Source: an uncultured bacterium
Lineage (GTDB): Bacteria; Patescibacteriota; Minisyncoccia; Phycocordibacterales; UBA6065
Length of the DNA stretch: 64,000 nt
Reading direction: 5' to 3'
Assembly: GCA_966243015.1 (NCBI GenBank)
Contig: CBIMES010000002.1
Coordinates: 117,458 to 181,457 of the forward strand
The notes beneath the pieces are model-generated. The model had not been told where the DNA came from, did not search any database, and was given only the letters and a program-made list of their open reading frames with translations. The translations under genes were made by a program, and so were the position numbers. Shown one piece after another: positions 1 through 64,000 of the stretch. How positions within the stretch are numbered: the stretch's first letter is position 1; each line of letters begins with the position of its first letter.

Positions 1-306
1 CTGTACTCGCCTAATGGCGTCTCACTAGTTTTGGGCCTAAGCCCTACCAGGGTAAGAGTGAACTCATGACGCCTGGCAATCTACGCTCGTTCCGAACCAG
101 CGCACATTGCCAAGAATCATCACCGCCCACTGAAAACCCTTTGACCAAACCTTAAACGATTTTTACCGGCATGTGTGAAAGAACTTGTGGTCCCGTCAGA
201 GAAATTCTCTGCGACTCACAAAGACATTGTAGCAATCATTAAAGACATGTAAAGGACATACATGTGGATAAGTGTCCTTTATAAAAGACACTCCTGAAAA
301 AACGGC

Positions 307-1107
307 CTAGTTAAGAGTCTCCAGAAGAATCGGGCAATGATCCGATCCCATAATCTGAAAGAGGATGTCGGCTTTTTTTATCTTGCCGACAATGTCGTCG
401 CTCACGAAAAAGTAATCTATTCTCCACCCGACGTTTCGTTCCCGCGCGAACGTCTTCATATCCCACCAAGAGTAAGCATCCTTTCGATCAGGATTGAGAT
501 GTCGAAACGTGTCGACGTATCCGTGAGAGATTACCATATTTATCCAGGCGCGCTCCTCGGGAAGGAAGCCTGTATTTTTCTCGTTCTCCCTTGGTCGGGC
601 GAGGTCAATTGGCATATGCGCCGTATTTACATCGCCCGTAAAGATTACTGAATAGCCTTTTTTCCTCAAATTATCGACGTATTCAAGAAAGGCAGCGTAA
701 TACTTCATCTTGTATGCAAGTCGCTCGGGACCGCCGCCACCGTTGGGGAAATAGGTGTTAATAAGAGCAACCTTGGAAAGGGCCCCAAACCGACTCTCAA
801 AAAACAAGGTTATTTGACGCCCCTCCTGATCAAGCTCGGCAATATCGAAGCCGTATTCGACACTATCGGGCTTAACTCTCGTGTAAATAGCTACGCCGCT
901 GTAACCTTTCCGGGCCTTTGAATGGTCAAAATACGAATAGTAGCCGACGGGGTAGACTATATTTGATTCGAGCTGCTCTGGGTGGACTTTCGTCTCTTGA
1001 AGGCAGAATACGTCAAAATCCTGGGAGACGAGCCAATCAAACGAACCCTTCTTGATAACCGCACGAAGGCCGTTCACGTTCCAAGAGATGATTTTCATGA
1101 AACCCAT
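307..1107 (-). CDS. xth: Exodeoxyribonuclease III (AP endonuclease, ExoIII/Xth family). An alternative start at 1098 (MKIISWN...) is possible.
   Basis: The N-terminus MKIISWNVNGLRA and the ...CLQETK... motif are typical of ExoIII-family endonucleases. Length is about 260 aa. Confidence 0.9.
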   Translation of the reverse strand: MGFMKIISWNVNGLRAVIKKGSFDWLVSQDFDVFCLQETKVHPEQLESNIVYPVGYYSYFDHSKARKGYSGVAIYTRVKPDSVEYGFDIAELDQEGRQITLFFESRFGALSKVALINTYFPNGGGGPERLAYKMKYYAAFLEYVDNLRKKGYSVIFTGDVNTAHMPIDLARPRENEKNTGFLPEERAWINMVISHGYVDTFRHLNPDRKDAYSWWDMKTFARERNVGWRIDYFFVSDDIVGKIKKADILFQIMGSDHCPILLETLN

Positions 1108-1175
1108 AATACAACAGGGTCCGTCTCAAGACGAACCCCGCAAGGCGACAGCGGCACAATGTGAAACCGACCAGC

Positions 1176-2111
1176 CTAAGATTTCTTCTTATTGTGGAAT
1201 TGTTTGTGGATGTTTCTCAGGTGACTGTCGGTAACATGGGTGTAAATCTGGGTCGTGCCAATATTTGCATGGCCAAGAAGAGCCTGAACCGAGCGCAAAT
1301 CAGCGCCATTTGAGAGCAAATCGGTGGCGAATGAGTGGCGAATGACATGCGGAGTGACCTTTTTCGACATGATTCCAGCCTTCGCCGCATAGTGTTTCAC
1401 GATGCGCTCGACAGACCGGGTGGTAAGAGGCAAAGATTCCCCTTTATTCTTTTTCTCGTGGGAGACCTTAACAAAGAGAGCGTTATCAATATCATCGCGT
1501 TTATCGAGGTATCTTTTGATGATTTTTTTTGCGTCTTCCGACACGAATACCACACGCACCTTGTCTCCCTTACCGCGTATAGACAGGTCGTCCACGGAAA
1601 GGTCTATGTCTCGGGTGAGAGAGCAGAGCTCAGAGACTCGAAGCCCCGTGGAAAAAAGCATCTCGAGAATAGCCCGATCACGAAGGGATTTTAGGTCATC
1701 GCCGTCCGGGGCCTTGAGAAGGCGTTGCAATTCCTGGTCAGACATGAAATCGATATGTCGTTCGCCGACCTTTGCGAGCTCGATTCGCTCAGGAGACAGA
1801 GAGGGAATACCCCGTCGAGCGAGATACTTGAGAAAACCTCGCAAGGCAATCAAATAATAGTTCTGGGTCTTTTTCTTGAGAGTTTGGGCCGTGAAACGGT
1901 TGTTTCCCGTACTCTGCCTGTTGAGCCAGAGACGGAACTCACGGACAGAGGTGTCAGTTATGGCCGAAGGGCTATCCGATTTGATGAAGGAGAAAAAGCG
2001 ACTTACGTAGCGATCGTAATTCTCGACCGTCTTTACGCTACGGCCTCGTTCTATCTCTATATACTCCAAAAACTGCTGTTTGAGCTCTTTGAGGGAAGCC
2101 ATGTCGCACAA
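1176..2111 (-). CDS. xerC: Site-specific tyrosine recombinase XerC/XerD
   Basis: C-terminal catalytic motifs HVIRHSFATDLL and LLGHANIGTTQIYTHV carry the R-H-R-Y catalytic residues. Length is 311 aa. Confidence 0.85.
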   Translation of the reverse strand: MCDMASLKELKQQFLEYIEIERGRSVKTVENYDRYVSRFFSFIKSDSPSAITDTSVREFRLWLNRQSTGNNRFTAQTLKKKTQNYYLIALRGFLKYLARRGIPSLSPERIELAKVGERHIDFMSDQELQRLLKAPDGDDLKSLRDRAILEMLFSTGLRVSELCSLTRDIDLSVDDLSIRGKGDKVRVVFVSEDAKKIIKRYLDKRDDIDNALFVKVSHEKKNKGESLPLTTRSVERIVKHYAAKAGIMSKKVTPHVIRHSFATDLLSNGADLRSVQALLGHANIGTTQIYTHVTDSHLRNIHKQFHNKKKS

Positions 2112-2204
2112 TATTATAGCAAATAAGCCACCAGCATGCCGTCCTATAAAAAGGCCGGGAAAGGGCTTGCAATTTAAGAAGATATGTGCTATCCTTACTA
2201 CACC

Positions 2205-2471
2205 ATGCTTTCAACGACAAAGAAAACTAAAGTTATCAAGACAGCGGCAATCCACGACAAGGACACCGGTTCTCCGGAGGTTCAGGTCGCCCTTCTCACT
2301 TCTAAGATCGAGGAGCTCGCAAAGCACCTCAAGAAGCACTCAAAGGATCGACACTCGCGCCGCGGTCTTCTTGCGATGGTCGCTGACAGGCAGACCCATC
2401 TCAAGTACCTTCAGGCAAAGCATCCGAAGCGATACAGCGAGATCGCAAAGAAGCTCGAGCTCAAGAAGTAA
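2205..2471 (+). CDS. rpsO: 30S ribosomal protein S15
   Basis: The sequence ...GSPEVQVALLT..I..L..HLK.H.KD.HSRRGLL..V..R...L.YL is the S15 signature. The start was chosen at MLSTTKK (88 aa). A terminator hairpin follows. Confidence 0.9.
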   Translation: MLSTTKKTKVIKTAAIHDKDTGSPEVQVALLTSKIEELAKHLKKHSKDRHSRRGLLAMVADRQTHLKYLQAKHPKRYSEIAKKLELKK

Positions 2472-2479
2472 GTAACGAT

Positions 2480-2508
2480 ATCCGCCTTCAAAAGGCGGAT
2501 TCGTTTTT
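2480..2508 (+). terminator. Rho-independent terminator after rpsO
   Basis: Hairpin ATCCGCC-ttcaaaa-GGCGGAT followed by TCGTTTTT. Confidence 0.7.
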
Positions 2509-2637
2509 GATAACCTTCGCGATACAATGGCGCGAGAGCCCGTGACGGTTTTCGGCCGAGAGCAAACACTCGCGGGCGGCATGGCATTTATTTCACACGT
2601 TTAGACGGTATTTTTATAATCTAGTACTTTATATTTT

Positions 2638-3372
2638 ATGAGCGTAATCAAACACAAGAATCAACGAGTCGGCGTATTCATCGACGCGCAGAACCTCTAT
2701 CACAGCGCGAAGAACCTCCATCAGGGCCGAGTCAATTTCGGCGAGGTTCTCGCCACGGCAGTGGGGGAGCGACAGCTCGTCCGCGCCATCGCCTACGTCA
2801 TCACGACGGAATCGGGCGAGGAAAGCAACTTTTTCGACGCCCTCAACAAAGTGGGTATTGAAACCAAGACTAAGGACCTGCAGATTTTCTCGAGTGGATC
2901 AAAGAAGGCTGACTGGGACGTCGGTCTCGCCATCGATGCGGTAAAGCTGGCCGACAAGCTCGACGTGGTCGTGCTCGCATCGGGCGACGGCGACTTTGTG
3001 CCACTTGTCGAGTATCTCAAAATGAATGGCTGCCAGGTTGAAGTGATCACGTTCGGTAAATCCGCGTCAGGCAAGCTCAAGGAGGCCGCCGATGATTTTG
3101 TCGACCTCGACGAGAAACCCAATCTCTACGTCCTCGGACACGGGGGTAGGGGGTACGACAAGAGGCACGACGAGGCGAGAGCGCACAAGGGTCCACGCCC
3201 CAGCCAACAGGCTAGCGTCCCAACCATAGCGGGATCAATGCTTCCGCCAAAGCCAGAAAACGACCGAGCTGAGCGCACGCAGAACCGCCAGAGGCAGCAG
3301 GGAGGCCAGCGCCCAGAGCGACCAGCAAATCCACAGAATAAAATCACCAAAATCGTCAGGAAAATGAGGTAG
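2638..3372 (+). CDS. NYN/LabA-like (PIN-like) domain protein with a disordered basic C-terminus
   Basis: VGVFIDAQNLYHSAK...DVVVLASGDGDFVPLVEYLKMNGCQVEVI matches the NYN/LabA architecture. The C-terminal 80 aa are low-complexity and Arg/Gln-rich. Confidence 0.65.
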   Translation: MSVIKHKNQRVGVFIDAQNLYHSAKNLHQGRVNFGEVLATAVGERQLVRAIAYVITTESGEESNFFDALNKVGIETKTKDLQIFSSGSKKADWDVGLAIDAVKLADKLDVVVLASGDGDFVPLVEYLKMNGCQVEVITFGKSASGKLKEAADDFVDLDEKPNLYVLGHGGRGYDKRHDEARAHKGPRPSQQASVPTIAGSMLPPKPENDRAERTQNRQRQQGGQRPERPANPQNKITKIVRKMR

Positions 3373-3383
3373 AATAAAGGGAC

Positions 3384-4694
3384 ATGGAACCGAACGCTCT
3401 TAACCCCCAGAATCAGGCAGCGAAAAACGGAGCACCTGACATGACGAAGACGGTAAGCGACCTTCATGACGAAGGCGTCGATATCGTTGACCAGGGATCA
3501 TCAGAGCCAGATGAAATCGCGATGGGTTCAGAGACAGGTGCCCAGACGGAAGAAACAGAGGGAACCCTAGACGTTGACGTCGAGTCTGCCGAAAAGCCCA
3601 CTTTAGAAAAAAGCGCCGCATCGCAACCCCAGCCTCAGATTCACGTCGAATCACTCATACCTCGACCAACGGCACCGTCAGCAAGCCCCGCAAAAACCCA
3701 GGCGAGCTCAACACCAAACCCCTCTGCACCAAAACCTCAGACCCCTCCTCAGTCAGCCCTTCCAAAGACAGCCCTGCAGCAGGAAATGCAGGCGGCATGG
3801 GGAGATTCCTACGGTACAGAGCCGATGGCAAAGCCGACCGTACACAATGACCCTTCGATAAAGCCCCTCCGAACCTTCAAAAGCGACGCGGAAGAGGCCG
3901 TGCGTTATCAGAATATCTCAGCGGCGCAAATCGCCATCGCCGAGCAAAAGAAAAAGCAGGCCTCCACGCCAGTCGAAAGGGAAGAGGGGGAGAAGAGCTC
4001 GTCAGTTGGGATTCTTGCGCTCGCCCTCATAATCCTCCTTGTGGGCGCAGGCGGCGCATACTACTGGTTCTTCGTCATGAAAAAGAACCCTGCGAGCGCC
4101 CTCCCGCAGGAGCTTCGAGTAAGTACCATCATTCCGTACGCAAAGGCGAACACAGTCATTATTGGCCAGGGCAACATTATGGACACAATCGGCGGGGCAA
4201 TTCGCGCTGCAGAGCTTGAGCCGAACAGCGTCTACGCGCTCATTCCTGTCCCACAGGGAACCACAACCGTCGCGGCGCCAGTAACCTCCCTTCTCAGGGA
4301 TACCAAGATACCAAGCATGCTCAGCAGATCCCTAGCTTCGCAGTACATGGTAGGGGCCTACAACGGGACCACGAAAGACCCTTTCGTCATTCTCAAGAAT
4401 ACGTATTTCCAGAACGCCTTCGCGGGAATGCTTGAATGGGAAAAAGACCTCAGAAACGATCTCATCTCTCTCATCCGAGTCTCCCGACCCCAGGATGAAA
4501 TCACCCTCGTAAACAGAGACGTATTCGAGGATACCGTCATATCGAACATCGACGCGCGAGTCCTCAGGAACGAGGAGGGTGGAATCCTTGTCGCATACGC
4601 CTTTGCAGACAAGGACACCATTGTCATCGCAACCACGGTCGAAACCCTCAAGACAGTGCTCGACAAGCTCCTTGCGGTCAGGATTGTTCAATAA
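3384..4694 (+). CDS. Hypothetical single-pass membrane protein with a Pro/Ala/Ser-rich acidic N-terminal region
   Basis: Long ORF. One clear TM helix (SSSVGILALALIILLVGAGGAYYWFFV) separates a P/S/T-rich N-terminal half from a roughly 200-aa C-terminal domain. No recognisable family. Confidence 0.5.
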   Translation: MEPNALNPQNQAAKNGAPDMTKTVSDLHDEGVDIVDQGSSEPDEIAMGSETGAQTEETEGTLDVDVESAEKPTLEKSAASQPQPQIHVESLIPRPTAPSASPAKTQASSTPNPSAPKPQTPPQSALPKTALQQEMQAAWGDSYGTEPMAKPTVHNDPSIKPLRTFKSDAEEAVRYQNISAAQIAIAEQKKKQASTPVEREEGEKSSSVGILALALIILLVGAGGAYYWFFVMKKNPASALPQELRVSTIIPYAKANTVIIGQGNIMDTIGGAIRAAELEPNSVYALIPVPQGTTTVAAPVTSLLRDTKIPSMLSRSLASQYMVGAYNGTTKDPFVILKNTYFQNAFAGMLEWEKDLRNDLISLIRVSRPQDEITLVNRDVFEDTVISNIDARVLRNEEGGILVAYAFADKDTIVIATTVETLKTVLDKLLAVRIVQ

Positions 4695-4721
4695 TATGAT
4701 GGTCACATAGCAAAAAAACAC

Positions 4722-5105
4722 ATGTCACACACCGCACAGCTCAACACCACACACTTTAAGAAACTCCTCGAAAAGGAGCTCTCGACCCTCGAGGCCGAGC
4801 TTAAGAGCGTCGGCCACATCAACCCTGACAACCCAAAGGATTGGGAGCCGTCTTCGGGCGAGGTTGACGTGAACGCATCTGACAGCGCGGACATCGCCGA
4901 CAATATCGAGAGCTATGAATCGAACACCGCGATCCTCAAGCAGCTCGAGGCCCAGTACAACGACGTGAAGCGAGCGCTCGACAAGATAGAGAAGGGAACC
5001 TACGGGGTCTGCGAGGTCTCCGGCCACCCTATTGAGACGGAGAGGCTCGAGGCAAATCCCGCGGCGCGCACCTGCCTTGCGCACAAGGACTCCGTAGTCG
5101 CGTAA
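4722..5105 (+). CDS. DksA/TraR-family C4 zinc-finger protein
   Basis: An N-terminal coiled-coil-like region is followed by C-terminal CEVSGHPIETERLEANPAARTC, a Cys-x2-Cys...Cys-x2-Cys motif as in the DksA/TraR zinc finger. A strong terminator follows. Confidence 0.55.
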   Translation: MSHTAQLNTTHFKKLLEKELSTLEAELKSVGHINPDNPKDWEPSSGEVDVNASDSADIADNIESYESNTAILKQLEAQYNDVKRALDKIEKGTYGVCEVSGHPIETERLEANPAARTCLAHKDSVVA

Positions 5106-5121
5106 GCAAAGCATCAATATA

Positions 5122-5149
5122 AAAGGGCGCCAGAACTGGCGCCCTTTTA
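5122..5149 (+). terminator. Rho-independent terminator
   Basis: AAAGGGCGCC-agaac-TGGCGCCCTTTT. Confidence 0.8.
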
Positions 5150-5160
5150 TATTTCCTTGA

Positions 5161-6665
5161 ATGGTCGTTTGCTATGGTTGTCTCATGCCATTCGCCCGAG
5201 TATACAGTGCCCAGAATCACGCGCTCAAGGCGCACATTATATCCGTAGAGATAGACATATCTCGTGGCCTTCACTCGTTCTCAATCGTTGGACTTCCTAA
5301 TAAGGCAGTCGAGGAATCGAGAGACAGGGTGTCAGCGGCCATAAAGAACTCCGGATTTAAGTCACCCAAACAAACGCAAAGGTGACCGTTTCGCTTGCGC
5401 CGGCAAATCTCCGGAAAGAGGGCCCCGTGTTTGACTTACCCATCGCCATTGCCTATCTCTTGGCATCCGAACACCTCTCGTGCGATCCAGAGGGGAAGAT
5501 ATTCGTTGGCGAGCTCTCGCTCGATGGAAAGATAAGGCCGGTTCGAGGTATTTTCTCAATAGCAGAGATGGCCGCACGGAAGGGGGTAAGGGAAATATAC
5601 GTGGCCAAAGAGAATGCTGGCGATGCGGCAACGATCAAGGGACCCCTAGTGTTTGGATTCGAAACACTCGACGAGCTCATTTCACACCTATCGGGTACAA
5701 AGATGATCAAGCCCGCAAGGCTGTCTCAACGAGCAACAGCGGAGATGCCTTACAGCGTCACGCTCGATGACATAGCAGGCAATAATAGCGCCAAAAGAGG
5801 ACTCATCATTGCCGTCGCGGGAATGCACCCAATCGCGTTCTTTGGACCTCCGGGTACAGGCAAAAGCATGCTCGCCAAAGCCTCACAAAGCATATTGCCC
5901 GATTTAACGACCAAGGAGAGCCTCGAGGTCTCTGGTATCCACGCGGTGTCGGGACGCTTCCACTCCGGACTCATCACCAGGCCACCATTCAGATCTCCTC
6001 ACCACACGTCATCGCACACATCTATTATAGGTAGTGGTTCACCTCCGCTCCCAGGGGAGATGACGTTAGCACACAGGGGAATCCTCTTCCTCGACGAATT
6101 CCTGGAATTCGACAGGAGAACTATCGAATGCCTCAGGCAGCCACTCGAGGACAAGCGTGTCTGCATATCGCGAGCGAAGGGCGGGGCAGTTTTTCCCGCT
6201 GATTTCATGCTCATCGCCGCATTCAATCCATGCCTGTGCGGCAACAGGGGATCAAGGACGGCAAAATGCACATGCACTGCAAGCGACAGAAATCGATACG
6301 ATAGAAAACTCTCGGGCCCCATAATCGACAGAATAGACCTGTGGGTTGAGGTAGCGGAGGTGGATTACGAGGCACTCATGATTCCTGTCCCCTCAGGACA
6401 CGAAACCTTCCAGGCGAAGACACTCGTCGAGAAAGCAAGAAAGGCAAGGGAAAAAAGAGTGGCGCGAGGCGGCGAGCCCGACAGAGCAGGCATATCCGAC
6501 AAAGGGAGGGAGACGCTTCTGGCCTACGCAAAAGCAGGGAATATCTCAGCAAGGTCGCATAAAAACATCCTCCGCGTGGCGAGGACCATCGCAGATATCG
6601 AGGGGAGCGAAAACGTAGAAGCGCCCCATATTCTTGAGGCGCTTCAGTATAGAAAAAGAGAGTAG
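5161..6665 (+). pseudogene. comM: ComM/YifB-family Mg-chelatase-like AAA+ ATPase, interrupted by a frameshift near 5377-5385
   Basis: The N-terminal ComM domain (…SVEIDISRGLHSFSIVGLPNKAVEESRDRVSAAIKNSGF...) is in frame 1 and ends at a TGA at 5383-5385. The remaining roughly 427 aa (…VTVSLAPANLRKEG…, Walker A FFGPPGTGKSMLA, C-terminal Mg-chelatase domain) continue in another frame from 5382. Restoring a single A in the caaagg run gives a continuous protein. Confidence 0.8.
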
Positions 6666-6680
6666 GGCCCCAAAGAAAAC

Positions 6681-7640
6681 CTAGAACGGATTTGCCGCGC
6701 CTCGAATCTCGAAATGGACGTGAGGGCCCGTAGACTTTCCAGTCGAACCGACAAGGGCGATAGTGTCTCCCTTGGCAACAGCCTGTCCCTGGGTGATAAG
6801 GACCTTGCTTGCGTGAGCGTAGAGGGTCTGAGTTCCGTTCGGATGCGAGACCACAATGTAGGAACCGTAACCGCCGTTATAGCCAGACGATCGGACGATG
6901 ATGGCGACGCCGTCAGCGGAAGCATGGATAGGCGTACCAGTTGGCGCGGCGAGATCGACGCCGTTGTTGCCGTGAAGACCCTGGCTTCGTCGACCGCCGT
7001 CGATAGGCCTCATGTAATAATCCTTATAGAGAGGGCCGCCCGTGCTGCGGAGAGGTGCAGTAAGCTTGCCGTTTGAAGCAACGGTGGGAACCGCCTGAAT
7101 TTCGCCGTCAGGAATAAGAACGGTCGATCCGACGGCGAGCACGTCAGTTGATTTGAGGCCGTTGTAAGCCATAATTTCGTCCATGTCCGCCTTGTACTTT
7201 GTCGCAATCGAGCGGATGGTCTCGCCCTTGGCGACCGCGTGCGAAACACCGGTGATAGGAAGAATGACGAGCTCATCGCCCTCTCGAATGAGGCCCTTCT
7301 TGATGTCGTTGGCCCAAACAATGGTATTGACCGAGACGTCGAACATATCGGCGATCTGAGAGAGATTGTCGCCAGCGCGAACCACATAGAGACTGATTTC
7401 AGTCGACTTAGTCTCCGCAAAGTCTGCTGGAGTGCCCGTAACCCCCGAAGCCTGGACAAGGGCTGAGCCGTCCACAATGGTTACATCGGGACCACCTGTA
7501 GCGTTCGGATTGAGCCGAGACTGAAGGAGGGGCATATTCTGAGAGGTAAGGGTAGTGATGCCCGCATCCGCCTGCTTATTGGAAATGAGGTCTCCCACAA
7601 ACGAAAAAACGCCCGCGGAAGCGCTCAAAGGGCTCAACAT
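6681..7640 (-). CDS. LysM-domain M23-family peptidoglycan endopeptidase
   Basis: Two LysM repeats (YVVRAGDNLSQIADMF..., AVAKGETIRSIATKYK...) precede a C-terminal M23 domain (…GVDLAAPTGTPIHASADGV…GSTGKSTGPHVHFEIR). Confidence 0.85.
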   Translation of the reverse strand: MLSPLSASAGVFSFVGDLISNKQADAGITTLTSQNMPLLQSRLNPNATGGPDVTIVDGSALVQASGVTGTPADFAETKSTEISLYVVRAGDNLSQIADMFDVSVNTIVWANDIKKGLIREGDELVILPITGVSHAVAKGETIRSIATKYKADMDEIMAYNGLKSTDVLAVGSTVLIPDGEIQAVPTVASNGKLTAPLRSTGGPLYKDYYMRPIDGGRRSQGLHGNNGVDLAAPTGTPIHASADGVAIIVRSSGYNGGYGSYIVVSHPNGTQTLYAHASKVLITQGQAVAKGDTIALVGSTGKSTGPHVHFEIRGAANPF

Positions 7641-7901
7641 GGCCCCAAAAACAAAAAGAGGCTTTACGGAGTAAAGCGCTACATTGAGCCATATCTGGAA
7701 CCTCAGCCCATCCTTCTGGGGAGTAGGGGCGGAAGCTATGTGTGGGGTCTTAAAAATAACGTTAACTTATCCGGGATTTGCGGTATGTCCTTCTATTAAA
7801 TGGCTTTGTTAAGCCGTTTATGAAGGCATCTGAAGTTCGGTGTGGTATAACTATACCCAAGCCAATCCCCAAGTCAACGGTCACTTATCCCCCATGCTAG
7901 A

Positions 7902-9854
7902 ATGTCTCCTGTGACCTATCTAAACCATCTCAACGAGCAGCAGCGACAGGCTTTGAACAAAACCGAGGGACCGATGCTCATCCTGGCAGGCGCCGGAGCG
8001 GGAAAAACCAAAACAGTAACCTACAGAATCCTCCACCTGGTCAAAAAAGGGGTGCGCCCAGACAAAATCCTGGCAATCACCTTCACCAACAAGGCCGCAA
8101 AGGAGATGAGAGAACGTCTTTTCAAGCTTATTGAGCAGGATGCCGAGATAAACATGCCGGTTTCCTTCAACGAGCGACCGTTCGTGAGCACCTTCCACGC
8201 CCTCGGCGTGCACATCATCAGGGAAAACGCCCAGAAGTTCGGATTGACCCGCCATTTCACCATATTCGACCGAAGCGACTCGAAGAGAGCAGTCAAGAAT
8301 GCCATCGAGGAGATTCAGCTCGATCCGAAGCAATATGACCCGAACACAATTCTATCCATTATCTCGCGAGAGAAGGGAAATGCCGTCGGCATCGAGGAGT
8401 TCGCCAAGACCGTGAACGGCGAGTACATGCGCGAGATTATATATAAAGTATGGCAGAAGTACGAAATCGCCCTCAAAAAAGAGAAGGCTCTCGACTTTGA
8501 TGACCTGCTGCTGAAAGCCATGGAACTCCTTCGCGACGATGCGGCCGTACGAGCCCACTACCAGGAGACGTGGCACTACGTGCACATCGACGAGTACCAA
8601 GACACGAACCGAGTTCAGTACTCAATGGCGAAACTCATCACCGGCGAACGCAAGAACATCTGTGTGGTGGGCGACGTGGACCAGAACATCTACAGCTGGC
8701 GAGGGGCGGACATCAAGAACATCCTCAACTTCGAGCGAGACTTCGCGGGTTCGGTCATGGTCATGCTCGAGGAGAACTACCGATCGACCCAGACCATTCT
8801 CGAGGTAGCGAATCATATCATCAAGAAGAACAAGAACCGATTCGAGAAAAACCTCTTCACCAAAAACGGCGAGGGCGAGAAGATTACCGTCTACCCGGCA
8901 TTCGACGAGAACGACGAGGCCCGCTTTGTCGCAGAGAAGGTTCACACGCTGATAGGGCAGGGCGTCGACCCACGGGAAATCGCCGTGCTCTACCGCGCGA
9001 ACTTCCAGTCGCGAGCCCTCGAGGAAGGCATGCTCTCGCGAGGCATCGCATACCAGGTGCTCGGCACCAAGTTCTTCGACCGAAAGGAGGTTAAGGACGT
9101 GCTCTGCTTTATCCGAGGCGCTCTCAACCGCGACTCGCTCTCTGACCTCATGCGCATCATCAACGTTCCGCCGCGAGGCATCGGCAAGGCGAGCATCGCC
9201 AAGATCTTCTCGGGCATGATAGACAGCATGTCATCCGCACATCAAGAAAAGTGGCGGCAGTTCAGTGCCCTCCTCGACGGCATCAAGCACAAGGCTGAGA
9301 CCGAAAAGACGTCGGAGCTCGTCAAATACGTTCTCAACGCCACGGGGCTCGAGCAAAGCTTCCGCACCGAGGGAACGGAGGAGGCGATGGAGCGCATCGA
9401 AAACGTGCGCGAACTCGCGACACTCGCGACGAAATACGATTTCATGATGCCGGGCGAGGGCGTACAGAAGCTCCTCGAGGACGCCGCGCTCGCGAGCGAC
9501 CAGGACGAGATGGAAGAGGAGGCCCGTGCGGCGCGTCTCATGACCATACACGCCTCAAAGGGACTCGAGTTCGAATACGTCTTCATTGTCGGCCTCGAGC
9601 AGGACCTATTCCCGCACAAGGCCATGGAAAGCAAGGGCGGGAAGAAGGACGACGAGGAAGAGAGACGCCTCTTCTATGTGGCGCTCACGAGGGCGAAAAA
9701 GAAGATCTTCCTGTCACACACCTCTATCAGAACCATCTTCGGCCAGCGACAGGTGGCCGTGCCGTCTGAGTTCATCTTCGACGTACCAGACACCTACACT
9801 GAGGAGGAAGTGCGCACGACCGGCGGTGGCAAAGTTATCTATTTCGATATATAA
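7902..9854 (+). CDS. uvrD: ATP-dependent DNA helicase UvrD/PcrA family
   Basis: Helicase motif I (AGAGAGKTKT), ...TFTNKAAKEM..., ...DEYQDTN... (motif II), and C-terminal LTIHASKGLEFEYVFIVG...RLFYVALTRAK. Confidence 0.9.
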   Translation: MSPVTYLNHLNEQQRQALNKTEGPMLILAGAGAGKTKTVTYRILHLVKKGVRPDKILAITFTNKAAKEMRERLFKLIEQDAEINMPVSFNERPFVSTFHALGVHIIRENAQKFGLTRHFTIFDRSDSKRAVKNAIEEIQLDPKQYDPNTILSIISREKGNAVGIEEFAKTVNGEYMREIIYKVWQKYEIALKKEKALDFDDLLLKAMELLRDDAAVRAHYQETWHYVHIDEYQDTNRVQYSMAKLITGERKNICVVGDVDQNIYSWRGADIKNILNFERDFAGSVMVMLEENYRSTQTILEVANHIIKKNKNRFEKNLFTKNGEGEKITVYPAFDENDEARFVAEKVHTLIGQGVDPREIAVLYRANFQSRALEEGMLSRGIAYQVLGTKFFDRKEVKDVLCFIRGALNRDSLSDLMRIINVPPRGIGKASIAKIFSGMIDSMSSAHQEKWRQFSALLDGIKHKAETEKTSELVKYVLNATGLEQSFRTEGTEEAMERIENVRELATLATKYDFMMPGEGVQKLLEDAALASDQDEMEEEARAARLMTIHASKGLEFEYVFIVGLEQDLFPHKAMESKGGKKDDEEERRLFYVALTRAKKKIFLSHTSIRTIFGQRQVAVPSEFIFDVPDTYTEEEVRTTGGGKVIYFDI

Positions 9855-9863
9855 AGAGCCGAC

Positions 9864-10658
9864 ATGCTATTCGCAAAGAAATCGCTCGGCCAGAACTTCC
9901 TGATATCACCCGGCATCATCGACAGAATCGTCGAGGCAGGGGAGATACGCCAGGGTGAGACCGTCATCGAGATCGGCCCAGGAAAGGGTGCGCTCACCGC
10001 GGCGCTTCTTCGTGCCGGCGCACACGTAAAAGCAATCGAGAAGGATGATCGACTCATCCCCGTACTCGACCAGACCTTCGCGTCCGAAAAGGCAAGTGGC
10101 GCCTTCGAGCTCTTCCATGACGACGTCATGGAAATTACCCCTGAAAAGCTCGCCGCCCACGTCTCGGGAAACTACAAGCTCATCGCGAACATCCCTTATT
10201 ACATCACCGGTCAAATCATCAGGCTCTTCCTCTCGCTTCCGCAGAAGCCCGAGAACATGGTACTCATGGTTCAGAAGGAAGTCGCGAACCGCATCATCGC
10301 CCGAGACGAGAAGGAGAGCATCCTGTCTCTTTCCGTGAAAGCGTACGCGAAACCCGAGCTCGTCGTGAACGTCGCCCGTGGAAACTTCTTTCCGATACCA
10401 AACGTAGACTCGGCGGTCATTAAGCTCAGCGAGATACGAAACCCCTTTGCGAACCCAGCCGAGGAAGAGAGATTTTTCGAAGTCGTGAAGGCGGGCTTCG
10501 CACAAAAGAGGAAGAAGCTCGCGCGAAACCTCGAGAGCGCCGCGCCCGCCGAGGCAATCTCCGGGGCGTTTGCGGAGCTGGGCCTCGACGACAACGCACG
10601 TGCCGAGGACGTGTCGCTGAATCAGTGGATCGCGCTCGCGCAGAAACTAACGCAGTAG
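9864..10658 (+). CDS. rsmA: 16S rRNA (adenine1518/1519-N6)-dimethyltransferase RsmA/KsgA
   Basis: KSLGQNFL near the N-terminus, SAM-binding IEIGPGKGALT, and NIPYYIT. Confidence 0.9.
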   Translation: MLFAKKSLGQNFLISPGIIDRIVEAGEIRQGETVIEIGPGKGALTAALLRAGAHVKAIEKDDRLIPVLDQTFASEKASGAFELFHDDVMEITPEKLAAHVSGNYKLIANIPYYITGQIIRLFLSLPQKPENMVLMVQKEVANRIIARDEKESILSLSVKAYAKPELVVNVARGNFFPIPNVDSAVIKLSEIRNPFANPAEEERFFEVVKAGFAQKRKKLARNLESAAPAEAISGAFAELGLDDNARAEDVSLNQWIALAQKLTQ

Positions 10659-10664
10659 AATGAA

Positions 10665-10698
10665 AACAAAATCACCGCCTCGGGGCGGTGATTTTTTC
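10665..10698. terminator. Bidirectional hairpin terminator between rsmA and the convergent downstream gene
   Basis: AAAATCACCGCC-tcgg-GGCGGTGATTTT with T-rich flanks on both strands. Confidence 0.7.
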
Positions 10699-10701
10699 GA
10701 G

Positions 10702-11094
10702 TTACTTACCTCCGGGCAATCCCGTACCGACGAACCCCATCACGCCAAGCGAGGGAAGGGGAACGCAGGCGATACCGACGTAAATCCAACACGCCTGAAC
10801 GCCAGGGATATACGCACCATCATGGGGCACGGAAGGAATCGAGGGAAGAAAATTGGCAAAAGGAACAGTCGCATAGGGCACATATACGAGTGGCCCTGTT
10901 GCGATAACGGGGCCTCCGAGATAAAGAGGCGCAAACCAAGCCCAAATAGAAGCACTGCAGATGCAGGGAAAGATAAAAACGGGCCAGCCACCAAAGGGAA
11001 GCATGGGGGGAACGAGCGCATCGGCCTTCTGAACAGGAAAGAACAGCACGGCGAGGAGACAGAGGGAGACGGCGATTGCGGCGAGCTTCTTCAT
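10702..11094 (-). CDS. Hypothetical small secreted/hydrophobic Pro/Gly-rich protein
   Basis: The N-terminal signal peptide MKKLAAIAVSLCLLAVLFFPVQKADA is followed by a hydrophobic Pro/Gly/Val-rich sequence. No family is recognisable. Confidence 0.4.
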   Translation of the reverse strand: MKKLAAIAVSLCLLAVLFFPVQKADALVPPMLPFGGWPVFIFPCICSASIWAWFAPLYLGGPVIATGPLVYVPYATVPFANFLPSIPSVPHDGAYIPGVQACWIYVGIACVPLPSLGVMGFVGTGLPGGK

Positions 11095-11100
11095 AGATAA

Positions 11101-12204
11101 CTAATATTGTACATCAAAAACAAACGGCTCGGCGTTAAGGCCGCCATCGGCGAGAACGTACACGTAGAGCGGAATCTTCATACCCTTGACCGAAGGATCC
11201 TCGAGAACGAGCCTTGCATACTCAAGATCAGAGATGCGAAATGAAAGAGAGGTGCTCTTTGAGGGACCAAGTGTCGTATAAACGCCCTTCAATCCGCCGA
11301 GGTTCTCTCCAGAGAGCGTAATTACATCTCCGTATGAGGGATTCTCGGGCGACACCGAGATTATGCGAGGCGCAGCCACGGGATTGTTCGAAATAACCAT
11401 GTATATAGGCCTTTCGGATACTTGGGATGAGCCCCTGGCATTCGACACAGAGACGGCATACGTCCCTGAAGATACGGCCGGAACAGTAAAGGCGAGGGTT
11501 ATACCGTCCTCGCTTGCCAGACCCGAGACCGTGGTACCGCCGATATGGACGACATTGGTAGCGTCGAGAGCAAAACCCCAACCTTGAAGCCTTGCTAGGC
11601 TACCCGGCTTGTTCTGATAAGGCTGAACTGAGTAAAGAGTAAGGGGGGCCTCATTCGCGCTGCGCTGATAAAACCCTTCAACGCTCGTTTTCGCGATTTC
11701 CTCATCAGAAAGGCTCGTTTGAAACGAAGAAAGGCCGTCCGAAGAAGAAACAGGTGAAAAAAAGGGGGGCGAACTAACTGATTGAGCCCCATAGCTTCTC
11801 ACAAATGACTCATAAGCGCTTCGGGCAGGGGGGACCAAGGTCTCGACACGCGCGTCAGACGTGCCACGGAGACAGGAGGCTCGGGCAAGGGCACCCTCGA
11901 CTGAAGAGCAGAGCCCTTCATCTCCAGTTTCCTCAGCAAGCCTTGTAATACAGTCATTTTTTTCGAAAAGAGAGGCCTGTGGACACGCTGACTCGACAGG
12001 CGAAGGCGACGTCTGGGGCAAGGAAGGACGAGAGGCGAAAAAACAAGGCTTGTTTGAGTCCTCCGACTGGAAGACAAGGCACGCCCCGTCGACCATCGGG
12101 GTTGTGTCGACTGGCTGAATCTTTTCCTTTTTGAGGAAAAACCATACGGCCACAGAGGCGACTGCCAAGATGAGAAGGGAGGCGAGAAAAATTTTCTTGT
12201 TCAC
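11101..12204 (-). CDS. Hypothetical membrane-anchored surface protein with Ig-like (IPT/TIG-like) repeats. A GTG start at 12204 is likely; the track ATG at 12294 would give an N-terminal extension that overlaps the divergent gene.
   Basis: N-terminal TM (KKIFLASLLILAVASVAVWFFLKK), a Ser/Pro-rich linker, and C-terminal beta-rich repeats (…GGTTVSGLASEDGITLAFTVPAVSSGTYAVSVSN… and …ISVSPENPSYGDVITLSGENLGG…). Confidence 0.5.
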   Translation of the reverse strand: MNKKIFLASLLILAVASVAVWFFLKKEKIQPVDTTPMVDGACLVFQSEDSNKPCFFASRPSLPQTSPSPVESACPQASLFEKNDCITRLAEETGDEGLCSSVEGALARASCLRGTSDARVETLVPPARSAYESFVRSYGAQSVSSPPFFSPVSSSDGLSSFQTSLSDEEIAKTSVEGFYQRSANEAPLTLYSVQPYQNKPGSLARLQGWGFALDATNVVHIGGTTVSGLASEDGITLAFTVPAVSSGTYAVSVSNARGSSQVSERPIYMVISNNPVAAPRIISVSPENPSYGDVITLSGENLGGLKGVYTTLGPSKSTSLSFRISDLEYARLVLEDPSVKGMKIPLYVYVLADGGLNAEPFVFDVQY

Positions 12205-12245
12205 ATCAACAGTATAACAAAATAAGTGATATACTGTGACCACAT

Positions 12246-13205
12246 ATGTTTCGAAAGACACTCTCTTTTCTTGGCACGAAGATAGGACTCTCACTTATCG
12301 CGGCACTCGTGATAGTCGTCGCAGCATTCGCCTTCAAAGACATCAATATTTTCAGCGGAGCGTCTAAGAATTCAGCAGCCCTTGTCGCGGAAAAGAGCGC
12401 GACCGAGCAGGTCTTCGAGAAAGACACTGATGGCGACGGGCTCAAAGACTGGGAAGAGGCGCTCTACGGATTCGACATCAACAATCCAGACACCAAAGGG
12501 AATGGCGCGGGTGATCTCAAAGAGATCGAGAAACTCAAAACCGAATCGGCGGAAACCTCTGAGACAGGTGAGACAAGCTCATCTACGCCGACGGCCACCG
12601 ACAGATTCTCGAGGGAGCTTTTCATACGCTACGTCGAGGCGAAGCAGGCAGGTAAGGATATTACGCCCGAGTTGAGCAAAATAATAGCAGACGAGGTCCT
12701 CGCAAAGAGCTACGAGTCGGAGACTCCGGCCTTTGACGATAGTGTCCTCGTCACCGTGTCCACGAACGACACCTCTTTTATAAAGAACTACGGAAACGCG
12801 CTCGGAGCCATCGTGTCAGTGCCGCTTCCCGAAGAGACACCCAACGAGCTCTTCATCCTCGAAGAGATAACGGCCCGAGAGTCGACGACCAAGACCAACA
12901 GGGAAGACCTGGCAAAGCTGCTTGCTCGATACACCAAGATGCGAGACTCCGTAGTTGCGCTCAAGGTGCCGCTCGCGGCCAAAGCCGCCCACGCCCAACT
13001 CGCGCAGGGAATCGAGCTCATGATGGGTGTGGTGATCGGCGTTCAGAACCTCGAGACCGACCCTATCAGCTCACTGCCACGAATCTCCCAATATGAGGAC
13101 GGCGTCGACCTGCTCAGCGCCGGAACCCTGAGACTTCAGCAGTACTTCCTGAAAAGCGGTGTCAGCTTCTCCTCGCGCGACGCGGGTTACATCTTCATGC
13201 AATAA
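12246..13205 (+). CDS. Hypothetical N-terminally membrane-anchored protein, first gene of the T4SS-like locus
   Basis: TM helix LSLIAALVIVVAAFAF, then an acidic region with a DTDGDGLKD-like motif and Ser/Thr-rich linker. No family assignment. Confidence 0.45.
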   Translation: MFRKTLSFLGTKIGLSLIAALVIVVAAFAFKDINIFSGASKNSAALVAEKSATEQVFEKDTDGDGLKDWEEALYGFDINNPDTKGNGAGDLKEIEKLKTESAETSETGETSSSTPTATDRFSRELFIRYVEAKQAGKDITPELSKIIADEVLAKSYESETPAFDDSVLVTVSTNDTSFIKNYGNALGAIVSVPLPEETPNELFILEEITARESTTKTNREDLAKLLARYTKMRDSVVALKVPLAAKAAHAQLAQGIELMMGVVIGVQNLETDPISSLPRISQYEDGVDLLSAGTLRLQQYFLKSGVSFSSRDAGYIFMQ

Positions 13206-13240
13206 AGTGAGATATACTAATGTATAAGCACGAGACACAT

Positions 13241-15670
13241 ATGAAACGCCTCCTCATCAAGATAAGCTCATCTCTCATCATCTTCTCGCTTGTAAGCTCA
13301 AATCTCTTCCTCGCACTCCCCGAGAAGGCCGAAGCCCAGGGCGCCGCCGCCTCGTGTACCGCAGGTTACGTTGCGGCAGGACTCGCTGCGCTGATGGCGG
13401 TTCCCCAGAACATCATCGGAGTACCAAAGTCGCAAGCTGGAGATACGGCCCAGAACGCAGTCACCGGAGGCAGCACGAACGCGATGTCCTTCAATAACTG
13501 CATACTCAAGCCCCTTGGCCAGATGATGGTTATCTCCCTCATCCGAAACATCGGAGCAAGCATCGTCGACTGGGTGAACAGCGGCTTTCAGGGAAAGCCG
13601 TCTTTCGTGACCGACTTCGGAGGCACCCTCCTCAACGCCGCAGACCAGGCAATCGGAAAATTCATCGAGGGAACAGAGCTAGGCTTTCTCTGTAACGACT
13701 TCTCGTTCCAGATTCGCATCGCCCTCGCGCTCAAATACAGCAAGCCGTACCGAGAGGAGATAAGGTGTACGCTTTCGGGAATAGGGGACAACGTAAACAA
13801 TTTCGTCGAAAACAACGGTGGAGCAGGCTGGAACAACTGGCTGCAGCTCACCACCGAGCCAAACAATAACGTATACGGTGCATACCTCGCGGCAGACAGC
13901 GAGCTGGCGCAGCGAGCGCTCACGGCCACGGGACTTCAGGACAAGAAGATCACGATAGGGCAGGGCTTCCTCGACTTCGAAACCTGCGATGAGTACGAGA
14001 CTCCGACCGAGGCCCAGACCCGCTACCTCGAAGAGACGAAGTCTCTCAACACGTCTTCTTCAAACAACGCCTTTGATTCAAGCATCAACGTAAACACCGA
14101 CATAAACAGCTTCGAAAATTCCGGATTTGACGACGGTAGCGGCAATAACAGCATTAACAGCAACACCTTCGACACCTCGGGAGTAAACATCCCATCGTCG
14201 CCGTCATCAGCGACTTTCGACTCAAGCTTCAGCTCAACGGCGACGCCTCAGTGTAAGCCGGGCAAGATGACCTCAAAGACCCCGGGAGGGGTAATCGCGC
14301 GCAAACTCGACTCCGTACTTGGTCAGGGAGAAATCCAGGCGGCAGTGGCAGACGAGATCGACGAGGTTATCGCAGCCACCCTTAACCAGCTCGCTACCAT
14401 GGCGATTCAGGGAGCAGGTGGACTTCTTGGTCTCTCGAAGAAAAGCTCTTCTTCGGGCTCTTCATACATAAACCGATACAGGAGCCAGTACTATTCAGGC
14501 AACAGTGGGTCAACCTCATCGGGAGTCGACACGGCCGAGGACATCTATACCGTAGACGTAGGAGCGTCATCAGCACTCGACGACTATCGAGTAAGCAACT
14601 ATGACGAGGCAAATGCCATTCTCAACAACCCAGACGACGAGGGGCTTCAGGAGATTTACGATACGACAGACGATGCCGTAAACGACGGAATTGACGGTCA
14701 GAAACAGCAGATTGACGCGATAAACAACAAGGCAAACCTCAACACGCAGCAGGAGCTCAACATAGCCCTTCTCGAAAAGACAACTCAGTCATCGGGAGAC
14801 GATGGGTCGCATGCGGTTGACGGCATCAACGACACTTCGAAGTACAAGCCCGGAACAGCGACCTCGAACCAGGACAGCGCGAACCCGTGGTGGGAGGTTG
14901 ATCTCGGCAAGGACCAGAAAATAGATGAGGTGAGAATCTGGAAGTTCAGCGGCAAGGATACGCGATACACGCTCGGAACCTTCCGTGTCATCGTCAAAAA
15001 AGAGAACGGAAACCGATGGACCAGCACTTCTATCAACAGCGCATCGACGGCAAACCCAACCAAGGTAACGGTAGGGCAGACGGGTCGCTATATTCGCATC
15101 GAGAAGAACGCCTACAGCTACTCGTGCGGAAACACGCGATTCCCTCAAACCTGCTACCACCCTCTCCAGCTCGCAGAGGTTAAGGCCATTCAGTTCATAA
15201 GCGCACCAACTGGATCGACAACAACTCCGACAACAGGAAACAATAATGACGAAGAGGAGACAACGGGAGGAGGCACGGTAACGATTCAGACGCCCTCAAT
15301 GACCCAGACGGTGCTGGCAGGGAAGGACGCCGTCCTCGGCGTCGCAGTCAACGCACCTCAGAATACGACCATACCGAGCGTCGAGGTTCGGATCACCTCA
15401 AACGGAAACCCGGCAAACTTCAGCAACGTCTTTCTTAACGCAAACCTGGGGATAAATGTCTCGGGAAAAACTGGCAACGTATCCATCGGGAACGTCCCAG
15501 CGGTCAAACTCACCAATCTCGCCGCCGGAAAATCCTATAATACAAGCCTCGTATTCTCAGGAAAGATACGAGATGACCAGAAGGGGGCTCGATACGAGAT
15601 AACCATCACCGCGCAGGACAAGGACGGAGACCCGATCAGTACTGGCACACTTGATTTTGTAGTAGAATAA
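13241..15670 (+). CDS. Large secreted protein with a C-terminal F5/8 type C (discoidin) domain, a putative surface adhesin
   Basis: Signal peptide MKRLLIKISSSLIIFSLVSSNLFLALPEKAEA. Ser/Asn-rich low-complexity middle. SHAVDGINDTSKY…NPWWEVDLGKDQKIDEVRIW…GRYIRIE matches the discoidin-fold pattern. The track ORF starts 7 codons upstream at 13220. Confidence 0.6.
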   Translation: MKRLLIKISSSLIIFSLVSSNLFLALPEKAEAQGAAASCTAGYVAAGLAALMAVPQNIIGVPKSQAGDTAQNAVTGGSTNAMSFNNCILKPLGQMMVISLIRNIGASIVDWVNSGFQGKPSFVTDFGGTLLNAADQAIGKFIEGTELGFLCNDFSFQIRIALALKYSKPYREEIRCTLSGIGDNVNNFVENNGGAGWNNWLQLTTEPNNNVYGAYLAADSELAQRALTATGLQDKKITIGQGFLDFETCDEYETPTEAQTRYLEETKSLNTSSSNNAFDSSINVNTDINSFENSGFDDGSGNNSINSNTFDTSGVNIPSSPSSATFDSSFSSTATPQCKPGKMTSKTPGGVIARKLDSVLGQGEIQAAVADEIDEVIAATLNQLATMAIQGAGGLLGLSKKSSSSGSSYINRYRSQYYSGNSGSTSSGVDTAEDIYTVDVGASSALDDYRVSNYDEANAILNNPDDEGLQEIYDTTDDAVNDGIDGQKQQIDAINNKANLNTQQELNIALLEKTTQSSGDDGSHAVDGINDTSKYKPGTATSNQDSANPWWEVDLGKDQKIDEVRIWKFSGKDTRYTLGTFRVIVKKENGNRWTSTSINSASTANPTKVTVGQTGRYIRIEKNAYSYSCGNTRFPQTCYHPLQLAEVKAIQFISAPTGSTTTPTTGNNNDEEETTGGGTVTIQTPSMTQTVLAGKDAVLGVAVNAPQNTTIPSVEVRITSNGNPANFSNVFLNANLGINVSGKTGNVSIGNVPAVKLTNLAAGKSYNTSLVFSGKIRDDQKGARYEITITAQDKDGDPISTGTLDFVVE

Positions 15671-15675
15671 GGAGG

Positions 15676-17949
15676 ATGAGAAAGCTCCTCTCTCCATACA
15701 ACCTTATAACGGTCTTGCTCGTTGGAGTGAGTGTGTTTGCCTTGCCCCAGTTTGCCCATGCGGCAATCTGGGACGGCATCCTCAACGGTCTCAATTTCGG
15801 CGCAAATTGGTTCTACGGCCTTATCGCCAAGGTGTTCTGGTGGGGAACCATTCCTCTGACCAGCTGGGTGCTCTGGCTCGTGGGAGTCATGATAGACGGC
15901 ATCATCGCCCTGTCTTCTGACCCGTCTTTCTACAACGCGCCCGCCATATCAGCGTCATGGGGGATAGTCCGCGACGTTTGTAACATGCTGTTCATATTCA
16001 TCCTCATCTACGAGGGAATACGAACCATTCTTAACCTCGGCAACATGGTGAGCGTGAAGACCACCATCGCAGGAGTCATCCTTGCGGCCGTATTCATCAA
16101 CTTCAGCCTCTTCGCGACCAAAGTCGTTATCGACGTCAGCAACATAACCGCAGCATGGTTCATACAGGGCGTTAAGAACGTCGGGGGTACGGAAAGCATC
16201 AGCGATGCAGTCGTCGCATCGCTTCAGATGAAGAAACTCGTCCAGAACAAGGACTACGGCAGGGGAGCGATGACCAAGGAGTCCTTTGTGGCGGGATTGG
16301 CGATGACCGTCCTCAACTGCGTGGCGATATACGTGATGTTCAAAGTCTTCTTCCTCCTTCTCGGAAGGCTCATCACCTTCATGTTCCTCCTCGTTACCGC
16401 ACCAATCGGCTTTGTCGGCCCCCTTCTGCCTCAGCTCAAGAAATACGCCGAGAAGTGGTGGAACGAACTGAACTCGATGGCCATAATGGCGCCAATGTTC
16501 TTCCTGATGCTCTATATCACCCTGTTCATTATCGATCAGGTGGACACCTTCGTGTTCGGAGGAGCGGGATCGGCAGACCCCGTGACCGGATCGAGCTTCG
16601 CCCCGACGAACTACATCATGTTCGCGATCATCATCGCCATGCTGCTCAAGGTACTTGAGATAACCGAGGAATACAGCGGCGAAATGGCAGGGAAGATAGG
16701 TGAGCTGTTCAAGAGCAGCGTGGGCGTGGCCCTCGGTGGCGTAACCGCTGTGGGAGGTGTCATCGGCCGACAGACCCTCGGAAGGGCCGCATTTAACATC
16801 ACTCAAGATGACAAGAAGATGGGCGCACTTCGATCAGAGGCGGCCACAAGCCTGTTCGGCAAAGTGAAGCTTGCCGCAGTTACCAAGGGCGCGTCATCGA
16901 GCTTTGATGCTCGAGCCACAACCGTCGGAGGAAAAGCGTTGGGTGCCTTCAATCCAAAAATAAGCGTTGCCGGTATCTCTGTTGACGCCTCTAAGGTTGG
17001 AAAGACCGAAAGCGGTGGATTTAAAGCTGGTGCAGAGGCATTCGCCAAGAAAGAGAAGGACTGGGCGGAGAAAAATCTCGGCAAGGGCGCAGCAGGGGAG
17101 ATCAATCGAATGCGATTCTCTGAGAGCATGCAGAAGGGAACCCTTCTCACGAATTACAACAAGCTCGCCAATGCTGGTGTTGGCAAGAACGCTTACAAGG
17201 ATGCCTATAGGGATATAGAGAAGGCCGCTCGAGACAACTTCCGAAAGAAGACACTTGAGGATGCAAAGAAGGGCACCAAGGACATCAGCAACAAGATCGT
17301 GGACGAACAGATGGCAATCTACCAGATGGAGGAGGCTATCAAGTCAAATAACAACGACCAGATTAACGCCGCTCTTGAAACAGAGAAGAATAGAATCGAG
17401 GGCATCTGGTCCGAGATGGAGAAAAATGCCCTTGAGAAAAACAAGGCCGCACATATCGAATACAGCCTCACTCAGGTGGAGAAGAGGGTTGCGGAGCCGG
17501 GTCCAGTCGGTGAAGCGGCAAGGGCAACCAAGACATCACTTGAAAAAGAGCTTGCTGATTTGAGGACAAATATGACCGCAGACGAAAAGAATAAGGCAAG
17601 CGAGGAGGCGGAAAAACTCAGATCATACAAAGATTACAAGGAGAAACAGGTCGATGCCGTTAAGTCTGCGATTGAGGAGTCAAACCCTGTCGCAAAGAAG
17701 GAACTCACCAAGGGAGTCATCGGGGTCATAAAGACCAAGAGGATTGGCGAGAGAGAGGAATTCAAAGATGAGGAGGGGAAGAAAAAGAAAGTCGCCCCTA
17801 AGGGAACCCTCAACTGGGAACTCGACAAGAAGAAAACCAGCCTCAAGGAGGCCCAGGAGGAACTCGATGCGATAGAAGGAAAGAAAGAGGAGAAGAAGGA
17901 GGAAAAGAAAGAGGAGAAGAAAGAAGAAGGGGATAGCAAAAAGAAATAA
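15676..17949 (+). CDS. VirB6/TrbL-like polytopic membrane protein with a long charged coiled-coil C-terminal tail
   Basis: GGAGG RBS 6-8 nt upstream. Signal/TM N-terminus, at least 6 predicted TM helices in the first 330 aa, then a roughly 400-aa Lys/Glu-rich tail ending in EEKKEEKKEEKKEEKKEE. It sits upstream of PrgI/VirB4 homologs. Confidence 0.5.
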   Translation: MRKLLSPYNLITVLLVGVSVFALPQFAHAAIWDGILNGLNFGANWFYGLIAKVFWWGTIPLTSWVLWLVGVMIDGIIALSSDPSFYNAPAISASWGIVRDVCNMLFIFILIYEGIRTILNLGNMVSVKTTIAGVILAAVFINFSLFATKVVIDVSNITAAWFIQGVKNVGGTESISDAVVASLQMKKLVQNKDYGRGAMTKESFVAGLAMTVLNCVAIYVMFKVFFLLLGRLITFMFLLVTAPIGFVGPLLPQLKKYAEKWWNELNSMAIMAPMFFLMLYITLFIIDQVDTFVFGGAGSADPVTGSSFAPTNYIMFAIIIAMLLKVLEITEEYSGEMAGKIGELFKSSVGVALGGVTAVGGVIGRQTLGRAAFNITQDDKKMGALRSEAATSLFGKVKLAAVTKGASSSFDARATTVGGKALGAFNPKISVAGISVDASKVGKTESGGFKAGAEAFAKKEKDWAEKNLGKGAAGEINRMRFSESMQKGTLLTNYNKLANAGVGKNAYKDAYRDIEKAARDNFRKKTLEDAKKGTKDISNKIVDEQMAIYQMEEAIKSNNNDQINAALETEKNRIEGIWSEMEKNALEKNKAAHIEYSLTQVEKRVAEPGPVGEAARATKTSLEKELADLRTNMTADEKNKASEEAEKLRSYKDYKEKQVDAVKSAIEESNPVAKKELTKGVIGVIKTKRIGEREEFKDEEGKKKKVAPKGTLNWELDKKKTSLKEAQEELDAIEGKKEEKKEEKKEEKKEEGDSKKK
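17875..17932 (+). repeat. Short tandem purine-rich repeat encoding (K/E)EEKK units at the 3' end of the VirB6-like gene
   Basis: gaggagaagaaggaggaaaagaaagaggagaagaaagaagaagg has GAR-GAR periodicity. Confidence 0.6.
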
Positions 17950-17951
17950 TC

Positions 17952-18611
17952 ATGGACAAAGAACTTCAAACCCGATTTGATTCGCTCCCTGCCGACATAC
18001 AGACGGCGCTTCAGTCGACTGACATCATCGAGAAACTCCAGGCCATCGGAAGAGCCCATGATCTGCACACCGATCAGCTTGGGGGACTGGAAGCATGTGT
18101 GAGCAGAATCATGCTCGGCATAGATAAGACCGATGATTTTGTCGAGAGCATTGAAAACAACCTTAATGTAACGACGGATGATGCCATAAACATAGCGACG
18201 GAGGTAAACACGACCATATTCCTCCCCGTCAGGGAATCCCTCATGAAAATGCAGGCCGCTGGAACAGAAACCCCCGCAATAAGCAACGAACCGACCGTCG
18301 ACGAACACCCCATGAAAGCGGACATCCTCGCCGAGATAGAGGATCCGAAGCCGGTGGCTCAGCCTATATCGTCGATACGACCCGCACCAACCCCCGCAAC
18401 CCCCGTAAACACAGCACTCCCGACAATTGAACCGTCACATCTTCCAACCACCGCATCTCAGCCGAAACCGACCCCGACATTCCAGACTCCGGCACCAAAA
18501 CCCCAGAGCTCCAGTGTCACCAACGAGTTCATAGCGGGGAAGATGACCGAGACCGTGAATATGCCGCCTCAGAAATACAGCGCAGACCCTTACAGGGAAC
18601 CGCTCAACTAG
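17952..18611 (+). CDS. Hypothetical soluble protein with a Pro/Thr-rich C-terminal half (locus member)
   Basis: The start is 3 nt after the upstream stop, suggesting translational coupling. No TM helix. PAPTPATP… proline-rich tail. Confidence 0.45.
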   Translation: MDKELQTRFDSLPADIQTALQSTDIIEKLQAIGRAHDLHTDQLGGLEACVSRIMLGIDKTDDFVESIENNLNVTTDDAINIATEVNTTIFLPVRESLMKMQAAGTETPAISNEPTVDEHPMKADILAEIEDPKPVAQPISSIRPAPTPATPVNTALPTIEPSHLPTTASQPKPTPTFQTPAPKPQSSSVTNEFIAGKMTETVNMPPQKYSADPYREPLN

Positions 18612-18619
18612 GCGAAAAT

Positions 18620-18651
18620 AAAAGGCTCAGTCCACTGAGCCTTTTATTTTT
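18620..18651 (+). terminator. Rho-independent terminator with an adjacent TATAAT -10 element
   Basis: AAAGGCTCAG-tccac-TGAGCCTTTT-ATTTTTG followed by TGTGTATAAT at 18651-18660. Confidence 0.7.
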
Positions 18652-18666
18652 GTGTATAATGAACTC

Positions 18667-19113
18667 ATGCGATTCCAGGTTCCTCAGTTCATCGAGGTGG
18701 AGGACAAGATCTTCGGCCCCCTCACCATCAAGCAGTTCATCTACCTCGTTGGAGGCGCGGGACTTTCCTTTATTGCCTACACTCTCATAGGCAACATATT
18801 CATCAGCGTCATCTTCATCCTGCCGATCATGGGCCTTTCGCTCGCCCTGGCGTTCTATAAGGTCAACAACAAGCCGCTCATCAACGTCATCGAGGCCGCA
18901 TTCAACTACTTCGTGAGCAACAAGCTCTATATCTGGAAGAAAATCGACAAGCCAATAGAAAATAAGGCCCGGGAGAACCCAGCAGGGGACCTGACCTCAA
19001 ACTTCTACATACCAAAGCTGTCTGACTCGAAGCTCAAGGATCTCACCTGGAGCCTCGACATCAAGCAGAGCGCGAACCCAGCGCAGAACCAACAGGGCAA
19101 GAAAACATTTTAG
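18667..19113 (+). CDS. PrgI-family (VirB3-like) small membrane protein
   Basis: MRFQVPQFIEVEDKIFGPLTIKQFIYLVGGAGLSFIAY… matches the PrgI family pattern (vP.dl...edKiffgLt.rQ..yl). It has two TM helices and sits immediately upstream of a VirB4 homolog, as prgI-prgJ does. The track ORF starts at 18652 (GTG). ATG 18667 is preferred and lies only about 6 nt after TATAAT, so the mRNA may be leaderless. Confidence 0.6.
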   Translation: MRFQVPQFIEVEDKIFGPLTIKQFIYLVGGAGLSFIAYTLIGNIFISVIFILPIMGLSLALAFYKVNNKPLINVIEAAFNYFVSNKLYIWKKIDKPIENKARENPAGDLTSNFYIPKLSDSKLKDLTWSLDIKQSANPAQNQQGKKTF

Positions 19114-19130
19114 GCGGTATACTATAGCTC

Positions 19131-19766
19131 ATGGCGCTTAACGCGAAGACAACACAGGAGTTCGTTCCGATAAAGGAAATCCGACAGGGAATCGTCATCC
19201 TCCGCGACGACTCTCTGCGAGGCGTCGTCATGGCGTCATCGCTCAACTTCGCCCTCAAATCGGCCGACGAGCAGCAGTCAATCATCTTTCAATTCCAGAA
19301 CTTCATCAACTCGCTCGACTTCTCGGTGCAGATCTTTATCCAGTCTCGTAAGCTCGACATCAGGCCATACATCGCCCTTCTCGAGAACAGGCTTCGCGAG
19401 CAGATGAGCGATCTCCTCAAGATCCAGACGCGCGAGTACATCGAGTTCGTGAAGAACTTCACCGAGAACTCGAACATCATGACAAAGACCTTCTTCATCG
19501 TCGTACCGTACAGCCCGACGGTCGTCTCGAAGGGAAGCGTGCCGAACCCGCTCGGCAAGAAGAAGACGGGGGAGGAGACCGCCGAGCGAAGACTCGAGCT
19601 CTTCGAGGAGCATCGCAGCCAGCTCGAGCAGCGTATCAGCGTCGTCACCCAAGGTCTTAGCCGCTGCGGAATCCGCAGCGTCGAGCTGGGAACGGAGGAG
19701 ATCGTCGAGCTCTTCTACAAGATCTTCAATCCGGGCGACACCGAGAAGCCTATACCTCTCAACTAA
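19131..19766 (+). CDS. VirB4/TrbE/PrgJ-like ATPase, N-terminal domain fragment (211 aa)
   Basis: TQEFVPIKEIRQGIVILRDDSLRGVVMASSLNFALKSADEQQSIIFQFQNFINSLDFSVQIFIQSRKLDI is the characteristic N-terminus of Gram-positive-type VirB4 proteins. It ends at TAA 19764-19766, 4 nt before the next ATG. Confidence 0.7.
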   Translation: MALNAKTTQEFVPIKEIRQGIVILRDDSLRGVVMASSLNFALKSADEQQSIIFQFQNFINSLDFSVQIFIQSRKLDIRPYIALLENRLREQMSDLLKIQTREYIEFVKNFTENSNIMTKTFFIVVPYSPTVVSKGSVPNPLGKKKTGEETAERRLELFEEHRSQLEQRISVVTQGLSRCGIRSVELGTEEIVELFYKIFNPGDTEKPIPLN

Positions 19767-19770
19767 ACAC

Positions 19771-21576
19771 ATGGGAATCTTCGATTTTCTAAAAAAGAAA
19801 GAGAATAACATCAACATCTCCCCGGTTCTTCCGCAGGAGATTTACGAGGCGGGCGTGCTCGAGCTCAAGGACGTTATCGCGCCGTCGGCCCTCAAGGTCA
19901 CGCCGCGCGAGCTTAATCTCGGAGACAAAATCGTCCGAAGCTTCTTCGTCATCTCATACCCTCGATATCTCTCAGAGTCATGGTTCGCACCGATCATCAA
20001 CCTCGACAAGGTCTTCAACATTTCCATATTTGTCCACCCCGTCGACACCGCTCGAGTTCTCCGCCAGTTCCAGAAGAAAGTGGCCGAGGTGCAGAGCCAG
20101 ATCTCCATCAGGGAGCAGAAGGGCCTCGTCCGCGACCCGATGCTCGACACCGCGTACCAGGATCTCGAGGGCCTGCGCGACCAGCTCCAGCAGGCGCAGG
20201 AGAAGCTCTTTGACGTGGGCATCTACATCTCAATCTACGCCGACAGCGACGCAGAGCTCGATAAGACTGAGAGCGAGATCAAGTCGATTCTCGAGTCAAA
20301 GCTCGTGTACGTAAAGCCGGCGCTCTTCCAGCAGGAACAGGGGTACCGCAGCAACCTACCGACGGCAAACGACGAGCTCCTTGTCCATTCCAAGCTTAAC
20401 TCAAGCCCTCTTTCGTCACTTTTCCCGTTCATATCCTTCGACCTCACCTCTGACAAGGGAATCCTCTACGGCATCAACAGGCACAACTCGTCGCTCGTGC
20501 TCTTCGATCGCTTCTCGCTCGAGAACTACAACTCGATTACCTTCGCGAAGTCAGGTTCGGGTAAGTCATACGCCACCAAGCTCGAGATTCTCCGAACGCT
20601 CATGTTCGACACCGAGGTGATCGTCATCGACCCGGAGAGGGAATACGAGTACCTTGCCGAGGCAACGGGAGGAAAGTACTTCAACATCTCCCTCAACTCC
20701 GAGCATCACATCAACCCGTTCGACCTGCCAATCCCGCGCGAGGACGAGTCGACCGCCGACGTGCTTCGCTCGAACATCATCAACCTCGTAGGACTCTTCC
20801 GCATAATGATGGGAGGCCTGACCCCCGAGGAAGACGCGCTCATCGATAAGGCGATCACCGAAACCTACGCGCTCAAGGACATCACGCCTGACTCAGACTT
20901 CAGGAACACCGAACCGCCGCTCCTGTCTGACTTCGAGCTCGTGCTTGCCGGCATGGAGGGAGGGGAGTCGCTCGTGCAGAGGCTGACCAAATACACCAAG
21001 GGAACCTGGTCTGGCTTCATCAACAGGCCGACAAACGTCGACATTAACGCGAAGTTCATCGTCTTCTCGCTCCGAGACATGGAGGAGGAGCTCAAGCCCG
21101 TCGCGATGTACATCGTGACCCACTACATCTGGAACGCGGTGCGCAAGAACCTCAAGAAGCGCCTGCTCGTCATCGACGAGGCGTGGTGGATGATGAAGTC
21201 GGACGACACCGCGTCGTTCCTCCTCGGACTCGCCAAGCGAGGCCGAAAGTACTTCCTCGGACTGGCGACCATTACCCAGGACGTGGACGACTTCCTCAAG
21301 TCGCCGTACGGAATGCCGATTATCACCAACTCGTCGATACAGATGCTGCTCAAGCAGTCCCCATCGTCGATCGACAAGCTTCAGACGGTCTTCAACCTCA
21401 CGGAAGAGGAAAAATACCTCCTTCTCGAGTCAGACGTGGGAGAGGGAATCTTCTTCGTGGGACTTAAGCACGTGGCCATCAAGATTATCGCCTCGTACAC
21501 CGAGGACCAAATCATCACCTCTGACCCTTCGCAGATTCTCGCCATCAAGGAAGCGAAAAGAAACCTTCAGGGGTAG
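19771..21576 (+). CDS. VirB4/TrbE/PrgJ-like ATPase, ATPase portion (601 aa)
   Basis: …LKDVIAPSALKV…YPRYLSESWF…, Walker A FAKSGSGKSYA, Walker B LLVIDEAWWMM, and C-terminal …GLATITQDVDDF… form the VirB4 (CagE_TrbE_VirB) architecture. Together with 19131..19766 it totals about 812 aa, typical of a single VirB4. Confidence 0.8.
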   Translation: MGIFDFLKKKENNINISPVLPQEIYEAGVLELKDVIAPSALKVTPRELNLGDKIVRSFFVISYPRYLSESWFAPIINLDKVFNISIFVHPVDTARVLRQFQKKVAEVQSQISIREQKGLVRDPMLDTAYQDLEGLRDQLQQAQEKLFDVGIYISIYADSDAELDKTESEIKSILESKLVYVKPALFQQEQGYRSNLPTANDELLVHSKLNSSPLSSLFPFISFDLTSDKGILYGINRHNSSLVLFDRFSLENYNSITFAKSGSGKSYATKLEILRTLMFDTEVIVIDPEREYEYLAEATGGKYFNISLNSEHHINPFDLPIPREDESTADVLRSNIINLVGLFRIMMGGLTPEEDALIDKAITETYALKDITPDSDFRNTEPPLLSDFELVLAGMEGGESLVQRLTKYTKGTWSGFINRPTNVDINAKFIVFSLRDMEEELKPVAMYIVTHYIWNAVRKNLKKRLLVIDEAWWMMKSDDTASFLLGLAKRGRKYFLGLATITQDVDDFLKSPYGMPIITNSSIQMLLKQSPSSIDKLQTVFNLTEEEKYLLLESDVGEGIFFVGLKHVAIKIIASYTEDQIITSDPSQILAIKEAKRNLQG

Positions 21577-21624
21577 GGGAGCGGTGGATTGGCGCGCGGG
21601 GTTTCGTGCTACAATATACTCGTC

Positions 21625-22623
21625 ATGCTTCTCAAAAGGATATCTCTTATCTTTGCTTTTGTCGGTGTACTCCTCTCATGCTCCTTTGCCCATGCTCAGT
21701 CTATTCCAGGCATACAGAATCCTCTCGTCGTGAGCGTCATACCGACCGAACCGAGGGCCAATCAGACGGTCTATATCGGCATTCAGAGCTACAGCCTTGA
21801 TCTCGACAAGGCTCTCATCACTTGGTACGTAGACGGCAAGGAAACATCGAGCGGGGTCGGCCTCAAGGAATTCAGGGTACTCGCCGGACCGTCGGGTTCG
21901 ACCAAGACGGTCGACGTAAAGGTGGCAACCGTGGGCACAGGAACCTTCTCCGATACCGTCGTCATCAGGCCGGCAGACGTTGGCCTCCTCTGGGAATCTG
22001 ACACCTACACCCCTCCTTTCTACCAGGGAAAGGCTCTTCATTCTTACAACGGCTCCTTCAAAGTTACCGCGTTGCCAGAGCTCTACACTTCGGCGGGCGC
22101 AAAGATTGATGCGAAGGACTTGATCTACACCTGGAAAAAGAACGGTGAGATTCAGGGTGCCGCATCTGGATACGGCAAGAACACCTATATCGGCAGCCAG
22201 ACGAGCTACCTCAGGGAAGGGGAGGATATCTCCGTTGAGGTGTCAGCGCCGCGAGACAACGTGGTCGCCTCAAACAGCATCCTCATCACGCCAGCGGTGC
22301 CTTACGTATCGTTCTACGAGAAGAGCCCTCTCTACGGAATCATCTACGAAAAGAGCCTTCGCAACAGGACCAGCCTGACCAACGAGGAGGTCTCGATCAT
22401 CGCCGAGCCATTCTTCTTCTCAATTCCAAACCGAGACTCCTCGAACCTCTCGTATACCTGGACCCTCAACGGCAGCCCCCTCCCTGACTTCTCGGGAGAG
22501 AGTCTCATGACGCTCCGAAAGGCGGGCGGGGAAGCGGGAAGGGCTGATCTTCGCGTCGTCCTGCAGAACAACATGAAGCTCCTTCAGGGCGCCTCGCAGA
22601 ACCTAACCATTTTCTATGAATAA
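21625..22623 (+). CDS. Hypothetical secreted beta-rich protein (locus member)
   Basis: Signal peptide MLLKRISLIFAFVGVLLSCSFAHAQS. No TM helix afterwards. No family assignment. Confidence 0.45.
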   Translation: MLLKRISLIFAFVGVLLSCSFAHAQSIPGIQNPLVVSVIPTEPRANQTVYIGIQSYSLDLDKALITWYVDGKETSSGVGLKEFRVLAGPSGSTKTVDVKVATVGTGTFSDTVVIRPADVGLLWESDTYTPPFYQGKALHSYNGSFKVTALPELYTSAGAKIDAKDLIYTWKKNGEIQGAASGYGKNTYIGSQTSYLREGEDISVEVSAPRDNVVASNSILITPAVPYVSFYEKSPLYGIIYEKSLRNRTSLTNEEVSIIAEPFFFSIPNRDSSNLSYTWTLNGSPLPDFSGESLMTLRKAGGEAGRADLRVVLQNNMKLLQGASQNLTIFYE

Positions 22624-23821
22624 AACCCGAGCACTCGCCATCGCCTCAGCAAGCATCGTCACGCTCTTCGCGGGCTGGGCAACTGTCGCGTCGGCACAGA
22701 CAACCGAATACGTTCCCCTCACGACGGTTCCCGGCCTCTTCAAGCAGGGAAGCTCGACCAACCCCGTCACCATCATCAAGGGAATCTACGGACTGGCCAT
22801 CGGCATCGGCAGCGTCATCGCCACTGTCATGCTCATCATCGCCGGCTTCGAGTATATGTACCAGGAGTCAATCACGGGAAAGTCACAGGCAAAGGAGCGC
22901 ATCACCAATGCGTTTCTCGGTCTCTTGGTCATCCTTGGATCGTACATACTCCTCCGAACTATCAACCCAGCACTTGTAGACTTCAACCTCACACTCCAGG
23001 GTGGCAGCAATCGACTCAAGGGACTGATTGCCGACAAGGCATATGACGATCTAAGGGAAAGGCAGAAGGCCTTGCAGGAAGATCAGACCGCCATCAACAA
23101 GCTCAAGGCAAATGGCGTGGAAATGGAGAAGCTGATTGAGCAGAAAGAGGACACCATGCGCGGCTACGACTGCGAGAACGAGGATAAGGCTGATTGCGAG
23201 AGAATCGAGAAAGAGATCGCCGAGCTTGAAACGCGAGTAAAAGAGAACACGGACAACATCGCCGCAACGCAAATAGAGCAGGGAAAGGGGATTGCCTCGA
23301 CCTATGTGTACGAACTCCTCGAAACCAGGTATTGGGAGCTCGCCGGCAAGCTCAGACAGGACAACGGTCAGGGGGAGCTTGAGTTCGACGAATTCCTTCA
23401 GGCAGCCTCAGCCGCATACAAGAGCTCAATCGACGGCGTGGAGAAACAGCTGGTCGCCATAAAAGCCGTACAGACGAACGATGCCGGGATCCTGAAACAA
23501 AAGACGGATACCATCAGAGACCTCGAGAACGAGAAAAAATATCTCGCCCTCGCCGCTACGTACGTCATTTGGCAGAACAGCTATGACAATAACGGCCTCG
23601 ATCTCACGGATCTAGCGAACAGCATCAAGTACAGGACTGATGCCTACACAAAGAAGCTCAAGGAGGCGGGTTTCAGCAACGAGTTCATCGAGGAGCGCGT
23701 AAAACGCGACAGAACCAATCTCATAACCGCATTCTCGATGTCTGAGGAGGTACAGGAAGACTGCGCATCAAATACCGATGTGCTCCCGGCCGACTACGCA
23801 CAGCTCTGCTCAAACGCATAA
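22616..23821 (+). CDS. VirB2/TrbC-like T4SS pilin-like protein with a roughly 270-aa C-terminal coiled-coil extension
   Basis: Signal peptide (…VASA|Q) is followed by two hydrophobic helices (IYGLAIGIGSVIATVMLIIAGFEYMY and ITNAFLGLLVILGSYILLRTI), the classic T4SS pilin topology. The C-terminal part is coiled-coil-like. The start overlaps the upstream gene by 8 nt. Confidence 0.5.
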   Translation: MNKTRALAIASASIVTLFAGWATVASAQTTEYVPLTTVPGLFKQGSSTNPVTIIKGIYGLAIGIGSVIATVMLIIAGFEYMYQESITGKSQAKERITNAFLGLLVILGSYILLRTINPALVDFNLTLQGGSNRLKGLIADKAYDDLRERQKALQEDQTAINKLKANGVEMEKLIEQKEDTMRGYDCENEDKADCERIEKEIAELETRVKENTDNIAATQIEQGKGIASTYVYELLETRYWELAGKLRQDNGQGELEFDEFLQAASAAYKSSIDGVEKQLVAIKAVQTNDAGILKQKTDTIRDLENEKKYLALAATYVIWQNSYDNNGLDLTDLANSIKYRTDAYTKKLKEAGFSNEFIEERVKRDRTNLITAFSMSEEVQEDCASNTDVLPADYAQLCSNA

Positions 23822-23827
23822 AACAAC

Positions 23828-25060
23828 ATGTCGAAAAAAACATTCACGCTCTTCATCATAGTACTCCTGGGAATCATCGCCTTCCTCGGCTGGTTCTTTT
23901 TCTTCCGCGCGAATGAGTCAACGCTTCCCGGTGACCCCAACCAGCCGACCGACCTCTTTCCCTTTGGGCAGGGGAGCACAACCCCTGATGGAAACAACAC
24001 GGGGCAAACGGGCAGCTCGACGGGGCAGATAGACATCTCGGGTGACACCCCACGCCTTCCTCGACTAAGACAAATCTGGCGAGACCAGACCGCAGGCGCC
24101 ACGTTCTTTCCAGGCACGGGAACCACGACAAGCGTGAGGTTCGTCGACAGAGCAACGGGTCACATCTACGAGTCTCCTATCGAGGCGACGGGGGAGACCA
24201 AGATATCGAACGTCACCATCCCACAGGTGCACGAAGCGCTTTGGGCATCAAACGGAAACGAGCTCATCTTCCGCTACCTCAGGAGCGATTCGATGACGAT
24301 ACAGTCGTTCTATGGAACGCTCGCCACATCGAGCGCCACTACAACCATGACGGTGGAAGGTTACTTCTTGCCCGCAAACATCCGCGACATCTCGGTATCA
24401 GGCGACAGGATTCTCTATTTCAACCCAGCCGTTCAGATCGGAAGCCTCGTCGACGCACGCGTCGACGGCACAGGAAGACGCGTGGTCATGAGCTCCGAGG
24501 CACGAGACTGGTCTCTCTCATACACCAACACAAAAACCGCATTCCTCGAAACCAGGCCAAGCGGTCTCGTAAAGGGATTCGGCTACGCCCTTAACCTCGC
24601 CACGGGAGCGACTTCAAAAATAGCTGGTGACATACTCGGTCTCACCGGAACCATAAACCCAGCAGGGGACAGAGCGCTTATGTCAGCGCAGGAGGGCGGA
24701 AGCATCGTCACGGCAGGCTACGACATGACGTCAAAGAGGGCCTCCACCCTTTCCATCAAAACCCTTTCCGACAAATGCGTGTGGAGCAGGAAAAAGGCCG
24801 AGATGGCATACTGCGCAGTGCCCTCAAACATTCCGTCGGGAACATATCCTGATGACTGGTATCGAGGCGACACGAGCTTCTCCGATCGACTCTGGACCGT
24901 CGACCTCTCGACAGGGGAGACCGATCTCATCATGGACCCATCCTATGAGACCGGCCAGAGCATGGACATCATGAAAATCAGCGTGGACAGCGGGGAGGAG
25001 TACATTACATTCACCAACAAGAAGGACATGAGCCAGTGGCTGCTGAGGATCGAGGAATAA
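23828..25060 (+). CDS. Hypothetical N-terminally anchored extracytoplasmic beta-rich protein (last locus gene)
   Basis: TM helix FTLFIIVLLGIIAFLGWFFFF, then a Gly/Thr-rich linker and a roughly 330-aa domain. A bidirectional terminator follows. Confidence 0.45.
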   Translation: MSKKTFTLFIIVLLGIIAFLGWFFFFRANESTLPGDPNQPTDLFPFGQGSTTPDGNNTGQTGSSTGQIDISGDTPRLPRLRQIWRDQTAGATFFPGTGTTTSVRFVDRATGHIYESPIEATGETKISNVTIPQVHEALWASNGNELIFRYLRSDSMTIQSFYGTLATSSATTTMTVEGYFLPANIRDISVSGDRILYFNPAVQIGSLVDARVDGTGRRVVMSSEARDWSLSYTNTKTAFLETRPSGLVKGFGYALNLATGATSKIAGDILGLTGTINPAGDRALMSAQEGGSIVTAGYDMTSKRASTLSIKTLSDKCVWSRKKAEMAYCAVPSNIPSGTYPDDWYRGDTSFSDRLWTVDLSTGETDLIMDPSYETGQSMDIMKISVDSGEEYITFTNKKDMSQWLLRIEE

Positions 25061-25073
25061 GAAAGCCCCAAAA

Positions 25074-25105
25074 GAAAGCCGCATCGATCGATGCGGCTTT
25101 CTTTT
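25074..25105. terminator. Bidirectional terminator between the T4SS-like locus and yidC
   Basis: AAAGCCGCATCG-atcg-ATGCGGCTTTCTTTTTC, with a T-run on the opposite strand as well. Confidence 0.75.
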
Positions 25106-25106
25106 T

Positions 25107-25862
25107 CTATCTAACCTTCACCGCCAAATTCTCCTTCGCCTCCTTCTCCCGCGCCATCTGCCGTCGGATGTACAGCTCCTGCCCGATCATGAACAGGTTG
25201 CTCGTCACCCAGTACAGGGCGAGGGCCGAGGCCACGTGGTAGGCGATGAAGAGGATCATGATAGGGAAGACGTACTTCATCTGAGTCTGCATGTTGCGGG
25301 CGAAGTCCTCCTGGAAGTTGCCGTTGCCGGTCTTGGGGGCAGCCTTTGGTATCGAGAGCCTTATCTGGAAGTACTGGGAGACCGCCGCGAGAACCGCGAG
25401 AGCGAAGCTTTTGGTACCCATGTCTATGAGACCAAGGAAGTTCATGTTAACAACCTCAGGAACCTTAACGAACGAGTAGAGGAGACTCGGGTCAGGCGCC
25501 GAAATGCCTGACGAATAAAAGATTCGATACAAGGCGAAGAAGATAGGAAGCTGGAGAAGGATAAGGAAGATGCCGGCAAACGGGTTTATGCCCTTTGCCT
25601 TGTAGAAGGCCATGACCTGAAGCGCCTGCGCCTGCCGATCGTCCTTGTACTTCTCCTTGATGGCATTCATCTCGGGCTCGTACATCTTGAGGGCAACCTG
25701 GGTGCGGGCAGACTTTCTCGAAAGAGGGAAGAGGATGACCTTAACGATAACCGTGAAGAGGATAATGACGACGCCTGCGTCGAGGAAGGGGAGGTGGCCG
25801 GCGAGGAATACAAGACCGTTATAGAGGGGCTCGTAGATGAACGTAGTATAAAGATAATGCAT
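25107..25862 (-). CDS. yidC: Membrane protein insertase YidC/Oxa1 (short form)
   Basis: 251 aa and multi-TM. Its position downstream of rnpA and rpmH is the conserved rpmH-rnpA-yidC arrangement. Hydrophobic core motifs are typical of the 60-kDa IMP family. Confidence 0.8.
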   Translation of the reverse strand: MHYLYTTFIYEPLYNGLVFLAGHLPFLDAGVVIILFTVIVKVILFPLSRKSARTQVALKMYEPEMNAIKEKYKDDRQAQALQVMAFYKAKGINPFAGIFLILLQLPIFFALYRIFYSSGISAPDPSLLYSFVKVPEVVNMNFLGLIDMGTKSFALAVLAAVSQYFQIRLSIPKAAPKTGNGNFQEDFARNMQTQMKYVFPIMILFIAYHVASALALYWVTSNLFMIGQELYIRRQMAREKEAKENLAVKVR

Positions 25863-25915
25863 ATGATTATTGTGCGGGCTAAGCCATAGTAGCCTATTTC
25901 AGACCCTTACTCAAT

Positions 25916-26242
25916 CTACGCGAGACCAGCTTTTTTCAACGTAGCCTGTATATCAGAGGAAACCGCTTCAGGGGAAGCGGCTAGACACTCCTTCTTAGGG
26001 AGAATCATGGCAAATACCGGTGTTTTAAGGCTTTTCTTTGCGGACCTGAGGGCAAGATACACCTTTCGGCGCACGGAATTCCTGTCGACGGCCCTGGCTG
26101 CCACTTTTTTGGACACAGGCACGGCGAACTTCGCCCTCTCGGCGGGAACGAAGCGCAAAGAAAGAAGCGTCCCGAAGACGCTTTTTCCTTGAGAGAGAGC
26201 TGCTACCTCTTTTGTGGTGAGACGGTCAGCCTTCCTGAGCAT
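25916..26242 (-). CDS. rnpA: Ribonuclease P protein component
   Basis: 108 aa basic protein. …FAVPVSKKVAARAVDRNSVRRKVYLALR… matches the RnpA RNR motif region. It lies between rpmH and yidC. Confidence 0.8.
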   Translation of the reverse strand: MLRKADRLTTKEVAALSQGKSVFGTLLSLRFVPAERAKFAVPVSKKVAARAVDRNSVRRKVYLALRSAKKSLKTPVFAMILPKKECLAASPEAVSSDIQATLKKAGLA

Positions 26243-26245
26243 GGG

Positions 26246-26383
26246 TTAGATCTTAACAATCTTCTTTCGACCCTTCTGTCGTCGTCGGACGAGCACCTTC
26301 TTGCCGGTAGGGGAGTTCTTTCGGGCAAGGAAGCCATGGGCTCGAGCGCGCTTCCTGTTCTTTGTTTTGTATACGATTGCCAT
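26246..26383 (-). CDS. rpmH: 50S ribosomal protein L34 (not in the supplied ORF track because it is under 60 aa)
   Basis: The reverse strand translates to MAIVYKTKNRKRARAHGFLARKNSPTGKKVLVRRRQKGRKKIVKI, the L34 signature. It is directly upstream of rnpA and divergent from dnaA. Confidence 0.85.
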   Translation of the reverse strand: MAIVYKTKNRKRARAHGFLARKNSPTGKKVLVRRRQKGRKKIVKI

Positions 26384-26503
26384 AAATTGGGATTTCTAAA
26401 AGATATGTTCACATATTATTAACATACTTAGCGCCTGTTCACAAGTAGCGCGCCTCGTACCACGCTATATACTTACAGGAACCATAACGATCCGGTAACT
26501 CAC

Positions 26504-27847
26504 ATGGACAACAAGAAACTCTGGGAAAGCGTGTTAGGTGCACTGGAACTTCAGGTATCCAAGGCAACCTTCAGCACCTGGCTGAGAGAGACCCACATCC
26601 ACAAACAGGATGACGGCGTCATCTACCTCTCGGTACCGAGTATCTTCGCCAAGGACTGGCTCTCCAACAAGTTCCACAAGGTTATCCTCAAATGCCTCAG
26701 GGACTTCGGCAACGACGTGAGGTCGCTCGAATACGTCATCGCCAAGGCCCCCGAGAAAAAGCAGGAGGTCGAGGAACCAAAGAAGCCGGCACCGACCTAC
26801 GAGCTACCCCTCCAGGATCTCTATATAAGCAAAGAAGACAACCTCAACCCGAAATACACCTTCGACACCTTTGTCATCGGTCCCTTTAACGAGCTCGCCC
26901 ACGCCGCGGCGCAGGCGGTAATGAAGAATCCCGGCATCGCCTACAACCCACTCTTCATCTACGGGGACACGGGAAGAGGGAAGACCCACCTCATCCAGGC
27001 CGTCGGCAACTACATCAAGCACAACCACCCCTCAAAGAAGGTGTTCTACATCACCTCAGAGCGCTTTGCCGTCGATTACATGAACTCGCTTCAGCTTGGA
27101 AAGGCGAACCAGTTCAAGGAAAAGTACCGAAAGTACGACGTCCTCATCATGGACGACGTGCAGTTCTTCTCGAGCAAGGAGAAGTCACAGGAGGAGTTCT
27201 TCCATCTCTTTAACACCCTCCACGAGAACAACAAGCAGCTCATCTGCTCTTCGGACAAGCACCCGAACCACATCCCCGACCTCGAAGACCGCATAAAATC
27301 ACGCTTCAGCGCGGGAATGATTGTCGACGTGTCCGCCCCAGACCACGACTCACGCCTCGCCATCCTCAGAAACAAGACCCTCACGCAGAGAATCAACCTC
27401 TCGGACGAGACCATCGAATTTCTCGCCAAGACCGTGGAGGGAAACGTGCGAGAACTCGAAGGCATCGTGAACTCCATCGCCATGCAGACCCATATCCGGG
27501 GAAGGGAGCTCAACCTCATCGAGATCAAGAATCTCATCAAGAACAGCACGAAGCCGAAGAAAACTGTGTCTATCAAGGACGTGGTGAAGGTCGTCTGCGA
27601 CTTTTACAACATAAACGAGAATTCCGTATACGAGAAAACCCGAAAAAAGGAGGTCGTTAAGCCACGACAGGTCATCATGTACATCCTCAGGGAGGACCTG
27701 AACATCTCATACCCTTCAATTGGCGAGAAAATGGGAGGCCGCGACCACACCACCGTCATACATTCTTGCGAAAAGATAAAGGAGGATATAAAGTCTGACC
27801 AAACGCTCATACAGGAGGTCAATCACATCCGATCCCTCATCTCATAA
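26504..27847 (+). CDS. dnaA: Chromosomal replication initiator protein DnaA
   Basis: N-terminal domain, AAA+ Walker A (NPLFIYGDTGRGKTHL), sensor motifs, and C-terminal DNA-binding helix-turn-helix (…VVKPRQVIMYILRED…). 447 aa. Confidence 0.95.
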   Translation: MDNKKLWESVLGALELQVSKATFSTWLRETHIHKQDDGVIYLSVPSIFAKDWLSNKFHKVILKCLRDFGNDVRSLEYVIAKAPEKKQEVEEPKKPAPTYELPLQDLYISKEDNLNPKYTFDTFVIGPFNELAHAAAQAVMKNPGIAYNPLFIYGDTGRGKTHLIQAVGNYIKHNHPSKKVFYITSERFAVDYMNSLQLGKANQFKEKYRKYDVLIMDDVQFFSSKEKSQEEFFHLFNTLHENNKQLICSSDKHPNHIPDLEDRIKSRFSAGMIVDVSAPDHDSRLAILRNKTLTQRINLSDETIEFLAKTVEGNVRELEGIVNSIAMQTHIRGRELNLIEIKNLIKNSTKPKKTVSIKDVVKVVCDFYNINENSVYEKTRKKEVVKPRQVIMYILREDLNISYPSIGEKMGGRDHTTVIHSCEKIKEDIKSDQTLIQEVNHIRSLIS

Positions 27848-28120
27848 CTGGGGATAAACTTGTTAATAAGTGGGTATAAGCTTGTGGGTAAGTTTATACA
27901 CAGACTGTGAATTGCCTGGGGATGGAATCTAACAAACTGTGGATGATTTTGAAGGATGGGGAATAGCCCCTGTTTCTATTCGCGAGAACTCCACAGGAAC
28001 ACGTCCTTATAATGCCATCAAACCCTTACAGATAAACGTTTTATGGGTTATACACATATCCCCAGTGATTATAGAAATAGTAGTTATTCTTTAAATATAT
28101 AAGAGAGATATACTAGGAAC
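27848..28120. promoter_or_regulatory. oriC: Candidate oriC: AT-rich dnaA-dnaN spacer with multiple DnaA-box-like 9-mers and an AT-rich DUE
   Basis: One-mismatch variants of TGTGGATAA/TTATCCACA occur at about 27849 (TGGGGATAA), 27885 (TGTGGGTAA), 27894 (TTATACACA), 27935 (TGTGGATGA) and 28045 (TTATACACA). An A/T-rich stretch (atagaaatagtagttattctttaaatatataagag) lies at about 28070-28112. The rpmH-rnpA-yidC | dnaA-dnaN context supports it. Confidence 0.6.
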
Positions 28121-29221
28121 ATGAAAATCGAGTGCATCAAGGAAAAACTGATTGAGGCGGTTTCCAAGGCTGACAGACTGACGGGGAAGAACCTCTCTCT
28201 TCCCGTGCTCTCGTGCGTCAGCATCAAGACCGACGAGAATTCCCTCCTTGTACGCGCGACAAATCTTGATTGCGGTATCGAGATCAGGATCCCCGCCAAA
28301 GTCGACGCTACGGGCGAAATTGCCGTTCAGGGAGGCATCCTCACCTCTCTTCTCTCTGGCCTCCCGAAGGAGAAGAACGTGACCCTTGAGCTTAAGGAGG
28401 GGAACGTGCTCGTCTCCACCTCTTCCAATAGAACGCTGGTTAAGGCCTTTCCCGCCGAGGATTTCCCCTCGATTCCCAAGATTGAGGCTTTCAAGAGCCT
28501 TGAGCTGAGCCCGAAGACCCTCCTCAAGGGATTTAAGTCGGTTGTTTACAGCGCATCTGTTTCGACTGTTAAGCCTGAGCTTGCGAGCGTGTACGTCTAC
28601 AAGGACGAGGCTGACCTTGTGTTCGTGTCCACCGACTCGTTCAGGCTCGCGGAGAAGAGGCTTAAGATTAAAGAGACCCTCGACTTCCCGTCGGTAATCA
28701 TTCCCGCCAAGAATGTGACCGACATCGTCAGGTCTCTCGAGGCAGCGACTGACGACGTGCGCGTCATTTTCGACAAGAATCAGATCGCTTTCGAGTCGAA
28801 GGACACCTATCTCATGTCCCGCGTCATTGACGCCACCTTCCCAGACTACAAGAACATCATCCCCAAGGCATTCGTGACCGAGGTTGTCGTGCTTAAGCAG
28901 GATTTCATTGATTCTCTCAAGACGTCTCATATCTTTGCGGACAAATTCAATCTCGTGAACATCAAGGCCCTTCCCTCGAAGAAAACCTTTACCATATCAA
29001 CCAAGAACAGTGACGTGGGTGAGTACGTAAACACCATCGATTCGAGCGTCACGGGCGAGGACGTGGATATAAACTTTAACTACAAGTACATCTCAGACTG
29101 CTTCCAATCGATCGACGCCGACAGCCTCTCCCTTTCGATCGCGGGCATGAACAGGCCTCTCGTCATCAGGGGTGTCTCCGACAGGTCGTTCATGTGTCTT
29201 GTGATGCCAATGAACAGATAG
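28121..29221 (+). CDS. dnaN: DNA polymerase III beta sliding clamp
   Basis: 366 aa with three-domain clamp architecture and the typical MKIECIKEKLIEAVSKADR… N-terminus. It follows dnaA. Confidence 0.9.
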   Translation: MKIECIKEKLIEAVSKADRLTGKNLSLPVLSCVSIKTDENSLLVRATNLDCGIEIRIPAKVDATGEIAVQGGILTSLLSGLPKEKNVTLELKEGNVLVSTSSNRTLVKAFPAEDFPSIPKIEAFKSLELSPKTLLKGFKSVVYSASVSTVKPELASVYVYKDEADLVFVSTDSFRLAEKRLKIKETLDFPSVIIPAKNVTDIVRSLEAATDDVRVIFDKNQIAFESKDTYLMSRVIDATFPDYKNIIPKAFVTEVVVLKQDFIDSLKTSHIFADKFNLVNIKALPSKKTFTISTKNSDVGEYVNTIDSSVTGEDVDINFNYKYISDCFQSIDADSLSLSIAGMNRPLVIRGVSDRSFMCLVMPMNR

Positions 29222-29222
29222 C

Positions 29223-29474
29223 ATGTTCAACGTCGCCGACTATTTCAAGAAGTTCGCGAAAATAGAGGGTGAGAGCCTCGCCTTGAGAGATTCGATACGG
29301 GTGGCGCTGCTTGAGGTGTGCGGGGTGGGGAAGGCTGATTTTGAGGTTAAGAAAGGTGTTTTGATTATGAAGGGTCACCCTGTCATCAAGTCGATGGTGT
29401 TCATGAAAAAGAAAGAGGTTCTCGAGCATCTCTCGAGAACCTCTCCTCAGTCCAGGATTTCCGATATCCGCTAG
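29223..29474 (+). CDS. Small protein, possibly DUF721/DciA-like (putative helicase-loader family)
   Basis: 83 aa, immediately after dnaN. The C-terminal …GVLIMKGHPVIKSMVFMKKKEVLEHLSRTSPQSRISDIR resembles the DUF721 pattern (…vL.v.v.s…eL.f.k.eil.rLn…v.dIr). The call rests on pattern and position only. Confidence 0.35.
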   Translation: MFNVADYFKKFAKIEGESLALRDSIRVALLEVCGVGKADFEVKKGVLIMKGHPVIKSMVFMKKKEVLEHLSRTSPQSRISDIR

Positions 29475-32014
29475 CCGTCGAGCTGTACCTGGAAACTCGA
29501 TGAGGCTTCCGCCTTGTTGTACACGGTATCCGTTCCTATGACGCGGATATCGTTTTTCTCGCTGATGTTCGGGATGTCCTTGGGGCTAAACCTGAAGATG
29601 AACGGCTGTTTGTCGATGGTCTCGATGAAGGCGCCGTTTATGTAGAGGGATGCCTTTGCGAGTGAGTATCTGCCCGCTGATGACACGAAGAGCGAGATGC
29701 TCTCGTTAGGGCCATAGAGCTTCGACCCGTCGACGTTCTGGATGTGTATGGTTGGTCTGCCCTCTATTACATGCACGTCGTCCGTTTGGGTCGGTATCTC
29801 AGAGCCATCCTCGTCCTCGTACCCATTCTCGAGGGCCCATTTCCTTACAGGCGTCTCCCATCGCTCGAACTGCGGGTCGTCGGCGGGATTCTCTGGCGGT
29901 GGACCGAGCGGGTTCTTCTTGTCTATCCAGTAGAGGATTGAGTGCACCGACTGGACCTCTCGCTCCTCGCGGGTCTCTGGTGGGGTGAGATCGGTCGCGA
30001 GCTTTCCGGATATCGTGTCTACGAAATATGTCTCGCCGCCGCGCCACATGCCGTACATGATGGGCTTCAGGTTTGTCCTGTCGATTGGGTTCGGCTCGAC
30101 AAAGCGCTCGTCTGGTACGATCGCGAGGGCCTCTTTCATTGCTGCGTTCCAGAGGGGGGCAACGATTTGCCCCGCGACCTTTTTTACCATGGGCGCGTTG
30201 TCGTTGTTTCCTGCCCATACGCCGATGACGATGTTGGGGCTGTAGCCAACGGTCCATGCGTCGACCGAGTTGTTGGTGGTTCCCGTCTTCACCGCGACGT
30301 CTCGGTCGGAGAAGTTGAGCACGGAGTTCGGCCCGTAGGCCGGTGTTCGCGCCTCGTTGTCGCTCAGGATGTCTGAGACGGTTCGTGCGACGTTCGGGTC
30401 GAGAACCTGGCTTGATCGCTGGGAGGGGAGAGTGACCTCTTTTCCGTTCGAATCAAAAACCTGAAGCACAGACTTGTAAGGAACTCTTGTGCCGTCGTTC
30501 GCGAACACGCCGTAGGCGCTCGTCATCTCGAGAAGGGAGATCTCGCCGCCTCCGAGCACGAGGGTGAGGCCGTAACGGTCACCATCGGTGAGGCTCGTAA
30601 TACCCATGTCCTTGGCGAGATCAAGGGAGTCCTTGATGCCGGCGAGGTAGAGAGTCTTGATGGCTGGAATGTTGATTGATTGGGCCAGGGCGTTCCTGAG
30701 GCTGATTGGCCCTCTGAACGTCTCGTCGTAGTTTCCGGGGCTGTAGCAGACGGCGTCAGGCGTGAGGGGCTCGCTTTCGAGCGAGCATTGCGAGCTGAAT
30801 TCGGTCTTAAGGTCGAAGACGACGGTGTCGGGAGTGTATCCCTTGGTGAAAGCCTCGGCGTAGATAATCGGCTTCATCGTCGATCCCGGCTGTCTGTTCG
30901 GCGCGATGGCCGCGTTGAACTGGCCGTCGATGTCCTTGTCGAAGTAGTCTCGCGACCCAACCATGGAAAGTATCTCTCCGGTCTTTGGGTCAATTGCCAC
31001 GAGCGCCGCGTTCTCGGCGGTGAAGTCCTCTTCGTTTCTGAGGGCGGTCGCCTTCACAAGCGCCTCGTTCTTGTCCTGGAGGTCTATGTTGAGCGAGGTG
31101 ATGACTTTGTAGCCGTTGTTGTCGAGCGCCTCCTCGCCGAGTATGCCTTCGAGGTAATCCTTCACGAAGAACACAAAGTGGGGGGCTCTTATTCCGTATT
31201 TGGTCTGAGGGGAGAATGTGACCCTCTCGTTTTTCGCCTGTTCGTATTCCTCGGGGGTAATCTGTCCCGTTTCGAGCATGAGGCTGAGCACGAGATTCTT
31301 GCGGGCCTCGAGCTTGTCGGTGTTCTTTCCGTACGGCGAGTAGAAGGTCGTCGCCTGGGGAATGGCCGCAAGATACGCCGCCTCCGCCAGGGTCACGTTC
31401 TTCGAAGACTTGTTGAAGAACTGTTGTGCGGCCTCCTCGACGCCGTACATGTTGCCGCCGTACGCAGTTTCATTGAGGTAGAGCTCAAGAATCTTGTCCT
31501 TGGGAAGCTGTCTGTCGAGTTTGATGGCGAGAACCCATTCCTTCAGCTTTCGCGAAATTGTCTTGTCCGTGGTGAGCACGGTGTTCTTGATGACCTGTTG
31601 GGTGAGGGTGGATCCTCCCTGGCTGTAGCCTCCGGTCGTGAGGTTGGCAAAGACCGCGCGGATGATTGACGAGATCTTGATGCCTCCGTGCTCGTAGAAG
31701 TCCTTATCCTCGATGGCGACGGTCGCCTTCTTGATGTAGGGGGAGACGTCGTCTCCGGACACGACGGTTCTCTTCACGGTGTCGTGCAGGTCAAAGAGAA
31801 GCACTTCGCCGGTGCGGTCGTATATCTTGGTTGATTCCGATATTCTGCGCTGGTCGAAGGAGGTGAGGTCGGGGAGCCTGAACGATGAGATCCAGAGTAT
31901 GCCGCCGCCGGCGACCAGGAAGGCGAGGGAGGCGCCGAGCACCAAGAGGTCTTTCGCGGTGTGGGACTTAAAGTGTCGTACGATCTTTCGGACCGTGCTT
32001 TTTTTGGTGTGCAT
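29471..32014 (-). CDS. mrcA: Class A penicillin-binding protein (PBP1A: glycosyltransferase + transpeptidase) with a C-terminal extension
   Basis: N-terminal TM. GT51 motifs (EDKDFYEHGGI, GGSTLTQQ). Transpeptidase motifs (S*TMKP, SxN, KTGT). 847 aa. Confidence 0.9.
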   Translation of the reverse strand: MHTKKSTVRKIVRHFKSHTAKDLLVLGASLAFLVAGGGILWISSFRLPDLTSFDQRRISESTKIYDRTGEVLLFDLHDTVKRTVVSGDDVSPYIKKATVAIEDKDFYEHGGIKISSIIRAVFANLTTGGYSQGGSTLTQQVIKNTVLTTDKTISRKLKEWVLAIKLDRQLPKDKILELYLNETAYGGNMYGVEEAAQQFFNKSSKNVTLAEAAYLAAIPQATTFYSPYGKNTDKLEARKNLVLSLMLETGQITPEEYEQAKNERVTFSPQTKYGIRAPHFVFFVKDYLEGILGEEALDNNGYKVITSLNIDLQDKNEALVKATALRNEEDFTAENAALVAIDPKTGEILSMVGSRDYFDKDIDGQFNAAIAPNRQPGSTMKPIIYAEAFTKGYTPDTVVFDLKTEFSSQCSLESEPLTPDAVCYSPGNYDETFRGPISLRNALAQSINIPAIKTLYLAGIKDSLDLAKDMGITSLTDGDRYGLTLVLGGGEISLLEMTSAYGVFANDGTRVPYKSVLQVFDSNGKEVTLPSQRSSQVLDPNVARTVSDILSDNEARTPAYGPNSVLNFSDRDVAVKTGTTNNSVDAWTVGYSPNIVIGVWAGNNDNAPMVKKVAGQIVAPLWNAAMKEALAIVPDERFVEPNPIDRTNLKPIMYGMWRGGETYFVDTISGKLATDLTPPETREEREVQSVHSILYWIDKKNPLGPPPENPADDPQFERWETPVRKWALENGYEDEDGSEIPTQTDDVHVIEGRPTIHIQNVDGSKLYGPNESISLFVSSAGRYSLAKASLYINGAFIETIDKQPFIFRFSPKDIPNISEKNDIRVIGTDTVYNKAEASSSFQVQLDG

Positions 32015-32083
32015 TCATGTACGATAACACCAATCAAAAGGCCTCACAAGACAATAAAATACGGCTGTGATACAGTATTTTCC

Positions 32084-33313
32084 ATGATGTTTTCAAAGAT
32101 TCTGCCCAATACCGACAAGGCGGCAATAGACAGCTTCCTCTCGCGCGGCGTCGAGGCTGTTTTCCCCTCCAAAGAGGCCTTTGCCAAGGCTCTTTCGAGC
32201 GGTAGGCGACTCTCTATGTATCTCGGCGTAGACCCGACTGGTCCAACGCTTCACCTCGGCCATGTTATCCCTCTCATGAAGCTCGCCGAGCTTCAGAGGC
32301 TTGGTCACCAGATTATCTTCCTTATCGGAGACTTCACTGCCATGATTGGCGATCCAACCGACAAGGCGGCCGCGCGCAAGAAACTCACGAGGAGGGAGGT
32401 TCTGAGAAACCTCAGACTCTACAAGAAGCAGGCGTCAAAGTTTATCTCGTTCTCAGGAAAAAACGCTGCGAAGATAAAATACAACAGTGCGTGGCTCGGA
32501 AAAATGAGCTTTGCCGATGTTGTCGAGCTCGCCTCCCATATGACGGTTGACCAGATGCTCAAGCGAGACATGTTCCGCAAGAGGATGGACGAGGGCAAGC
32601 CGGTGTTCATACATGAGTTCATGTACCCGCTCATGCAGGGATATGACAGCGTCTTTATGAACGTGGACGCAGAGGTGGGTGGAAACGATCAGACTTTCAA
32701 CATGCTCGCGGGACGAGACTTCGTTAAGTCGCTCCAGGGAAGGGAGAAGTTTGTCGTGGCGACAAGGCTCCTTGTCGACCCAACGGGCAAGAAGATGGGT
32801 AAGACCGAGGGAAACATGATTACCCTTCAGGACAGTGCGTCGGATATGTTTGGAAAGGTCATGAGTTGGTCAGATGATCTTATTGTCTCTGGTCTCGAGC
32901 TGTGTACCCCTGTCTCTGATACTGATATTGAGAAGGAGAGGGCGTTTCTCGCAAGCGGTGGCAACCCTCGTGATGCGAAGGTTCGCCTCGGCGAGGCCCT
33001 CGTCGCCCTTCACCACGGCGCCGAGGCCGCACAGAGGGCGCGCGAGTCTTTCTTCTCAACCTTTAGCGCAGGCACCATTCCCGCTGACGCACCTGAGGCA
33101 AACGTTGTCTCCGGGACCCTTCTCGTGGATGTCCTCCTTCAGAACGAAGTCGTCTCGTCGAAAACTGATTTCAGGAGGCTTGCCTCCGAGGGGGCGATCA
33201 AGAACCTGAAGAATGGGGGTGAGGCCATCAAGGCTTTTGACGCAACAATCTCCGAGGATGCCGATCTCAAGATAGGCAAGCACAGGTTCCTCAAGGTTCG
33301 CGTCAGGAAATAG
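32084..33313 (+). CDS. tyrS: Tyrosine--tRNA ligase
   Basis: HIGH-class motif (PTGPTLHLGHV), KMSKS-class motif (KKMGKTEG), and a C-terminal S4-like domain. The start was chosen at MMFSKILPN. Confidence 0.9.
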   Translation: MMFSKILPNTDKAAIDSFLSRGVEAVFPSKEAFAKALSSGRRLSMYLGVDPTGPTLHLGHVIPLMKLAELQRLGHQIIFLIGDFTAMIGDPTDKAAARKKLTRREVLRNLRLYKKQASKFISFSGKNAAKIKYNSAWLGKMSFADVVELASHMTVDQMLKRDMFRKRMDEGKPVFIHEFMYPLMQGYDSVFMNVDAEVGGNDQTFNMLAGRDFVKSLQGREKFVVATRLLVDPTGKKMGKTEGNMITLQDSASDMFGKVMSWSDDLIVSGLELCTPVSDTDIEKERAFLASGGNPRDAKVRLGEALVALHHGAEAAQRARESFFSTFSAGTIPADAPEANVVSGTLLVDVLLQNEVVSSKTDFRRLASEGAIKNLKNGGEAIKAFDATISEDADLKIGKHRFLKVRVRK

Positions 33314-33321
33314 CAAAAGAA

Positions 33322-33350
33322 AAAAGCGCCCGTTGGGGCGCTTTTCGTTT
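33322..33350. terminator. Bidirectional terminator (tyrS / convergent acidic-protein gene)
   Basis: AAAGCGCCC-gttg-GGGCGCTTT-TCGTTTTC. Confidence 0.75.
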
Positions 33351-33351
33351 T

Positions 33352-33618
33352 CTACCAGCTCTCTTCCTCGTCTACGAGGAAGTCGTTGACTGGGTCATCG
33401 CTCTCCTCGCTGCCCTCGCCGTCTTCGTCGAGCGAGTCGTCGTCGAAGTCAGAGTCGCTGTCCTCGTCCGCGGTCTCGTCGTCATCGCTCGCGACCTTCT
33501 TTGGGCTCGGATCATCGTCACCCTCTTCCTCGTCGGTTTCCTCTTCCTCGTTCTGTGCAGCGATGGGCTTCTTTACCTCTTCCGCGTCTTCTTTTCGTGC
33601 GATTTTCTTGCTTGGCAT
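33352..33618 (-). CDS. Extremely acidic small protein (about 45% Asp/Glu), function unknown
   Basis: The 88-aa ORF MPSKKIARKEDAEEVKKP… continues into D/E/S-rich sequence ending …DDPVNDFLVDEEESW. Codon usage matches neighbouring genes. No strong SD. Confidence 0.45.
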   Translation of the reverse strand: MPSKKIARKEDAEEVKKPIAAQNEEEETDEEEGDDDPSPKKVASDDDETADEDSDSDFDDDSLDEDGEGSEESDDPVNDFLVDEEESW

Positions 33619-33689
33619 TTCCTTTGAAATTTAGAGTCCTCTATTTTTAGCAGATGTAGTTTTTTGACGCAATATGTGGATAAGTACAT

Positions 33690-33790
33690 GTACCGAGACC
33701 GTCGGAAAAAGCACGGATATTCGCCTGCTGGCGAATTCCTCGAGCTCGCGCCGGTCGCGCTCGCTAGTCTTTTTCCGACGGTCTCGGTAC
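33690..33790. repeat. Long perfect hairpin (22-bp stem) holding a 57-nt conserved loop element. This is copy 1 of a dispersed repeat, with a perfect DnaA box just upstream.
   Basis: GTACCGAGACCGTCGGAAAAAG … CTTTTTCCGACGGTCTCGGTAC, with loop cacggatattcgcctgctggcgaattcctcgagctcgcgccggtcgcgctcgctagt. TGTGGATAA lies at 33675-33683. The loop recurs about 89% identical at 61430-61486. Confidence 0.7.
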
Positions 33791-33807
33791 TCGGCGGTGA
33801 TAGAAAA

Positions 33808-34284
33808 TTAGAAGCGTTCAATCGCGAAGCAGGTGAGACCTACGGCGATGGCGTCATACTCGTCGTCGTGCCGTATGTCCTTGTCGATTTTTATGAGGCG
33901 GGAAACCATGGCGATGACCTGTTCCTTGTCGCTCGCGCCATAGCCCGTGACGGCGACCTTGATTTGTCCGGGGCCGTACTCGTAGACGGGAAGCCTGTTT
34001 GTGGCGGCCTGGTAGAGAATGACGCCTCGGGCCTCGGCGACGGTGATGGCGCTCTTCTTGTTGCTGCTGAAGAAGAGGTTCTCGAGGCAGAGTGCCTGGG
34101 GCGCGTATTCGCCGATGATGCGGGCGATTTCCGCGCCGATGAGCCCGAGGCGTTCGTGATGGGGGAGCTTGGCCGAGGTCTTGAAGCAGTCTGAATACAC
34201 AAGCGTCTCCTTCTGGCGGGGGAGCTTCTCGATGACGGCGATGCCGAGGCGTTCGTATCCGGGATCGATGGCGATGATGCGCAT
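33808..34284 (-). CDS. ruvC: Crossover junction endodeoxyribonuclease RuvC
   Basis: MRIIAIDPGYERLGIAVIE… RNase H-like fold motifs and …DEYDAIAVGLTC… carry the catalytic acidic residues. 158 aa. Confidence 0.9.
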   Translation of the reverse strand: MRIIAIDPGYERLGIAVIEKLPRQKETLVYSDCFKTSAKLPHHERLGLIGAEIARIIGEYAPQALCLENLFFSSNKKSAITVAEARGVILYQAATNRLPVYEYGPGQIKVAVTGYGASDKEQVIAMVSRLIKIDKDIRHDDEYDAIAVGLTCFAIERF

Positions 34285-34308
34285 GTGCGTATATCATACC
34301 TCAAAACA

Positions 34309-34332
34309 AAAGCGGCCCGCGGGCCGCTTTTT
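34309..34332. terminator. GC-rich hairpin between yebC and ruvC, a possible terminator or attenuator
   Basis: AAAAGCGGCCCGCGGGCCGCTTTT with T-runs on both strands. Confidence 0.55.
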
Positions 34333-34333
34333 T

Positions 34334-34861
34334 CTATTCGACGTTGGTGAAGACCTCCTGCACCTCCTCGTTCTCCTCGAGGGCGTCTACAAGCTTTCCG
34401 AGGGCCTCGAGATCCTCGTCAGAGAGGTCGACCGTCGTGTTTGGCTTCCAGCCGGCACCCTCGCGGGTGAAGGCCCATGATGCTGATCCCGGCGCGGCAA
34501 GCGACGATCCGTTCTCGGAGAGGATGTGCTTCACCTCCTGGGCGGCCTTGTTCTTGCTCGCGGTGAGCGCCTCAATAATGAGGGCGCATCCGCCCGGCCC
34601 ATATGCCTCGTAGGTGATGGACTCGAGCGCCGCGCCCGGTTCCGACGCCTTCTTGATGGCTCGGTCGATGACTTCGTTCGTGACGTCCTCGGACTTCGCT
34701 CGCTCGATAAGCGCTCGCAGCGAAGGGGAGTTTCGGTCACCCTTCACCTTCTGCGCCTCAGCGGAGATGAGCTTCGAGTATTTCGAATAGAGCTTAGACT
34801 TAGCCCCGTCAGTCTTTGCCTTCTTGTGCTTGATCTGTGACCATTTATTGTGTCCGGACAT
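34334..34861 (-). CDS. yebC: YebC/PmpR-family DNA-binding regulator (compact form, about 70 aa shorter than E. coli YebC)
   Basis: MSGHNKWSQIKHKKAKTDGAKSK… N-terminus, …YEAYGPGGCALIIE…, and the C-terminal …EVQEVFTNVE motif. It sits in the conserved ruvC neighbourhood. Confidence 0.8.
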   Translation of the reverse strand: MSGHNKWSQIKHKKAKTDGAKSKLYSKYSKLISAEAQKVKGDRNSPSLRALIERAKSEDVTNEVIDRAIKKASEPGAALESITYEAYGPGGCALIIEALTASKNKAAQEVKHILSENGSSLAAPGSASWAFTREGAGWKPNTTVDLSDEDLEALGKLVDALEENEEVQEVFTNVE

Positions 34862-34951
34862 GTGGTTTTCTGATTAGTGAGAAAAGTATGTCTCAACGCT
34901 GGCCAAAAAACAACCCGCGCTTTTGGCGGGGGCTGTCTCATGGTGCGAATA

Positions 34952-35983
34952 TTACTCTTTCTTGATTTTAAGATGCGTCCAGGCCTTCTCGGTCGCCTTG
35001 CGGCCTCGGGGCGTTCGCTCGATGAGGCCGAGCTGAAGGAGGTACGGCTCGTGAACTTCCTCGACGGTGGCATCCTCCTCGGCGAGCGATGCCGCGAGGG
35101 TGTTAAGGCCGACGGGGCCGCCGTTGAACTTGTCGATGAGGGTCTTGAGAAGCTCGCGGTCGCTCTGCGAGAGGCCGAGCTCGTCGATGCCGAGCATGGA
35201 AAGGGCCCGATTGACGATGTCGGGGGAGACGGGGGTCTTCTCGACCTGGGCGAGGTCGCGCACGCGCTTGAGGAGGAAGTTCGCCGTTCGCGGGGTAAAG
35301 CGGCTGCGCTCGGCGATCTTCTGGGACGAGGCGCTGTCTATGTCGATTCCGAGAACGCGGGCCGATCGGTGGATGATGTCCTGTATCTCCTTGTCCGTAT
35401 AGAATTCGAGCCTGAAGGTTCCGCCGCTGAAGCGAGATCGGAGCGGCGCGGAGAGAAGGGCGATACGCGTCGTTGCCGCGATGAGGGTGAACGGGGGGAG
35501 TTCGAGCTGAATCGTGCGTGCGCTTGGTCCCTTGCCGATGATGATGTCGAGCGAGCCTGACTCCATGGCAGGGTAGAGGACTTCCTCAATCGCCTTGTTC
35601 AGTCGATGGATCTCGTCGATGAAGAGCATGTCTCCCGGCGCGAGGTTGGTGAGGATTGACGCGAGGTCCCCGACCTTCTCGATTGCGGGACCGGAGGTTG
35701 TCTTTATCTGCGACGCGGTCTCCTTCGCGATAAGGTGGGCCAAAGTCGTCTTTCCGAGACCTGGCGGTCCGTAAAAGAGGATGTGCTCGGGCGGGTGCTT
35801 TCGCTCCGCGGCCGCTTTGAGCAGGACCTTGAGGTTCTCCTTTATGGATTTCTGGCCAATGTATTCGTCCCACGAAGAGGGGCGCAGCGTTTGATCCAGG
35901 AAAAGGTCATCATTTCCAAAAGAGCCCTTATTTTCAGGCTTTTTATGGGTTTCCGAATCTGGGCGGGCGGGAGTACTTGACAT
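34952..35983 (-). CDS. ruvB: Holliday junction branch-migration ATPase RuvB
   Basis: Walker A (FYGPPGLGKTTLAHLIA), Walker B (MLFIDEIHRL), sensor 2, and a C-terminal winged-helix domain. 343 aa. Confidence 0.95.
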   Translation of the reverse strand: MSSTPARPDSETHKKPENKGSFGNDDLFLDQTLRPSSWDEYIGQKSIKENLKVLLKAAAERKHPPEHILFYGPPGLGKTTLAHLIAKETASQIKTTSGPAIEKVGDLASILTNLAPGDMLFIDEIHRLNKAIEEVLYPAMESGSLDIIIGKGPSARTIQLELPPFTLIAATTRIALLSAPLRSRFSGGTFRLEFYTDKEIQDIIHRSARVLGIDIDSASSQKIAERSRFTPRTANFLLKRVRDLAQVEKTPVSPDIVNRALSMLGIDELGLSQSDRELLKTLIDKFNGGPVGLNTLAASLAEEDATVEEVHEPYLLQLGLIERTPRGRKATEKAWTHLKIKKE

Positions 35984-36005
35984 ATGTAAAGCTTTATGCT
36001 AAGAT
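35977..36005 (+). promoter_or_regulatory. Sigma70-type promoter (TTGACA-17-TAAGAT) driving a plus-strand non-coding transcript
   Basis: TTGACA at 35977-35982, a 17-nt spacer, and TAAGAT at 36000-36005. It overlaps the ruvB start codon on the other strand. Confidence 0.55.
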
Positions 36006-36011
36006 ACAAGA

Positions 36012-36238
36012 GTAGTCAGGTTGAAACGGCGGTACTCCAGAATATAAATCTCTAAGCAATTAAACCTTTACGGTTTACTAGTTGATATTCTCGGGACGTT
36101 CTGGTTTGCACTTCGGTGCACTTACTGGGGCTATCCTAAGAACTCTGCTTAACTTTAGATGCACATCTTTAAGTATTGCTTAGAGATTTATGTTCTCGAG
36201 CGAGAGGCTCGCTTCCGAAAGGGGCGAGCTTTTCTTTC
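36012..36238 (+). ncRNA. Candidate small structured RNA of about 225 nt with a promoter and an intrinsic terminator. Class unknown, 6S-like architecture possible.
   Basis: There is no ORF of at least 60 aa on the plus strand here. A perfect UUCG hairpin (GCAC-UUCG-GUGC) lies at about 36127-36138. A 15-bp perfect long-range inverted repeat (AAATCTCTAAGCAAT at 36044-36058, ATTGCTTAGAGATTT at 36176-36190) encloses about 117 nt. A terminal GC-rich hairpin with a GAAA loop is followed by TTTTCTTT at 36204-36238. Confidence 0.4.
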
Positions 36239-36322
36239 CCTATGGTACTACTCCTATTACTCCCCGCAACTACGTTTTAGCAGGGGAGCACAGAGGTAAT
36301 TTTAAGTAAATCTTGACGGAAT

Positions 36323-38008
36323 TTAGACGATTTCCGAGATGTCGATGACGCGCTCGAGCTCGTCGAGCGAAGTGATGCCTTTGAGCACCTTCACGATGCC
36401 GTCCTCGCGCATGTCGGGGATCCCCTGGATGCGCGTCGCGGCCTTGATGTCGCGCTCGCTTGGGTTCTTCTCGACTGCGGATTCGAGGGTTTCGTCCGTT
36501 GCCACGGCCTCGTATATGCCGATTCGCCCCTTGTATCCGCTCTGGTTGCACGCTTCGCAGCCTGCGGCGGCCCACATCTTTTCGGTCTGGAGCCCCACTA
36601 CGGAATTTTTGTCCTGGACGCCTGAGACGATCTCGTCGACGCGTCGCTTCGTCTCGCCTTCGAGAATTACTTCCGTCTTGCAGACGGCGCAGAGCTTTCT
36701 CACCAGTCGCTGGGCGAGCACGATGTTAATCGCCGAGGTCATGGTCTTTGAGTTTACGCCGAGATCGATGAGGCGAGGGTATGCACCCGCCGCCGAGTTG
36801 GTGTGGAGGGTGGAGAAGACGAGGTGTCCCGTCTCCGCGGAGTCGACGGCGATCTTCGCGGTTTCCTCGTCTCGGATCTCTCCCACCATGATCACGTCTG
36901 GGTCTTGTCTGAGCGCCGAGCGGAGACCGAGCCCGAAGGTGTAGTTCTTGTCGGGGTTGACCTGCGTCTGTACGATGCCGGGGAGGTGGTACTCGATAGG
37001 GTCCTCGATGGTAATGATTTTAACTCCCGGGCTGTGAATCTTGCGGAGGAAGGCGTACAGGGTCGTGGTCTTTCCAGATCCCGTCGGACCGGTGGTGAGA
37101 ATCATGCCGTTTGGTCGCGCAATCTCCTTGAGGAGGATGCCAAGGAGCTTCTCGGGAATGCCGAGGTTCTCGAGGGGCACCTGAATCGAGCGGGGATTGA
37201 GGATTCGGAGCACAATGGACTCATTGTACGCGCCAGGCAAGACCGAGGTTCGGATCTCGATATCGTCCTCGCCGACCTTCACGCTGAAGCGGCCGTCCTG
37301 GGCCTCGCTCTTCACGTTGAGCTTGAGTCCCGAGAGCAGCTTGATGCGCGAGAGAAGGAGAAGGAATGTCTCGGTGTCGAAGCTGAGTATGTCTGTGAGC
37401 ACGCCGTCGAGTCGATAGCGGAGCCGCACATACGCTTCTTCCGGCTCGACGTGGATGTCTGACGCTTTGGTCGCGAGCGCTCCCGAGAGCACGATCTCGA
37501 GGATCTTCGAGATGCGGAAGCCCTTTTTGAGTTTGAGGACCTCGGCCATCGAGGCCTTCACGTCATCGATGCCTTTAATCTGGCCGAGGTAGTTTTTGAT
37601 GTCCTCGCTCGAGATGTCGAGAGCGCCCGCCTTGGTCTCCGTCGAGAAGGAGAGGTCAGCGTAGCGGCTCCAGACCTTTTCGAGGCTCGAGAGCGAGGCG
37701 ACAGCCACGGTCACCTCGTATCCCTTGTTCGTGACCGTGTCGAGGATGGCGAGGGTCTTGTCGCTGACGGGGGAGAGGACGGCGATCTTCACGCGCTTGC
37801 CGACGAGGCTGAACGGCGCGATCTTCGTGTCGCGGGCCTCCGCCTCGGTGACGACGCGGAGGGCGTCCATGTTAATAGGCACCGGACCGAGGTCCGCGTA
37901 CTCGAGGCCGTGTCGCGAGGCGATGATCTGGGCGAGATCCTCTTCCTCGCGCTTTCTGAATTCCTCGAGCTTTTTACCCTGCTTTTCCTCGTCAAATGAG
38001 AGTGACAT
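36323..38008 (-). CDS. pilB: Type IV pilus / type II secretion assembly ATPase (PilB/GspE family)
   Basis: N-terminal GSPII-like domain, Walker A (LTTGPTGSGKTTTL), Asp/His boxes, and a tetra-Cys motif (CAVC…CEAC). 561 aa. Confidence 0.9.
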   Translation of the reverse strand: MSLSFDEEKQGKKLEEFRKREEEDLAQIIASRHGLEYADLGPVPINMDALRVVTEAEARDTKIAPFSLVGKRVKIAVLSPVSDKTLAILDTVTNKGYEVTVAVASLSSLEKVWSRYADLSFSTETKAGALDISSEDIKNYLGQIKGIDDVKASMAEVLKLKKGFRISKILEIVLSGALATKASDIHVEPEEAYVRLRYRLDGVLTDILSFDTETFLLLLSRIKLLSGLKLNVKSEAQDGRFSVKVGEDDIEIRTSVLPGAYNESIVLRILNPRSIQVPLENLGIPEKLLGILLKEIARPNGMILTTGPTGSGKTTTLYAFLRKIHSPGVKIITIEDPIEYHLPGIVQTQVNPDKNYTFGLGLRSALRQDPDVIMVGEIRDEETAKIAVDSAETGHLVFSTLHTNSAAGAYPRLIDLGVNSKTMTSAINIVLAQRLVRKLCAVCKTEVILEGETKRRVDEIVSGVQDKNSVVGLQTEKMWAAAGCEACNQSGYKGRIGIYEAVATDETLESAVEKNPSERDIKAATRIQGIPDMREDGIVKVLKGITSLDELERVIDISEIV

Positions 38009-38130
38009 GGCCTTTATTGTAGCGCTTTAAGGCCGTTTTTCTTCTATTGACAAATCGGTATTATTTGATATAATATACACAGAACAACATGGCATGGTGC
38101 CGTGATACAGAAACTCTGGATTTTCTACCG

Positions 38131-38622
38131 ATGCACAAGAAACTGCTAGCGATCATTGTCAGCCTGTTTGTGGTCAGTGTCTTCAGCGGATGCGCCTCGC
38201 GTCTTCAGCGGGGTGCCCGTGTCGGAGACAAGCCTCCTCTCATGTCTCAGTGGGGTAACGCCCTCTCGTTCAACATGAGTCCCGCGCAAGGTAATGTGTT
38301 TGCTCAGCCTGCGATATGGGCGGGTGATATTGCCAAGGTTCCGAATGCGACTCCTTTCACCCTTGCTATCAGGGGCAATACGAGCGACAAGGTGGTGTAT
38401 CTGAGGCCGGGCGAATCGACTGAAATCGACCTGTCTCTGACGAATTACTCGATCATGGTATATGCGCAGATTGATGGCGAGCAGCAGTTCGTTCTCTCTC
38501 GGAGCTTCGCCAGGTCGGGGGATACCGTCAACCGCTATCACTATACCTTCACGGTCAAATACTATGACGGTCCGAGTTACGAGAATCGGCTTAATCGCTT
38601 CTACGGCGAAATGAGCTGGTGA
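38131..38622 (+). CDS. Putative lipoprotein, function unknown
   Basis: Signal peptide with lipobox MHKKLLAIIVSLFVVSVFSGC. The track ORF starts upstream at 38089. A UUCG-loop terminator follows. Confidence 0.55.
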   Translation: MHKKLLAIIVSLFVVSVFSGCASRLQRGARVGDKPPLMSQWGNALSFNMSPAQGNVFAQPAIWAGDIAKVPNATPFTLAIRGNTSDKVVYLRPGESTEIDLSLTNYSIMVYAQIDGEQQFVLSRSFARSGDTVNRYHYTFTVKYYDGPSYENRLNRFYGEMSW

Positions 38623-38641
38623 TCGTTCTCCTAACAGGGTC

Positions 38642-38675
38642 CACTTCGGTGGGCCCTTTTCTTTTGTCCGCGCCG
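38642..38675 (+). terminator. Rho-independent terminator (UUCG tetraloop hairpin)
   Basis: GGGTCCAC-ttcg-GTGGGCCC-TTTTCTTTT. Confidence 0.7.
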
Positions 38676-38696
38676 CATCTGATATATAGTATCGGC

Positions 38697-39131
38697 ATGA
38701 TATCGAAAGGCATTCAGGACACCTTCGCCATCGCTGCCGAGTTCGCTCGCGGGCTTGAGTCGCGCGAGGGCGGGGCGACCGTCATTGCCCTGAAAGGAGA
38801 CCTTGGTTCGGGCAAGACGACCTTTACCAAGGCTTTTGCTGCCGCCCTGGGTGTTCCCGCAGAGGAGATAACCAGCCCAACCTTCGTCATCGAGAAGCGC
38901 TTTGACCTCGCCGGTCACGCCTTTTTCAAGAATCTTATACATATAGACGCCTATCGTCTCGAGCGGCCCGAGGAGATTCAGAAGCTCGGGTGGTCTGAGA
39001 CCCTGAAGGGGAAGGGTAACCTCGTCCTCGTAGAGTGGCCCGAGCATATTGGCGCCGCGTTGCCTCCGAATACCCCCACGATTTCGTTCCGTTTCATAGA
39101 TGAGAATACTCGGGAAATAGTGTTTAATTAG
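38697..39131 (+). CDS. tsaE: tRNA threonylcarbamoyladenosine biosynthesis ATPase TsaE (YjeE)
   Basis: P-loop LKGDLGSGKTTFTKAFAAALGV, about 145 aa and in the TsaE size range. The track ORF is extended upstream to 38619. Confidence 0.8.
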   Translation: MISKGIQDTFAIAAEFARGLESREGGATVIALKGDLGSGKTTFTKAFAAALGVPAEEITSPTFVIEKRFDLAGHAFFKNLIHIDAYRLERPEEIQKLGWSETLKGKGNLVLVEWPEHIGAALPPNTPTISFRFIDENTREIVFN

Positions 39132-39134
39132 GGG

Positions 39135-41558
39135 GTGAAAAGACTCATTCTTCTGGACTCTCACGCCATCCTTCACCGGGCCTATCACGCGCTCCCGGAC
39201 TTTTCGACGGCTGCTGGCGAGCCGACGGGCGCCCTCTACGGTGTGGCGACCATGCTTATCGGCATCATCGAGACGCTCAAGCCCGATTACATCGTTGCGG
39301 CCTACGATTTGCCGAAGCCGACCCATAGGCATGAGGCGTACAAGGACTACAAGGCCGGAAGGGCAAAGACCGACGACGCCCTCGTCGCGCAGATTATTCG
39401 CTCGCGCGACGTCTTCGACGCGCTCGGCATTCCTGTGTACGACAAAGAGGGTTTTGAGGCGGACGATATCCTGGGAACCATCGTCGAGAAAACAAGGAAA
39501 GAGCGCGAGGCGGGCGAGCTTCAGATTGTCATCGCCTCGGGCGATATGGATACGCTCCAGCTCGTCTCGGGCGAGAGCGTCCAGGTCTACACCCTCAAGA
39601 AGGGAATCAAGGACACGGTTATCTACGATGAGGCCGCGGTGCGCGAGCGCTTCGGCTTTGGCCCAGAGCTTCTCCCTGACTACAAGGGGCTCAGGGGCGA
39701 TCCGTCAGACAACATCATCGGCATCAAGGGTATCGGCGAGAAGACCGCCACGACCCTCATCACCACCTTCGGCACCATCGAGAATATGTATAAGGCACTC
39801 GCCGAGGACGACGCCGCGTTCCGCGATGCGGGCATAACGCCTCGCGTCATTGAGCTTCTGCGGGCGGGCGAGGAGGACGCCGAGTTCTCCAAGGTGCTCG
39901 CCACCATTCGTCGGGACGCGCCCATCGAGTGGAAGGCGCCCGTTGTCGGTTGGCGCGATTCTATTGATATGGACAAGACGGCAAAGCTTTTCGCCGATCT
40001 CGAGTTTAGGACGATGATGCCACGCCTCAAGGCAGCGATCGAGGGCAGGATTCCCACAAAATCACCGGCAAAGGCTTCGGGCGCTGGTGGCGTCGGCGCC
40101 GAGACTCATTCATCAGCCACCGTCGCTGACGAGGAAAAGAGGCTCGCCGAGATGGAGGCGGCCATTCCCGCAGACAGGCTCCGCGAGGCGGCACTCATGC
40201 TTTGGCTCGTCAACTCGAACATATCGGATCCAAAATTCTCGGACATCCTCTCGTTCGCCAAGGCGAAGACCTTTGACGACGCCTACGCAGTTCTCTCGAA
40301 AGAAATCACGCGCCTTGGCCTTACGAGGGTATACGAGGAAATCGAAAAGCCTCTCATCCCTCTCCTCGACAGGATGAAAAAAGTGGGTGTGAAGATAGAC
40401 GGGGAGTACCTTCAGTCGCTCGGCGACGAGTATCGCAAGGAGCTCTCGGCCATCGAGCAGTCTATCTGGCGCATGGCCGGCATGGAGTTTAACGTGTCGT
40501 CGCCCAAGCAGCTTGGCGAGGTGCTGTTCGTGAAGCTTGGTCTGAAGTCAAAGAAGAAGACGGCTGGGGGCGCACTTTCCACCAAGGAGAGTGAGCTCGA
40601 GAAACTCGCTGACGAGCATCCCATCATCGACGAGATACTCCGCTATCGCGAGCTTTCCAAACTTCTTGGCACCTATATCGAGACTATTCCGGCGCTTCTC
40701 GACGAGAACTCCCGCGTCCATCCGACGTTCATACAGACGGGCGCCGTGACCGGTCGCATGGCGACCAAGGACCCGAGCATCCAGAACATACCAAACAGGA
40801 CGGAGCTCGGTCGCAGGATCAGGAACGCCTTCGTGGCGGAGAAGGGCTGGAAGCTCGTGGCCTTTGACTATTCTCAGATCGAGCTTCGCATCGCCGCGTT
40901 TCTCTCGAAGGACGAGAAGTTCATCGACATCTTCCGCAGGGGAGAGGACGTGCACGCCGCGGTTGCCGCACAGGTGTTTGGCGTGCCGGTCGCGGCAGTC
41001 ACCAAGACTATGCGCTCTCAGGCGAAGGTCATCAATTTCGGCGTCATGTACGGTATGGGGGTGACGGCCCTTCAGAAAAATCTTGGCACCGACCGCAAGG
41101 CGGCGCAGAAGTTCTATAACGACTATTTCGAGAAGTTCCACGGTCTCGCGGGGTATCTCGAGAGCGTGAAGGCGCAGACCGCGCGCACGGGCTATACCGA
41201 GACGTTTTTCGGCCGACGCCGCTACTTCGACGGCATTAAGTCAAAAGTCCCGTTCATCCGCGCGGCCGCCGAGCGCATGGCCATCAATGCGCCGATTCAG
41301 GGGACAGAGGCCGATATCGTGAAGCTCGCCATGATTCGCATAGACGAGTATCTCCGCGACAGGGGACTCTCCGAGGACGCGCGCATTCTCATGCAGGTGC
41401 ACGACGAAATTGTCCTGGAGGTTAAGAGTGAGCTTGTGAACAAGATATCCCCAGATATCAAGAATATTATGGAAAATATCGTCTCCCCAGACGATATTCA
41501 AGGCATCGTCATCGCGGCTGAGGAAAAGGTTGGGGACAACTGGGGTATTATGGAATAG
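39135..41558 (+). CDS. polA: DNA polymerase I (5'-3' exonuclease + polymerase; the 807-aa length implies a reduced or absent 3'-5' proofreading domain)
   Basis: N-terminal FEN/5'-nuclease motifs (LILLDSHAILHRAYHA). Pol A motif (…DYSQIELRIAA…), motif B (…RSQAKVINFGVMYG…), and motif C (…QVHDEIVLE…). Confidence 0.9.
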   Translation: MKRLILLDSHAILHRAYHALPDFSTAAGEPTGALYGVATMLIGIIETLKPDYIVAAYDLPKPTHRHEAYKDYKAGRAKTDDALVAQIIRSRDVFDALGIPVYDKEGFEADDILGTIVEKTRKEREAGELQIVIASGDMDTLQLVSGESVQVYTLKKGIKDTVIYDEAAVRERFGFGPELLPDYKGLRGDPSDNIIGIKGIGEKTATTLITTFGTIENMYKALAEDDAAFRDAGITPRVIELLRAGEEDAEFSKVLATIRRDAPIEWKAPVVGWRDSIDMDKTAKLFADLEFRTMMPRLKAAIEGRIPTKSPAKASGAGGVGAETHSSATVADEEKRLAEMEAAIPADRLREAALMLWLVNSNISDPKFSDILSFAKAKTFDDAYAVLSKEITRLGLTRVYEEIEKPLIPLLDRMKKVGVKIDGEYLQSLGDEYRKELSAIEQSIWRMAGMEFNVSSPKQLGEVLFVKLGLKSKKKTAGGALSTKESELEKLADEHPIIDEILRYRELSKLLGTYIETIPALLDENSRVHPTFIQTGAVTGRMATKDPSIQNIPNRTELGRRIRNAFVAEKGWKLVAFDYSQIELRIAAFLSKDEKFIDIFRRGEDVHAAVAAQVFGVPVAAVTKTMRSQAKVINFGVMYGMGVTALQKNLGTDRKAAQKFYNDYFEKFHGLAGYLESVKAQTARTGYTETFFGRRRYFDGIKSKVPFIRAAAERMAINAPIQGTEADIVKLAMIRIDEYLRDRGLSEDARILMQVHDEIVLEVKSELVNKISPDIKNIMENIVSPDDIQGIVIAAEEKVGDNWGIME

Positions 41559-41563
41559 CCCAT

Positions 41564-42283
41564 ATGCTGTATCTCATTCACGGAACTGATATCGAAACCG
41601 CTCGCGCCAAGGCCCGCGCGCTCTTTGAGGCGCTCAGGCAGAAGAAGCCAGACGCGTCTGCGGGGACCCTGTCGGCCGAGCAGGTGACATTCGAGCGCCT
41701 CGACGAGCTTACCCAGACGCAGGGCCTCTTCGAGAACAGGCAGATTATTTTCATGGACCGCACGCTCGAGAATAAGGACATGCGTGACGTCGTCCTCGAG
41801 CGCATCGACGCCCTTGCCGAGTCGCCGAACATATTCATATTCTCGGAGGGCAAACTCACCAAAGAGGTTCTCAAGAAATTCGAGAAGCGCGCCGAGAAGG
41901 TACAGGAATACGAGGCAAAAGAGGCGTCCAAGGCAAAGCAGGACGGCGGTTTCTTCGCTCTCGCTGACGCTCTCGGCTCTCGCGACAAGAAGAGCCTCTG
42001 GGTACTCTTCAGGGACGCGATGGACAAGGGCGCCGCGCCAGAAGAAATTCACGGTATTCTCTTCTGGCAGGCGAAGTCTCTTGCGCTCGCCGAGCGAACG
42101 CGCGACGCGGCCGAGGCGGGACTCAATCCGTTCGTGTATGGGAAGGCGAAGAGGCACTCTTCAAACTTCAGGGAAGGCGAAGTTGACTCGCTCGTGTCTC
42201 GGCTCGTCCATCTGTATCATCGGGCGCATCGCGGTCAGGAGGATTTCGAGGTGTCGCTCGAGAAGCTGATTCTCGATCTCTAG
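41564..42283 (+). CDS. holA: DNA polymerase III delta subunit-like protein (HolA family, short)
   Basis: N-terminus MLYLIHGTDIETA… and overall helical clamp-loader-delta-like pattern (…ILFWQAKSLALA…). It lies immediately downstream of polA. Assigned by pattern only. Confidence 0.45.
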   Translation: MLYLIHGTDIETARAKARALFEALRQKKPDASAGTLSAEQVTFERLDELTQTQGLFENRQIIFMDRTLENKDMRDVVLERIDALAESPNIFIFSEGKLTKEVLKKFEKRAEKVQEYEAKEASKAKQDGGFFALADALGSRDKKSLWVLFRDAMDKGAAPEEIHGILFWQAKSLALAERTRDAAEAGLNPFVYGKAKRHSSNFREGEVDSLVSRLVHLYHRAHRGQEDFEVSLEKLILDL

Positions 42284-42291
42284 GATAAAAA

Positions 42292-42325
42292 AGTCCCCGC
42301 TGGAAAGGCGGGGACTTTTGTTTGC
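42292..42325 (+). terminator. Rho-independent terminator
   Basis: AGTCCCCGC-tggaaag-GCGGGGACT-TTTGTTT. Confidence 0.75.
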
Positions 42326-42329
42326 CGTT

Positions 42330-42722
42330 TTATGCGGCGGCCTCTTCGTCATCCGGCATGACCACGGCGGGCCGGGGGCGATGGGTGGGGAATTCGAATT
42401 GCTTCAGAATTTCCTCGGGAAGATTCGCGCGGACGTATTCCATTGAAACCGAGAACAGGAAGTGCTCGCCTCGCTCGCTGTGGTGGCTGACGTTTGCCGC
42501 CTCGGCCGCGTAGAAACTCAACCCTCCACTGATGAATGACTCCTGATGGCCCCGCCTGCTTGTCTCAGGTATGCCGCTTATGGCGGATACCGGAATCCTG
42601 ATCCATTCGGGGTCGTTGAAGCGACTGATGACGAGCTCTGTCGCCCCTTCGGGTATTGGCTTGATCATGGCTGATGTGTTCCAAGGAACTCGCGATATGC
42701 CCTCGCGTAAGGCTGTGCGCAA
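42330..42722 (-). CDS. Hypothetical protein
   Basis: 130-aa ORF. An alternative start at MIKPIPEG is possible. No family is recognisable. Confidence 0.35.
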   Translation of the reverse strand: MRTALREGISRVPWNTSAMIKPIPEGATELVISRFNDPEWIRIPVSAISGIPETSRRGHQESFISGGLSFYAAEAANVSHHSERGEHFLFSVSMEYVRANLPEEILKQFEFPTHRPRPAVVMPDDEEAAA

Positions 42723-42814
42723 CGTGCGCGTTTGTAGAAAACATTACGCCCGCCAGATTAGTTTGTCAAAACTTCTGTACCTTGCGAAGTTTTGTGGTAT
42801 TATCGGTTTCAATT

Positions 42815-42887
42815 CCGCCCATAGCTCAGTCGGTAGAGCAGCTCCCTTTTAAGGAGAGGGTCGTTGGTTCGATTCCAACTGGGCGGA
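42815..42887 (+). tRNA. tRNA-Lys (anticodon TTT)
   Basis: Cloverleaf: acceptor CCGCCCA/TGGGCGG, D-arm GCTC-AGTCGGTA-GAGC, anticodon loop CTTTTAA, T-arm GTTGG-TTCGATT-CCAAC, discriminator A. An upstream TGGTATTAT extended -10-like element is present. Confidence 0.9.
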
Positions 42888-42893
42888 CACTGT

Positions 42894-43367
42894 ATGAAGC
42901 GCGACGTCAGGATCCTCCTTCACGACATTCGCAGCGTCCATAATGTCGCAGCGATATTCCGTACCGCGGACGCAATCGGCGCGACCAAGATATACCTGGG
43001 TGGATACAGTCCGGCGCCCGTGGATCGTTTCGGGAACGCACGCGCTGATTTTTCGAAGGCCGCTCTTGGCTCCGAGAACACGGTTTCATGGGAGGCAATT
43101 AAAAACCCGATAACCCTCATTGCCAAGCTCAAAGGCGAGGGGTTTTCTGTCGTGTCTGTCGAGCAGGATGCTCGATCTGTCGATTACAAAAAGACGAAAC
43201 CCGGCCCGAGGGCCCTCATCGTCTTCGGTAACGAAGTGACCGGTGTTTCGAAGAAAGTCCTTGCCGTCTCTGATACTGTCGCCGAGATACCCATGCGTGG
43301 CTTGAAGGAGTCCCTGAACGTATCGGTTTCGGCCGGAATCGTTCTGTATAGGTGGTTCGACAAGTAA
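42894..43367 (+). CDS. SpoU/TrmH-family tRNA/rRNA 2'-O-methyltransferase
   Basis: …HNVAAIFRTADAIGA… and C-terminal …LIVFGNEVTGVS…IPM.G..ESLNVSVSAGIVLY are the SPOUT class motifs. Start taken at MKRDVRIL. Confidence 0.8.
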   Translation: MKRDVRILLHDIRSVHNVAAIFRTADAIGATKIYLGGYSPAPVDRFGNARADFSKAALGSENTVSWEAIKNPITLIAKLKGEGFSVVSVEQDARSVDYKKTKPGPRALIVFGNEVTGVSKKVLAVSDTVAEIPMRGLKESLNVSVSAGIVLYRWFDK

Positions 43368-43397
43368 AAGCCCTCGGATACCGAGGGCTTTTACTTA
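43367..43397. terminator. Bidirectional terminator
   Basis: AAAGCCCTCG-gatac-CGAGGGCTTTT. Confidence 0.7.
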
Positions 43398-44363
43398 GAA
43401 GGTTATTGCGTCGAGAACCTCTCCCTTGGCGTCACGGAGCCTGATGATCTCCTGGCGGCTCCTCCAGAGCTCCTTGGTCTCCTCGAGGAAAAGTCTCCAC
43501 TCGTTCTTCAGGAACCCCCTTTCTTTCTGGTGCGCATAGACACAGCTGTTGTAGTTAAGCGTCTCGGCCACGAACGCTTTGCACGTTGGCGATATGTCAC
43601 TTGGAAGCGTTTCTTCGTATGTGCGGCAGCGGGGAATGGTCTCCACGAATTTTCGACACGACTCCTCTTCGTATGGCCCTGACGCCTTGAGCTCGTCGAG
43701 GGGCTCGGGGCAGTCCTTCCTGAGATCAGGCGTGTACGACTGGAACTGGTCGAGATATCCGCTGCAGATGTTTACTCGGAATGATGTGCCGACGGGGGAG
43801 CGGCCCGAGGTGATGAGGACGCGACCCTCTGCCGGAACGGATACTGCGGTTTTGAGGTAAGGGGTACCGAGCACGAGAAGGTCGGCAGCCGTCGGGATGC
43901 TCTTGATGATGTCGCGCGCATCGCCCGTGATAGTCATGCCCTCGAGTGACAAAGGGGCTTTTGCGGACGACTCGGCGATAATGCGGAGATACTCGTCCTG
44001 GGGCGAGGTTGCTGCCGCACCTGCGATTCCGTCGATGCGGAGCTCGCCTGATCCTCTGGTGACGGGGTGGATTTCCTTGGCCGTGCGTGGCTGCGAGAAA
44101 AAGCTGATGATGCTCGCGCTTATGGTGCGCGCGACCCTGGCGGGCGCCTCGGGGAGGTTGAGGGTTTCCTGCCTCTCTGGGTCGCCGCCAAAATAGGTTC
44201 GCCCATAGGTATCGCCGCTGTCGATAGGGGCGAGTGGCTTTATGTATGGTTGGCGGGCGTCAGGGTCGCTTGCCCCTCCGGTGAGGAACCAGATGAGGCC
44301 AATGCCGACGAGTCCCCAGATGAGCCAGGCGAACTCTTTGTGTAGTCCTTTGAGTATATCCAT
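43395..44363 (-). CDS. Hypothetical N-terminally anchored extracytoplasmic protein (Cys-containing C-terminal region)
   Basis: TM helix FAWLIWGLVGIGLIWFL. 322 aa. Several Cys in the C-terminal third may form disulfides. Confidence 0.45.
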   Translation of the reverse strand: MDILKGLHKEFAWLIWGLVGIGLIWFLTGGASDPDARQPYIKPLAPIDSGDTYGRTYFGGDPERQETLNLPEAPARVARTISASIISFFSQPRTAKEIHPVTRGSGELRIDGIAGAAATSPQDEYLRIIAESSAKAPLSLEGMTITGDARDIIKSIPTAADLLVLGTPYLKTAVSVPAEGRVLITSGRSPVGTSFRVNICSGYLDQFQSYTPDLRKDCPEPLDELKASGPYEEESCRKFVETIPRCRTYEETLPSDISPTCKAFVAETLNYNSCVYAHQKERGFLKNEWRLFLEETKELWRSRQEIIRLRDAKGEVLDAITF

Positions 44364-44379
44364 GACGGTAAGTATAGTG

Positions 44380-45324
44380 CTAGCGCGCCTTTCTCAGCAA
44401 CTTCTGGTGTACGGGGCAGAAGTGCGCGCTCCTCCCGCCCACGACGATTCTCTCGATGACGCCGTCGCAGCCTTTCTTGGCGCAGGGAAATCCCGTCTTG
44501 CGGTAAGCGTTGTGCTTTTCCTGGAACGATCCTCGTTCCCCGAGTATGTTGCGATAGTCCGACATTGAGTCTCCGCCGAAATCGATACCTTTTATGAGCG
44601 TTTCCTTGATTGCCTTGAGCACAATCTTCCATTGTTTCTCGGTAACGTGCTTCACGCGCTCGAGTGGGTGGATGCCAGCGCGCCACAGTACCTCGTCAGA
44701 GTAGATGTTTCCGATGCCGGAGACGATGGTGTGATCCATGAGCACGGTCTTGATAGGGCCGTTAGGTCTTTGTGACACTGCGGCCACGAGCTCGTTTGGG
44801 CCAAAGCCTTCGTCGAGAGGCTCGGGGCCGTGATGTCTGATGTGCTCGGACTCGTGCAAGCCTGCCGTGTCCGTAACGGTCACCTTTGCAAACTTTCGCA
44901 TGTCAGAGAGCACGAGATGGGTGCCGTCGGAGAAGGAGAGGACGAAGTGTATGAAGCGGTTGAAGGGGTCGTTGAGGGCCTTGTCGTCGGGATCAGCCGG
45001 CCTCCACGACTCTCCTTGGCTGTCTTTCCGGGCGAGTCTGCGATAGCGGCCGTGCATGACGTGGCCCGTCATTTTCATGTGAATCAGAATCGTCTTCCCG
45101 TTCGAAAGGTTGATGAGGATGTTCTTGCCCCGCCGCTCCGCGCCCCCGATGCGCGCGCCGATGACCTGTTTCCTGAAGAGGGGGAAGAAGCGCGGGTTCT
45201 TTATGTTGTCGCTCTGGGCGTGGAAGGGACTGTCATAGTCTGTCCAGGCATCCGAGATAAGGAGGCCTTTCGTGCGGGAGTTTATCCCGTTCACCGTCGT
45301 TTGTACCTCGGGGAGTTCGGGCAT
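44380..45324 (-). CDS. fpg: Formamidopyrimidine-DNA glycosylase / Nei-family DNA glycosylase
   Basis: N-terminal catalytic MPELPEV, H2TH region, and C-terminal zinc finger CAKKGC…CPVHQ. The track ORF starts 3 codons upstream. Confidence 0.85.
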   Translation of the reverse strand: MPELPEVQTTVNGINSRTKGLLISDAWTDYDSPFHAQSDNIKNPRFFPLFRKQVIGARIGGAERRGKNILINLSNGKTILIHMKMTGHVMHGRYRRLARKDSQGESWRPADPDDKALNDPFNRFIHFVLSFSDGTHLVLSDMRKFAKVTVTDTAGLHESEHIRHHGPEPLDEGFGPNELVAAVSQRPNGPIKTVLMDHTIVSGIGNIYSDEVLWRAGIHPLERVKHVTEKQWKIVLKAIKETLIKGIDFGGDSMSDYRNILGERGSFQEKHNAYRKTGFPCAKKGCDGVIERIVVGGRSAHFCPVHQKLLRKAR

Positions 45325-45350
45325 ATACTTCATATAAGCACAAACGAATC

Positions 45351-46586
45351 ATGTTGAGAACCATACAGCAGTACGTCTCTATCCTCATCCTTTTTGCCTG
45401 CTCAAGCATGATACTGAAGGCGGCCTTTGATTACTGTCTGCCGATTCTCATGTTGGGCGAGAACGCCGCTGCGGTGTATTTCGTGGACAACAAGACAGCC
45501 TCTGATCTCAAGAACACCTACGCCTCCGCATCGACGACTGAGGGTCGTTTGAGGATTTTCATCATGCCGGGACACGAGCCGGGTTTTGGCGGCGCTGAAT
45601 ACCGTGTGCTGAGGGAGCGCGACATGAATGTGGCCCTTGCCCAGTATCTTGCTGACTATTTGTACGCGCAGGGGAAGTATGACGTGATTGTCGGTCGCGA
45701 CGGTTCGTCCTGGCTACCCGAGCTCGATGCATATTTCGAGGCTCACGAGGACGAGATTATCGCATGGAAGGAGAGTCAGGAGGATATCACGGACAGCCTG
45801 ATCGAGGGCGGTCATTTCGAGGTGGACGCAAATCCTGTTCCTCACATGTCGGTTAAAAGTGACGTCGCCATGCGACTCTATGGCATCAACAAGTGGATAG
45901 GGGAGAACGATTTCGATCTCGCGGTCCACGTCCACTTCAATGACTATGGGTCGCGACGTCGAGGTCAGCCCGGCGAATTCGCGGGCTTCGCCATTTATGT
46001 CCCCGATGGGCAGTATTCAAACGCGAAGGCGGCCCATGACGTGGCCGAGTCGCTTCGCGGAAGGCTCGATGACATCGTTGCTCCGAGCAGCGCCCCTCGC
46101 GAGAAGGGAGGGATCGTCGAGGATCAGAACCTCATTGCCCTCGGCAGCAACAATACCGCTGACGCCCCGAGCATCCTCATTGAGTACGGGTATATCTACG
46201 AGCCGCAGTTCCAGGACAAGAAGACGAGCGATCTCCTCATGAGGGAGTACGCGTATCAGACATTCCTCGGCATAGAGGACTTCTTCAGGGTGGGACAGAG
46301 GGATCTCGCCTACAGGACGAGCGTTCTGCCGTATCGCTGGGATTCAAACGTGCCTCGCTCGACCGTCGCGAGCGCCGACGTTCTTGGCCTGCAGTTCACG
46401 CTCCTCGCGGGCGGCATGTATCCTCCCGCGGGCAAGGATCTTTCCTCGTGCCCACTTTCCGGTGTTTTTGGGCCGTGTACCGTTTCGGCCCTCGCTGATT
46501 TTCAGAGGAAAAACGACATAGAAGGTGACGGAACCTTTCTCGGCCCCCGAACCAGGGAGTTACTGAACGCTCTCTTTAGAGAGTAG
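45351..46586 (+). CDS. N-acetylmuramoyl-L-alanine amidase (Amidase_3) with a C-terminal peptidoglycan-binding domain
   Basis: N-terminal TM/signal. …IMPGHEPGFGGAE…NVAL…DLAVHVHFND… are Zn-ligand motifs of Amidase_3. The C-terminal …ALADFQRKNDIEGDGTFLGPRTRELL is PG_binding_1-like. Confidence 0.75.
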   Translation: MLRTIQQYVSILILFACSSMILKAAFDYCLPILMLGENAAAVYFVDNKTASDLKNTYASASTTEGRLRIFIMPGHEPGFGGAEYRVLRERDMNVALAQYLADYLYAQGKYDVIVGRDGSSWLPELDAYFEAHEDEIIAWKESQEDITDSLIEGGHFEVDANPVPHMSVKSDVAMRLYGINKWIGENDFDLAVHVHFNDYGSRRRGQPGEFAGFAIYVPDGQYSNAKAAHDVAESLRGRLDDIVAPSSAPREKGGIVEDQNLIALGSNNTADAPSILIEYGYIYEPQFQDKKTSDLLMREYAYQTFLGIEDFFRVGQRDLAYRTSVLPYRWDSNVPRSTVASADVLGLQFTLLAGGMYPPAGKDLSSCPLSGVFGPCTVSALADFQRKNDIEGDGTFLGPRTRELLNALFRE

Positions 46587-47840
46587 CTTTCGGAGTTCCT
46601 CGCGCGAAACCTCGGCGTCGCTCCACGGAATTTTGGTGTTGTTTGCTCCCATGATGTACGGGTCAGTGCCTTTGCCCGTTATAAGGACAGCGTCGCCGGT
46701 ATTTGCCTTGGAAAGCGCGAGGGCGATCGCCCCACGACGATCCATAACGATGTGAGGCTTAGCCTCAGGCATCGCGTCGGCCATGTCCTTTACGATTTGA
46801 TGAGGGTCGTCGTCGTAGGGGTCCTCGTTGGTGAGGATTATCTCGTCGCACGACTTCGCGGCGATCTGCGCCATCTCATCTCGCTTCCACACGTCTCGTC
46901 CGCCGCCCGTGTTGCCGAGCACGCATATCCTGCGCGACCTCTGGAACACGTCGTATAGCTTCTGGAGGGAGTCGGGTGTGTGCGCATAGTCCACGATCAC
47001 CTCGAAGTCCTGGCCCTCGTCGATCTTCTCGACGCGGCCGCGGATGCCGGTGAACTTCTCGATGGCCTTGCGCGAGGTCTCGATGTCGACTCCCTGCGTC
47101 TCGGCTGCGGTGATTGCCGCAAGCACGTTGTAGACGTTGAACTCGCCCGAGAGGTGAGAGTGGATGAGCTTGTGTCGGACAGTGATGTCGAATCCTTCCT
47201 TGAACACGTTGTACGGCTTGGCGTCGTCGAGAGAGTAGGGGCGCCTGTCGGTAAAGCCCTTTGTCAGGAATTTCTCTGCCTGAGCGTCGTCGCTGTTTGC
47301 GATGATGAAGGTCTTCGGTTTCTTTGACTTGACTACGGCGTCGGCGATGGAGAGTTTCGCGTTCACATAGTTCTCGAACGAGCCGTGCGCCTCGATATGT
47401 TCGGGCGCGATGTTGGTGAAGACAAGAGCGTCAAAGTCGATGAACTTGTGTCGGCTGAGAATCGCACCCTGCGAGGTCGCCTCAAGGACAACGTGGGTGC
47501 ACCCAGCCTTTACCGCTTTCGCGAGGAACCTCTGTACGAAAAAACGTCCGGGCATCGACATCTTATAGAGATTGTCCGTGGACTCGTCGCCGACCTTGAA
47601 GCGAATGGTGTTTGAAAGCGCAGTCTTGAGACCTGCCTCCTCGAGAATGGCGTTGGTGATTTCGGTGACGGATGTCTTGCCCTTGGTTCCCGTCACGCCG
47701 ATGACCGTGAGCTTGCGGGAAGGAAAGCCGTAGCGAGCCGCGCCCATGAGGGCCATCGTCCAGTGGTACTTCGGCTGGATGAAGCGGAAGACTGGGGCGG
47801 GAACAAGCTTGCGGAGGGAGTGGAGGGTTTGGTCGATCAT
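46560..47840 (-). CDS. murE: Mur ligase family protein, most like MurE (UDP-MurNAc-tripeptide synthetase), N-terminally shortened
   Basis: P-loop VIGVTGTKGKTS, …DYAHTPDSL…, and the C-terminal Mur ligase domain. 426 aa is shorter than typical MurE. Confidence 0.7.
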   Translation of the reverse strand: MIDQTLHSLRKLVPAPVFRFIQPKYHWTMALMGAARYGFPSRKLTVIGVTGTKGKTSVTEITNAILEEAGLKTALSNTIRFKVGDESTDNLYKMSMPGRFFVQRFLAKAVKAGCTHVVLEATSQGAILSRHKFIDFDALVFTNIAPEHIEAHGSFENYVNAKLSIADAVVKSKKPKTFIIANSDDAQAEKFLTKGFTDRRPYSLDDAKPYNVFKEGFDITVRHKLIHSHLSGEFNVYNVLAAITAAETQGVDIETSRKAIEKFTGIRGRVEKIDEGQDFEVIVDYAHTPDSLQKLYDVFQRSRRICVLGNTGGGRDVWKRDEMAQIAAKSCDEIILTNEDPYDDDPHQIVKDMADAMPEAKPHIVMDRRGAIALALSKANTGDAVLITGKGTDPYIMGANNTKIPWSDAEVSREELRKLLSKESVQ

Positions 47841-47849
47841 AAAAATGTT

Positions 47850-48419
47850 TTATTTTCCTAAAACCTTGAGGGCCTTCTTCACGCGCTCTCCCGTATCCGT
47901 AATCGAAGGGTCGATATCCTTGAGCGCCTCGCGCGCCTCGTTGTGCTTATAGCCGAGGGCCTTGAGCGCCTCGAGTGCGTCTACCTCGTCGCGGAGGGTG
48001 ATGCTCTGGGCCGCCTCGGCCGCAAACTTGCCCTTGAGCTCGAGAACGATTTTCTCGGCGACCTTCTTGCCGATGCCCGACACCTTGGTGAGGTGGGAGG
48101 TGTCACCGGTCGATACCGCGGTGCGAATGGCCTTTACCGACGATACGTTGAGGATGCCGAGGGCGGTCTTGGGACCGATGCCCGACACCGACGAGATGAG
48201 AAGTTCGAAGAAATAGAGCTCCTCCTTGTCGATGAAGCCGTAGAGGGTGTGGGCGTCCTCGCGCACGGCGAGGTGGGTCCAGAGCGAGGCCTCGGCGTTT
48301 TCCTTGAGGTGGTCGAGGGTCTGACTGGTGCAGAATGCCTTGTATCCGACGCCGCTTACGTCGATGACGGCCGAGCGCTCCTCCTTGTCTATAACTGTGC
48401 CTCTCAGGTGGGTAATCAT
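47850..48419 (-). CDS. ruvA: Holliday junction DNA helicase subunit RuvA
   Basis: N-terminal OB domain MITHLRGTV…, two HhH motifs (…ISSVSGIGPKTALGIL…, …LTKVSGIGKKVAEKIVLELK), and the C-terminal RuvB-interaction domain. Start chosen at MITHLRG (189 aa). The track ORF is extended to 48509. Confidence 0.85.
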   Translation of the reverse strand: MITHLRGTVIDKEERSAVIDVSGVGYKAFCTSQTLDHLKENAEASLWTHLAVREDAHTLYGFIDKEELYFFELLISSVSGIGPKTALGILNVSSVKAIRTAVSTGDTSHLTKVSGIGKKVAEKIVLELKGKFAAEAAQSITLRDEVDALEALKALGYKHNEAREALKDIDPSITDTGERVKKALKVLGK

Positions 48420-48502
48420 GGCCCAAGTATAGCAGGGGAAGGGGATAAAACGCATCTGGCGCTTGCTTTTTCCGTTGTTCGCTGTTAAAGTAATCGCCAC
48501 AT

Positions 48503-48766
48503 ATGCCAATCACATCTTCAGCAAAAAAGGCCCTTCGATCGTCAAAGCGCAAGCGCGTGTACAACGTACGCCGACGCGACGCGGTCTCTGAGGTCACCAA
48601 GCAGATCAAGAAGCTCGCCGTCTCAGGCAAGAAGGCCGAGGCAAACAAGCTCCTCGCCCAGGCCTACAAGCAGCTCGACAAGTCAGCGAAGGCCGGCTTC
48701 ATCAAGAAGAACACCGCCGCTCGAAACAAGTCGCGACTCTCTGCCCTCATCAAGAAGGTAAAGTAA
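48503..48766 (+). CDS. rpsT: 30S ribosomal protein S20
   Basis: MPITSSAKKALRSSKRKRVYNVRRR… is the S20 signature. 87 aa. Terminator at 48774-48805. Confidence 0.9.
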   Translation: MPITSSAKKALRSSKRKRVYNVRRRDAVSEVTKQIKKLAVSGKKAEANKLLAQAYKQLDKSAKAGFIKKNTAARNKSRLSALIKKVK

Positions 48767-48773
48767 TCAAAAG

Positions 48774-48805
48774 AAAAACCGCCCTGCAGGGCGGTTTTTC
48801 TTTTT
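48774..48805 (+). terminator. Rho-independent terminator after rpsT
   Basis: AAACCGCCC-tgca-GGGCGGTTTTTCTTTTT. Confidence 0.8.
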
Positions 48806-48846
48806 CCTCGTTTACTTTTCCTGAATTTCCTGTAAGTTAATAGCAC

Positions 48847-48921
48847 GCTCTCGTCGTTCAATGGATAGGATTCAACTTTGCGGAAGTTGCGATGTAGGTT
48901 CGATTCCTACCGAGAGCACCA
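48847..48921 (+). tRNA. tRNA-Arg with apparent anticodon GCG (unusual; CCA encoded)
   Basis: Acceptor GCTCTCG/CGAGAGC, D-arm GTTC-AATGGATA-GGAT, anticodon stem CAACT/AGTTG with loop TTGCGGA, T-arm GTAGG-TTCGATT-CCTAC, then ACCA. Confidence 0.7.
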
Positions 48922-48926
48922 TACGA

Positions 48927-48952
48927 AAAGCGCCCCTTAGGGCGCTTTTCGT
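48927..48952. terminator. Bidirectional terminator
   Basis: AAAGCGCCC-ctta-GGGCGCTTT-TCGTTT. Confidence 0.75.
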
Positions 48953-49411
48953 TTAGAGACCGAGTCTGTCCAGAATAACCTGGAAGGGGCTTTCCTCGTA
49001 GGGTTCCGCCTTGAGCTTTGTATCGAGAAATTCTCCGAGCTCCTTTATGTCATCGTGCTCTACCGCGATGATGATGTAGGGCATGATCATCTTCTGGGAC
49101 ACGAGAATGAGTCGGGCTCCTTCACGGTGCTCCTCGTCAATCCAGAATGACTTGAGTGTCTTGAAAGGGTAGAGAACGTTGCCGACGCGCACGCCTTTTT
49201 CGCCGATGTCGACGTTTACAATGTTCGGCTTGCGCGCGGCGAAGAGCGCGATGACGAACGCTCCGATGACGATGACGATGGCGAAGAGGACGTTGCCGAA
49301 AATGATCGACGTGATTGCTGCCGCGACCGCAACGATGCCGAGCACCCAGAACCAGTCCTGGGTCTTCTCCCTGTGGGCGTATTCGTGAGTGTGCCAAGAA
49401 AACTCTTTCAT
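48953..49411 (-). CDS. Hypothetical small membrane protein (2 TM)
   Basis: WFWVLGIVAVAAAITSIIFGNVLFAIVIVIGAFVIALFAA forms a hydrophobic hairpin, with a soluble C-terminal domain. 152 aa. Confidence 0.5.
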   Translation of the reverse strand: MKEFSWHTHEYAHREKTQDWFWVLGIVAVAAAITSIIFGNVLFAIVIVIGAFVIALFAARKPNIVNVDIGEKGVRVGNVLYPFKTLKSFWIDEEHREGARLILVSQKMIMPYIIIAVEHDDIKELGEFLDTKLKAEPYEESPFQVILDRLGL

Positions 49412-49478
49412 TGCCTCAGTATAGCACCGATGCCTCGCGGCTTGCTATTATTCGATTTCACTATATATTTGTAGGCAC

Positions 49479-49565
49479 GGAGGAGTGCCTGAGTGGTTTA
49501 AAGGAACAGTCTTGAAAACTGTCGTATCCGAAAGGGTACCGTGAGTTCGAATCTCACCTCCTCCG
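49479..49565 (+). tRNA. tRNA-Ser (anticodon TGA), class II with a long variable arm
   Basis: Acceptor GGAGGAG/CTCCTCC, anticodon loop CTTGAAA, variable arm CGTATCCGAAAGGGTACC, T-arm GTGAG-TTCGAAT-CTCAC, discriminator G. Confidence 0.9.
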
Positions 49566-49623
49566 CAGCCAAGAATCCGCCCGCAAGGGCGCGATTTCAT
49601 TTCGGTCATCCTGTTTTAATCCT

Positions 49624-50331
49624 ATGGAACGCATCGATCGCATACTCTCAAATCTCGGATACTGCACGCGCAAGGAAGCTCGTGACATTCTTCGCGCGGG
49701 TGTCGTCACGGTGAACGGGGAAGAGGTCTCGGACCCGGGGGCGCGCGTCCGCGCCGCCGACGTTCTCTTTGACGGCGAGCCACTTGATCACGCAGACGGC
49801 ATCCTCATCGCCTTCAACAAGCCTATCGGCGTTGTCTGCTCAAAGAGCGCGAACGAGGGCCCGACTGTCTACGAGTATCTGCCAGAGCAGTGGCTTCGAA
49901 GGAATCCCGAAGTGTCGACCGTTGGTCGCCTCGACAAGGATACGAGCGGTCTTGTACTTATCACTGATCAGGGCGTTCTCTCGCACAGGCTGGCGTCACC
50001 CAAGACGCACGTGCCGAAGGTCTATCGCGTTTACGTCGATCGCGATCTCTCGCCGGAACTCGTGGGCCTGTTCGCCGCGGGCAATCTCTTGCTTGAGGGG
50101 GAGGGGGAGCCGTGCGCTCCCGCGGAGCTCAAAATCGTCGGCCCGAGGGAGGCAGAGCTCACTCTCTACGAGGGACGTAACCGCCAGATTCGTCGCATGT
50201 TCGCGAGTCAGGGATACATGGTGACGTCGCTTCGTCGCGAGAAGATCGGCGGGCTTGAGCTCGGTGACCTCGAGGAGGGGAAGTGGCTTGAGCTGCCCCT
50301 CGACCTTTTCGGCGCTTTCCAGTCAAAGTAA
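49624..50331 (+). CDS. rsuA: 16S rRNA pseudouridine synthase (RsuA family; S4 domain + PseudoU_synth_2)
   Basis: N-terminal S4 domain (MERIDRILSNLGYCTRKEARDIL…). Catalytic …VGRLDKDTSGLVLIT…. …NRQIRRMF…. Confidence 0.85.
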   Translation: MERIDRILSNLGYCTRKEARDILRAGVVTVNGEEVSDPGARVRAADVLFDGEPLDHADGILIAFNKPIGVVCSKSANEGPTVYEYLPEQWLRRNPEVSTVGRLDKDTSGLVLITDQGVLSHRLASPKTHVPKVYRVYVDRDLSPELVGLFAAGNLLLEGEGEPCAPAELKIVGPREAELTLYEGRNRQIRRMFASQGYMVTSLRREKIGGLELGDLEEGKWLELPLDLFGAFQSK

Positions 50332-50349
50332 CGGTGTTATCATAAAAGT

Positions 50350-50739
50350 ATGACCACATACCGCCTCATGGCCCTCGACTATGGCACCAAGCGCATCGGC
50401 GTGGCGCTTTCCGACGATCAGGGCATGATGGCCTTTCCGCACTCTGTCATTCATCGAACCAAAGAGTATGTGGCCGAGATCGCAAGGCTCGCCCGTGAGA
50501 ACGGGGTGACAACCATCGTGATGGGGGACTCGAAAGACTATGCCGGCGTTCGTAATCCAATCATGAAGGAGGCGCTGGAGTGCGTCGACGCGCTCAGGGC
50601 CCTCGGCTTTGAGGTTGTGCTTGAGCCGGAAATACTCTCGTCCCACCAGGCGTCTCACTTTCAGGGCAAGACCGACATGACTGACGCGGCGGCGGCGAGC
50701 ATCATTTTGCAGAGCTATATCGACAGAAAAAAGAACTAA
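50350..50739 (+). CDS. ruvX: Putative pre-16S rRNA nuclease YqgF/RuvX
   Basis: LMALDYGTKRIGVALSDD… RNase H-like N-terminus. 129 aa. Confidence 0.85.
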   Translation: MTTYRLMALDYGTKRIGVALSDDQGMMAFPHSVIHRTKEYVAEIARLARENGVTTIVMGDSKDYAGVRNPIMKEALECVDALRALGFEVVLEPEILSSHQASHFQGKTDMTDAAAASIILQSYIDRKKN

Positions 50740-50754
50740 CATACAACCAATCAT

Positions 50755-51159
50755 ATGATTACCTACGACGATTTTTCGAAGGTTGAGATAAAGGTGGGAA
50801 AGATCCTCTCCGCGGAGAAGGTGCCTGAGACCGACAAACTTCTCAAGCTGTCGGTCGATTTCGGCATTGTCGCAGCCGCCCCCGTTGCTACCGTTCAGGT
50901 GGAAGGGGAGCCCGTCGCCCACATCGAGATGCAGGAGCTCAAGAAGGACGTCCGTCAGATTGTTTCGGGCATCTCTGCGTTTTTTCCAGATCCGCAGACG
51001 CTTGTCGGCAGGAAGTGCATGTTCGTGACAAATCTCGAGCCTCGCAAGATCAAGGGTCTTGAGTCGAACGGCATGCTCTTCGCCGTCTCGACCCCTGAGG
51101 GCAAGTTCTCTCTTCTCGAGCCGCATTCTGAAATTCCTGAGGGCACTCGAGCGTACTAG
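50755..51159 (+). CDS. csaA: tRNA-binding protein (CsaA/Myf/EMAP-like OB-fold domain)
   Basis: …FSKVEIKVGKILSAEKVPETDKLLKLSVDFG… …RKIKGLESNGMLFAVS… matches the MetG C-terminal-like tRNA-binding domain. Confidence 0.75.
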   Translation: MITYDDFSKVEIKVGKILSAEKVPETDKLLKLSVDFGIVAAAPVATVQVEGEPVAHIEMQELKKDVRQIVSGISAFFPDPQTLVGRKCMFVTNLEPRKIKGLESNGMLFAVSTPEGKFSLLEPHSEIPEGTRAY

Positions 51160-51163
51160 TTAC

Positions 51164-51802
51164 ATGCCTGAATTCCTTGATCCTAAATTTCTCATACAGA
51201 CCGTAGGGCTCATCGGCGTCATCTCCATTGTGTTCGCGGAGTCTGGTCTCTTCTTCGGATTCTTCCTGCCGGGCGACTCTCTGCTCTTCACCGCGGGACT
51301 GTTTGCGTCACAGGGGTACTTCAATATCGTCTGGCTCACCATCGGGACTATCGTCGCCGCGATTCTCGGAGACAGTGTTGGTTACGCGTTTGGCCGCAGG
51401 GTAGGGCCGGCGCTTTTTTCAAAGGAGGACTCGTTCTTCTTCCACAAGAAGCACATCGACCGCGCGAGCGCTTTCTATGCCAAGTACGGCGTGAAGACCA
51501 TCATGCTCGCGCGTTTCGTGCCAATCGTGAGGACCTTTGCCCCTATCGTCGCGGGCATCGGTCAGATGAGCTATCGCACGTTCCTCACCTATAACGTTAT
51601 CGGAGGAATCGTCTGGGCGGGTTCGATGACGCTTGGCGGGTACTTCCTCGGCGAGCTCATCCCGAACTCCGAGAAGTATCTCCACTACATCATCGCCGGC
51701 ATCATCATCGTCTCCTTCATTCCTATCATCATCGAATGGCTCAAGGCTCGAAAGGAGAGGAAGAGCGCGGCGGAGAAGGTGAGTGACGGCGGACTGCTTT
51801 AG
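51164..51802 (+). CDS. dedA: DedA-family (VTT/SNARE-associated) membrane protein
   Basis: …GLFFGFFLPGDSLLFTAGLFA… …ARFVPIVRTFAPIVAGIGQM… is the DedA signature. Start chosen at MPEFLDP. The track ORF is extended to 51059 and overlaps csaA. Confidence 0.8.
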   Translation: MPEFLDPKFLIQTVGLIGVISIVFAESGLFFGFFLPGDSLLFTAGLFASQGYFNIVWLTIGTIVAAILGDSVGYAFGRRVGPALFSKEDSFFFHKKHIDRASAFYAKYGVKTIMLARFVPIVRTFAPIVAGIGQMSYRTFLTYNVIGGIVWAGSMTLGGYFLGELIPNSEKYLHYIIAGIIIVSFIPIIIEWLKARKERKSAAEKVSDGGLL

Positions 51803-51841
51803 AATCGGTCCCTACGGGACCAGTACGGGTTTTTCTTTTTG

Positions 51842-51913
51842 TGCCCTCGGTAGGAATCGAACCTACATAACCGGCTTAGAAGTCCGGTGTTCTATCCATT
51901 GAACTACAAGGGC
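51842..51913 (-). tRNA. tRNA-Arg (anticodon TCT)
   Basis: Reverse complement: GCCCTTG-TA-GTTC-AATGGATA-GAAC-A-CCGGA-CTTCTAA-GCCGG-TTAT-GTAGG-TTCGATT-CCTAC-CGAGGGC-A. One A:G mismatch sits at the base of the anticodon stem. Confidence 0.8.
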
Positions 51914-51959
51914 AACGGGCACTGAAGAGAATAGCAGGAAAGGGGACGAGAGAGAAGTT

Positions 51960-52036
51960 TGGTGCGCCCTGAGGGATTCGAACCCCCGACCCCCTGTGTG
52001 TAAAACAGGTGCTCTAACCAACTGAGCTAAGAGCGC
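51960..52036 (-). tRNA. tRNA-Val (anticodon TAC), CCA encoded
   Basis: Reverse complement: GCGCTCT-TA-GCTC-AGTTGGTTA-GAGC-A-CCTGT-TTTACAC-ACAGG-GGGTC-GGGGG-TTCGAAT-CCCTC-AGGGCGC-A-CCA. A TTGAAA-17-TATTGT promoter-like element lies upstream on the minus strand at about 52060-52095. Confidence 0.9.
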
Positions 52037-52197
52037 TTCGTCTGGCCTCGCGGCTGACTGCGAGGATAACAATAGCCCATGTCGGCCCTTTTTTCAAGGA
52101 AAACCGGTGATTTCCGCCGTATTCTTGCTAATTTCAGGCTCGCATGTTAGATTAACTGCCACGTTAGCAACGTTTACAAATTATCAAAAATCCCCGG

Positions 52198-52632
52198 ATG
52201 GAAAGCAAAGTAACTATTTCTCCAGTCGACATGAACGCTCGCAAGGCTCTCGAGCTGCGATCGGGCGACACCGTGCGCGTATGGCAGAAGATCAAGGAGG
52301 GTGACAAGACCCGACTTCAGGCCTTCGAGGGCCTTATCCTCGCCCGAAAGCACGGCGACGAGGCCGGCGCGACGTTCACCGTCCGCAAGACTATCGACGG
52401 AGTCGGCGTAGAGAGGATCTTCCCGCTCTACTCGCCGGTCATCGACGAGATCGAGATCATCCGACGATCTAAGGTCCGACGCGCGAAGCTCTACTTCGTG
52501 CGCGAGAAGGCGGCAAAGGAGATCCGACGCCAGATGCGAAACCTCCGAAAGGAGAAGGGCGGAAACACCGACGTGGTGAAGAGCCCAAAGGCTGCCAAGG
52601 CAGAGGCTCCGGCAGAGGAGGCAAAGGCCTAA
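52198..52632 (+). CDS. rplS: 50S ribosomal protein L19
   Basis: …[31 protein letters not shown]… is the L19 signature. A Lys/Ala-rich C-terminal tail. An alternative start at MNARKAL (52231) is possible. Confidence 0.85.
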
Positions 52633-52643
52633 AACTCTCACGA

Positions 52644-52676
52644 AAAAACTCCGCGAAAGCGGGGTTTTTCTTTTGC
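52644..52676 (+). terminator. Rho-independent terminator after rplS
   Basis: AAAACTCCGC-gaaa-GCGGGGTTTT-TCTTTTG. Confidence 0.8.
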
Positions 52677-52785
52677 CTCTATCGAGAATCGCGCGAAATA
52701 GTTGAAAAGTAGGGCGTCTTTATGCATAATAGGCAGACTCAGGTTGGGAAGGGCCTCGGGCACGCCGAACCAGAGATCGAAATAT

Positions 52786-52872
52786 GCGCGGATGGCGAAA
52801 TTGGCAGACGCACTACCTTGAGGTGGTAGCGCCCTCACGGGCATGGAGGTTCAAGTCCTCTTCCGCGCACCA
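52786..52872 (+). tRNA. tRNA-Leu (anticodon GAG), class II, CCA encoded
   Basis: Acceptor GCGCGGA/TCCGCGC, anticodon stem CTACC/GGTAG with loop TTGAGGT, long variable arm, T-arm GGAGG-TTCAAGT-CCTCT, ACCA. Confidence 0.9.
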
Positions 52873-52922
52873 GGAGAACGACGGACGGATGATCCGTCCG
52901 TCGTTTTTCTAAAGAAAAAGAT

Positions 52923-52994
52923 GGTGCCTATAGTTTAGTGGTAAAACGCTGGATTGTGGTCCCGGTGTCGAGGGTTCGATTCCCTCTAGGCACC
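52923..52994 (+). tRNA. tRNA-His (anticodon GTG) with encoded G-1 pairing with C73
   Basis: G-GTGCCTA…anticodon loop TTGTGGT…T-arm GAGGG-TTCGATT-CCCTC, then TAGGCAC-C. The 8-bp acceptor with G-1:C73 is the bacterial tRNA-His hallmark. Confidence 0.85.
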
Positions 52995-52999
52995 CCGAT

Positions 53000-53033
53000 G
53001 AGAAAGCCGCCCTCGTGGCGGCTTTCTCATTTG
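53000..53033 (+). terminator. Rho-independent terminator after the tRNA-Leu/His pair
   Basis: GAGAAAGCCGCC-ctcg-TGGCGGCTTTCTC-ATTTG. Confidence 0.75.
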
Positions 53034-53088
53034 CCAAACGGGATCAATTTGCTGGCGTGGTATACTTTTTGCATCAAATTTTAAATAC

Positions 53089-53862
53089 ATGGTGAATATC
53101 CAATTGCTCGAATATATTAAGCAACAGCTAGCGCTAAATACAGATAGAGAGGCAGTAAAGCGCAATTTGGTTGCTAGTGGCGGGTGGTCGATTCAAGATA
53201 TAGACCAGGCATTTTCGGCGCTTTCTTCGGGACAAAAACCTTCCAAGGTAACCTTGCTCGCTCTGGTTGTTGTCGTTGTCTTGTGCGTGGTGGGAGGAAT
53301 TTACGTATTTTTTAAAAAAGCTCCCGATGAGAAAGGGGCTTTCGTTGAGACGGTGGATTCGTCCGCCGCAGGCCCATCTCAGCCGGGTGGGGGTTATTAC
53401 CTTTACACGAATCCGGCAATACCTTATTCATTGGAGCTGCCAGAAGGTTGGGGTGTTGCAGATCGAGATTCTGAAGGAGAGTACCGAAAACAGCTGGATG
53501 TTCTCACGCCATCGGAGAGCCGCTATGTGGAATACTCAGCGACTGAACAGGCGGTCCTTCTGGCGAAAAGTTATATTCAGATATCGATAGTTACTCCCAC
53601 GGAGGACAATCGGGCGAAGATTTGGTCTATGCATACGAGCGGGGGAACCAGGATTGAAGTCGCGAATGCGTCTGAACCTGTAAGAGAGGTTATTCAATTT
53701 GATTCCCAGGGCCCTCTGGAGAATTGCACCGGGGCAGGTTACGCGATACTTACGACGAAAAGGATATATCAGATTGCCTCGTGCTCAAAAAATGAATCTG
53801 ACCGAGGTGATCTCATCGGTCATTTGAATAGGATTGTTCAGACCTTGGTCGAAAGGGAATAG
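53089..53862 (+). CDS. Hypothetical N-terminally anchored protein in a lower-GC segment next to tRNA-His
   Basis: TM helix VTLLALVVVVVLCVVGGIYVFF about 50 aa in. It is visibly more AT-rich with different codon usage than its neighbours. No family assignment. Confidence 0.45.
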   Translation: MVNIQLLEYIKQQLALNTDREAVKRNLVASGGWSIQDIDQAFSALSSGQKPSKVTLLALVVVVVLCVVGGIYVFFKKAPDEKGAFVETVDSSAAGPSQPGGGYYLYTNPAIPYSLELPEGWGVADRDSEGEYRKQLDVLTPSESRYVEYSATEQAVLLAKSYIQISIVTPTEDNRAKIWSMHTSGGTRIEVANASEPVREVIQFDSQGPLENCTGAGYAILTTKRIYQIASCSKNESDRGDLIGHLNRIVQTLVERE

Positions 53863-53963
53863 TTTGAAATGATTTTCATATCCCGGATTTTACCAAGCAG
53901 GCCGCTGATGTGACTGGCGTTTTGGAGAATGTTTATAATACTGTCCTGCCACTGACCCACGAG

Positions 53964-53990
53964 GAAAACCGCCGCAGGGCGGTTTTTCGT
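53964..53990 (+). terminator. Rho-independent terminator
   Basis: AAAACCGCC-gcag-GGCGGTTTTTCGTT. Confidence 0.75.
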
Positions 53991-54090
53991 TGGCCGAAGT
54001 GATTTCGATTCCGCGGAGACTTAGTTTCGGGTAGCGATTTGCTTTTGATTTCTCTCGGGGTAGGGTGATGGCAGAATCCCGAAACTAACC

Positions 54091-54804
54091 ATGAACCTTC
54101 ATAGTCAAATCAAAAACCTGCAGGAACTCTTCGGCCAGCGAAACGCGATGTATATAAAAGGGCAGCGCCTTTTCTTTCTCTTGGACGCAGTCAGGATATT
54201 TGCCAAGCATGTCAGGAGGGAGTCGGCGAAGCCCCATCTCGAAAGCTCGCTTGCGAGCGTGTTCAGGTGGACCTGCGCCGTTGCCGACGAGTTCAAGGAT
54301 TTGCCCCTCGTCGAGGCGATGTGCGAGAAGTTTCCCGCTGGTCGCTGTGCCTATTGCGGCGACCCTGTCTGCACATGCCATACCGCAAAGCGGAAAGACA
54401 TTATCTTGGCGGTTCCCGACCCTCGTCAGCTTGATTGGTCGGCAAACGACTGGATGGCCAACCTGATGTCGGTCTACGGCGAGGGCAACAGAAAGAGGGG
54501 CATGCAGTTCGTCATAGGCCGCCTCTATGAGGAGGTCGGGGAGACGAGCGGCGCCCAGCTTTTGGAGATACACCGTCCCAACATGAGCCTTGCCGACATG
54601 CGCAAGGCTGTGTCGCACGAGCTGGCCGACATCTTCTCGTGGGTATTGGTTATCTCCGGCTTGCTGGAGATCGATATGGATAGGGTGCTTGCCGAGAAGT
54701 ATGAGGGCAAGCACTATCGTTGTGGCTCTCGTCCCTGCAATTGCGGGCCGCACTACGCTCACTACGACACTCCGCATCCCTATATCGCGAAACGAATCAG
54801 GTGA
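54091..54804 (+). CDS. MazG-like all-alpha NTP pyrophosphohydrolase-fold protein with two Cys-rich motifs
   Basis: …RLYEEVGETSGAQLLEI…HELADIFSWVLVISGLLEIDMDRVLAEKYEGK resembles the MazG/HisE core (E-x2-E…E-x2-D). Cys motifs are CAYCGDPVCTCH and CGSRPCNCGPH. A fully overlapping antisense ORF (54085..54777) was judged spurious. Confidence 0.45.
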   Translation: MNLHSQIKNLQELFGQRNAMYIKGQRLFFLLDAVRIFAKHVRRESAKPHLESSLASVFRWTCAVADEFKDLPLVEAMCEKFPAGRCAYCGDPVCTCHTAKRKDIILAVPDPRQLDWSANDWMANLMSVYGEGNRKRGMQFVIGRLYEEVGETSGAQLLEIHRPNMSLADMRKAVSHELADIFSWVLVISGLLEIDMDRVLAEKYEGKHYRCGSRPCNCGPHYAHYDTPHPYIAKRIR

Positions 54805-54812
54805 GGTGTATG

Positions 54813-54850
54813 TATCAAGGCCCGCCGCTTTACCGCGACGGGTCTTTTTT
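54813..54850 (+). terminator. Rho-independent terminator
   Basis: GGCCCGCCGC-ttta-CCGCGACGGGTC-TTTTTT. Confidence 0.6.
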
Positions 54851-55663
54851 ATGCTAATCTCTCATTTACGTATGACCATCTCGTTCATCATCTCCGAGTT
54901 CCTTGCCTTCCTCCGCAAGCAGGCCTCGAGCTCGCTCTTCGGCGGTTTGATGCTGTTCTTCCTCGTCGTGTCTCGATACGTGGAGATCCCTGGTCTCTAT
55001 CGATACGATTTTCTTTTTCTCGCCGCGCTTGCAACGCAGGCGGCTCTCATCATTGCCAGGCTCGAGACCAAGAGGGAGGTGTTCGCCATCGTCGTTTTTC
55101 ACCTGCTCGCCATGGGCATGGAGATATTCAAGACCGCCCCGTCGGTCGGGTCATGGACCTATCCCGAGCCGGCGTTCTTCGCTGTGGCGACCGTGCCGCT
55201 GTTCACCGGTTTCCTGTATTCGTCCGTTGGCTCCTATATGGCAAGGTCATGGAGGATAAACAGGTTTCAGTTTGTTAACTTCCCGAACCCGGTCGTTCTC
55301 GCCTCTGTCGGCGCGCTCATCTACGCGAACTTCTTCACCAATCATTACGTTCCTGACGTGAGGTGGGCCATTCTCGTTCTCCTCGTCATCATCTTCTGGA
55401 AGACGAAGCTCCGTGTGGAGCTTACCAACAGGGTTTGGGTTTTCCACCCTCTTGCCTCTAACGCCCTTCTGGCCTTCTTTGTCTGGATCGCCGAGCAGAT
55501 CGGCACCTTTGCCCGGGCGTGGGTGTATCCAAGCCAGGCGGAACAATGGGTCCCTGTCTCGTTCCACATGTTCACGTCGTGGTACATGCTGCTCGTATTC
55601 TCCTTCATCATCATTGCTCTCATTAACGGTCTGAGGTATGAGGCACCCGCGCTCGAGAAATAG
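54851..55663 (+). CDS. DUF817-family (YoaT-like) polytopic membrane protein
   Basis: 270 aa with 7-8 TM helices and the typical …EIFKTAPSVGSWTYPE… …WVYP… segments. Start chosen at MLISHLRM, after the terminator. The track ORF is extended upstream into the previous gene. Confidence 0.6.
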   Translation: MLISHLRMTISFIISEFLAFLRKQASSSLFGGLMLFFLVVSRYVEIPGLYRYDFLFLAALATQAALIIARLETKREVFAIVVFHLLAMGMEIFKTAPSVGSWTYPEPAFFAVATVPLFTGFLYSSVGSYMARSWRINRFQFVNFPNPVVLASVGALIYANFFTNHYVPDVRWAILVLLVIIFWKTKLRVELTNRVWVFHPLASNALLAFFVWIAEQIGTFARAWVYPSQAEQWVPVSFHMFTSWYMLLVFSFIIIALINGLRYEAPALEK

Positions 55664-55698
55664 CTGTCCGACACGCCCGTTCTGATATACTCCTTTTT

Positions 55699-56220
55699 AT
55701 GAGTCTTCTCATACTCTCAACCAAGACCCCTGTCGGAGACCTTCACCTTGTCATCGAGAGGGAAGGGCGTCGGGGCAAGACGCGCGACATCGTTAGGGCG
55801 TCGGGCTTTGGCGAGCTCGGTGATCTGCTCGCGCGATTCTCGACAGACGTAAGCCTCGCTGACATGCAGGACGCGCCGATGTCCCATCCGTATGCCAAGG
55901 CGATTGCGGCGTACTTCAGGGGCGACGCGAGGGCGCTCGAGGCGGTCGAGTGTAAACAGAAGGGAAGCGAGTTCCAGCAGAAGATCTGGAAGGCGATGTC
56001 CAAGGTGAAGTTCGGCGAGACGGTCTCGTATCAGGAGCTCGCCGAGAGGGCGGGCGAGCCGGCGGCCATCCGCGCCGCAGGCTCTGCCTGCGCGAAAAAC
56101 CTCCTCGCACCGTTTATCCCATGTCACAGGATACTCAAATCCGACGGCTCGGTCGGCAGCTACTATTACGGCTCTGAGATAAAGGAGGCGTTGCTCGCCC
56201 TGGAGGGTTCTCTCAAATAA
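55699..56220 (+). CDS. ogt: Methylated-DNA--protein-cysteine methyltransferase (Ogt/Ada C-terminal domain)
   Basis: Active-site PCHRIL and helix-turn-helix …TVSYQELAERAGEPAAIRAAGSACAKN…. Confidence 0.85.
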   Translation: MSLLILSTKTPVGDLHLVIEREGRRGKTRDIVRASGFGELGDLLARFSTDVSLADMQDAPMSHPYAKAIAAYFRGDARALEAVECKQKGSEFQQKIWKAMSKVKFGETVSYQELAERAGEPAAIRAAGSACAKNLLAPFIPCHRILKSDGSVGSYYYGSEIKEALLALEGSLK

Positions 56221-56247
56221 GGGCCTTGTTGAGGGCTGGTGTGACTA

Positions 56248-56276
56248 TTGACTTTTATTGAATAGTGGTGTATTAT
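56248..56276 (+). promoter_or_regulatory. Near-consensus sigma70 promoter (TTGACT-17-TATTAT) for the small gene at 56335
   Basis: TTGACT at 56248-56253, a 17-nt spacer, and TATTAT at 56271-56276. An AAGGAG RBS lies 7 nt before the ATG at 56335. Confidence 0.6.
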
Positions 56277-56334
56277 TAGATAGTAATACCGTTCAGTCAA
56301 CCAGTACCATCAAACCAAGAAGGAGACCCTTAAG

Positions 56335-56688
56335 ATGACAGCTAATACACCCGACGTTCTCACCCTCGATGGCCTTGTTGAAGCCATGACCGAAGCCCTC
56401 GGAGGAGTGGTTACGCAGGAGAAAAATTCCGTCGAAGACAAGCGGATTGTGTTTGGGAGTGACAGTGATCGGCAGTCTATTGATTCCGTCGAGGCGGCCG
56501 TTCTCGCTTATTGCGAGATGTTCGGATGCGAAGTTCTGGTTATTCAGAAGAAATCGTCCGGTCCGCAGCGCGTAGACCTTCTCGATTGCCAGATCCAGGA
56601 TACCGATGGCCGTCAGCTCAGTCTGGTTATCACGGGATACCTGGAAAGAATCGACGTTCGCCTCCGCGTCTTGATCGCCGCCCGTTAA
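56335..56688 (+). CDS. Hypothetical small acidic protein (117 aa), standalone transcription unit
   Basis: Consensus promoter, AAGGAG RBS, and a strong terminator at 56712-56748. No family is recognisable. Confidence 0.55.
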   Translation: MTANTPDVLTLDGLVEAMTEALGGVVTQEKNSVEDKRIVFGSDSDRQSIDSVEAAVLAYCEMFGCEVLVIQKKSSGPQRVDLLDCQIQDTDGRQLSLVITGYLERIDVRLRVLIAAR

Positions 56689-56711
56689 CAGGCGATCGAT
56701 CTGCGTTAGAT

Positions 56712-56748
56712 TAAACCGCCCTCAGTATTGAGGGCGGTTTTTGTTTTC
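56712..56748 (+). terminator. Rho-independent terminator
   Basis: AAACCGCCCTC-agtat-TGAGGGCGGTTT-TTGTTTTC. Confidence 0.8.
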
Positions 56749-56803
56749 CCGCTCTCACGCCGCGGGAGTTTGTGGGCGAGTGGGGGACTGATATAATGAC
56801 GGC

Positions 56804-57781
56804 ATGAAGCATGTGACTCTCTCTCATATCTTTGCCGCCGCACTTCTCTCGGCGTCCTTCGTCGCGCCCTCCGTTTCTTTTGCGGCCGCATCTTGCACAA
56901 AGTTAACCGCTGATATCGGTACGGGCTCGAGCGACTCGTACGGCTCCCAGAACGTCATCGCGCTTCAGCGATTCCTTGTCTCGGCGGGATACATGGCTGC
57001 GACGCCTAATGGTTATTTTGGCCCGGCGACTACGATGGGCGTGAAGATGTTCCAGGCGGCGCGGGGCATCTCTGCTACGGGCTTCGTTGGACCCCTTACC
57101 CGCGCCGCCATCGAGACGGCGAGCTGCTCTGGTTCGACGGCAAGCCCTTCGGCGCGATCAGATTCTTCGTCGCAGGCGCCCGTTCTCAAGAATCCCTCGT
57201 CGACCCTCTTTAGCGCGCCGAAGGCGGGCGAGGCTCTCGCGATTGGCTCAACTTACAAAATCTCCTGGAATGCTCCGTCGAGCGGGGCGTATAGTCTCGT
57301 TCTCGATAACGCGACCAGTACGGCGAGGGGAGTGATAGAGTACTACTCTCCCGATTCCGGCAAGAAGACTTGGGACGTCGGCGCGGTTACGGTTGGCTCT
57401 GAGAAGGAGTTTATCGAGCCGGGTATGTACCGTCTCCGTCTCCAGGACAGGACCCAGGGACCCACCGCGTCTGACCAGGTGAGCAACTGGTTCGAGATTA
57501 CCGCGCCCGCGGCATCTATCAAGACCATGCTTCCCTCGGTTGCCGTCGCGGATGGCAAGACCGCGGTCGTCATGTACGGGTCGGGCTTTACGCAGGGGAC
57601 CTCTCTCTATGTGTATGATTCGTACAAGAAATGGATGAACGTGCTCTTCACCTCGGCCGATGCCACGGTCATGGTATTCTCGGTGCCGACCGAGATCAGC
57701 GCGGGGACGTATGACCTCATCATCACCGACAAGTACGGCGCGATCTCGACGGGACCTCGGGTCACTATAAGGAAGCCATAA
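56804..57781 (+). CDS. Secreted protein with an N-terminal peptidoglycan-binding (PG_binding_1-like) domain and C-terminal Ig-like domains
   Basis: Signal peptide MKHVTLSHIFAAALLSASFVAPSVSFAAAS. …VIALQRFLVSAGYMAATPNGYFGPATTMGVKMFQAARGISATGFVGPLTRAAI matches the PG-binding repeat pattern. A Ser-rich linker precedes beta-rich C-terminal domains. Confidence 0.6.
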   Translation: MKHVTLSHIFAAALLSASFVAPSVSFAAASCTKLTADIGTGSSDSYGSQNVIALQRFLVSAGYMAATPNGYFGPATTMGVKMFQAARGISATGFVGPLTRAAIETASCSGSTASPSARSDSSSQAPVLKNPSSTLFSAPKAGEALAIGSTYKISWNAPSSGAYSLVLDNATSTARGVIEYYSPDSGKKTWDVGAVTVGSEKEFIEPGMYRLRLQDRTQGPTASDQVSNWFEITAPAASIKTMLPSVAVADGKTAVVMYGSGFTQGTSLYVYDSYKKWMNVLFTSADATVMVFSVPTEISAGTYDLIITDKYGAISTGPRVTIRKP

Positions 57782-57788
57782 CTAACAG

Positions 57789-58874
57789 ATGCCAAGCCTC
57801 AGCGACATAAAGGCCTTCGCGCTCAAGTACGAGCGATACGTATCGCCGGTAACCCTGGTGACGGGATTTATCTTTGACAGCATGATGCTGAAGAGGATTG
57901 ACGTCCTCTTCAGCAACGCGCTCCTCATCGGCTACCTTCTCATTGCCTCTCTCTCGATCCTGCTCCTTAACGTGTCAGTGAGCAGGAGGGCGGACGAGGA
58001 GAAGGAGTCTACCTTCCACGTCATCCTGGTCTTCATGATGCAGTTCTCCTTCGGAGGACTGTTCAGCGCGTCGTTCCTCTTCTATTCGAAGAGCGGATCG
58101 ATCGTGGCGAGCTGGCCGTTCCTTGTTCTTATTTTCGGATACATGCTCGGAAACGAGTTCTTCAGGAAGAACTACACCAGACTCGGCTTCCAGGTGTCTG
58201 CTCTCTTCTCGGCCCTGTTCTCGTTCCTTATCTTCTTTTTCCCTGTCATCCTCGGCAGAATGGACGACGCCATATTTCTTCTGAGCGGTATCGCGTCCCT
58301 CATCATCACGGGGTTTTTCGTGTACGTGCTGTCGTGGTTCACGCCTCAGAGGGTCAAGAAGGGAGCCTTCATGCTTATCGCGAGCGTCTTCGGTATCTTC
58401 GCCCTCATCAACTCGCTCTATTTCACCAATCTTATCCCGCCCATCCCTTTGTCGCTCAAGGATCTGGGCGTGTACCGTTCGCTTACCAAGTTCCCGGACG
58501 GATCGTATCTTCTGAGCGGGGAAAAGCAATCCTGGGTTGATTCGCTTTTTGGCAGGGCTGACCTGCACCTGGTGATGGGGGAGCCTCTCTACGCCTTCAA
58601 CGCCATATTTGCGCCGACGAGTCTTTCGGCAAACATCGTGCACGTGTGGCAGTACTACGACGAGGACAACGGCTGGACGACCTCGAGCCGCGTGAACCTT
58701 TCGATCGTCGGCGGTCGCGACAACGGCTTTAGGACCTACTCAACCAAGACTAATCTCTTCCCGGGAAAGTGGAGGGTGAGCGTCGAGACGCTCAGGGGCC
58801 AGCTTATAGGTCGCCTTACCTTTAACCTCGAGCTTTCCGATGGTACCGAGGAGGTTGTGGCAGACGTCAAATAG
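57789..58874 (+). CDS. Hypothetical polytopic membrane protein with a C-terminal extracytoplasmic beta domain
   Basis: About 6 TM helices in the first 230 aa, then a roughly 130-aa soluble domain. 361 aa. Confidence 0.5.
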   Translation: MPSLSDIKAFALKYERYVSPVTLVTGFIFDSMMLKRIDVLFSNALLIGYLLIASLSILLLNVSVSRRADEEKESTFHVILVFMMQFSFGGLFSASFLFYSKSGSIVASWPFLVLIFGYMLGNEFFRKNYTRLGFQVSALFSALFSFLIFFFPVILGRMDDAIFLLSGIASLIITGFFVYVLSWFTPQRVKKGAFMLIASVFGIFALINSLYFTNLIPPIPLSLKDLGVYRSLTKFPDGSYLLSGEKQSWVDSLFGRADLHLVMGEPLYAFNAIFAPTSLSANIVHVWQYYDEDNGWTTSSRVNLSIVGGRDNGFRTYSTKTNLFPGKWRVSVETLRGQLIGRLTFNLELSDGTEEVVADVK

Positions 58875-58963
58875 TCGCTATTGGCAAGTGCGGAGGCGTG
58901 CTATACTTTCGGGACAGTGTCGCTTATCAGTTAACCGCGGCACCTAGTTAATTCTTAGTTTCT

Positions 58964-59593
58964 ATGAATAAAAAAGGGATTCTTGCCGCTCTCGTCATCA
59001 TCGTTCTCGCCGTCGTGGCCGTTAAGGCCTTCAAGGGAGGCGATGTGACAGCTCCTTCGACTTCGACCAGCACCCCATCAACCACTACCGAGGTTCCTGC
59101 GGGCGTTACCAAGGACGATTTCGCTCCTGTTACCAAGGACTCGACTGATAGCACCCTCCTCGGTCGCCTCAAGAGGACTTCTGTCGGCGTAAGCGAGGAT
59201 GGAACTCGCATCGCGCTTTCGAACGGAAAGGCGACTTTCACCGTTCCGGGCACCAAGACTACCGGCACCGCCGCTCTCGGTGACATCGCGGTCGAGAAGG
59301 CTGAGGGTTCCCGAAAGGACGTTCTCGCTTCTCTTGCGGTTAATAACGGCGGATCGGCTACCTACAGCTACGTAGTTCTCTTCGAGGACAACGGCTCAAC
59401 CCTCGCTGACAAGTCATACGCTGTTGTGGGCGAGAATGTCACCGTTACCGGCGTCCGAGCCGACGACGTGTCTGACGCAAGCATCGACTACATCGTCTCT
59501 GTGTCGTACAAGGATAAGGCGGGCGCAGCGCGCACCAAGATCCTCGTCGTTCAGGGAGGAGCGTTCAACCCTGCCAAGGAGATCAATCTCTAG
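58964..59593 (+). CDS. Hypothetical N-terminally anchored or secreted Thr/Ser-rich protein
   Basis: Signal/anchor MNKKGILAALVIIVLAVVAVKAF, then an S/T-rich linker. The terminator at 59633-59660 is AAAAAGCCGCC-ttcg-GGCGGTTTTT. Confidence 0.5.
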   Translation: MNKKGILAALVIIVLAVVAVKAFKGGDVTAPSTSTSTPSTTTEVPAGVTKDDFAPVTKDSTDSTLLGRLKRTSVGVSEDGTRIALSNGKATFTVPGTKTTGTAALGDIAVEKAEGSRKDVLASLAVNNGGSATYSYVVLFEDNGSTLADKSYAVVGENVTVTGVRADDVSDASIDYIVSVSYKDKAGAARTKILVVQGGAFNPAKEINL

Positions 59594-59727
59594 TCACAGG
59601 CCTCGCCGCGGCATTCACTTGCCGGTCTTCGGAAAAAGCCGCCTTCGGGCGGTTTTTCCTACCAGGCTCTCCTGACCCGCCTGACTTATTGTTGAGAGGT
59701 TTCCCTTGCGGTGCTATAGTCTCCTCC

Positions 59728-60600
59728 ATGATTATTCTCGATGGCAGGAAGGTCCGCGACGCTCATGCCGCTCGACTCGTCGAGCGGGTTCGCGCGTTGT
59801 CGTGTCAGCCCACGCTTGCCCTCTTCCAGGTGGGGGATAACAGGGAGTCGAACGTGTACATCGCCCAGAAGAAGAAGTTTGCGGAGTCGATTGGCGCGCG
59901 AGTCATTCACCGGCGCTTCGCCGAGGACGCGTCCTTTTCAGTTCTCGCGGATGCCGTGCGCATGGATAATGCCGACGACTCAATTCACGGAATCATCGTT
60001 CAGCTTCCTCTGCCTCCGCATGTGAACAAGGATGACCTCATCGACGTCATTGATCCGCTCAAGGATGTTGACGGCCTGACCACCGAGAACCAGAGGCTGT
60101 TGGCGGAGGGCAATCCCGGCCTCGTCCCGGCGACGGCCCGGGCCGTCATGTTCATCCTCGACTTCTACGGTATCGACATGAGGGGAAGGAAGGTTGCCGT
60201 GCTCGGTCGCTCGAGGCTTGTCGGCTCGCCGGTCGCGCGTCTTCTTTCTCTGCGCGGCGCAGAGGTCTCGGTCTGCCATTCAAAGACCCTGAATACCAGG
60301 GAAATTACGAGTTCCGCGGACATTGTCGTAGTCGCCATCGGTAAGCCGGAATTTATTGGCGCCGACTATTTCAAGGCAGGTGCCACGGTCGTCGATGTGG
60401 GCATCAACAGCGTCGCGGGGCAGGCTTTCGAGAACGAGGTCCCGAAACGAAGGCTCGTTGGTGATGTCGATCATAGGGCCGTAGAAGGCCTTGTTTCAGC
60501 CATCACCCCTGTGCCTGGGGGTGTGGGGCCTGTGACGGTCCTTTCGTTGTTTGATACACTGGTGGGGTCGGCAGAGAAATCGTGCCGTATGGATTCCTAG
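59728..60600 (+). CDS. folD: Bifunctional 5,10-methylene-tetrahydrofolate dehydrogenase/cyclohydrolase FolD
   Basis: MIILDGRKV…, …HGIIVQLPLP…, and the NAD(P)-binding …VAVLGRSRLVGSPVARLL… are FolD motifs. The track ORF starts 13 codons upstream. Confidence 0.9.
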   Translation: MIILDGRKVRDAHAARLVERVRALSCQPTLALFQVGDNRESNVYIAQKKKFAESIGARVIHRRFAEDASFSVLADAVRMDNADDSIHGIIVQLPLPPHVNKDDLIDVIDPLKDVDGLTTENQRLLAEGNPGLVPATARAVMFILDFYGIDMRGRKVAVLGRSRLVGSPVARLLSLRGAEVSVCHSKTLNTREITSSADIVVVAIGKPEFIGADYFKAGATVVDVGINSVAGQAFENEVPKRRLVGDVDHRAVEGLVSAITPVPGGVGPVTVLSLFDTLVGSAEKSCRMDS

Positions 60601-60630
60601 TCTCTGTCATTACCCATAATTAAACACATC

Positions 60631-61407
60631 ATGGAAAACACTCAGGTAAGGAAGGTTGCCCTGACGCTCGGCGCGGTCCTCATCGCCCTCGTTGCGGTTA
60701 AGATCGTGAGCGAGCTCAAGGCTATGCCGTACATCGGCAAGAGTGAGAACATCGCGAACGTTATCACCGTCTCGGGCAAGGGTGAGGTTCTCGCGACCCC
60801 TGACATCGCGACCTTCTCGTTCAGCGTGACCGAGGAGGCGGCGACTGTTGGCGAGGCTCAGTCGAAGGCGACCGAGAAGGCGAACGGTATTATCGCTTAT
60901 GTTAAGGATGCTGGCGTCGAGGACAAGGACATCAAGACTTCCTCGTACAACATCTACCCTCGATACGAGTATCGAAACGCGACCATCTACACCTCGGGAA
61001 CCCGATATCTCGCGGCATACGTAGTGTCTCAGTCGGTTGAGGTCAAGGTTCGCAACATCGAGAAGGCGGGTGAGATTCTCTCGGGCATCGGCGAGTTTGG
61101 CGCTGACAACGTGTCTGGCCTCTCGTTCTCGATCGACGAGCAGGACGCCCTCGCGCGAGACGCCCGCGAGCAGGCAATCAAGGACGCCCGCGAGCAGGCC
61201 AAGACTCTCGCGAAGGCCCTCGGCGTCAGCCTCGGCCGCATCACGAGCTTCTACGAGTCAGCCCCTTATCAGCCATACCCAATGTACTACGCAAAGGACA
61301 TGGTTATGAACGCATCAGGATCGGCTCGACCAGAGGCCGCCCCAGAGCTTCCTGCCGGCGAGAACAAGATCATCTCGAACGTCACTATCACGTACGAAAT
61401 AAAATAG
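60631..61407 (+). CDS. SIMPL-domain (DUF541) periplasmic/outer-surface protein
   Basis: N-terminal anchor. …ITVSGKGEV..PDIA.FSF.V…A..A…N… and C-terminal …G..E..…KI.SNVTITYEI match SIMPL / 26-kDa periplasmic immunogenic protein family proteins. Confidence 0.75.
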   Translation: MENTQVRKVALTLGAVLIALVAVKIVSELKAMPYIGKSENIANVITVSGKGEVLATPDIATFSFSVTEEAATVGEAQSKATEKANGIIAYVKDAGVEDKDIKTSSYNIYPRYEYRNATIYTSGTRYLAAYVVSQSVEVKVRNIEKAGEILSGIGEFGADNVSGLSFSIDEQDALARDAREQAIKDAREQAKTLAKALGVSLGRITSFYESAPYQPYPMYYAKDMVMNASGSARPEAAPELPAGENKIISNVTITYEIK

Positions 61408-61413
61408 TCGCTC

Positions 61414-61501
61414 GTGAGTTCCCGAAGGGCACGGATATTTTCCTGGTGGAAAATTCCTCGAGCTCGCGCCAGTCGCGCTCGCTAGTCCCTTCAGAAATCA
61501 C
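61414..61501. repeat. Copy 2 of the dispersed hairpin-embedded 57-nt element
   Basis: The loop cacggatattttcctggtggaaaattcctcgagctcgcgccagtcgcgctcgctagt is about 89% identical to 33712-33768. It is flanked by an imperfect inverted repeat GTGAGTTCCCGAAGGG…CCCTTCAGAAATCAC. Base changes in the stem keep the pairing (GAAAAAG/CTTTTTC versus GAAGGG/CCCTTC). Confidence 0.7.
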
Positions 61502-61530
61502 TCGCTCCTCATTGGAAGACAAAGACAGCC

Positions 61531-61556
61531 TTAACAGGCTGTTTTTGCTTGTCTGG
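61531..61556 (+). terminator. Rho-independent terminator
   Basis: ACAGCCT-taac-AGGCTGT-TTTTGCTTG. Confidence 0.65.
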
Positions 61557-61610
61557 AGAAGGGGATGACATCCCTTTACTTTTTCGTTAGATTTGGTAAT
61601 ATATAAGAAC

Positions 61611-61637
61611 AAACAGCCCGTCGGGGCGGTTTTTATT
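61611..61637 (+). promoter_or_regulatory. Terminator-like hairpin plus U-run in the 5' leader of secE-nusG-rplK, a possible attenuator
   Basis: AAACAGCCC-gtcg-GGGCGGTTT-TTATT lies between a TGGTAATAT extended -10-like element (about 61598-61610) and the secE ATG at 61654. Confidence 0.4.
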
Positions 61638-61653
61638 AACCAGAAACAACACC

Positions 61654-61836
61654 ATGAAACTCGTCGAATACATCAAGGACACGAAGGGGGAGATGAAGCA
61701 CGTTACGTGGCCTACCAAGAAGCAGGCTCTCAATTACACGCTCCTCGTGATCGGCCTTTCGGGAGTTGTCGCCCTCGTTCTCGCGCTCGCCGACAAGCTC
61801 TTCGCCCTCGGCCTCGAGAGGATAATCATCAACTAA
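61654..61836 (+). CDS. secE: Preprotein translocase subunit SecE
   Basis: 60 aa with a single C-terminal TM (…LLVIGLSGVVALVLALADKLFALGLE…). It sits directly upstream of nusG. Confidence 0.85.
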   Translation: MKLVEYIKDTKGEMKHVTWPTKKQALNYTLLVIGLSGVVALVLALADKLFALGLERIIIN

Positions 61837-61840
61837 CCAC

Positions 61841-62386
61841 ATGTCCAAGCAGCAAACTGGCGGTGAACGCCACTGGTATGCGATCCATACCTACGCGGGA
61901 TACGAGAACGCGGTTGCCCGAAACCTCAGGCAGCGCATCGACTCCCTCGGCATGCAGGAGAAAATCTTCAACGTTCTCGTCCCGACCGAGACCAAGATCA
62001 AGGTTAAGGGAGGCAAGAGGGTAGAGGAGGAGGAGAAGGTATACCCGGGATACATCCTCGTCGACATGATCGTGGACGACGCGTCGTGGTTTATGGTCCG
62101 AAACACCCCTCGCGTGACGGGATTCGTCGGATCGGGAGTGCACCCGGTGCCTCTCACCCAGAAGGAGATTGACCAGCTCGTCGGACGCATGGACTCACTC
62201 AAGGTCAAGCACGACATCAATCTCGCCCAGGACGACATCGTCCGCATCTCGGACGGTCCATTCAAGGACATGGAGGGTCGTGTCAGCGAAGTCGACGACG
62301 AGAAGGGCAAGGTCAAGGTTCTCGTGGCTATGTTCGGCCGAGAGACCCCTGTCGAGCTCGATTTCTTGCAGGTTAAGAAGATTTAA
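61841..62386 (+). CDS. nusG: Transcription termination/antitermination factor NusG
   Basis: NGN domain (…WYAIHTYAGYENAV…) and KOW motif (…DIVRISDGPFKDMEGRVSEVD…). Confidence 0.9.
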   Translation: MSKQQTGGERHWYAIHTYAGYENAVARNLRQRIDSLGMQEKIFNVLVPTETKIKVKGGKRVEEEEKVYPGYILVDMIVDDASWFMVRNTPRVTGFVGSGVHPVPLTQKEIDQLVGRMDSLKVKHDINLAQDDIVRISDGPFKDMEGRVSEVDDEKGKVKVLVAMFGRETPVELDFLQVKKI

Positions 62387-62416
62387 GGTAGTCTACTCCT
62401 CACTCAACAAACATTT

Positions 62417-62839
62417 ATGGCAAAGAAAATTACAAAGCAGCTTAAGCTTCAGATCCCGGGCGGCAAGGCCGTTCCAGGACAGGCTCTCGGACCAGCGCTC
62501 GGTTCGGCCGGTATCAACATCGGTGAGTTCGTGAAGCGCTTCAACGACGAGACCAAGACCCGCGTAGGCGAGATCGTCCCTACCATCATTGAGGTCTACG
62601 ACGACCGAAGCTACAAGCTCATCTACAAGACTGAGCCCGCATCGAAGATGATCCTCAAGGTTCTCGGAAAGGAGAGCGGATCAGGCAAGCCAAACTCAGT
62701 GAAGGTTGGCACCATCACCAAGGCTCAGGTCAAGGCGATCGCCGAGAAAAAGCTCGCTGACCTCAACACCGACGACGTGAACGCGGCCATGAAGATGGTC
62801 GAGGGCACCGCTCGAAACATGGGTGTCGACGTTAAGTAA
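62417..62839 (+). CDS. rplK: 50S ribosomal protein L11
   Basis: MAKKITKQLKLQIPGGKA…PGQALGPALGSAGINIGEFVKRFN… is the L11 signature. 140 aa. Confidence 0.95.
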   Translation: MAKKITKQLKLQIPGGKAVPGQALGPALGSAGINIGEFVKRFNDETKTRVGEIVPTIIEVYDDRSYKLIYKTEPASKMILKVLGKESGSGKPNSVKVGTITKAQVKAIAEKKLADLNTDDVNAAMKMVEGTARNMGVDVK

Positions 62840-62851
62840 AACATCTCTCAA

Positions 62852-62884
62852 GAAAAGCCTCCCGAAAGGGAGGCTTTTCTTTTG
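62852..62884 (+). terminator. Rho-independent terminator after rplK
   Basis: AAAAGCCTCCC-gaaa-GGGAGGCTTTT-CTTTTG. Confidence 0.8.
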
Positions 62885-62942
62885 TGGGGAAGAGGAGTCT
62901 TTACTTTGCGCGTTCGTGGGTATACTCTGGGACGCAAACACC

Positions 62943-63392
62943 ATGAGACCCAAACTTGGTATTGCTCTTGTCGGCGTCAGTCTGTGTCTTCTCTCCGTTC
63001 CCATGCCGAGTTCGATGTCCCAGCGTCAGACTCAGTCGGTGAGCGTCATCGTCATTGATGTGTCGGGTATTCCCGCTCAGATGTTGCCTCTGCCCGGGTC
63101 CATACCTGTGCCCAAGCCGTTGCCCGTCGAGCCGGTCATCCCTCGGATTCCTCGACTCTGTGTCCCGGTATCCGGCGGGGACTTTGTTTCGTTTCGCACG
63201 CTCAAGCTTTCGGTCGCGATTCCCTCGTGGCCGATGGAAACAGCACCCTTGAGAGGTTTGACGCATACGGGACAAACGAGTCAGCAATACCCGTATGACA
63301 CGCTCGATCCGGGATTAGAATCTCGCCATGTGAGTCAGGAGAATACTTCGGCGGCCCTCTGTGGGGCCGCCTTTTTCTTTTCTATATCTTGA
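62943..63392 (+). CDS. Questionable ORF: putative small secreted Pro-rich protein occupying the position where rplA would be expected
   Basis: A signal-peptide-like N-terminus (MRPKLGIALVGVSLCLLSV) is present. However the last 14 codons translate a terminator hairpin (63351-63371), and the ORF overlaps the dcd 3' end by 11 nt. No family assignment. Confidence 0.25.
   Translation: MRPKLGIALVGVSLCLLSVPMPSSMSQRQTQSVSVIVIDVSGIPAQMLPLPGSIPVPKPLPVEPVIPRIPRLCVPVSGGDFVSFRTLKLSVAIPSWPMETAPLRGLTHTGQTSQQYPYDTLDPGLESRHVSQENTSAALCGAAFFFSIS
63350..63382. terminator. Bidirectional terminator
   Basis: GGCGGCCC-tctgt-GGGGCCGCC-TTTTTCTTTTC. Confidence 0.65.
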
Positions 63393-63909
63393 ATCTCTCT
63401 TTGAGTTCCCTGATGGCACCCTTTTGGATGAGATCTATCTCTTCCTCGTCCTGTCCCTTGAGTCCCGGGTTGTTTCGGATAGCGCCTTCGATGATGTCCT
63501 TTCCGTGATAGCGGTTCGTCTCGGTCGCGTCGGGGAGGGCGCTGCCGATTTCCTGTATGACGATCTGGCAGATGCGCTCGCCGGGGTAGAGCTTGATGAC
63601 TTGATGGGAGGTGTTGTTCTTCACGGGGATGGCAAGCTGGCCAGAGTACCCGGAATCCACTATTCCGGTGAGGTCGACGGAGAGGCCCCGACGGTTGACC
63701 GATGACCTCGGGTAGAGGACCGCCATGGCGTCGGTCGGCATGGTTATTTTCTCGAGGGTCGAGACGATGACGTGCTCGCCGGGGAGGATCTCGAAATACT
63801 GGCCCTGCTCGAGCTCGACTACGTCGAAATACTCGGGACGGTTCTTGTCCATGTGGTCGATCGACATTGCCTCGCGTCCCTTTGCCGACAGTCGCCATGA
63901 CTTTGGCAC
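63382..63909 (-). CDS. dcd: dCTP deaminase (dUTPase superfamily)
   Basis: …VDSGYSGQLAIPVKNNTSHQVIKLYPGERICQIV… is the dUTPase-fold motif III/IV region. 175 aa. Confidence 0.8.
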   Translation of the reverse strand: MPKSWRLSAKGREAMSIDHMDKNRPEYFDVVELEQGQYFEILPGEHVIVSTLEKITMPTDAMAVLYPRSSVNRRGLSVDLTGIVDSGYSGQLAIPVKNNTSHQVIKLYPGERICQIVIQEIGSALPDATETNRYHGKDIIEGAIRNNPGLKGQDEEEIDLIQKGAIRELKERFKI

Positions 63910-64000
63910 GAGGAACGTGTAGCCGAGTCGCAGGTCGATCGCGTGGGGGCGGAGCTGGAAGAGGTCGAGGGAGGGGGAGAGCTTGAGGCTGCCAGAGGCT

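Follow-up and report, generated by a model that had tools for sequence, protein, structure and literature searches.

The ten-gene block and its surroundings

The window analysed, a 64-kb stretch of DNA, contains at positions 12246-25060 ten large open reading frames (g1 to g10), all on the plus strand and densely packed with intergenic gaps of -8 to +40 nt. An earlier note on this DNA had listed eleven tightly spaced, co-directional frames; spacing and direction were confirmed, the number was reduced to ten. A promoter-like site (12206..12235, plus strand; TCAACA and TATACT at a spacing of 18 nt, the -10 extended by TG) was located by consensus scan and sequence 10 nt 5' of g1, inside a 40-bp divergent spacer. 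It is weak evidence, the regional count of such sites being not above the shuffled expectation. The block is flanked upstream by ksgA (9864-10658) and downstream by yidC, rnpA and rpmH (25107-26383, minus strand), followed by dnaA, oriC and dnaN (28121). The start of dnaA at 26504 lies 1.44 kb past the end of g10, in agreement with the roughly 1.4 kb given before. Five DnaA-box-like 9-mers, half of the ten in the whole window, fall within 210 bp (27849..28056) of the dnaA-dnaN spacer and mark the likely oriC, some 2.8 kb beyond the end of the operon. GC and AT skews were rejected as origin marker; they track gene orientation, thus the clustering of DnaA boxes was used instead. On the other side of the block are a UvrD helicase (7902-9854) and, 4.6 kb upstream on the opposite strand, an M23+LysM peptidase (6681-7640).

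Five of the ten genes (g3, g5, g6, g7 and g9) encode recognisable parts of a type IV secretion system (T4SS). VirB6/TrbL-like, PrgI, VirB4 and VirB2-like proteins had been proposed from the sequence, and all four were supported by Pfam, NCBIfam, profile and Foldseek comparisons; the fifth part, the TrsD-like g6, had been missed. The 757-aa protein g3 (15676..17949, plus strand) is an extended VirB6/TrbL-like polytopic membrane protein with a signal peptide, a helical transmembrane domain at about residues 30-410 and a charged coiled-coil tail of about 350 aa, ending in the (KEEKK)n repeat seen earlier. The protein itself had no match in Pfam or NCBIfam. A TrbL match was present in 9 of 55 orthologues, and TrbL-type Pfam domains (PF04610, PF19590 or PF19597) in 12 of 78 database homologues. 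A profile of full-length orthologues searched against the PDB returned coiled-coil noise only; the transmembrane-domain profile, with R388 TrwI/VirB6 as top PDB sequence (E 3.8e-4), and the fold model settled the assignment. The AF2 model (pLDDT 81.5, pTM 0.71) yielded in Foldseek against the PDB five best hits that were all TrwI chains (probability 0.99-1.0). Orthologue, profile and predicted-fold comparisons taken together establish g3 as a VirB6 homologue.

A two-transmembrane protein of the PrgI/VirB3 family (g5, 153 aa, 18652..19113, plus strand) lies two genes upstream of VirB4 and matches PF12666 with 2.4e-10 (41.3 bits, Pfam cutoff 27). The following 211-aa frame g6 (19131..19766, plus strand) represents the N-terminal domain of VirB4 as a separate gene. 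It matched the NCBIfam models VirB4_plasma (4e-12, model positions 101-233) and CD1110 (positions 2-118); the TrsD model was hit with 9.5e-5, so that g6 is assigned to TrsD by sequence homology at a level short of the curated NCBIfam cutoff. The VirB4 ATPase g7 (601 aa, 19771..21576, plus strand) is of the CD1110/MPF_FATA type, with 377 bits to the NCBIfam CD1110 family (cutoff 325), a P-loop_TraG Pfam match of 1.7e-26, a Walker A motif GSGKS at residue 262 and a Walker B motif VIDEAW at residue 467. Two genes downstream of VirB4, g9 (401 aa, 22616..23821, plus strand) encodes a VirB2-like pilin with signal peptide, a two-helix pilin domain at about residues 47-115 and a C-terminal extension of about 285 aa; what had been called a long coiled-coil extension was upheld as a helical one. 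The pilin domain matched PF18895 (3.2e-7, 30.8 bits, cutoff 26.6) and the NCBIfam models Mbov_0395 pilin-like (3.2e-4) and pLS20_p028 (2.6e-4). A six-frame search gave this single match, thus g9 is the sole pilin gene of the window. Its orthologues are between 210 and 555 aa long. The extension may fit poorly to the canonical packing of VirB2 pili, and to our knowledge no filament has ever been seen.

Neither a relaxase (MOB) nor a VirD4/TcpA-type coupling protein (T4CP) was detected by a Pfam scan among the 50 larger frames of the 64-kb window, ten in the locus and 40 others, as the earlier note had claimed for relaxase and VirD4/TraG ATPase. The remaining large P-loop proteins of the window are only UvrD, a ComM-like protein, DnaA, RuvB and PilB. 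A T4CP or a relaxase could be encoded elsewhere in the genome, beyond the window; VirD4-like matches lie far from virB4 in most genomes (PMC12102498).

Accessory genes and conservation

The other five genes are accessory. The lineage-specific protein g1 (319 aa, 12246..13205, plus strand) has an N-terminal transmembrane anchor, a calcium-binding DxDxDG motif of the TSP3/EF-hand-like type (Pfam TSP3_bac, 0.0039) and a domain of about 200 aa with unmatched fold; PDB matches of its orthologue profile were restricted to the calcium-binding loops. The secreted 816-aa protein g2 (13220..15670, plus strand) starts with a conserved, cysteine-containing helical domain (about residues 90-410), which belongs to a large family of 6283 clusters at 50 % identity without a model in Pfam. 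Behind this domain come a linker of low complexity, a lectin domain of the F5/8 type C (discoidin) at residues 522-631 and, at the C-terminus, a beta-rich region. The discoidin domain reported before was confirmed (F5_F8_type_C_2, 2.7e-12, 47.6 bits in Pfam). The AF2 model of g2 is all-helical with a pLDDT of 62.6 and had no fold match in the PDB. A 219-aa protein without transmembrane segment, g4 (17952..18611, plus strand), is probably cytoplasmic and consists of a helical N-terminal domain of about 100 aa, a linker rich in proline and, at the C-terminus, an invariant DPYREP motif, with D212, Y214 and E216 invariant in 39 orthologues; it had no match in Pfam, NCBIfam or PDB. The secreted or anchored, lineage-specific g8 (344 aa, 21589..22623, plus strand) contains a tandem repeat of about 105 aa in three copies (self-hhalign 97 %). 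BiPBP_C matches in 10 of 58 orthologues, further matches to Ig_3 and PKD_3 and a profile match to Hoc in the PDB (0.004) are weak evidence for Ig-like repeats. Similarly weak is the evidence for a TolB/PD40-like beta-propeller in the lineage-specific g10 (410 aa, 23828..25060, plus strand): a profile match to TolB in the PDB (0.0046) and orthologues with matches to DPPIV_N, PD40 and DUF5050. The protein carries an N-terminal transmembrane anchor and an invariant cysteine pair, C317 and C329.

A VirB8 or VirB1 hidden in g1, g4, g8 or g10 was considered; the profile searches against the PDB yielded only the hints to calcium-binding loops, Ig-like and TolB-like folds. None of the profiles of the five accessory proteins matched VirB8/NTF2 in the PDB, and Pfam and NCBIfam searches of g1 to g10 revealed no hydrolase domain of a VirB1-type wall hydrolase; the closest hydrolase gene is that of the M23+LysM peptidase 4.6 kb upstream. 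VirB8 is seldom found outside the class ABY1 (PMC12102498). Matches to VirB7, VirB9 and VirB10 were also absent in Pfam and NCBIfam.

The synteny comparison suggested for the locus revealed a common order, UvrD-KsgA-[g1..g10]-YidC-DnaA-DnaN, in 40 species-level genomes of Paceibacteria (Parcubacteria). Median identities to the proteins of the window were 83 % for VirB4, 64 % for TrsD, 61 % for DnaA, 55 % for PrgI and 27-35 % for the accessories, where the choice of the 40 loci by VirB4 similarity slightly favours a high VirB4 value. VirB4 identity was 80-94 % and exceeded that of DnaA in every one of the 40 loci. PrgI, g8 and g10 were present in all 40, and the VirB4 split was equally constant, with g6 as a stand-alone frame in 40 of 40. 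The N-terminal domain of g2 occurred in 37 of the 40 loci, the discoidin domain in only 7 of 47 orthologues; g1 was found at the equivalent position in 26 of 40 loci with 20-36 % identity. In an alignment of 79 VirB4 sequences, both Walker motifs were invariant and 54 % of the positions were conserved to at least 95 %. The best 120 database matches of VirB4 had identities of 84-100 %, and of the names attached to their sources nearly all were Paceibacterota, Parcubacteria, Taylorbacteria or Patescibacteria. The best plasmid match reached 36 %, and the nearest VirB4 proteins outside the CPR were from monoderms (28-36 % identity). Judged by best matches as a proxy for a tree, g7 thus groups with the VirB4 proteins of Patescibacteria and not with those of plasmids or ICEs.

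Relation to known type IV secretion systems

A mismatch to the textbook subunit set had been noticed. For the core this view was not retained: by its sequence, it does match the monoderm MPF_FATA set VirB6-PrgI-TrsD-VirB4. The unusual portion of the locus is limited to the extracellular accessories, for which the mismatch stands. Conjugative MPF_FATA systems (CTn2/CD1110, pCF10 Prg/Pcf, pGO1 Trs) share the order VirB6-PrgI-(x)-VirB4; the pGO1 subclass is known to have TrsD, and g7 scored above the CD1110 family cutoff. However, these systems encode a VirD4 coupling protein, a relaxase and a VirB1-type hydrolase near VirB4, all three missing here, and their VirB4 is full-length or otherwise organised, whereas the locus combines a split VirB4 with a pilin. 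In conjugative relatives the T4CP gene is separated from virB4 by no more than a few genes. On an Embleya plasmid it directly follows virB4 and is accompanied by genes for a relaxase-like protein and a wall hydrolase; on pCDC3875 of C. botulinum it is located upstream, and a wall hydrolase is encoded downstream of virB4. In the window, the positions after VirB4 are taken by g8, g9 and g10.

The comparison by hhalign of all ten profiles with the VirB4 neighbours of Pontibacillus and of C. botulinum plasmids matched the five core parts only. The best full-length plasmid match of VirB4 (34 % identity over 99 % of VirB4) was in a megaplasmid of Pontibacillus sp. ALD_SL1 (NZ_CP062975, 351.8-361.4 kb), typed as non-mobilizable. 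There, two genes for VirB2-like pilins come first, then those for a polytopic protein of 779 aa, for PrgI-like and TrsD-like proteins and, last, for a short VirB4 of 621 aa. The hhalign values were 96-97 % for g9 against the two pilins, 92 % for g3 against the polytopic protein and 99.6 % for g6 against the 274-aa TrsD-like protein. Like the locus, it lacks a relaxase and a T4CP, here within 12 kb. It differs as a Firmicute system with a 1050-aa M23 peptidase after VirB4, placed beside flagellar genes and not at oriC, and without homologues of g2, g4, g8, g10 and g1, the last of which had no hhalign counterpart in any of the Firmicute loci. The VirB6 stalk base of R388, TrwI (PDB 7O3V, 8RT9, 8RTD), has a fold like that modelled for the transmembrane domain of g3 (TM-score 0.40-0.44 on target); g3 has twice the length of TrwI, carries the charged tail of about 350 aa and has no recognisable VirB5 partner. 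The organism is monoderm and thus has, unlike R388, no VirB7/9/10 outer-membrane complex.

The system itself is already known. It was described by Wang et al. 2023 (Cell, PMC10633639) and Quinonero-Coronel et al. 2025 (Microb Genom, PMC12102498), including the missing relaxase, the VirB2-like pilins and the closeness to dnaA, dnaN, ksgA, rnpA and rpmH, and reviewed in PMC12857230. With the T4SS of the Patescibacteria clade in PMC12102498, in which Paceibacteria are the best-represented class, the locus shares VirB4 with adjoining TrsD, PrgI/VirB3, VirB6, the VirB2-like pilin, the chromosomal position near the same genes and the lack of a relaxase; we see no essential difference. The N-terminal family of g2 as well as g8, g10, g1 and g4 were not characterised in that study. 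The T4SS of Southlakia epibionticum ML1 (SEML1_0006-0019, PMC10633639) has in common the core order VirB6-like, PrgI, TrsD-like, VirB4, pilins of PF18895, the vicinity of the origin and a cluster without relaxase and T4CP. It has, however, six short tandem pilins instead of one long-tailed pilin of 401 aa, two VirB6-like proteins, an NTF2-like protein and, downstream of VirB4, both a lysozyme and a protein of 1113 aa, whereas g8 to g10 follow VirB4 in the window and the operon contains no hydrolase.

Proposed function and competing explanations

The locus is very likely a chromosomally fixed, T4SS-derived but non-conjugative apparatus, presumably for host attachment and transfer, the version of the patescibacterial T4SS in Paceibacteria (Parcubacteria). 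The earlier note had proposed that an episymbiont carries here a T4SS that is chromosomally fixed and does not conjugate. This proposal is supported by synteny in 40 species, invariant motifs and a window free of relaxase and T4CP, and by the affiliation of the organism, which the source names of the closest proteins and loci place in the Patescibacteria, with the Paceibacteria/Parcubacteria type. Patescibacteria account for much of bacterial diversity, and they live attached to other microbes. Few machines are kept by all of them, the T4SS among these, and in the one cultured model it is essential: Tn-seq demonstrated, in S. epibionticum only, that the counterpart of Saccharibacteria is required for epibiotic growth (Wang et al. 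2023, PMC10633639). By analogy, the system of the window is probably needed for host-dependent growth as well; the essentiality data, however, come from Saccharimonadia, another class, whose cluster differs. The locus does not represent a new kind of system, but presents a clean example from Paceibacteria with a complete operon of ten genes.

In the mechanism we propose, the VirB4/TrsD ATPase would pull the pilin out of the membrane and, with VirB6 and VirB3 as platform, polymerise it to a fibre or stalk on the cell surface. This structure would be surrounded or capped by the rapidly evolving extracellular accessories: g2 with its conserved helical domain and exchangeable lectin or Ig modules, the calcium-binding, anchored g1, g8 with three putative Ig-like repeats and g10 as a presumed anchored beta-propeller. 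The accessories may attach the tiny cell to its host, and the channel could then carry macromolecules between host and symbiont instead of conjugating DNA.

The direction of this transfer may be import in the manner of Ced or ComB, by which the symbiont would take up host DNA, nucleotides or further macromolecules that it cannot make itself; this is a tentative reading. Such an import reading refines the main explanation and does not contradict it. The T4SS-type DNA importers ComB of H. pylori and Ced of archaea are chromosomal and non-mobile and have neither relaxase nor coupling protein, a pattern that the locus repeats; ComB has VirB7-10, and Ced uses CedA/A1/A2. The ATPase core of g7 gave a weak match to the CedB model (3.3e-8, 32.6 bits) far under the cutoff of 700, and VirB7, 9 and 10 are missing in Pfam and NCBIfam searches, so the locus does not present the Ced/ComB importer set. 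ComM-like and PilB genes are present in the window, without shown linkage to the cluster, and the operon encodes no recognisable DNA-binding or nuclease component. Import is the hypothesis preferred in PMC12102498. In S. epibionticum, however, the ComEC-dependent competence is dispensable and the T4SS essential (PMC12857230), which argues against a role in ComEC-dependent uptake, not against ComEC-independent import.

Somewhat less likely, in our estimation, is an export of effectors, with proteins injected into or released onto the host bacterium for its subversion or lysis, as by the antibacterial X-T4SS or the T4SSs of pathogens. Wang et al. 2023 (PMC10633639) suggested protein export or an alternative role, and rapidly evolving surface modules such as the discoidin domain would suit a host-specific targeting. 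Nearly all effector translocators, however, need a VirD4 coupling protein, and the window has none; the VirD4-free exceptions, Ptl and the Brucella VirB system, involve a periplasmic step that is absent in a monoderm (PMC12857230). Recognisable effector or immunity genes were not found within or beside the operon.

That the genes belong to an ordinary conjugative element, an ICE or integrated plasmid with relaxase, T4CP and integrase outside the operon, appears very improbable. The VirB4 does fall into the conjugation family CD1110, a tyrosine recombinase (XerC/D-like, 1176-2111) and the UvrD helicase are in the window, and a T4CP may be encoded far from virB4 (PMC12102498). But the recombinase lies 10 kb upstream of the block beyond core genes and is thus not adjacent to it; the absence of an adjacent integrase and of flanking repeats claimed earlier was borne out, no direct repeats beyond chance being found at the locus. 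No tRNA as a target is present within 17 kb, and the GC content of 0.52-0.56 resembles that of the flanks. A 'tRNA-Stop' called by ARAGORN was rejected as a misread loop of tRNA-Lys(UUU). The housekeeping neighbours are identical in the 40 species, and a VirB4 more conserved than DnaA is the opposite of the patchy history of a mobile element. Only 109 relaxases were found among 3035 genomes of Patescibacteria (PMC12102498). A functionless relic of an ancient conjugative element, now in decay, would explain the missing T4CP, relaxase, VirB8 and VirB1, but is effectively refuted by the conservation of VirB4 with its invariant Walker motifs, by ten intact and tightly packed frames and by retention of the block in genomes under strong reduction.

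Within the attachment and transfer apparatus favoured here, the conservation gradient is now quantified, with the motor above DnaA and surface parts that evolve fast, and the uncharacterised accessory families are concrete candidates for parts in host recognition. As a speculation with less than even chances, the four or five accessories that constantly accompany the core in Paceibacteria, from among g1, g2, g4, g8 and g10, may make up an extracellular module that is new for the T4SS of Patescibacteria. This module might replace the missing VirB8, VirB1 and VirB5 as well as adhesins; g2 could be its adhesin at the tip or stalk, comparable to VirB5, with exchangeable lectin modules that set the host range. 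If this holds, loci of the Pontibacillus type would indicate that relaxase-less, pilin-bearing T4SSs occur also in Firmicutes, and thus that the pilin may have come down as a part of the monoderm system, without a loan from diderms.

Composition of the secretion operon

Ten large open reading frames on the forward strand, g1 to g10 (12246-25060), code for proteins of 319, 816, 757, 219, 153, 211, 601, 344, 401 and 410 aa; an earlier note, made from the sequence only, had counted eleven co-directional frames. Adjacent frames overlap by at most 8 nt or are no more than 40 nt apart. The 40-bp spacer that separates g1 from a divergent frame contains a weak sigma-70-like site, with an extended -10 element, 10 nt 5' of g1; at the other end, g10 is convergent to yidC. 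Judged by spacing and orientation, the arrangement is that expected of a single operon. Divergent from g1, a secreted IPT/TIG-domain protein is encoded on the reverse strand (11101-12205), at that position in only 10 of the 40 related loci compared; its translation probably begins with the GTG at 12205 rather than at 12294.

Profile searches revealed type IV secretion system (T4SS) homology directly for g5, g6, g7 and g9, and for g3 via its orthologues. The VirB4 ATPase g7 (601 aa) matched Pfam P-loop_TraG (1.7e-26) and the NCBIfam model 'VirB4-like, CD1110 family' with 377 bits (curated cutoff 325), aligning to model positions 185-733. The N-terminal part of VirB4 that is absent from g7 is encoded by a separate gene according to NCBIfam models: g6 (211 aa) matched positions 2-118 of the CD1110 model, positions 101-233 of the Mycoplasma-ICE VirB4 model (4e-12) and the TrsD model (9.5e-5). 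PrgI/VirB3 is represented by g5 (153 aa; Pfam, 41.3 bits, cutoff 27). The pilin g9 (401 aa; Pfam T4SS_pilin, 30.8 bits, threshold 26.6) had weak matches to the Mycoplasma-ICE pilin-like and pLS20_p028 families of NCBIfam; it is the sole frame with a pilin domain in the 64-kb window, and its orthologues vary in total length from 210 to 555 aa. Taken alone, g3 had no match in Pfam or NCBIfam. Four independent tests identify it as VirB6-like: Pfam TrbL was matched by 9 of 55 orthologues, TrbL-type domains occurred in 12 of 78 database homologues, the top PDB sequence for the membrane-domain profile was R388 TrwI (VirB6; E 3.8e-4), and the five best Foldseek matches of the AF2 model (pLDDT 81.5, pTM 0.71) in the PDB were TrwI chains (prob 0.99-1.0, E 0.009-0.03, target TM-score 0.40-0.44). 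The four T4SS parts named in the earlier note, a VirB6/TrbL-like protein, PrgI, VirB4 and a VirB2-like pilin, are found again in g3, g5, g7 and g9; g6, left unassigned there, has to be added for its matches to the TrsD/VirB4 N-terminal models.

The discoidin domain that had been seen in the 816-aa protein g2 is bona fide (Pfam, 47.6 bits). Of 47 g2 orthologues only 7 possess this tail; others have Ig-like modules or nothing. The conserved part of g2 is a Cys-containing N-terminal domain of about 320 aa (13220-14540), with conserved cysteine residues and the motif W-I-N-S-G-F-x-G-x-P. Because 6283 clusters at 50% identity matched its profile (4076 at E<=1e-30, mostly about 490 aa long), profile matching defines the N-terminal domain as a large family, one without a Pfam or NCBIfam model. 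The AF2 model of g2 was all-helical at low confidence (pLDDT 62.6), and comparison to the PDB gave no convincing structural neighbour. The 344-aa protein g8 is made up of three repeat units, each about 105 aa long, in which the Ig-like, PKD and BiPBP_C signals are weak. Membrane-anchored g10 (410 aa) has a conserved Cys pair and weak TolB, PD40 and DPPIV beta-propeller signals, and g1 (319 aa) has a transmembrane anchor and a DxDxDG calcium-binding motif. The product of g4 (17952-18611, forward strand; 219 aa) lacks a transmembrane segment and matched no known family; a proline-rich disordered linker precedes an invariant C-terminal D-P-Y-R-E-P, which looks like a partner-docking peptide. Neither a VirB8-like nor a VirB1-like protein was recognised among g1 to g10. 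An M23 peptidase with two LysM domains is encoded 4.6 kb upstream of the operon (6681-7640, reverse strand) and could be a stand-in for the absent VirB1-type wall hydrolase.

Chromosomal setting and conservation

A Pfam scan of 40 further frames spanning the remainder of the 64 kb yielded housekeeping genes: an exo/endonuclease-phosphatase family nuclease, a XerC/D-like recombinase, ComM-like, the M23/LysM peptidase, UvrD, KsgA, YidC, DnaA, DnaN, PBP1, a class-I (Trp/Tyr-type) aminoacyl-tRNA synthetase, YebC, RuvAB, PilB, PolA, HolA, Fpg, a Mur ligase, FolD, NusG and others. Neither a relaxase nor a VirD4/TcpA coupling protein was among them, as the earlier note had stated for the 64 kb. Its statement that integrase and direct repeats are missing next to the locus also holds: the only integrase-family gene of the window, a tyrosine recombinase of XerC/D type with SAM-like N-terminal domains (1176-2111, reverse strand), is about 10 kb away with core genes between, and flanking direct repeats did not exceed chance. 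The GC content is uniform along the window and tRNA genes are absent within 17 kb of the locus.

On the 3' side the operon is followed by yidC, rnpA and rpmH on the reverse strand, then by dnaA, five DnaA-box-like sites and dnaN; the distance from operon end to dnaA is about 1.4 kb, as had been noted. Five of the ten DnaA-box-like 9-mers (<=1 mismatch) in the window cluster in the dnaA-dnaN spacer at 27849-28056, the probable oriC, about 2.8 kb from the operon end. The operon, uvrD and ksgA are located left of this probable origin on the forward strand; transcription of the operon would therefore run toward the origin and meet the leftward replication fork head-on. The orientation relative to the origin was the same in 39 of 40 related loci. 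Near the origin there are genes for a type IV pilus system as well, as shown by a PilB/GspE-type ATPase (36323-38008, reverse strand; T2SSE 1.3e-119). A 'tRNA-Stop, anticodon tta' called by ARAGORN at 42815-42888 (forward strand) has the anticodon loop CTTTTAA, the standard loop of tRNA-Lys(UUU), and was scored by Rfam as an ordinary tRNA (69 bits); the call is most likely a one-base mis-registration and not a suppressor tRNA.

The best 120 VirB4 matches among 8000 scored candidates were 84-100% identical to g7, with source names nearly all Candidatus Paceibacterota, Parcubacteria, Taylorbacteria or Patescibacteria. With each species represented by one genome, a scan gave 582 loci, ranked by VirB4 similarity; the best 80 were kept and the 40 with full 10-kb flanks were compared. 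In these 40 the order UvrD-KsgA-[g1..g10]-YidC(-)-DnaA-DnaN recurs. PrgI, TrsD, VirB4, g8 and g10 were present in all 40, g3 in 38, g2 in 37 and g9 in 36, and g1 and g4 in 26 each, at the sensitivity limit of tblastn. Median identities to the window proteins were 83% for VirB4, 64% for TrsD, 61% for DnaA, 55% for PrgI, 49% for DnaN and 47% for YidC; g1, g2, g3, g4, g8, g9 and g10 reached 27-35%. In each of the 40 genomes the conservation of VirB4 exceeded that of DnaA, in a set of loci itself ranked by VirB4 similarity. The Walker A and B motifs of VirB4 did not vary across 79 sequences, in which 54% of its positions were conserved to >=95%. In one related genome (locus L077, approx. 8881-12400) the TrsD-VirB4 segment is inverted against the remainder of the cluster and its flanks, which could be real or a mis-assembly.

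Affiliation and possible function

The saccharibacterium Southlakia epibionticum has an origin-proximal T4SS cluster resembling Gram-positive conjugative systems, with essential pilins and no recognisable relaxase or coupling protein, and epibiotic growth requires the system (Wang et al. 2023, PMC10633639). A survey of 3035 Patescibacteria genomes placed 2425 VirB4s in a monophyletic clade nested in MPF_FATA, commonly accompanied by TrsD, PrgI/VirB3, VirB6 and VirB2-like pilins and almost never by relaxases; in Paceibacteria and other classes virB4 is near dnaA, dnaN, ksgA, rnpA and rpmH (Quinonero-Coronel et al. 2025, PMC12102498). In a 2025 review these systems figure as the most recent addition to the T4SS subgroups (PMC12857230). 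The feature is confirmed, and the earlier note was right to read it as a chromosomally fixed, non-conjugative T4SS; PMC10633639, PMC12102498 and PMC12857230 already contain every element of that interpretation, and the locus belongs to a system described before. The remaining interest resides in the accessory protein families, a Firmicute look-alike bearing on the origin of the pilin, and the question of the cargo.

Observed directly are which parts the locus has, in which order and how well conserved, and that DNA-processing parts are missing from the 64 kb; the steps of the following mechanism were inferred from Saccharibacteria genetics and from the structural model of pilus biogenesis reportedly established for R388. 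VirB4 together with TrsD, its detached N-terminal domain, would be tethered via PrgI/VirB3 and pull the VirB2-like pilin out of the membrane, to be loaded onto the VirB6 platform into a fibre or stalk. The exposed surface would consist of the long helical pilin tail and of the quickly evolving proteins g1, g2, g8 and g10, which are secreted or anchored; g2 may use its lectin or Ig modules to bind glycans of the host envelope. Macromolecules might be exchanged with the host through the channel. An import machine of the Ced/ComB type is a tentative possibility, export of effectors a slightly more doubtful one, and the apparatus may also serve mainly for attachment. The identities and gene order observed among the relatives are the mark of a machine inherited vertically and kept under strong selection, with an exterior that evolves fast, and not of a mobile element or a remnant. 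Classical conjugation is very unlikely and a dead remnant even more so.

Relatives outside the phylum

The best matches to VirB4 in a set of 72,556 plasmids had only 28-36% identity and came without exception from monoderms, such as Streptomyces, Embleya, Pontibacillus, Priestia, Clostridium and Bacillus. In conjugative plasmid examples the coupling protein (T4CP) is encoded close to VirB4: an Embleya plasmid has VirB4 directly followed by T4CP, a relaxase-like gene and an NlpC/P60 hydrolase, and in C. botulinum pCDC3875 the block VirB6-PrgI-x-VirB4 is preceded by VirD4 and followed by an SLT hydrolase. The best full-length match was on a megaplasmid of Pontibacillus sp. ALD_SL1 typed as non-mobilizable (NZ_CP062975; related locus L081, 7546-17099), where neither relaxase nor T4CP was found within 12 kb. 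The order there is pilin, pilin, a 779-aa polytopic protein, proteins of 116 and 274 aa, a 621-aa VirB4 and an M23 peptidase, adjoining flagellar genes. Profile comparison revealed no counterpart of g1, g2, g4, g8 or g10 and linked the Pontibacillus proteins to g9 (96-97%), g3 (92%), g5 (91%), g6 (99.6%) and g7 (100%); split VirB4 and VirB2-like pilin therefore also co-occur in a Firmicute locus. This suggests that relaxase-less, pilin-bearing T4SSs among monoderms are not confined to Patescibacteria.

Follow-up and report, generated by a model that had tools for sequence, protein, structure and literature searches.

A discoidin-bearing protein in a conserved Patescibacteria type IV secretion operon as a candidate for gripping partner cells

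[quoted passage not shown] These ultra-small bacteria (also known as the CPR) account for much of bacterial diversity and are mostly found attached to other cells. Saccharibacteria, the one system in which this has been tested, cannot grow epibiotically without their T4SS (PMC12857230). The gene considered here lies in a 64,000-nucleotide stretch of DNA from an uncultured bacterium of this group (the window, to which all coordinates refer), and an earlier note on this DNA had suggested that its product is an adhesin directed at another cell. Export, the operon context and modular evolution all fit the surface binding that this claim implies, while the adhesin role itself is one that we infer. 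We now put forward a more specific proposal, for which we judge the chances to be even, namely that the 816-aa protein serves the Paceibacteria T4SS as a structural subunit outside the cell and presents interchangeable binding modules to the partner cell. Judged from its sequence, it is well suited as a candidate for the partner-cell gripping part of this machine.

The open reading frame and its parts are laid out as follows.

13220..15670, + strand: the open reading frame in question, 816 aa (809 aa from the probable start at 13241)
13241..13339, + strand: Sec signal peptide with an AEA/Q signal-peptidase-I site (hydrophobic stretch, family consensus)
13340..14014, + strand: N-module part a, residues 41-265 (alignments; common to shorter homologues without the discoidin domain)
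14015..14251, + strand: Ser/Asn/Thr-rich variable insert, residues 266-344 (composition, low pLDDT, variability)
14252..14509, + strand: N-module part b, residues 345-430 (alignments)
14510..14746, + strand: acidic, partly helical linker, residues 431-509 (low pLDDT in AlphaFold2)
14747..15199, + strand: discoidin/F-type-lectin-like beta-sandwich, residues 510-660 (Pfam, AlphaFold2, Foldseek, phmmer)
15200..15280, + strand: Thr/Gly-rich linker, residues 661-687 (composition, AlphaFold2)
15281..15667, + strand: C-terminal Ig-like beta-sandwich, residues 688-816 (AlphaFold2)

The earlier note paired a start at 13241 with a length of 816 aa. That position corresponds to the internal Met8 and is probably the true start, since homologues begin there ('MK...'; one of them, P0001, has 809 aa and is 100% identical), and the length of 816 aa counts from 13220. 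The protein was correctly taken to be secreted, as hydrophobic residues 11-34 are followed by a conserved P-x-KAEA/Q cleavage site, and the 'P-x-KAEAQ' consensus is kept across the family described below. It was also correctly said to have no evident sortase anchor: neither an LPXTG (LPxT[GAS]) motif nor a C-terminal transmembrane (TM) or hydrophobic segment was found in the 816-aa protein, which rules out sortase anchoring. The layout given previously was right about the discoidin domain and needs revision in the remainder, as it contained neither the N-module with its large CPR family nor the Ig-like domain. The region directly after the signal peptide, described as low complexity, is in fact the best-conserved stretch of the protein (residues 41-265), and the Ser/Asn/Thr-rich residues 266-344 are an insert that splits the N-module. 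Likewise, the discoidin domain is not C-terminal but is followed by the Thr/Gly-rich linker and a 129-residue Ig-like beta-sandwich.

The N-module, with about 330 residues (41-265 and 345-430) and a predicted helical structure, is the largest conserved part of the protein. Part a contains the invariant W118-x-N-x-G-F-x-G-x-P127 together with Cys158, Cys183, and Cys256, and part b contains C345, T354-P-G356, a helix of the form 'ADEI(D/N)E..AA..NQL', and G401-L402. The insert, which is 52% S+N+T with a pLDDT below 50 and is short or absent in homologues, is bounded by a pair of short predicted strands and sits between Cys256 and Cys345, both of them invariant. A profile search places 6058 clusters in the N-module family, 3502 of them at E<=1e-30, and at least 580 GTDB species genomes, all with CPR titles, contain a member. 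Searching 72,556 plasmids with the N-module by tblastn gave no match, so the gene is not one of plasmid-borne conjugation. The residues that are invariant in family alignments are the four Cys, Trp, Gly, Pro, and Phe; with 84 diverse members aligned, no position is invariantly Asp, Glu, His, Ser, or Lys. That the first three of these are missing from the invariant set suggests a structural rather than an enzymatic role. The predicted structure is all-alpha and of low confidence (pLDDT 60.7), and with this poor query model a Foldseek search of the PDB gave nothing below E=4.7. The N-module profile retrieved only coiled-coil and low-complexity noise from PDB sequences; a match to 6e36 ('antigen I/II', E=1.5e-4) was judged spurious because the alignment is gappy and falls on profile columns beyond the conserved N-module. 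The N-module links the protein to the T4SS machine and is where most of the novelty lies; its family is a conserved T4SS operon member that has neither annotation nor name.

The remaining nine genes of the operon are these.

12246..13205, + strand: operon gene 1, 319 aa, with an N-terminal TM segment at residues 5-40 (TM scan)
15676..17949, + strand: 757-aa polytopic membrane protein (TM scan; VirB6-like by position and topology only)
17952..18611, + strand: 219-aa protein with no TM segment and no family match (Pfam, NCBIfam, TM scan)
18652..19113, + strand: PrgI, VirB3-like (PF12666, E=2.4e-10)
19131..19766, + strand: TrsD-like protein, the VirB4 N-terminal part as a separate gene (NCBIfam VirB4_plasma, residues 101-233, E=4e-12; TrsD, E=9.5e-5)
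19771..21576, + strand: VirB4 ATPase of the CD1110/MPF-FATA type (NF045971, E=1.8e-112, 377 bits against a cut-off of 325; PF19044 also matched)
21589..22623, + strand: 344-aa exported protein with no family match (Pfam, TM scan)
22616..23821, + strand: VirB2-like T4SS pilin domain (residues 47-107) with an extension of about 280 aa (PF18895, E=3.2e-7, 30.8 bits against a cut-off of 26.6)
23828..25060, + strand: last operon gene, 410 aa, with an N-terminal TM segment (TM scan)

The gene was said to lie inside a T4SS-like operon, and the PrgI, TrsD-like, VirB4 (CD1110 family), and T4SS_pilin genes bear this out, although it is not at the head of the operon but second, after the 319-aa TM protein. 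The ten genes are separated by gaps of 14, 5, 2, 40, 17, 4, 12, -8, and 6 nt and their arrangement is fixed. The order of TM protein, N-module gene, polytopic protein, PrgI, split VirB4, and VirB2-like pilin is found in 80 of 85 loci, with a homologue of the 319-aa protein gene directly upstream of the N-module gene and the polytopic protein gene directly after it, and it is the same across loci of different species, discoidin domain present or not. Homologues at the same locus position, another point raised previously, are the rule. The 319-aa protein has no PDB sequence match and shows a weak thrombospondin-type-3 repeat (Pfam TSP3_bac, E=0.0039, below threshold). The 757-aa protein has a signal peptide and approximately 6-7 TM segments (residues 58-332) followed by a 420-aa Lys/Glu-rich tail; it could not be identified as VirB6, no VirB6/TrbL match being found with Pfam, NCBIfam, a PDB profile search, or hhalign against R751 TrbL (R751 served as the TrbJ/TrbL reference). 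The operon is chromosomal and origin-proximal, adjoins dnaA/dnaN and ksgA, and contains no relaxase or coupling protein. A LysM-M23 peptidase is encoded nearby at 6681-7640, as is also the case near related loci. Promoter and terminator scans gave counts not above shuffled expectation and are therefore uninformative on the operon ends. Separately, a 'tRNA-Stop' call by ARAGORN proved on direct reading to be an ordinary tRNA-Lys.

The discoidin (F5/8 type C) domain is well supported. Two Pfam models match above their curated gathering scores, which served as the criterion: PF22633 at residues 531-627 (E=2.7e-12, 47.6 bits against a cut-off of 27.8) and PF00754 at residues 522-631 (E=4e-8, 33.9 bits against a cut-off of 28.2). 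The AlphaFold2 model of residues ~510-660 is an all-beta sandwich with block pLDDT values mostly of 87-96, so that of the two findings named beforehand as counting against the domain, lack of an F5/8 profile match and a fold other than a beta-sandwich, neither was obtained. At E<=1e-3 Foldseek gave 217 matches in the PDB; those ranked highest all belong to this superfamily, with F-type lectins first, and 2j22, 3le0, and 4gwj gave target-normalised TM values of 0.78-0.82. By phmmer against the PDB, the closest sequences were FBP32 (3.1e-11), SpX (3.7e-10), and lectinolysin (3-4e-7). The fucose-binding motif of F-type lectins is HX(26)RXDX(4)R/K (PMC5297725), which is the definition that we used. 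By alignment, its positions are occupied in the window protein by S549, F576, G578, and Y583/T584, and a relaxed regular expression found the motif neither there nor in any of 48 discoidin-bearing relatives (48/48 without a match). The domain is therefore ruled out as a canonical fucose lectin, and lectin activity is not assured. Its ligand might just as well belong to the envelope of the bacterium itself.

The Ig-like domain that follows consists of eight strands (pLDDT 83-97) and gives only faint cadherin-like matches to PDB sequences. It is the fastest-evolving domain of the protein: identities among relatives are 54-92% for the N-module, 42-76% for the discoidin domain, and 22-65% for the Ig-like domain, and the same relatives share 16-71% in the Ser/Asn/Thr-rich insert and 24-68% in the acidic linker. 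Three types of C-terminus occur across the family, helical (the majority), Ig only (as in relatives of 513-567 aa that carry the Ig-like domain without the discoidin domain), and discoidin plus Ig; the discoidin domain is present in 16 of the 85 loci and in 48 of 207 family proteins. As most members have no beta-sandwich module, adhesion by a lectin domain cannot be the function of the whole family. Judging by these comparisons, the C-terminal beta-sandwich modules evolve faster than the remaining protein and are exchanged between lineages. A constant N-module with a swapped C-terminus is the pattern expected of a receptor-binding subunit, and a surface-binding role fits the combination of export, no anchor of its own, a conserved T4SS/pilin operon, and fast-evolving swapped modules.

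The mechanism that we propose has four steps. The protein would be exported by Sec and cleaved by signal peptidase at AEA/Q, as its sequence suggests. The helical N-module, probably braced by disulfides among its four invariant Cys, would then dock onto the machine, its partner being the polytopic membrane protein encoded by the adjacent gene and/or the fibre of VirB2-like pilin; such docking is proposed because the gene order is strict and the protein has no anchor of its own. Disordered linkers, rich in Ser/Asn/Thr, acidic, or rich in Thr/Gly, would hold the lectin-like and terminal Ig-like domains, whose folds are predicted, off the cell. Finally, the discoidin and Ig domains would bind a surface polymer, such as a glycan, on the host or partner cell, though not via a canonical fucose site, giving the secretion machine contact with its target.

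A sharper version of this proposal, possible if somewhat unlikely in our view, is that the N-module is the CPR equivalent of VirB5/TrbJ, nucleating the VirB2-like pilus on a VirB6-like platform and riding at its tip with the lectin and Ig domains as the tip adhesin. Gene position suggests this: the N-module gene is directly 5' of the polytopic protein gene, in R751 trbJ is just upstream of trbL with the small trbK between, and the DUF4141 gene of Bacteroides adjoins traJ (PMC10434189). The operon also encodes a VirB2-like pilin, and VirB5 has not been reported for these systems. The second suggestion comes from a sub-threshold N-terminal TrbJ/DUF4141 motif that is seen in relatives only. PF13605 (DUF4141) is matched by 12 of 84 family members (best E=8.4e-10), NCBIfam TrbJ models by a few over the first ~50 residues, and R751 TrbJ itself matches DUF4141 (17.6 bits) and PF07996 (22.2 bits); PF13605 is also annotated on one TrbJ cluster in a precomputed table. 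The mature N-termini are alike, for example 'SGLPVADAGNIVQSTINAIKS' in the family and 'AGIPVIDGTNLSQNIMTAIES' in TrbJ, and a motif G-I-P-V-x-D-x-x-N-x-x-Q... is present below threshold in many relatives. The window protein, however, has the Ala/Gly-rich 'GAAASCTAGYVAAGLAALMAVPQNIIGV' in its place and no PF07996 or PF13605 match at E<=1, and those DUF4141/TrbJ matches that were inspected individually are below curated cut-offs and span only the signal peptide plus ~30 residues. The N-module is moreover longer than TrbJ (about 330 against 254 residues), hhalign of family profiles against the TrbJ alignment gave probabilities of 0.4% and 1.2% over only 9 and 18 columns, and the N-module model, a poor query, matched no solved VirB5 structure with Foldseek. 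Profile-profile and fold tests thus give a VirB5-like tip role no support. Rather unlikely, we consider, is the fullest form of this idea, in which the whole N-module family is the unrecognised VirB5-equivalent of the monoderm Patescibacteria T4SS, starting the pilus on the polytopic platform and ending at its tip, where swapped C-terminal modules (helical, Ig, discoidin plus Ig, TIG-like) would set which host cell is attached to and fed on.

It is also conceivable, though quite improbable, that the discoidin and Ig domains bind the wall or S-layer glycan of the bacterium itself, thereby fixing a T4SS component and the channel across the envelope instead of touching another cell. Such self-anchoring would suit a protein with neither a covalent nor a membrane anchor, domains of a type (CBM32-/CBM47-like, from the PDB matches) that often bind bacterial or environmental glycans, and the missing canonical host-type fucose site. 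Nevertheless, most family members keep the same operon position without such a domain, so anchoring cannot depend on it, and the faster evolution of the binding modules is more typical of a changing foreign target than of a conserved wall of its own. Discoidin/CBM32 modules are also often attached to glycoside hydrolases, as seen in many of the Foldseek matches, few Patescibacteria T4SS loci have a VirB1 homologue (PMC12102498), and the predicted all-alpha N-module is in this respect similar to lysozyme-like folds, so that the N-module might be a new wall-degrading enzyme in the VirB1 role with the discoidin domain as its carbohydrate-binding module. We regard this as extremely improbable given the residue conservation across the 84 diverse members, described above, and no hydrolase family match in Pfam or NCBIfam, and the LysM-M23 peptidase is of the kind already noted as a VirB1-type candidate for Paceibacteria (PMC12102498).

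With the structural subunit displaying binding modules as the preferred reading, a conserved operon member whose lectin-like and Ig-like heads can be exchanged provides a concrete, clonable candidate for a host-contact element, and a specific target to be located by cryo-ET or assayed on glycan arrays. The type of head would offer a means of sorting CPR genomes and, if the VirB5-equivalent reading is true, a host-range marker that can be read from sequence for a large part of the CPR.

The operon agrees with the Patescibacteria T4SS described by Quinonero-Coronel et al. 2025 (PMC12102498) in its FATA-type VirB4, TrsD, PrgI, and VirB2-like pilin, in having no relaxase or coupling protein, and in its location next to dnaA/dnaN and ksgA. 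That survey found VirB2-like pilins but 'no adhesins' and no PrgB homologue, and a term search of it turned up neither the N-module family nor the forms that carry a discoidin domain (PMC12102498). PrgB-type adhesins (pCF10) resemble the window protein in being surface-binding, a property that is predicted for the latter, in accompanying an MPF-FATA-type T4SS in a monoderm, and in having Ig-like domains; the window protein differs in having neither an LPXTG anchor nor a PrgB-type adhesin-domain match in Pfam. Among solved structures, the nearest are the F-type lectins (FTLD/CBM47) FBP32 of striped bass (3cqo), S. pneumoniae SpX (2j1r, 2j22), and S. mitis lectinolysin (3le0), which have the same beta-sandwich (target-normalised TM 0.73-0.82, 25-30% identity, E=3e-11 to 4e-7) and the same 'NPWWxVDL' core, whereas their His/Arg/Arg fucose motif is replaced by Ser549, Phe576, and Thr584. 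Those lectins are toxin-fused, enzyme-fused, or free, while the domain in the window is fused to a T4SS-operon module. In the Bacteroides conjugative transposons the DUF4141 (PF13605) gene likewise lies beside that of a polytopic T4SS protein, traJ (PMC10434189), but the similarity spans only the N-terminal 30-45 residues and is seen in other family members, not in the window protein.

The VirB5/TrbJ/TraC minor pilins are also Sec-exported and helical, with a gene beside that of a polytopic T4SS membrane protein, and relatives of the N-module have a similar mature N-terminal motif below threshold, although no significant profile or fold similarity to the N-module is seen. Adhesin versions of VirB5 include H. 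pylori CagL and the Bartonella Trw VirB5 copies. In Bartonella, the variable VirB5 copies have been proposed to mediate host-specific binding (PMC12857230). In the window protein it is the appended beta-sandwich domains, rather than the helical body, that would do the binding.

The ORF of the subject protein (13220-15670, + strand) encodes 816 aa, the length given in the earlier note, which had begun it at 13241. That position is Met8 of the ORF (residues are counted from 13220) and, because homologues begin there (P0001, of 809 aa, is 100% identical), the sequences make it a likelier start than 13220. The protein is laid out as follows, where N-module denotes a conserved, predicted helical module.

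Residues 8-40: signal peptide with a conserved P-x-KAEA|Q site
Residues 41-265: N-module, part a
Residues 266-344: variable Ser/Asn/Thr-rich insert
Residues 345-430: N-module, part b
Residues 431-509: acidic linker
Residues 510-660: discoidin/F-type-lectin-like domain
Residues 661-687: Thr/Gly-rich linker
Residues 688-816: Ig-like beta-sandwich

The part in common with much shorter proteins, 480-550 aa long and lacking the discoidin domain, comprises residues ~8-265 and ~345-430 (BLAST against 71 homologues). Because the residues on both sides of the Ser/Asn/Thr-rich stretch (52% S+N+T, flanked by two short predicted strands and by the invariant Cys256 and Cys345) are shared with those proteins, sequence comparison identifies it as an insertion within the conserved module rather than a spacer behind the signal peptide; it had been placed directly after the signal peptide, where residues 41-265 of the N-module in fact lie. 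Nor is the discoidin domain C-terminal, as had been thought, since the Thr/Gly-rich linker and the Ig-like domain come after it. The protein contains eight Cys, four of which are invariant in 84 diverse relatives, and this content fits an extracytoplasmic location.

The discoidin assignment itself withstood both refuting checks proposed in the earlier note, that of the profile and that of the fold. Both PF22633 (residues 531-627, E=2.7e-12) and PF00754 (residues 522-631, E=4e-8) match above their Pfam gathering scores, and an AlphaFold2 model of residues 490-816 (alignment of 40 homologues, mean pLDDT 83.9) contains two predicted beta-sandwiches with a disordered Thr/Gly linker between them. 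Foldseek against the PDB returned 217 matches at E<=1e-3, the best single-domain ones being the F-type lectin modules 2j22, 3le0, 4gwj, and 2j1r (target-normalised TM 0.73-0.82, 25-30% identity), and phmmer also found F-type lectins from the sequence (FBP32, 3.1e-11; SpX, 3.7e-10). Such lectins bind fucose via the motif HX(26)RXDX(4)R/K, as quoted in PMC5297725. When aligned by HMMER with SpX and lectinolysin, the subject protein has Ser549, Phe576, Gly578, and Thr584 at the motif positions, and 40 relatives have Ala/Gly/Ser, Val, Asp/Gly/Asn, and Thr there; a relaxed regular expression for the motif matched 0 of the 48 discoidin-bearing members of the family, that is, of the proteins sharing the N-module. 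The modelled domain is F-type-lectin-like in fold, with the fucose motif absent.

HMMs built from the discoidin and Ig regions of the subject protein were searched through the family. The discoidin domain occurs in 16 of 85 loci and 48 of 207 proteins (592-977 aa), the Ig domain without discoidin occurs in several loci (513-567 aa), and in the majority of the family (median 521 aa) the C-terminal region is instead helical and contains conserved Cys. Some long members end in other modules. By eye, the protein at the related locus L045 (1588-4032) has a TIG-like end ('LTINGTGFTG...'); L036, L039, L047, and L048 encode discoidin-like segments too divergent for the subject-derived HMM, and PF16403 (bacterial surface Ig-like domain) is matched by two family members. 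Neighbour joining on the N-module gave a tree, without support values, where the discoidin and/or Ig forms occupy one stretch of the leaf order with a few helical forms interposed, and Ig-only forms lie between discoidin-plus-Ig groups. Among close relatives identity drops along the protein (N-module, 54-92%; discoidin domain, 42-76%; Ig domain, 22-65%). Receptor-binding subunits show this pattern of a constant, here putatively docking, part joined to fast-changing, swappable heads.

The subject gene was taken to head its operon and actually comes second in a run of ten genes on one strand (12246-25060, spacing -8 to 40 nt). The T4SS-like character of the operon was confirmed by Pfam and NCBIfam matches.

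Within the operon: PrgI (PF12666)
19131-19766, + strand: TrsD-like protein of 211 aa, equivalent to an N-terminal portion of VirB4 (it matches NF045975, the mycoplasma ICE VirB4 model of 894 positions, over positions 101-233)
19771-21576, + strand: VirB4 ATPase of the CD1110 family, 601 aa (E=1.8e-112, above cut-off)
22616-23821, + strand: VirB2-like pilin domain of the T4SS_pilin type (PF18895, residues 47-107 of a 401-aa protein)

VirB4 is split across two genes 4 nt apart, and the split is preserved in every related locus examined. The pilin is unusually long, its other ~280 residues giving weak coiled-coil-type matches (spectrin repeat, MakB). Directly 3' of the subject gene lies a 757-aa polytopic protein (15676-17949, + strand) with a signal peptide and ~6-7 TM segments, which ends in a long tail rich in Lys and Glu; its position and topology are those of a VirB6, with no VirB6 profile support in the tests run. 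Its tail ends in a near-perfect (KEEKKEE)n run (residues ~735-757), and its orthologues (750-979 aa) differ in length in this tail. Across 85 loci (the window, four contigs found by protein, and 80 species loci), in which the ten operon proteins were placed by BLASTP, homologues keep the same position in 80: the N-module gene stands between a 319-aa TM protein upstream and the polytopic protein downstream, on the same strand. On long enough contigs PrgI, TrsD, VirB4, a 344-aa protein, the pilin, and a 410-aa protein are also present, almost always in the same order and strand. Further features were seen before the operon.

6681-7640, - strand: LysM-M23 peptidase, found at the corresponding place in three related loci (L001, L002, and L003)
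10660-11100, + strand: 146-aa ORF rich in Arg, Gly, and Lys, matched in length by an ORF on the other strand; possibly not a genuine gene
10668-10695, - strand: strong hairpin (12 pairs), then a T-run
11101-12294, - strand: divergently transcribed 397-aa protein with an IPT/TIG domain (PF01833, E=3.3e-8) and a single TM segment, likely a surface protein; as listed it shares 49 nt with the beginning of the 12246 gene, and the true start probably lies further inside

A VirB1-like wall hydrolase of the LysM-M23 kind has been reported with VirB4 in Paceibacteria (PMC12102498).

An N-module profile (alignment A3, trimmed to the module) searched against clusters at 50% identity finds 6058 at E<=1e-3 and 3502 at E<=1e-30, and GTDB species genomes hold at least 580 N-module loci. 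The 80 kept loci are nearly all titled CPR (Patescibacteria) or uninformatively ('bacterium'), with one titled Acidimicrobiales; a plasmid collection yielded no carrier. The module has no name in Pfam or NCBIfam, and a term search of two 2025 T4SS papers (PMC12102498, PMC12857230) found no mention of the family, which is large, unannotated, and T4SS-linked. The discoidin domain as such is ordinary; 'discoidin domain-containing protein' is already the NCBI label of homologues. A literature search for discoidin with Patescibacteria returned nothing relevant. The novelty lies in the joining of this domain to a T4SS component of Patescibacteria that is very widespread, unnamed, and strictly syntenic, together with the exchange of heads.

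We propose, with about an even chance of being right, that the protein is an exported, anchor-less structural subunit, which the N-module would dock on the T4SS or pilus and whose lectin-like and Ig-like heads, held out, would bind a partner cell. The earlier note had suggested an adhesin for another cell's surface; the observed export signal, modularity, and operon membership, together with the folds, agree with this, whereas the binding, like docking and exposure, is what we infer. In line with that note, which saw no obvious one, no anchor was found, neither an LPXTG motif nor a C-terminal TM segment. We think it unlikely that the protein anchors itself to the producer's own envelope. Highly improbable is an N-module that acts as a wall-degrading enzyme and is served by a carbohydrate-binding module: its invariant residues (Trp118, Gly122, Phe123, Gly125, Pro127, Cys158, Cys183, Gly249, Cys256, Cys345, Pro355, Gly356, and Gly401) include no acidic or nucleophilic one across 84 diverse relatives, which argues against an enzyme, and a LysM-M23 peptidase lies nearby.

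A sharper form of the docked-subunit reading, overlapping with it and offered tentatively, would make the protein a VirB5 at the tip. The AlphaFold2 model of the N-module is all-alpha and of low confidence (pLDDT 60.7); neither a fold match (by Foldseek) nor a sequence match turned up in the PDB. DUF4141 (PF13605) is matched by 12 of 84 family members (best E 8.4e-10) and the NCBIfam TrbJ models by a few, all within the first ~50 residues, and the genuine TrbJ of plasmid R751 itself matches DUF4141 (17.6 bits) and PF07996 (22.2 bits). Mature N-termini of relatives, such as 'SGLPVADAGNIVQSTINAIKS', are similar to that of TrbJ, 'AGIPVIDGTNLSQNIMTAIES', and DUF4141 genes adjoin traJ in Bacteroides elements (PMC10434189). 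However, matches inspected one by one score below the curated thresholds, an hhalign comparison of the family with aligned TrbJ sequences is not significant (probabilities 0.4-1.2%), and the subject protein, whose N-terminus is different and Ala/Gly-rich, has no DUF4141 or TrbJ match. For these reasons 'VirB5-like' is used as a hypothesis, not a classification. Whether or not at a tip, the docked protein would be a T4SS-associated binding subunit and is a testable candidate for host contact, of putative function, where none had been reported; the 2025 T4SS survey (PMC12102498) records no adhesins detected in Patescibacteria.

Homologue names (Paceibacterota, Parcubacteria, Taylorbacteria) place the organism in Patescibacteria. 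ARAGORN called 42815-42888 (+ strand) a 'tRNA-Stop' with anticodon TTA (Rfam tRNA score 69.2 bits); read directly, the anticodon arm is GCUCC-CUUUUAA-GGAGA, with a loop usual for tRNA-Lys(UUU), and the suppressor call, which looks like a one-base mis-registration, was rejected; moreover, the T4SS ORFs read through normally with table 11. Directly after the operon come yidC (- strand), dnaA, and dnaN (25107-29221), the cumulative GC skew has its minimum at 26-28 kb, and the sign of the AT skew flips at 28-30 kb. Because dnaA and dnaN lie beside the operon and the skew minimum falls there, the operon probably adjoins the replication origin. The T4SS of Patescibacteria is described in PMC12102498 as origin-proximal and MPF-FATA-like, and the layout of the operon matches it.

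What the first reader, a model, noticed from the sequence alone, without database searches (positions are those of the whole stretch)
19131..21576. VirB4 ATPase encoded as two adjacent ORFs (N-domain 211 aa + ATPase 601 aa) separated by TAA-N4-ATG
The first ORF carries the characteristic VirB4 N-terminal domain (TQEFVPIKEIRQG…SLNFALKS…EQQSIIFQFQNF…). The second carries the VirB4 middle region and Walker A/B ATPase domain. Together they total about 812 aa, the size of a single VirB4. They are in different frames, with a stop at 19764-19766 and an ATG at 19771. Frame 1 stays open for about 90 nt upstream of the ATG, so a single-base indel would fuse them. No homopolymer lies at the junction. The ORFs may therefore be a genuine split into two polypeptides, a frameshift mutation (pseudogene), or an assembly error. 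A naturally split VirB4 would be unusual.
Basis: seen in the sequence. Interest (0 to 1): 0.6.

Follow-up and report, generated by a model that had tools for sequence, protein, structure and literature searches.

The report
Naturally two-gene VirB4 secretion ATPase
The two adjacent genes are a genuine, conserved and already described arrangement in these ultra-small (Patescibacteria) bacteria, in which the first ~200 residues of the type IV secretion ATPase VirB4 are made as a separate small protein (TrsD-like), so this is not a broken gene or an assembly error.

Summary
ORF1 (19131-19766, 211 aa) and ORF2 (19771-21576, 601 aa) are separated by TAA + 4 nt and lie in different frames.

It is not a pseudogene, an assembly error or a programmed frameshift:
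- The same two-gene arrangement is present in all 79 related species examined.
- The spacer runs from a 4-nt overlap to 496 nt, all three relative frames occur, and sometimes a whole extra gene sits in between.
- Both ORFs are under strong purifying selection (dN/dS about 0.1 and 0.05).

ORF1 folds (pLDDT 91) like the N-terminal part of R388 TrwK/VirB4. It is a remote homologue of TrsD/TraD of staphylococcal plasmids pGO1/pSK41, where the same small gene precedes the VirB4 gene and the break falls at the same position. ORF2 passes the curated cut-off of the CD1110 VirB4 family from profile position 185 onward.

A sister clade (Colwellbacteria-like) encodes both parts colinearly as one ~795-aa protein, and its model superposes on full-length TrwK.

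The TrsD-plus-VirB4 arrangement in Patescibacteria, next to dnaA, was published in 2025 (PMC12102498). TrsD is reported there as essential in Ca. Southlakia epibionticum. Verdict: real, ordinary for this lineage and already known; low interest.

The parts
18652..19113 (+). PrgI-family (VirB3-like) small membrane protein, 153 aa, directly upstream of ORF1
   Evidence: Pfam PF12666 PrgI, E 2.4e-10, 41.3 bits against a cut-off of 27. It has the same position as PrgI before PrgJ in pCF10 and as the 135-aa gene before trsD in pSK41.
19131..19766 (+). ORF1, 211 aa: stand-alone N-terminal subdomain of VirB4 (TrsD/TraD-like protein)
   Evidence: NCBIfam matches to the N-terminal parts of VirB4 profiles, and to TrsD/TraD at 22.3 bits, below its cut-off of 200. 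hhalign against pSK41 TrsD covers the full length, E 1.7e-4. AlphaFold model pLDDT 90.8. The 14 best PDB fold matches are all TrwK/VirB4 chains. dN/dS 0.07-0.13.
19764..19770 (+). Junction: TAA stop of ORF1 plus 4-nt spacer ACAC before the ATG of ORF2
   Evidence: In 80 genomes (79 related species plus this window) the spacer ranges from -4 to +496 nt (mode 4 nt). Relative frames are +1 in 39, +2 in 27 and 0 in 14. No promoter-like or terminator-like site above chance.
19771..20451 (+). ORF2 residues 1-227: rest of the VirB4 N-terminal domain. The conserved N-terminal peptide MGIFDFL is followed by the region homologous to PrgJ residues 215 onward
   Evidence: BLASTP: ORF2 22-564 = PrgJ 215-772, E 2e-42. 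Pfam TraC_F_IV positions 297-373 match ORF2 121-198. The first codons of ORF2 are conserved in the junction alignment.
20452..21522 (+). ORF2 residues 228-584: VirB4 C-terminal ATPase domain (Walker A at 20548-20571, Walker B at 21163-21186)
   Evidence: phmmer against the PDB: 4AG5 (Thermoanaerobacter pseudethanolicus VirB4 C-terminal domain) E 3.2e-43; TrwK 446-735, E 1.7e-5. Pfam P-loop_TraG, AAA_10, DUF87. Motif coordinates.
19771..21576 (+). ORF2 as a whole, 601 aa: VirB4-like ATPase lacking the first ~185 profile positions
   Evidence: NCBIfam NF045971 (CD1110 family VirB4), 377 bits against a cut-off of 325, profile positions 185-733 of 752. dN/dS 0.04-0.05.
22616..23821 (+). Protein with a T4SS pilin domain, 401 aa (same gene cluster, context)
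   Evidence: Pfam PF18895 T4SS_pilin, 30.8 bits against a cut-off of 26.6. Weak NCBIfam matches to conjugation pilin-like proteins.
26504..27847 (+). dnaA (context). The cluster lies next to yidC, dnaA and dnaN, i.e. near the replication origin
   Evidence: Pfam Bac_DnaA and related domains. yidC at 25107-25862 (-), dnaN at 28121-29221 (+), ksgA at 9864-10658 (+). This matches the chromosomal context reported for Paceibacteria in PMC12102498.

Best explanation
ORF1 and ORF2 are two real, separately translated genes of a chromosomal, monoderm-type type IV secretion system of a Patescibacteria (Paceibacteria-like) bacterium. ORF1 is a TrsD/TraD-like protein that corresponds to the first ~200 residues (the first compact subdomain) of the VirB4 N-terminal domain. 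ORF2 is the rest of VirB4: the remainder of the N-terminal domain plus the Walker A/B ATPase domain. Shown here: colinearity with full-length VirB4, the VirB4-like fold of ORF1, conservation of the split across species, purifying selection on both ORFs, the same breakpoint in Bacillota plasmids, and the existence of a naturally fused clade. Inferred: the two polypeptides associate non-covalently to rebuild a complete VirB4 protomer. Also inferred: both are made from one transcript, with ORF2 translated by termination-reinitiation coupling across the 4-nt spacer. This genome mostly lacks Shine-Dalgarno motifs, and a TATACT box sits 7 nt before the ORF1 ATG.
For: 1. Split conserved. All 79 related species whose contig extends far enough have two ORFs. 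Spacers run from -4 to +496 nt, all three relative frames occur, and the stops are TAA, TAG or TGA.
2. In 5-6 species a complete extra gene lies between the two ORFs.
3. In the databases the 120 best ORF1 homologues are 206-216 aa and the 120 best ORF2 homologues are 561-620 aa. 149 of the 150 best 50%-identity representatives of ORF1 are stand-alone proteins of 146-443 aa.
4. dN/dS is 0.07-0.13 for ORF1 and 0.04-0.05 for ORF2.
5. ORF1 and ORF2 map colinearly and without overlap on VirB4 profiles and on a natural 797-aa fusion, P0298: ORF1 1-206 = residues 1-214, ORF2 27-596 = residues 225-795.
6. The ORF1 model has pLDDT 90.8, and its 14 best PDB matches are all TrwK/VirB4 (prob 1.00); the next hit has prob 0.25.
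7. The model of the fused homologue aligns to TrwK over about 820 columns, TM 0.64, E 6e-27. pLDDT dips to 63-65 at residues 211-230, i.e. at the site of the split.
8. The breakpoint is the same in pSK41 TrsD/TrsE, B. cereus pJ7_3 and a Pontibacillus plasmid.
9. Literature: TrsD homologues are the most abundant T4SS component in Patescibacteria, 1,664 of them lie next to virB4, and TrsD is essential in Ca. Southlakia epibionticum (PMC12102498).
Against: - No direct evidence here for a physical ORF1-ORF2 (or ORF1-PrgI) complex, for co-transcription or for translational coupling.
- The structure tools returned no coordinates, so the interface could not be inspected.
- ORF1 scores far below the curated NCBIfam TrsD/TraD cut-off (22.3 against 200 bits). 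The hhalign probability to pSK41 TrsD is only about 50%, so the TrsD link is remote.
- A profile of ORF1 relatives does not significantly match the single sequence of PrgJ.
- According to the 2025 paper, no function has ever been assigned to TrsD.
Confidence: 0.9

Rival explanations
1. Frameshift pseudogene: a recent indel broke a single 812-aa virB4 gene, and one or both pieces are non-functional.
For: The two ORFs are in different frames only 4 nt apart. The ORF2 frame is open for 288 nt upstream, so one indel could join them. Fused relatives exist.
Against: The split is present in 79 of 79 related species at 62-84% ORF1 identity, with different spacers and frames. Synonymous sites are saturated while dN stays at 0.05-0.16, giving dN/dS of 0.04-0.13. 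The ORF2 ATG and N-terminal peptide MGIFD, and the ORF1 C-terminal NPGDTEKPI, are conserved.
Confidence: 0.01
2. Sequencing or assembly error: a spurious indel in this contig creates an apparent split.
For: The source is probably a metagenome-assembled genome. Reads could not be inspected.
Against: Identical proteins are recorded on 8 contigs (ORF1) and 6 contigs (ORF2) from several sources, and hundreds of independent assemblies have the same two ORF lengths. There is no homopolymer at the junction.
Confidence: 0.01
3. Programmed +1 ribosomal frameshift or stop-codon readthrough produces a single full-length VirB4 from the two ORFs.
For: ORF2 is in the +1 frame with a long open overlap. ARAGORN called a tRNA with anticodon TTA in the window.
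Against: The relative frame is +1 in 39, +2 in 27 and 0 in 14 genomes. Spacers reach 496 nt, some with an intervening gene. No shift site is conserved. Reading through the TAA adds only 13 codons before the next stop and never enters the ORF2 frame. The tRNA is most likely tRNA-Lys(UUU), mis-registered by one base.
Confidence: 0.01
4. ORF1 is an independent T4SS accessory protein that derives from a VirB4 N-terminus but no longer works as part of the ATPase (for example an assembly chaperone or regulator), rather than a stoichiometric subunit that completes VirB4.
For: TrsD has no assigned function. In Gracilibacteria, TrsD homologues are mostly not next to virB4 (PMC12102498). Many ORF1 relatives carry long low-complexity C-terminal extensions of up to about 230 aa that a mere VirB4 subdomain would not need. 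In some species an own TATAAT-like box lies in the spacer before ORF2, which allows uncoupled expression.
Against: Natural fusions are colinear at exactly this point across a whole clade. The fused model superposes on full-length TrwK. The breakpoint is the same in Bacillota and Patescibacteria. Adjacency is tight (67 of 80 spacers are 24 nt or less).
Confidence: 0.07

Closest known systems
TrsD/TraD + TrsE/TraE (VirB4) of the staphylococcal conjugative plasmids pGO1/pSK41 (pGO1 subclass of the MPF-FATA T4SS class)
   Same: - A small protein (227 aa) is encoded directly upstream of a shortened VirB4 ATPase (672 aa) and downstream of a small VirB3-position gene.
- ORF1 aligns to TrsD over its full length (hhalign E 1.7e-4; HMM E 1.5e-3 at Z=1e6).
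- The breakpoint maps to the same place on a fused reference.
   Different: - Similarity is very remote: 22.3 bits against the 200-bit NCBIfam cut-off.
- pSK41 is a conjugative plasmid with a relaxase and a coupling protein. The cluster here is chromosomal, next to dnaA, with a VirB2-like pilin-domain gene.
- No relaxase or coupling protein was identified among the cluster ORFs that were scanned. The window was not searched exhaustively.
The Patescibacteria T4SS described by Quinonero-Coronel et al. 2025 (PMC12102498) and studied genetically in Ca. Southlakia epibionticum ML1 (Wang et al. 2023, cited there)
   Same: - Same gene set: TrsD homologue + VirB4 + PrgI/VirB3 + pilin-like protein.
- Same chromosomal context (dnaA, dnaN, ksgA nearby).
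- The source names of the homologues are Paceibacterota, Parcubacteria and Taylorbacteria.
   Different: Nothing substantive; this window is another instance. In the text searched here, the paper does not discuss the fused TrsD-VirB4 clade, the common breakpoint or the junction anatomy.
Single-polypeptide VirB4 ATPases: PrgJ of pCF10 (796 aa), TrwK of R388 (823 aa), and the Colwellbacteria-like fused form (775-807 aa)
   Same: - ORF1 + ORF2 total 812 aa.
- ORF2 22-564 = PrgJ 215-772.
- The TrwK Walker A lies near residue 446. The corresponding position here is 211 + 254 = 465.
- The ORF1 fold matches TrwK.
- The fused relative P0298 is 47% identical to ORF1 and 57% identical to ORF2.
   Different: Here the chain is interrupted after the first subdomain of the N-terminal domain. 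This is inside the Pfam TraC_F_IV N-terminal region (P0298 residues 169-394 span it), not at the boundary between the N-terminal domain and the ATPase domain. ORF2 carries an extra conserved ~26-residue N-terminal peptide that the fused form lacks.

Membership tests
VirB4 ATPase, CD1110 family (NCBIfam NF045971) | Whole-protein score at or above the curated cut-off (325 bits) | tested here: met
   ORF2 scores 377 bits, E 1.8e-112.
VirB4 ATPase, CD1110 family (NCBIfam NF045971) | Coverage of the whole profile, including the N-terminal ~185 positions, in one polypeptide | tested here: not met
   ORF2 covers positions 185-733 only. Positions 2-118 are matched by ORF1 (E 7.5e-5). The profile is covered only by the two proteins together.
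VirB4 ATPase (general) | Walker A and Walker B motifs and a C-terminal domain homologous to a solved VirB4 structure | tested here: met
   KSGSGKSY at aa 260-267 and LLVIDEAW at aa 465-472. 4AG5 E 3.2e-43; TrwK E 1.7e-5.
VirB4 N-terminal domain (fold) | ORF1 adopts the fold of the N-terminal part of a solved VirB4 | tested here: met
   Model pLDDT 90.8. Foldseek against the PDB: ranks 1-14 are all TrwK/VirB4 chains, prob 1.00, TM (query) 0.50-0.57; rank 15 has prob 0.25. The tool does not report which TrwK residues are aligned. That it is the N-terminal part follows from the full-length alignment of the fused homologue.
TrsD/TraD family (NCBIfam NF041427) | Score at or above the curated cut-off (200 bits) | tested here: not met
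   22.3 bits, E 9.5e-5, profile positions 13-142 of 201. ORF1 is a remote homologue, not a member by this model.
TrsD/TraD family (NCBIfam NF041427) | Full-length homology to pSK41 TrsD | tested here: inconclusive
   hhalign of a 75-sequence profile against TrsD: 172 aligned columns (profile columns 11-204 against TrsD 35-217), E 1.7e-4, but probability only 49.6%. hmmsearch E 1.5e-3 at Z=1e6.
TrsD as used for Patescibacteria (CONJScan/MacSyFinder MPF-FATA TrsD profile, PMC12102498) | Match to that specific profile | not testable with these tools
   The profile is not available here. The paper reports 2,272 such homologues in Patescibacteria, 1,664 of them next to virB4.
TrsD + VirB4 gene pair (synteny) | Small gene immediately upstream of the VirB4 gene on the same strand, after a VirB3-like gene, with the break at the homologous position | tested here: met
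   Window order is PrgI, ORF1, ORF2. pSK41 has a 135-aa gene, then trsD, then the VirB4 gene. All breakpoints map to residues ~197-225 of the fused reference.
Programmed ribosomal frameshift | Constant frame relation and a conserved shift site across relatives | tested here: not met
   Frames are +1, +2 and 0 in 39, 27 and 14 genomes. Spacers run from -4 to +496 nt.
Pseudogene | Relaxed selection, or a lineage-restricted disruption | tested here: not met
   dN/dS 0.04-0.13. The split is present in 79 of 79 related species.

The most novel reading that the evidence does not exclude
Split and fused states of the same VirB4 coexist among close Patescibacteria lineages, with one shared breakpoint that also occurs in Bacillota plasmids. 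A rough tree nests the fused (Colwellbacteria-like) clade inside the split forms, which suggests an ancient fission followed by a secondary re-fusion. If so, keeping the N-subdomain as a separate protein would be a selected feature. It might, for example, let the cell assemble or gate the essential secretion machine through a separately supplied VirB3-binding module. It would then be more than a neutral gene-structure variant. The fission/fusion polarity and any such regulatory role were not addressed in the passages I read of the literature found here.
Probability: 0.12. Interest if true: 0.35.

Novelty: already known. Interest (0 to 1): 0.15.

Why it matters
For annotation: the pair should not be flagged as a pseudogene or merged. 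ORF1 should be named a TrsD-like VirB4 N-terminal domain protein, and ORF2 a VirB4-like ATPase.

For biology: the Patescibacteria T4SS is essential for the epibiotic lifestyle in the one system tested. The natural split marks a subdomain boundary in VirB4 that could be exploited to express and study the VirB3-binding module separately from the motor. None of this is a new kind of system.

Tried and rejected
- Sequence search of ORF1 against the PDB found nothing meaningful (one MerR hit, E 0.24). The fold search was needed.
- A profile of ORF1 relatives against the single PrgJ sequence gave only a non-significant, though colinear, 49-column match.
- BLASTP of the small proteins against PrgJ was not significant.
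- The local Pfam copy has no model that matches ORF1. The precomputed label PF26593 carried by all homologues could not be named.
- Paper searches for TrsD/TrsE returned almost only unrelated acronyms. The main text of Guglielmini 2014 does not name TrsD, so the statement about homology to the VirB4 N-terminus is cited from the 2025 paper.
- The promoter and terminator scan around the junction found nothing above the shuffled expectation.
- I checked whether the 'tRNA-Stop(tta)' called by ARAGORN could suppress the TAA of ORF1. I rejected this. The anticodon loop reads c-t-TTT-a-a when the acceptor stem starts at 42816, which indicates tRNA-Lys. Readthrough would in any case stop after 13 codons in the wrong frame.
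- A missing Shine-Dalgarno motif before ORF2 is not informative, because only about 8 of 32 genes in the window have even a 4-mer match.
- The model of the fused homologue is only moderately confident (pLDDT 77, pTM 0.63) and no coordinates were returned, so no interface analysis was possible.
Full report
**Observation**

- ORF1 runs 19131-19766 (+, 211 aa) and ends in TAA at 19764-19766.
- After the four bases ACAC, ORF2 starts with ATG at 19771 and runs to 21576 (601 aa).
- ORF2 is in the +1 frame relative to ORF1, and no homopolymer lies at the junction.
- One numerical correction: the ORF2 frame is open for 288 nt upstream of its ATG, not about 90 nt, and it contains no start codon in that stretch.
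- The quoted motifs and the Walker A (aa 260-267) and Walker B (aa 465-472) boxes are present.

**What the two ORFs are**

Curated NCBIfam profiles place the ORFs colinearly on full-length monoderm VirB4 proteins.
- ORF1 matches positions 101-233 of the 894-position Mbov_0397 family model (E 4e-12) and positions 2-118 of the 752-position CD1110 family model (E 7.5e-5).
- ORF2 matches positions 185-733 of the CD1110 model with 377 bits, above the curated cut-off of 325.
- ORF1 also gives a weak match to the TrsD/TraD family (22.3 bits, far below the cut-off of 200).

Further evidence on ORF2:
- ORF2 residues 228-584 align to the crystallised C-terminal ATPase domain of Thermoanaerobacter pseudethanolicus VirB4 (4AG5, E 3e-43).
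- They also align to TrwK of R388 from its residue 446 onward.
- ORF2 22-564 aligns to PrgJ of pCF10 at residues 215-772.
- ORF2 therefore lacks about the first 200 residues of a normal VirB4, and ORF1 has about that size.

Further evidence on ORF1:
- An AlphaFold model built on 75 diverse relatives is confident (pLDDT 90.8, pTM 0.81).
- In a Foldseek search of the PDB its first 14 matches are all TrwK/VirB4 chains of the R388 system (probability 1.00, TM 0.50-0.57). The next match has probability 0.25.

**Is the split real?**

I fetched the homologous locus from 80 different species-level genomes, with ORF1 identity of 62-84%.
- In 79 of them the contig extends far enough, and all 79 have two separate ORFs.
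- With the window included, 80 junctions were analysed.
- The distance from the stop of ORF1 to the ATG of ORF2 ranges from a 4-nt overlap (ATGA) to 496 nt. The most common spacers are 4 nt (17 genomes, including this window) and 5 nt (12 genomes).
- ORF2 is in the +1 frame in 39 genomes, the +2 frame in 27 and the same frame in 14.
- The ORF1 stop is TAA in 65, TAG in 10 and TGA in 5.
- The C-terminal NPGDTEKPI of ORF1 and the N-terminal MGIFD of ORF2 are conserved.
- In five or six species a complete additional gene lies between the two ORFs.

Selection and database lengths point the same way.
- Between the window and its nearest relatives, synonymous sites are saturated. Non-synonymous divergence is 0.12-0.16 for ORF1 and 0.05-0.07 for ORF2.
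- Where dN/dS can be computed, it is 0.07-0.13 for ORF1 and 0.04-0.05 for ORF2.
- The 120 best ORF1 homologues are all 206-216 aa, and the 120 best ORF2 homologues are 561-620 aa. Source names include Paceibacterota, Parcubacteria and Taylorbacteria.
- Against 1.84 billion cluster representatives, ORF1 has 2,367 relatives at E <= 1e-3. Of the best 150, 149 are stand-alone proteins of 146-443 aa.

These results exclude a pseudogene, an assembly error and a programmed frameshift.

**Proof of colinearity from a natural fusion**

The one long protein among those 150 representatives is P0298 (797 aa).
- It carries an ORF1-like part at residues 1-214 (44-47% identity).
- It carries an ORF2-like part at residues 225-795 (57% identity).
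- It is not a singleton. A search with P0298 returned at least 118 clusters of 775-807 aa at 59-100% identity, many named Candidatus Colwellbacteria.
- A model of P0298 built on 70 fused relatives (pLDDT 77, pTM 0.63) aligns to full-length TrwK over about 820 columns (TM 0.64, E 6e-27).
- Its first 207 residues have the same secondary-structure order as the ORF1 model.
- Confidence dips to 63-65 at residues 211-230, the place where the split forms are interrupted.
- The Pfam TraC_F_IV model of the F-type TraC N-terminal region spans P0298 residues 169-394.

The break therefore lies between two compact subdomains inside the VirB4 N-terminal domain. It does not lie at the border between the N-terminal domain and the ATPase domain.

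**Precedents outside Patescibacteria**

A tblastn search of ORF1 against plasmids found 15 Bacillota and Actinomycetota plasmids.
- In B. cereus pJ7_3 the match is a 210-aa gene overlapping the start of a 617-aa DUF87/VirB4 gene.
- In a Pontibacillus plasmid the match is a 274-aa gene overlapping the start of a 621-aa gene annotated as CD1110-family VirB4.
- In pSK41, trsD (227 aa) precedes the 672-aa VirB4 gene by 14 nt, and a 135-aa gene sits in the VirB3 position before it.
- The ORF1 family profile aligns to pSK41 TrsD over its full length (hhalign E 1.7e-4, probability about 50%; hmmsearch E 1.5e-3 at Z=1e6).
- Mapped on the fused reference, the ATPase pieces of pSK41, pJ7_3, Pontibacillus and this window all begin to align at residues 225-234. 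Each has an unaligned leader of 26-35 residues.

The breakpoint is thus the same in all of them.

A rough neighbour-joining tree of the N-domains was rooted on the Bacillota proteins and has no support values. It places the fused clade inside the diversity of split forms. This suggests an old fission followed by a secondary re-fusion, but this is only an indication.

**Literature**

Quinonero-Coronel et al. 2025 (PMC12102498) report the following.
[quoted passage not shown] It is known from the pGO1 subclass of MPF-FATA systems and has no assigned function.
- TrsD is the most abundant T4SS component in Patescibacteria: 2,272 homologues, 1,664 of them next to virB4.
- The homologue in Ca. Southlakia epibionticum ML1 is listed as essential.
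- In Paceibacteria virB4 typically lies near dnaA, dnaN and ksgA.

The window shows exactly this context: ksgA at 9864-10658, yidC at 25107-25862, dnaA at 26504-27847 and dnaN at 28121-29221. A PrgI/VirB3-like gene lies directly upstream of ORF1, and a gene with a T4SS pilin domain lies downstream. The finding is therefore another instance of a described arrangement.

**How it most likely works**

Shown: two conserved cistrons that together contain every part of a VirB4.

Inferred:
- The TrsD-like protein binds ORF2 non-covalently and completes the N-terminal domain.
- By analogy with the R388 structure (my knowledge of Mace et al. 2022, not tested here), this part faces the membrane and contacts VirB3, whose counterpart PrgI is encoded next door.
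- Expression is probably from one transcript. There is no promoter-like or terminator-like signal above chance around the junction.
- The genome rarely uses Shine-Dalgarno motifs (about 8 of 32 genes have even a 4-mer match).
- ORF1 has a TATACT box 7 nt before its ATG, which suggests a leaderless or short-leader start.
- The 4-nt spacer fits termination-reinitiation coupling.
- Coupling is not obligatory in the family. 13 of 80 spacers are 45 nt or longer, and some 16-19-nt spacers contain a TATAAT box.

**Verdict**

Novelty: already known. Interest: low. The details that were not discussed in the passages of the papers I read are the fused Colwellbacteria-like clade, the common breakpoint and the junction anatomy.

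Noticed in passing
L039:4644-8435 and L029:4652-8437 (related loci): The VirB4 (ORF2) homologue is one uninterrupted ORF of about 1,262 aa. A ~662-aa in-frame insert sits inside the Walker A motif (GxGK | SVRGIEPV ... GMF(V/I)HN | S(F/Y)xTKLEIL) and carries LAGLIDADG-like motifs (LLGYIGAEG, YFEGDGG). It looks like an intein with a homing endonuclease in the P-loop of VirB4.
   Followed up: partly
L012, L023, L040, L050, L057 (and possibly L024), between the ORF1 and ORF2 homologues: A 114-133-aa gene is inserted on the same strand between the two VirB4 pieces. Its product resembles four-helix-bundle '23S rRNA intervening-sequence' proteins (motif ..VWQK..L...IY..T..FP..E.FGLTSQIRRA..SI.SNIAEG..). 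The family assignment is from memory and was not tested. The insertion recurs in several species.
   Followed up: partly
window 42815-42888 (+): ARAGORN calls a tRNA-Stop with anticodon TTA. Rfam confirms a good tRNA (69 bits). By inspection, starting the acceptor stem at 42816 gives the canonical U8 and an anticodon loop c-t-TTT-a-a. It is therefore most likely tRNA-Lys(UUU), not a UAA suppressor.
   Followed up: partly
proteins P0298, P0391-P0509 (no window coordinates): A whole clade named mostly Candidatus Colwellbacteria encodes the TrsD-like domain and the VirB4 ATPase as one 775-807-aa protein (at least 118 clusters at 90% identity). In a rough NJ tree it nests inside the split forms. 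Two ~600-aa proteins (P0409, P0505) and one 224-aa protein (P0308) fall among the fused ones, so the state may have changed more than once.
   Followed up: partly
window 9864-29221: The T4SS-like cluster (+ strand, 12246-25060, genes almost abutting) lies between ksgA and yidC-dnaA-dnaN, i.e. beside the presumed replication origin. This is the context reported for Paceibacteria in PMC12102498.
   Followed up: yes
window, upstream of many start codons (e.g. 12246, 13220, 19131, 28121, 43395 on the - strand): TATACT or TATAAT-like boxes lie 5-10 nt before the start codon, and Shine-Dalgarno motifs are generally absent. This suggests widespread leaderless or very short-leader mRNAs in this genome.
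   Followed up: no
proteins P0294, P0332 and other 300-443-aa representatives: Some stand-alone ORF1 relatives carry long, low-complexity Pro/Ala/Gln/Thr-rich C-terminal extensions of up to about 230 aa after the conserved domain. Their purpose is unknown.
   Followed up: no
L057:5122-7082: The N-terminus of the ORF2 homologue appears twice, in different frames: residues 1-83 in frame 1 at 63% identity, and residues 66-599 in frame 3 at 84% identity. This may be a local duplication or a frameshift in that genome.
   Followed up: no
window 13220-15670 and 15676-17949 (+): Two large proteins lie just upstream in the cluster. One is 816 aa with an F5/8 type C (galactose-binding-like) domain. The other is 757 aa, with a hydrophobic N-terminal half and a Lys/Glu-rich tail, and matches no family. 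The second could be the VirB6-like channel component, but this was not established.
   Followed up: no
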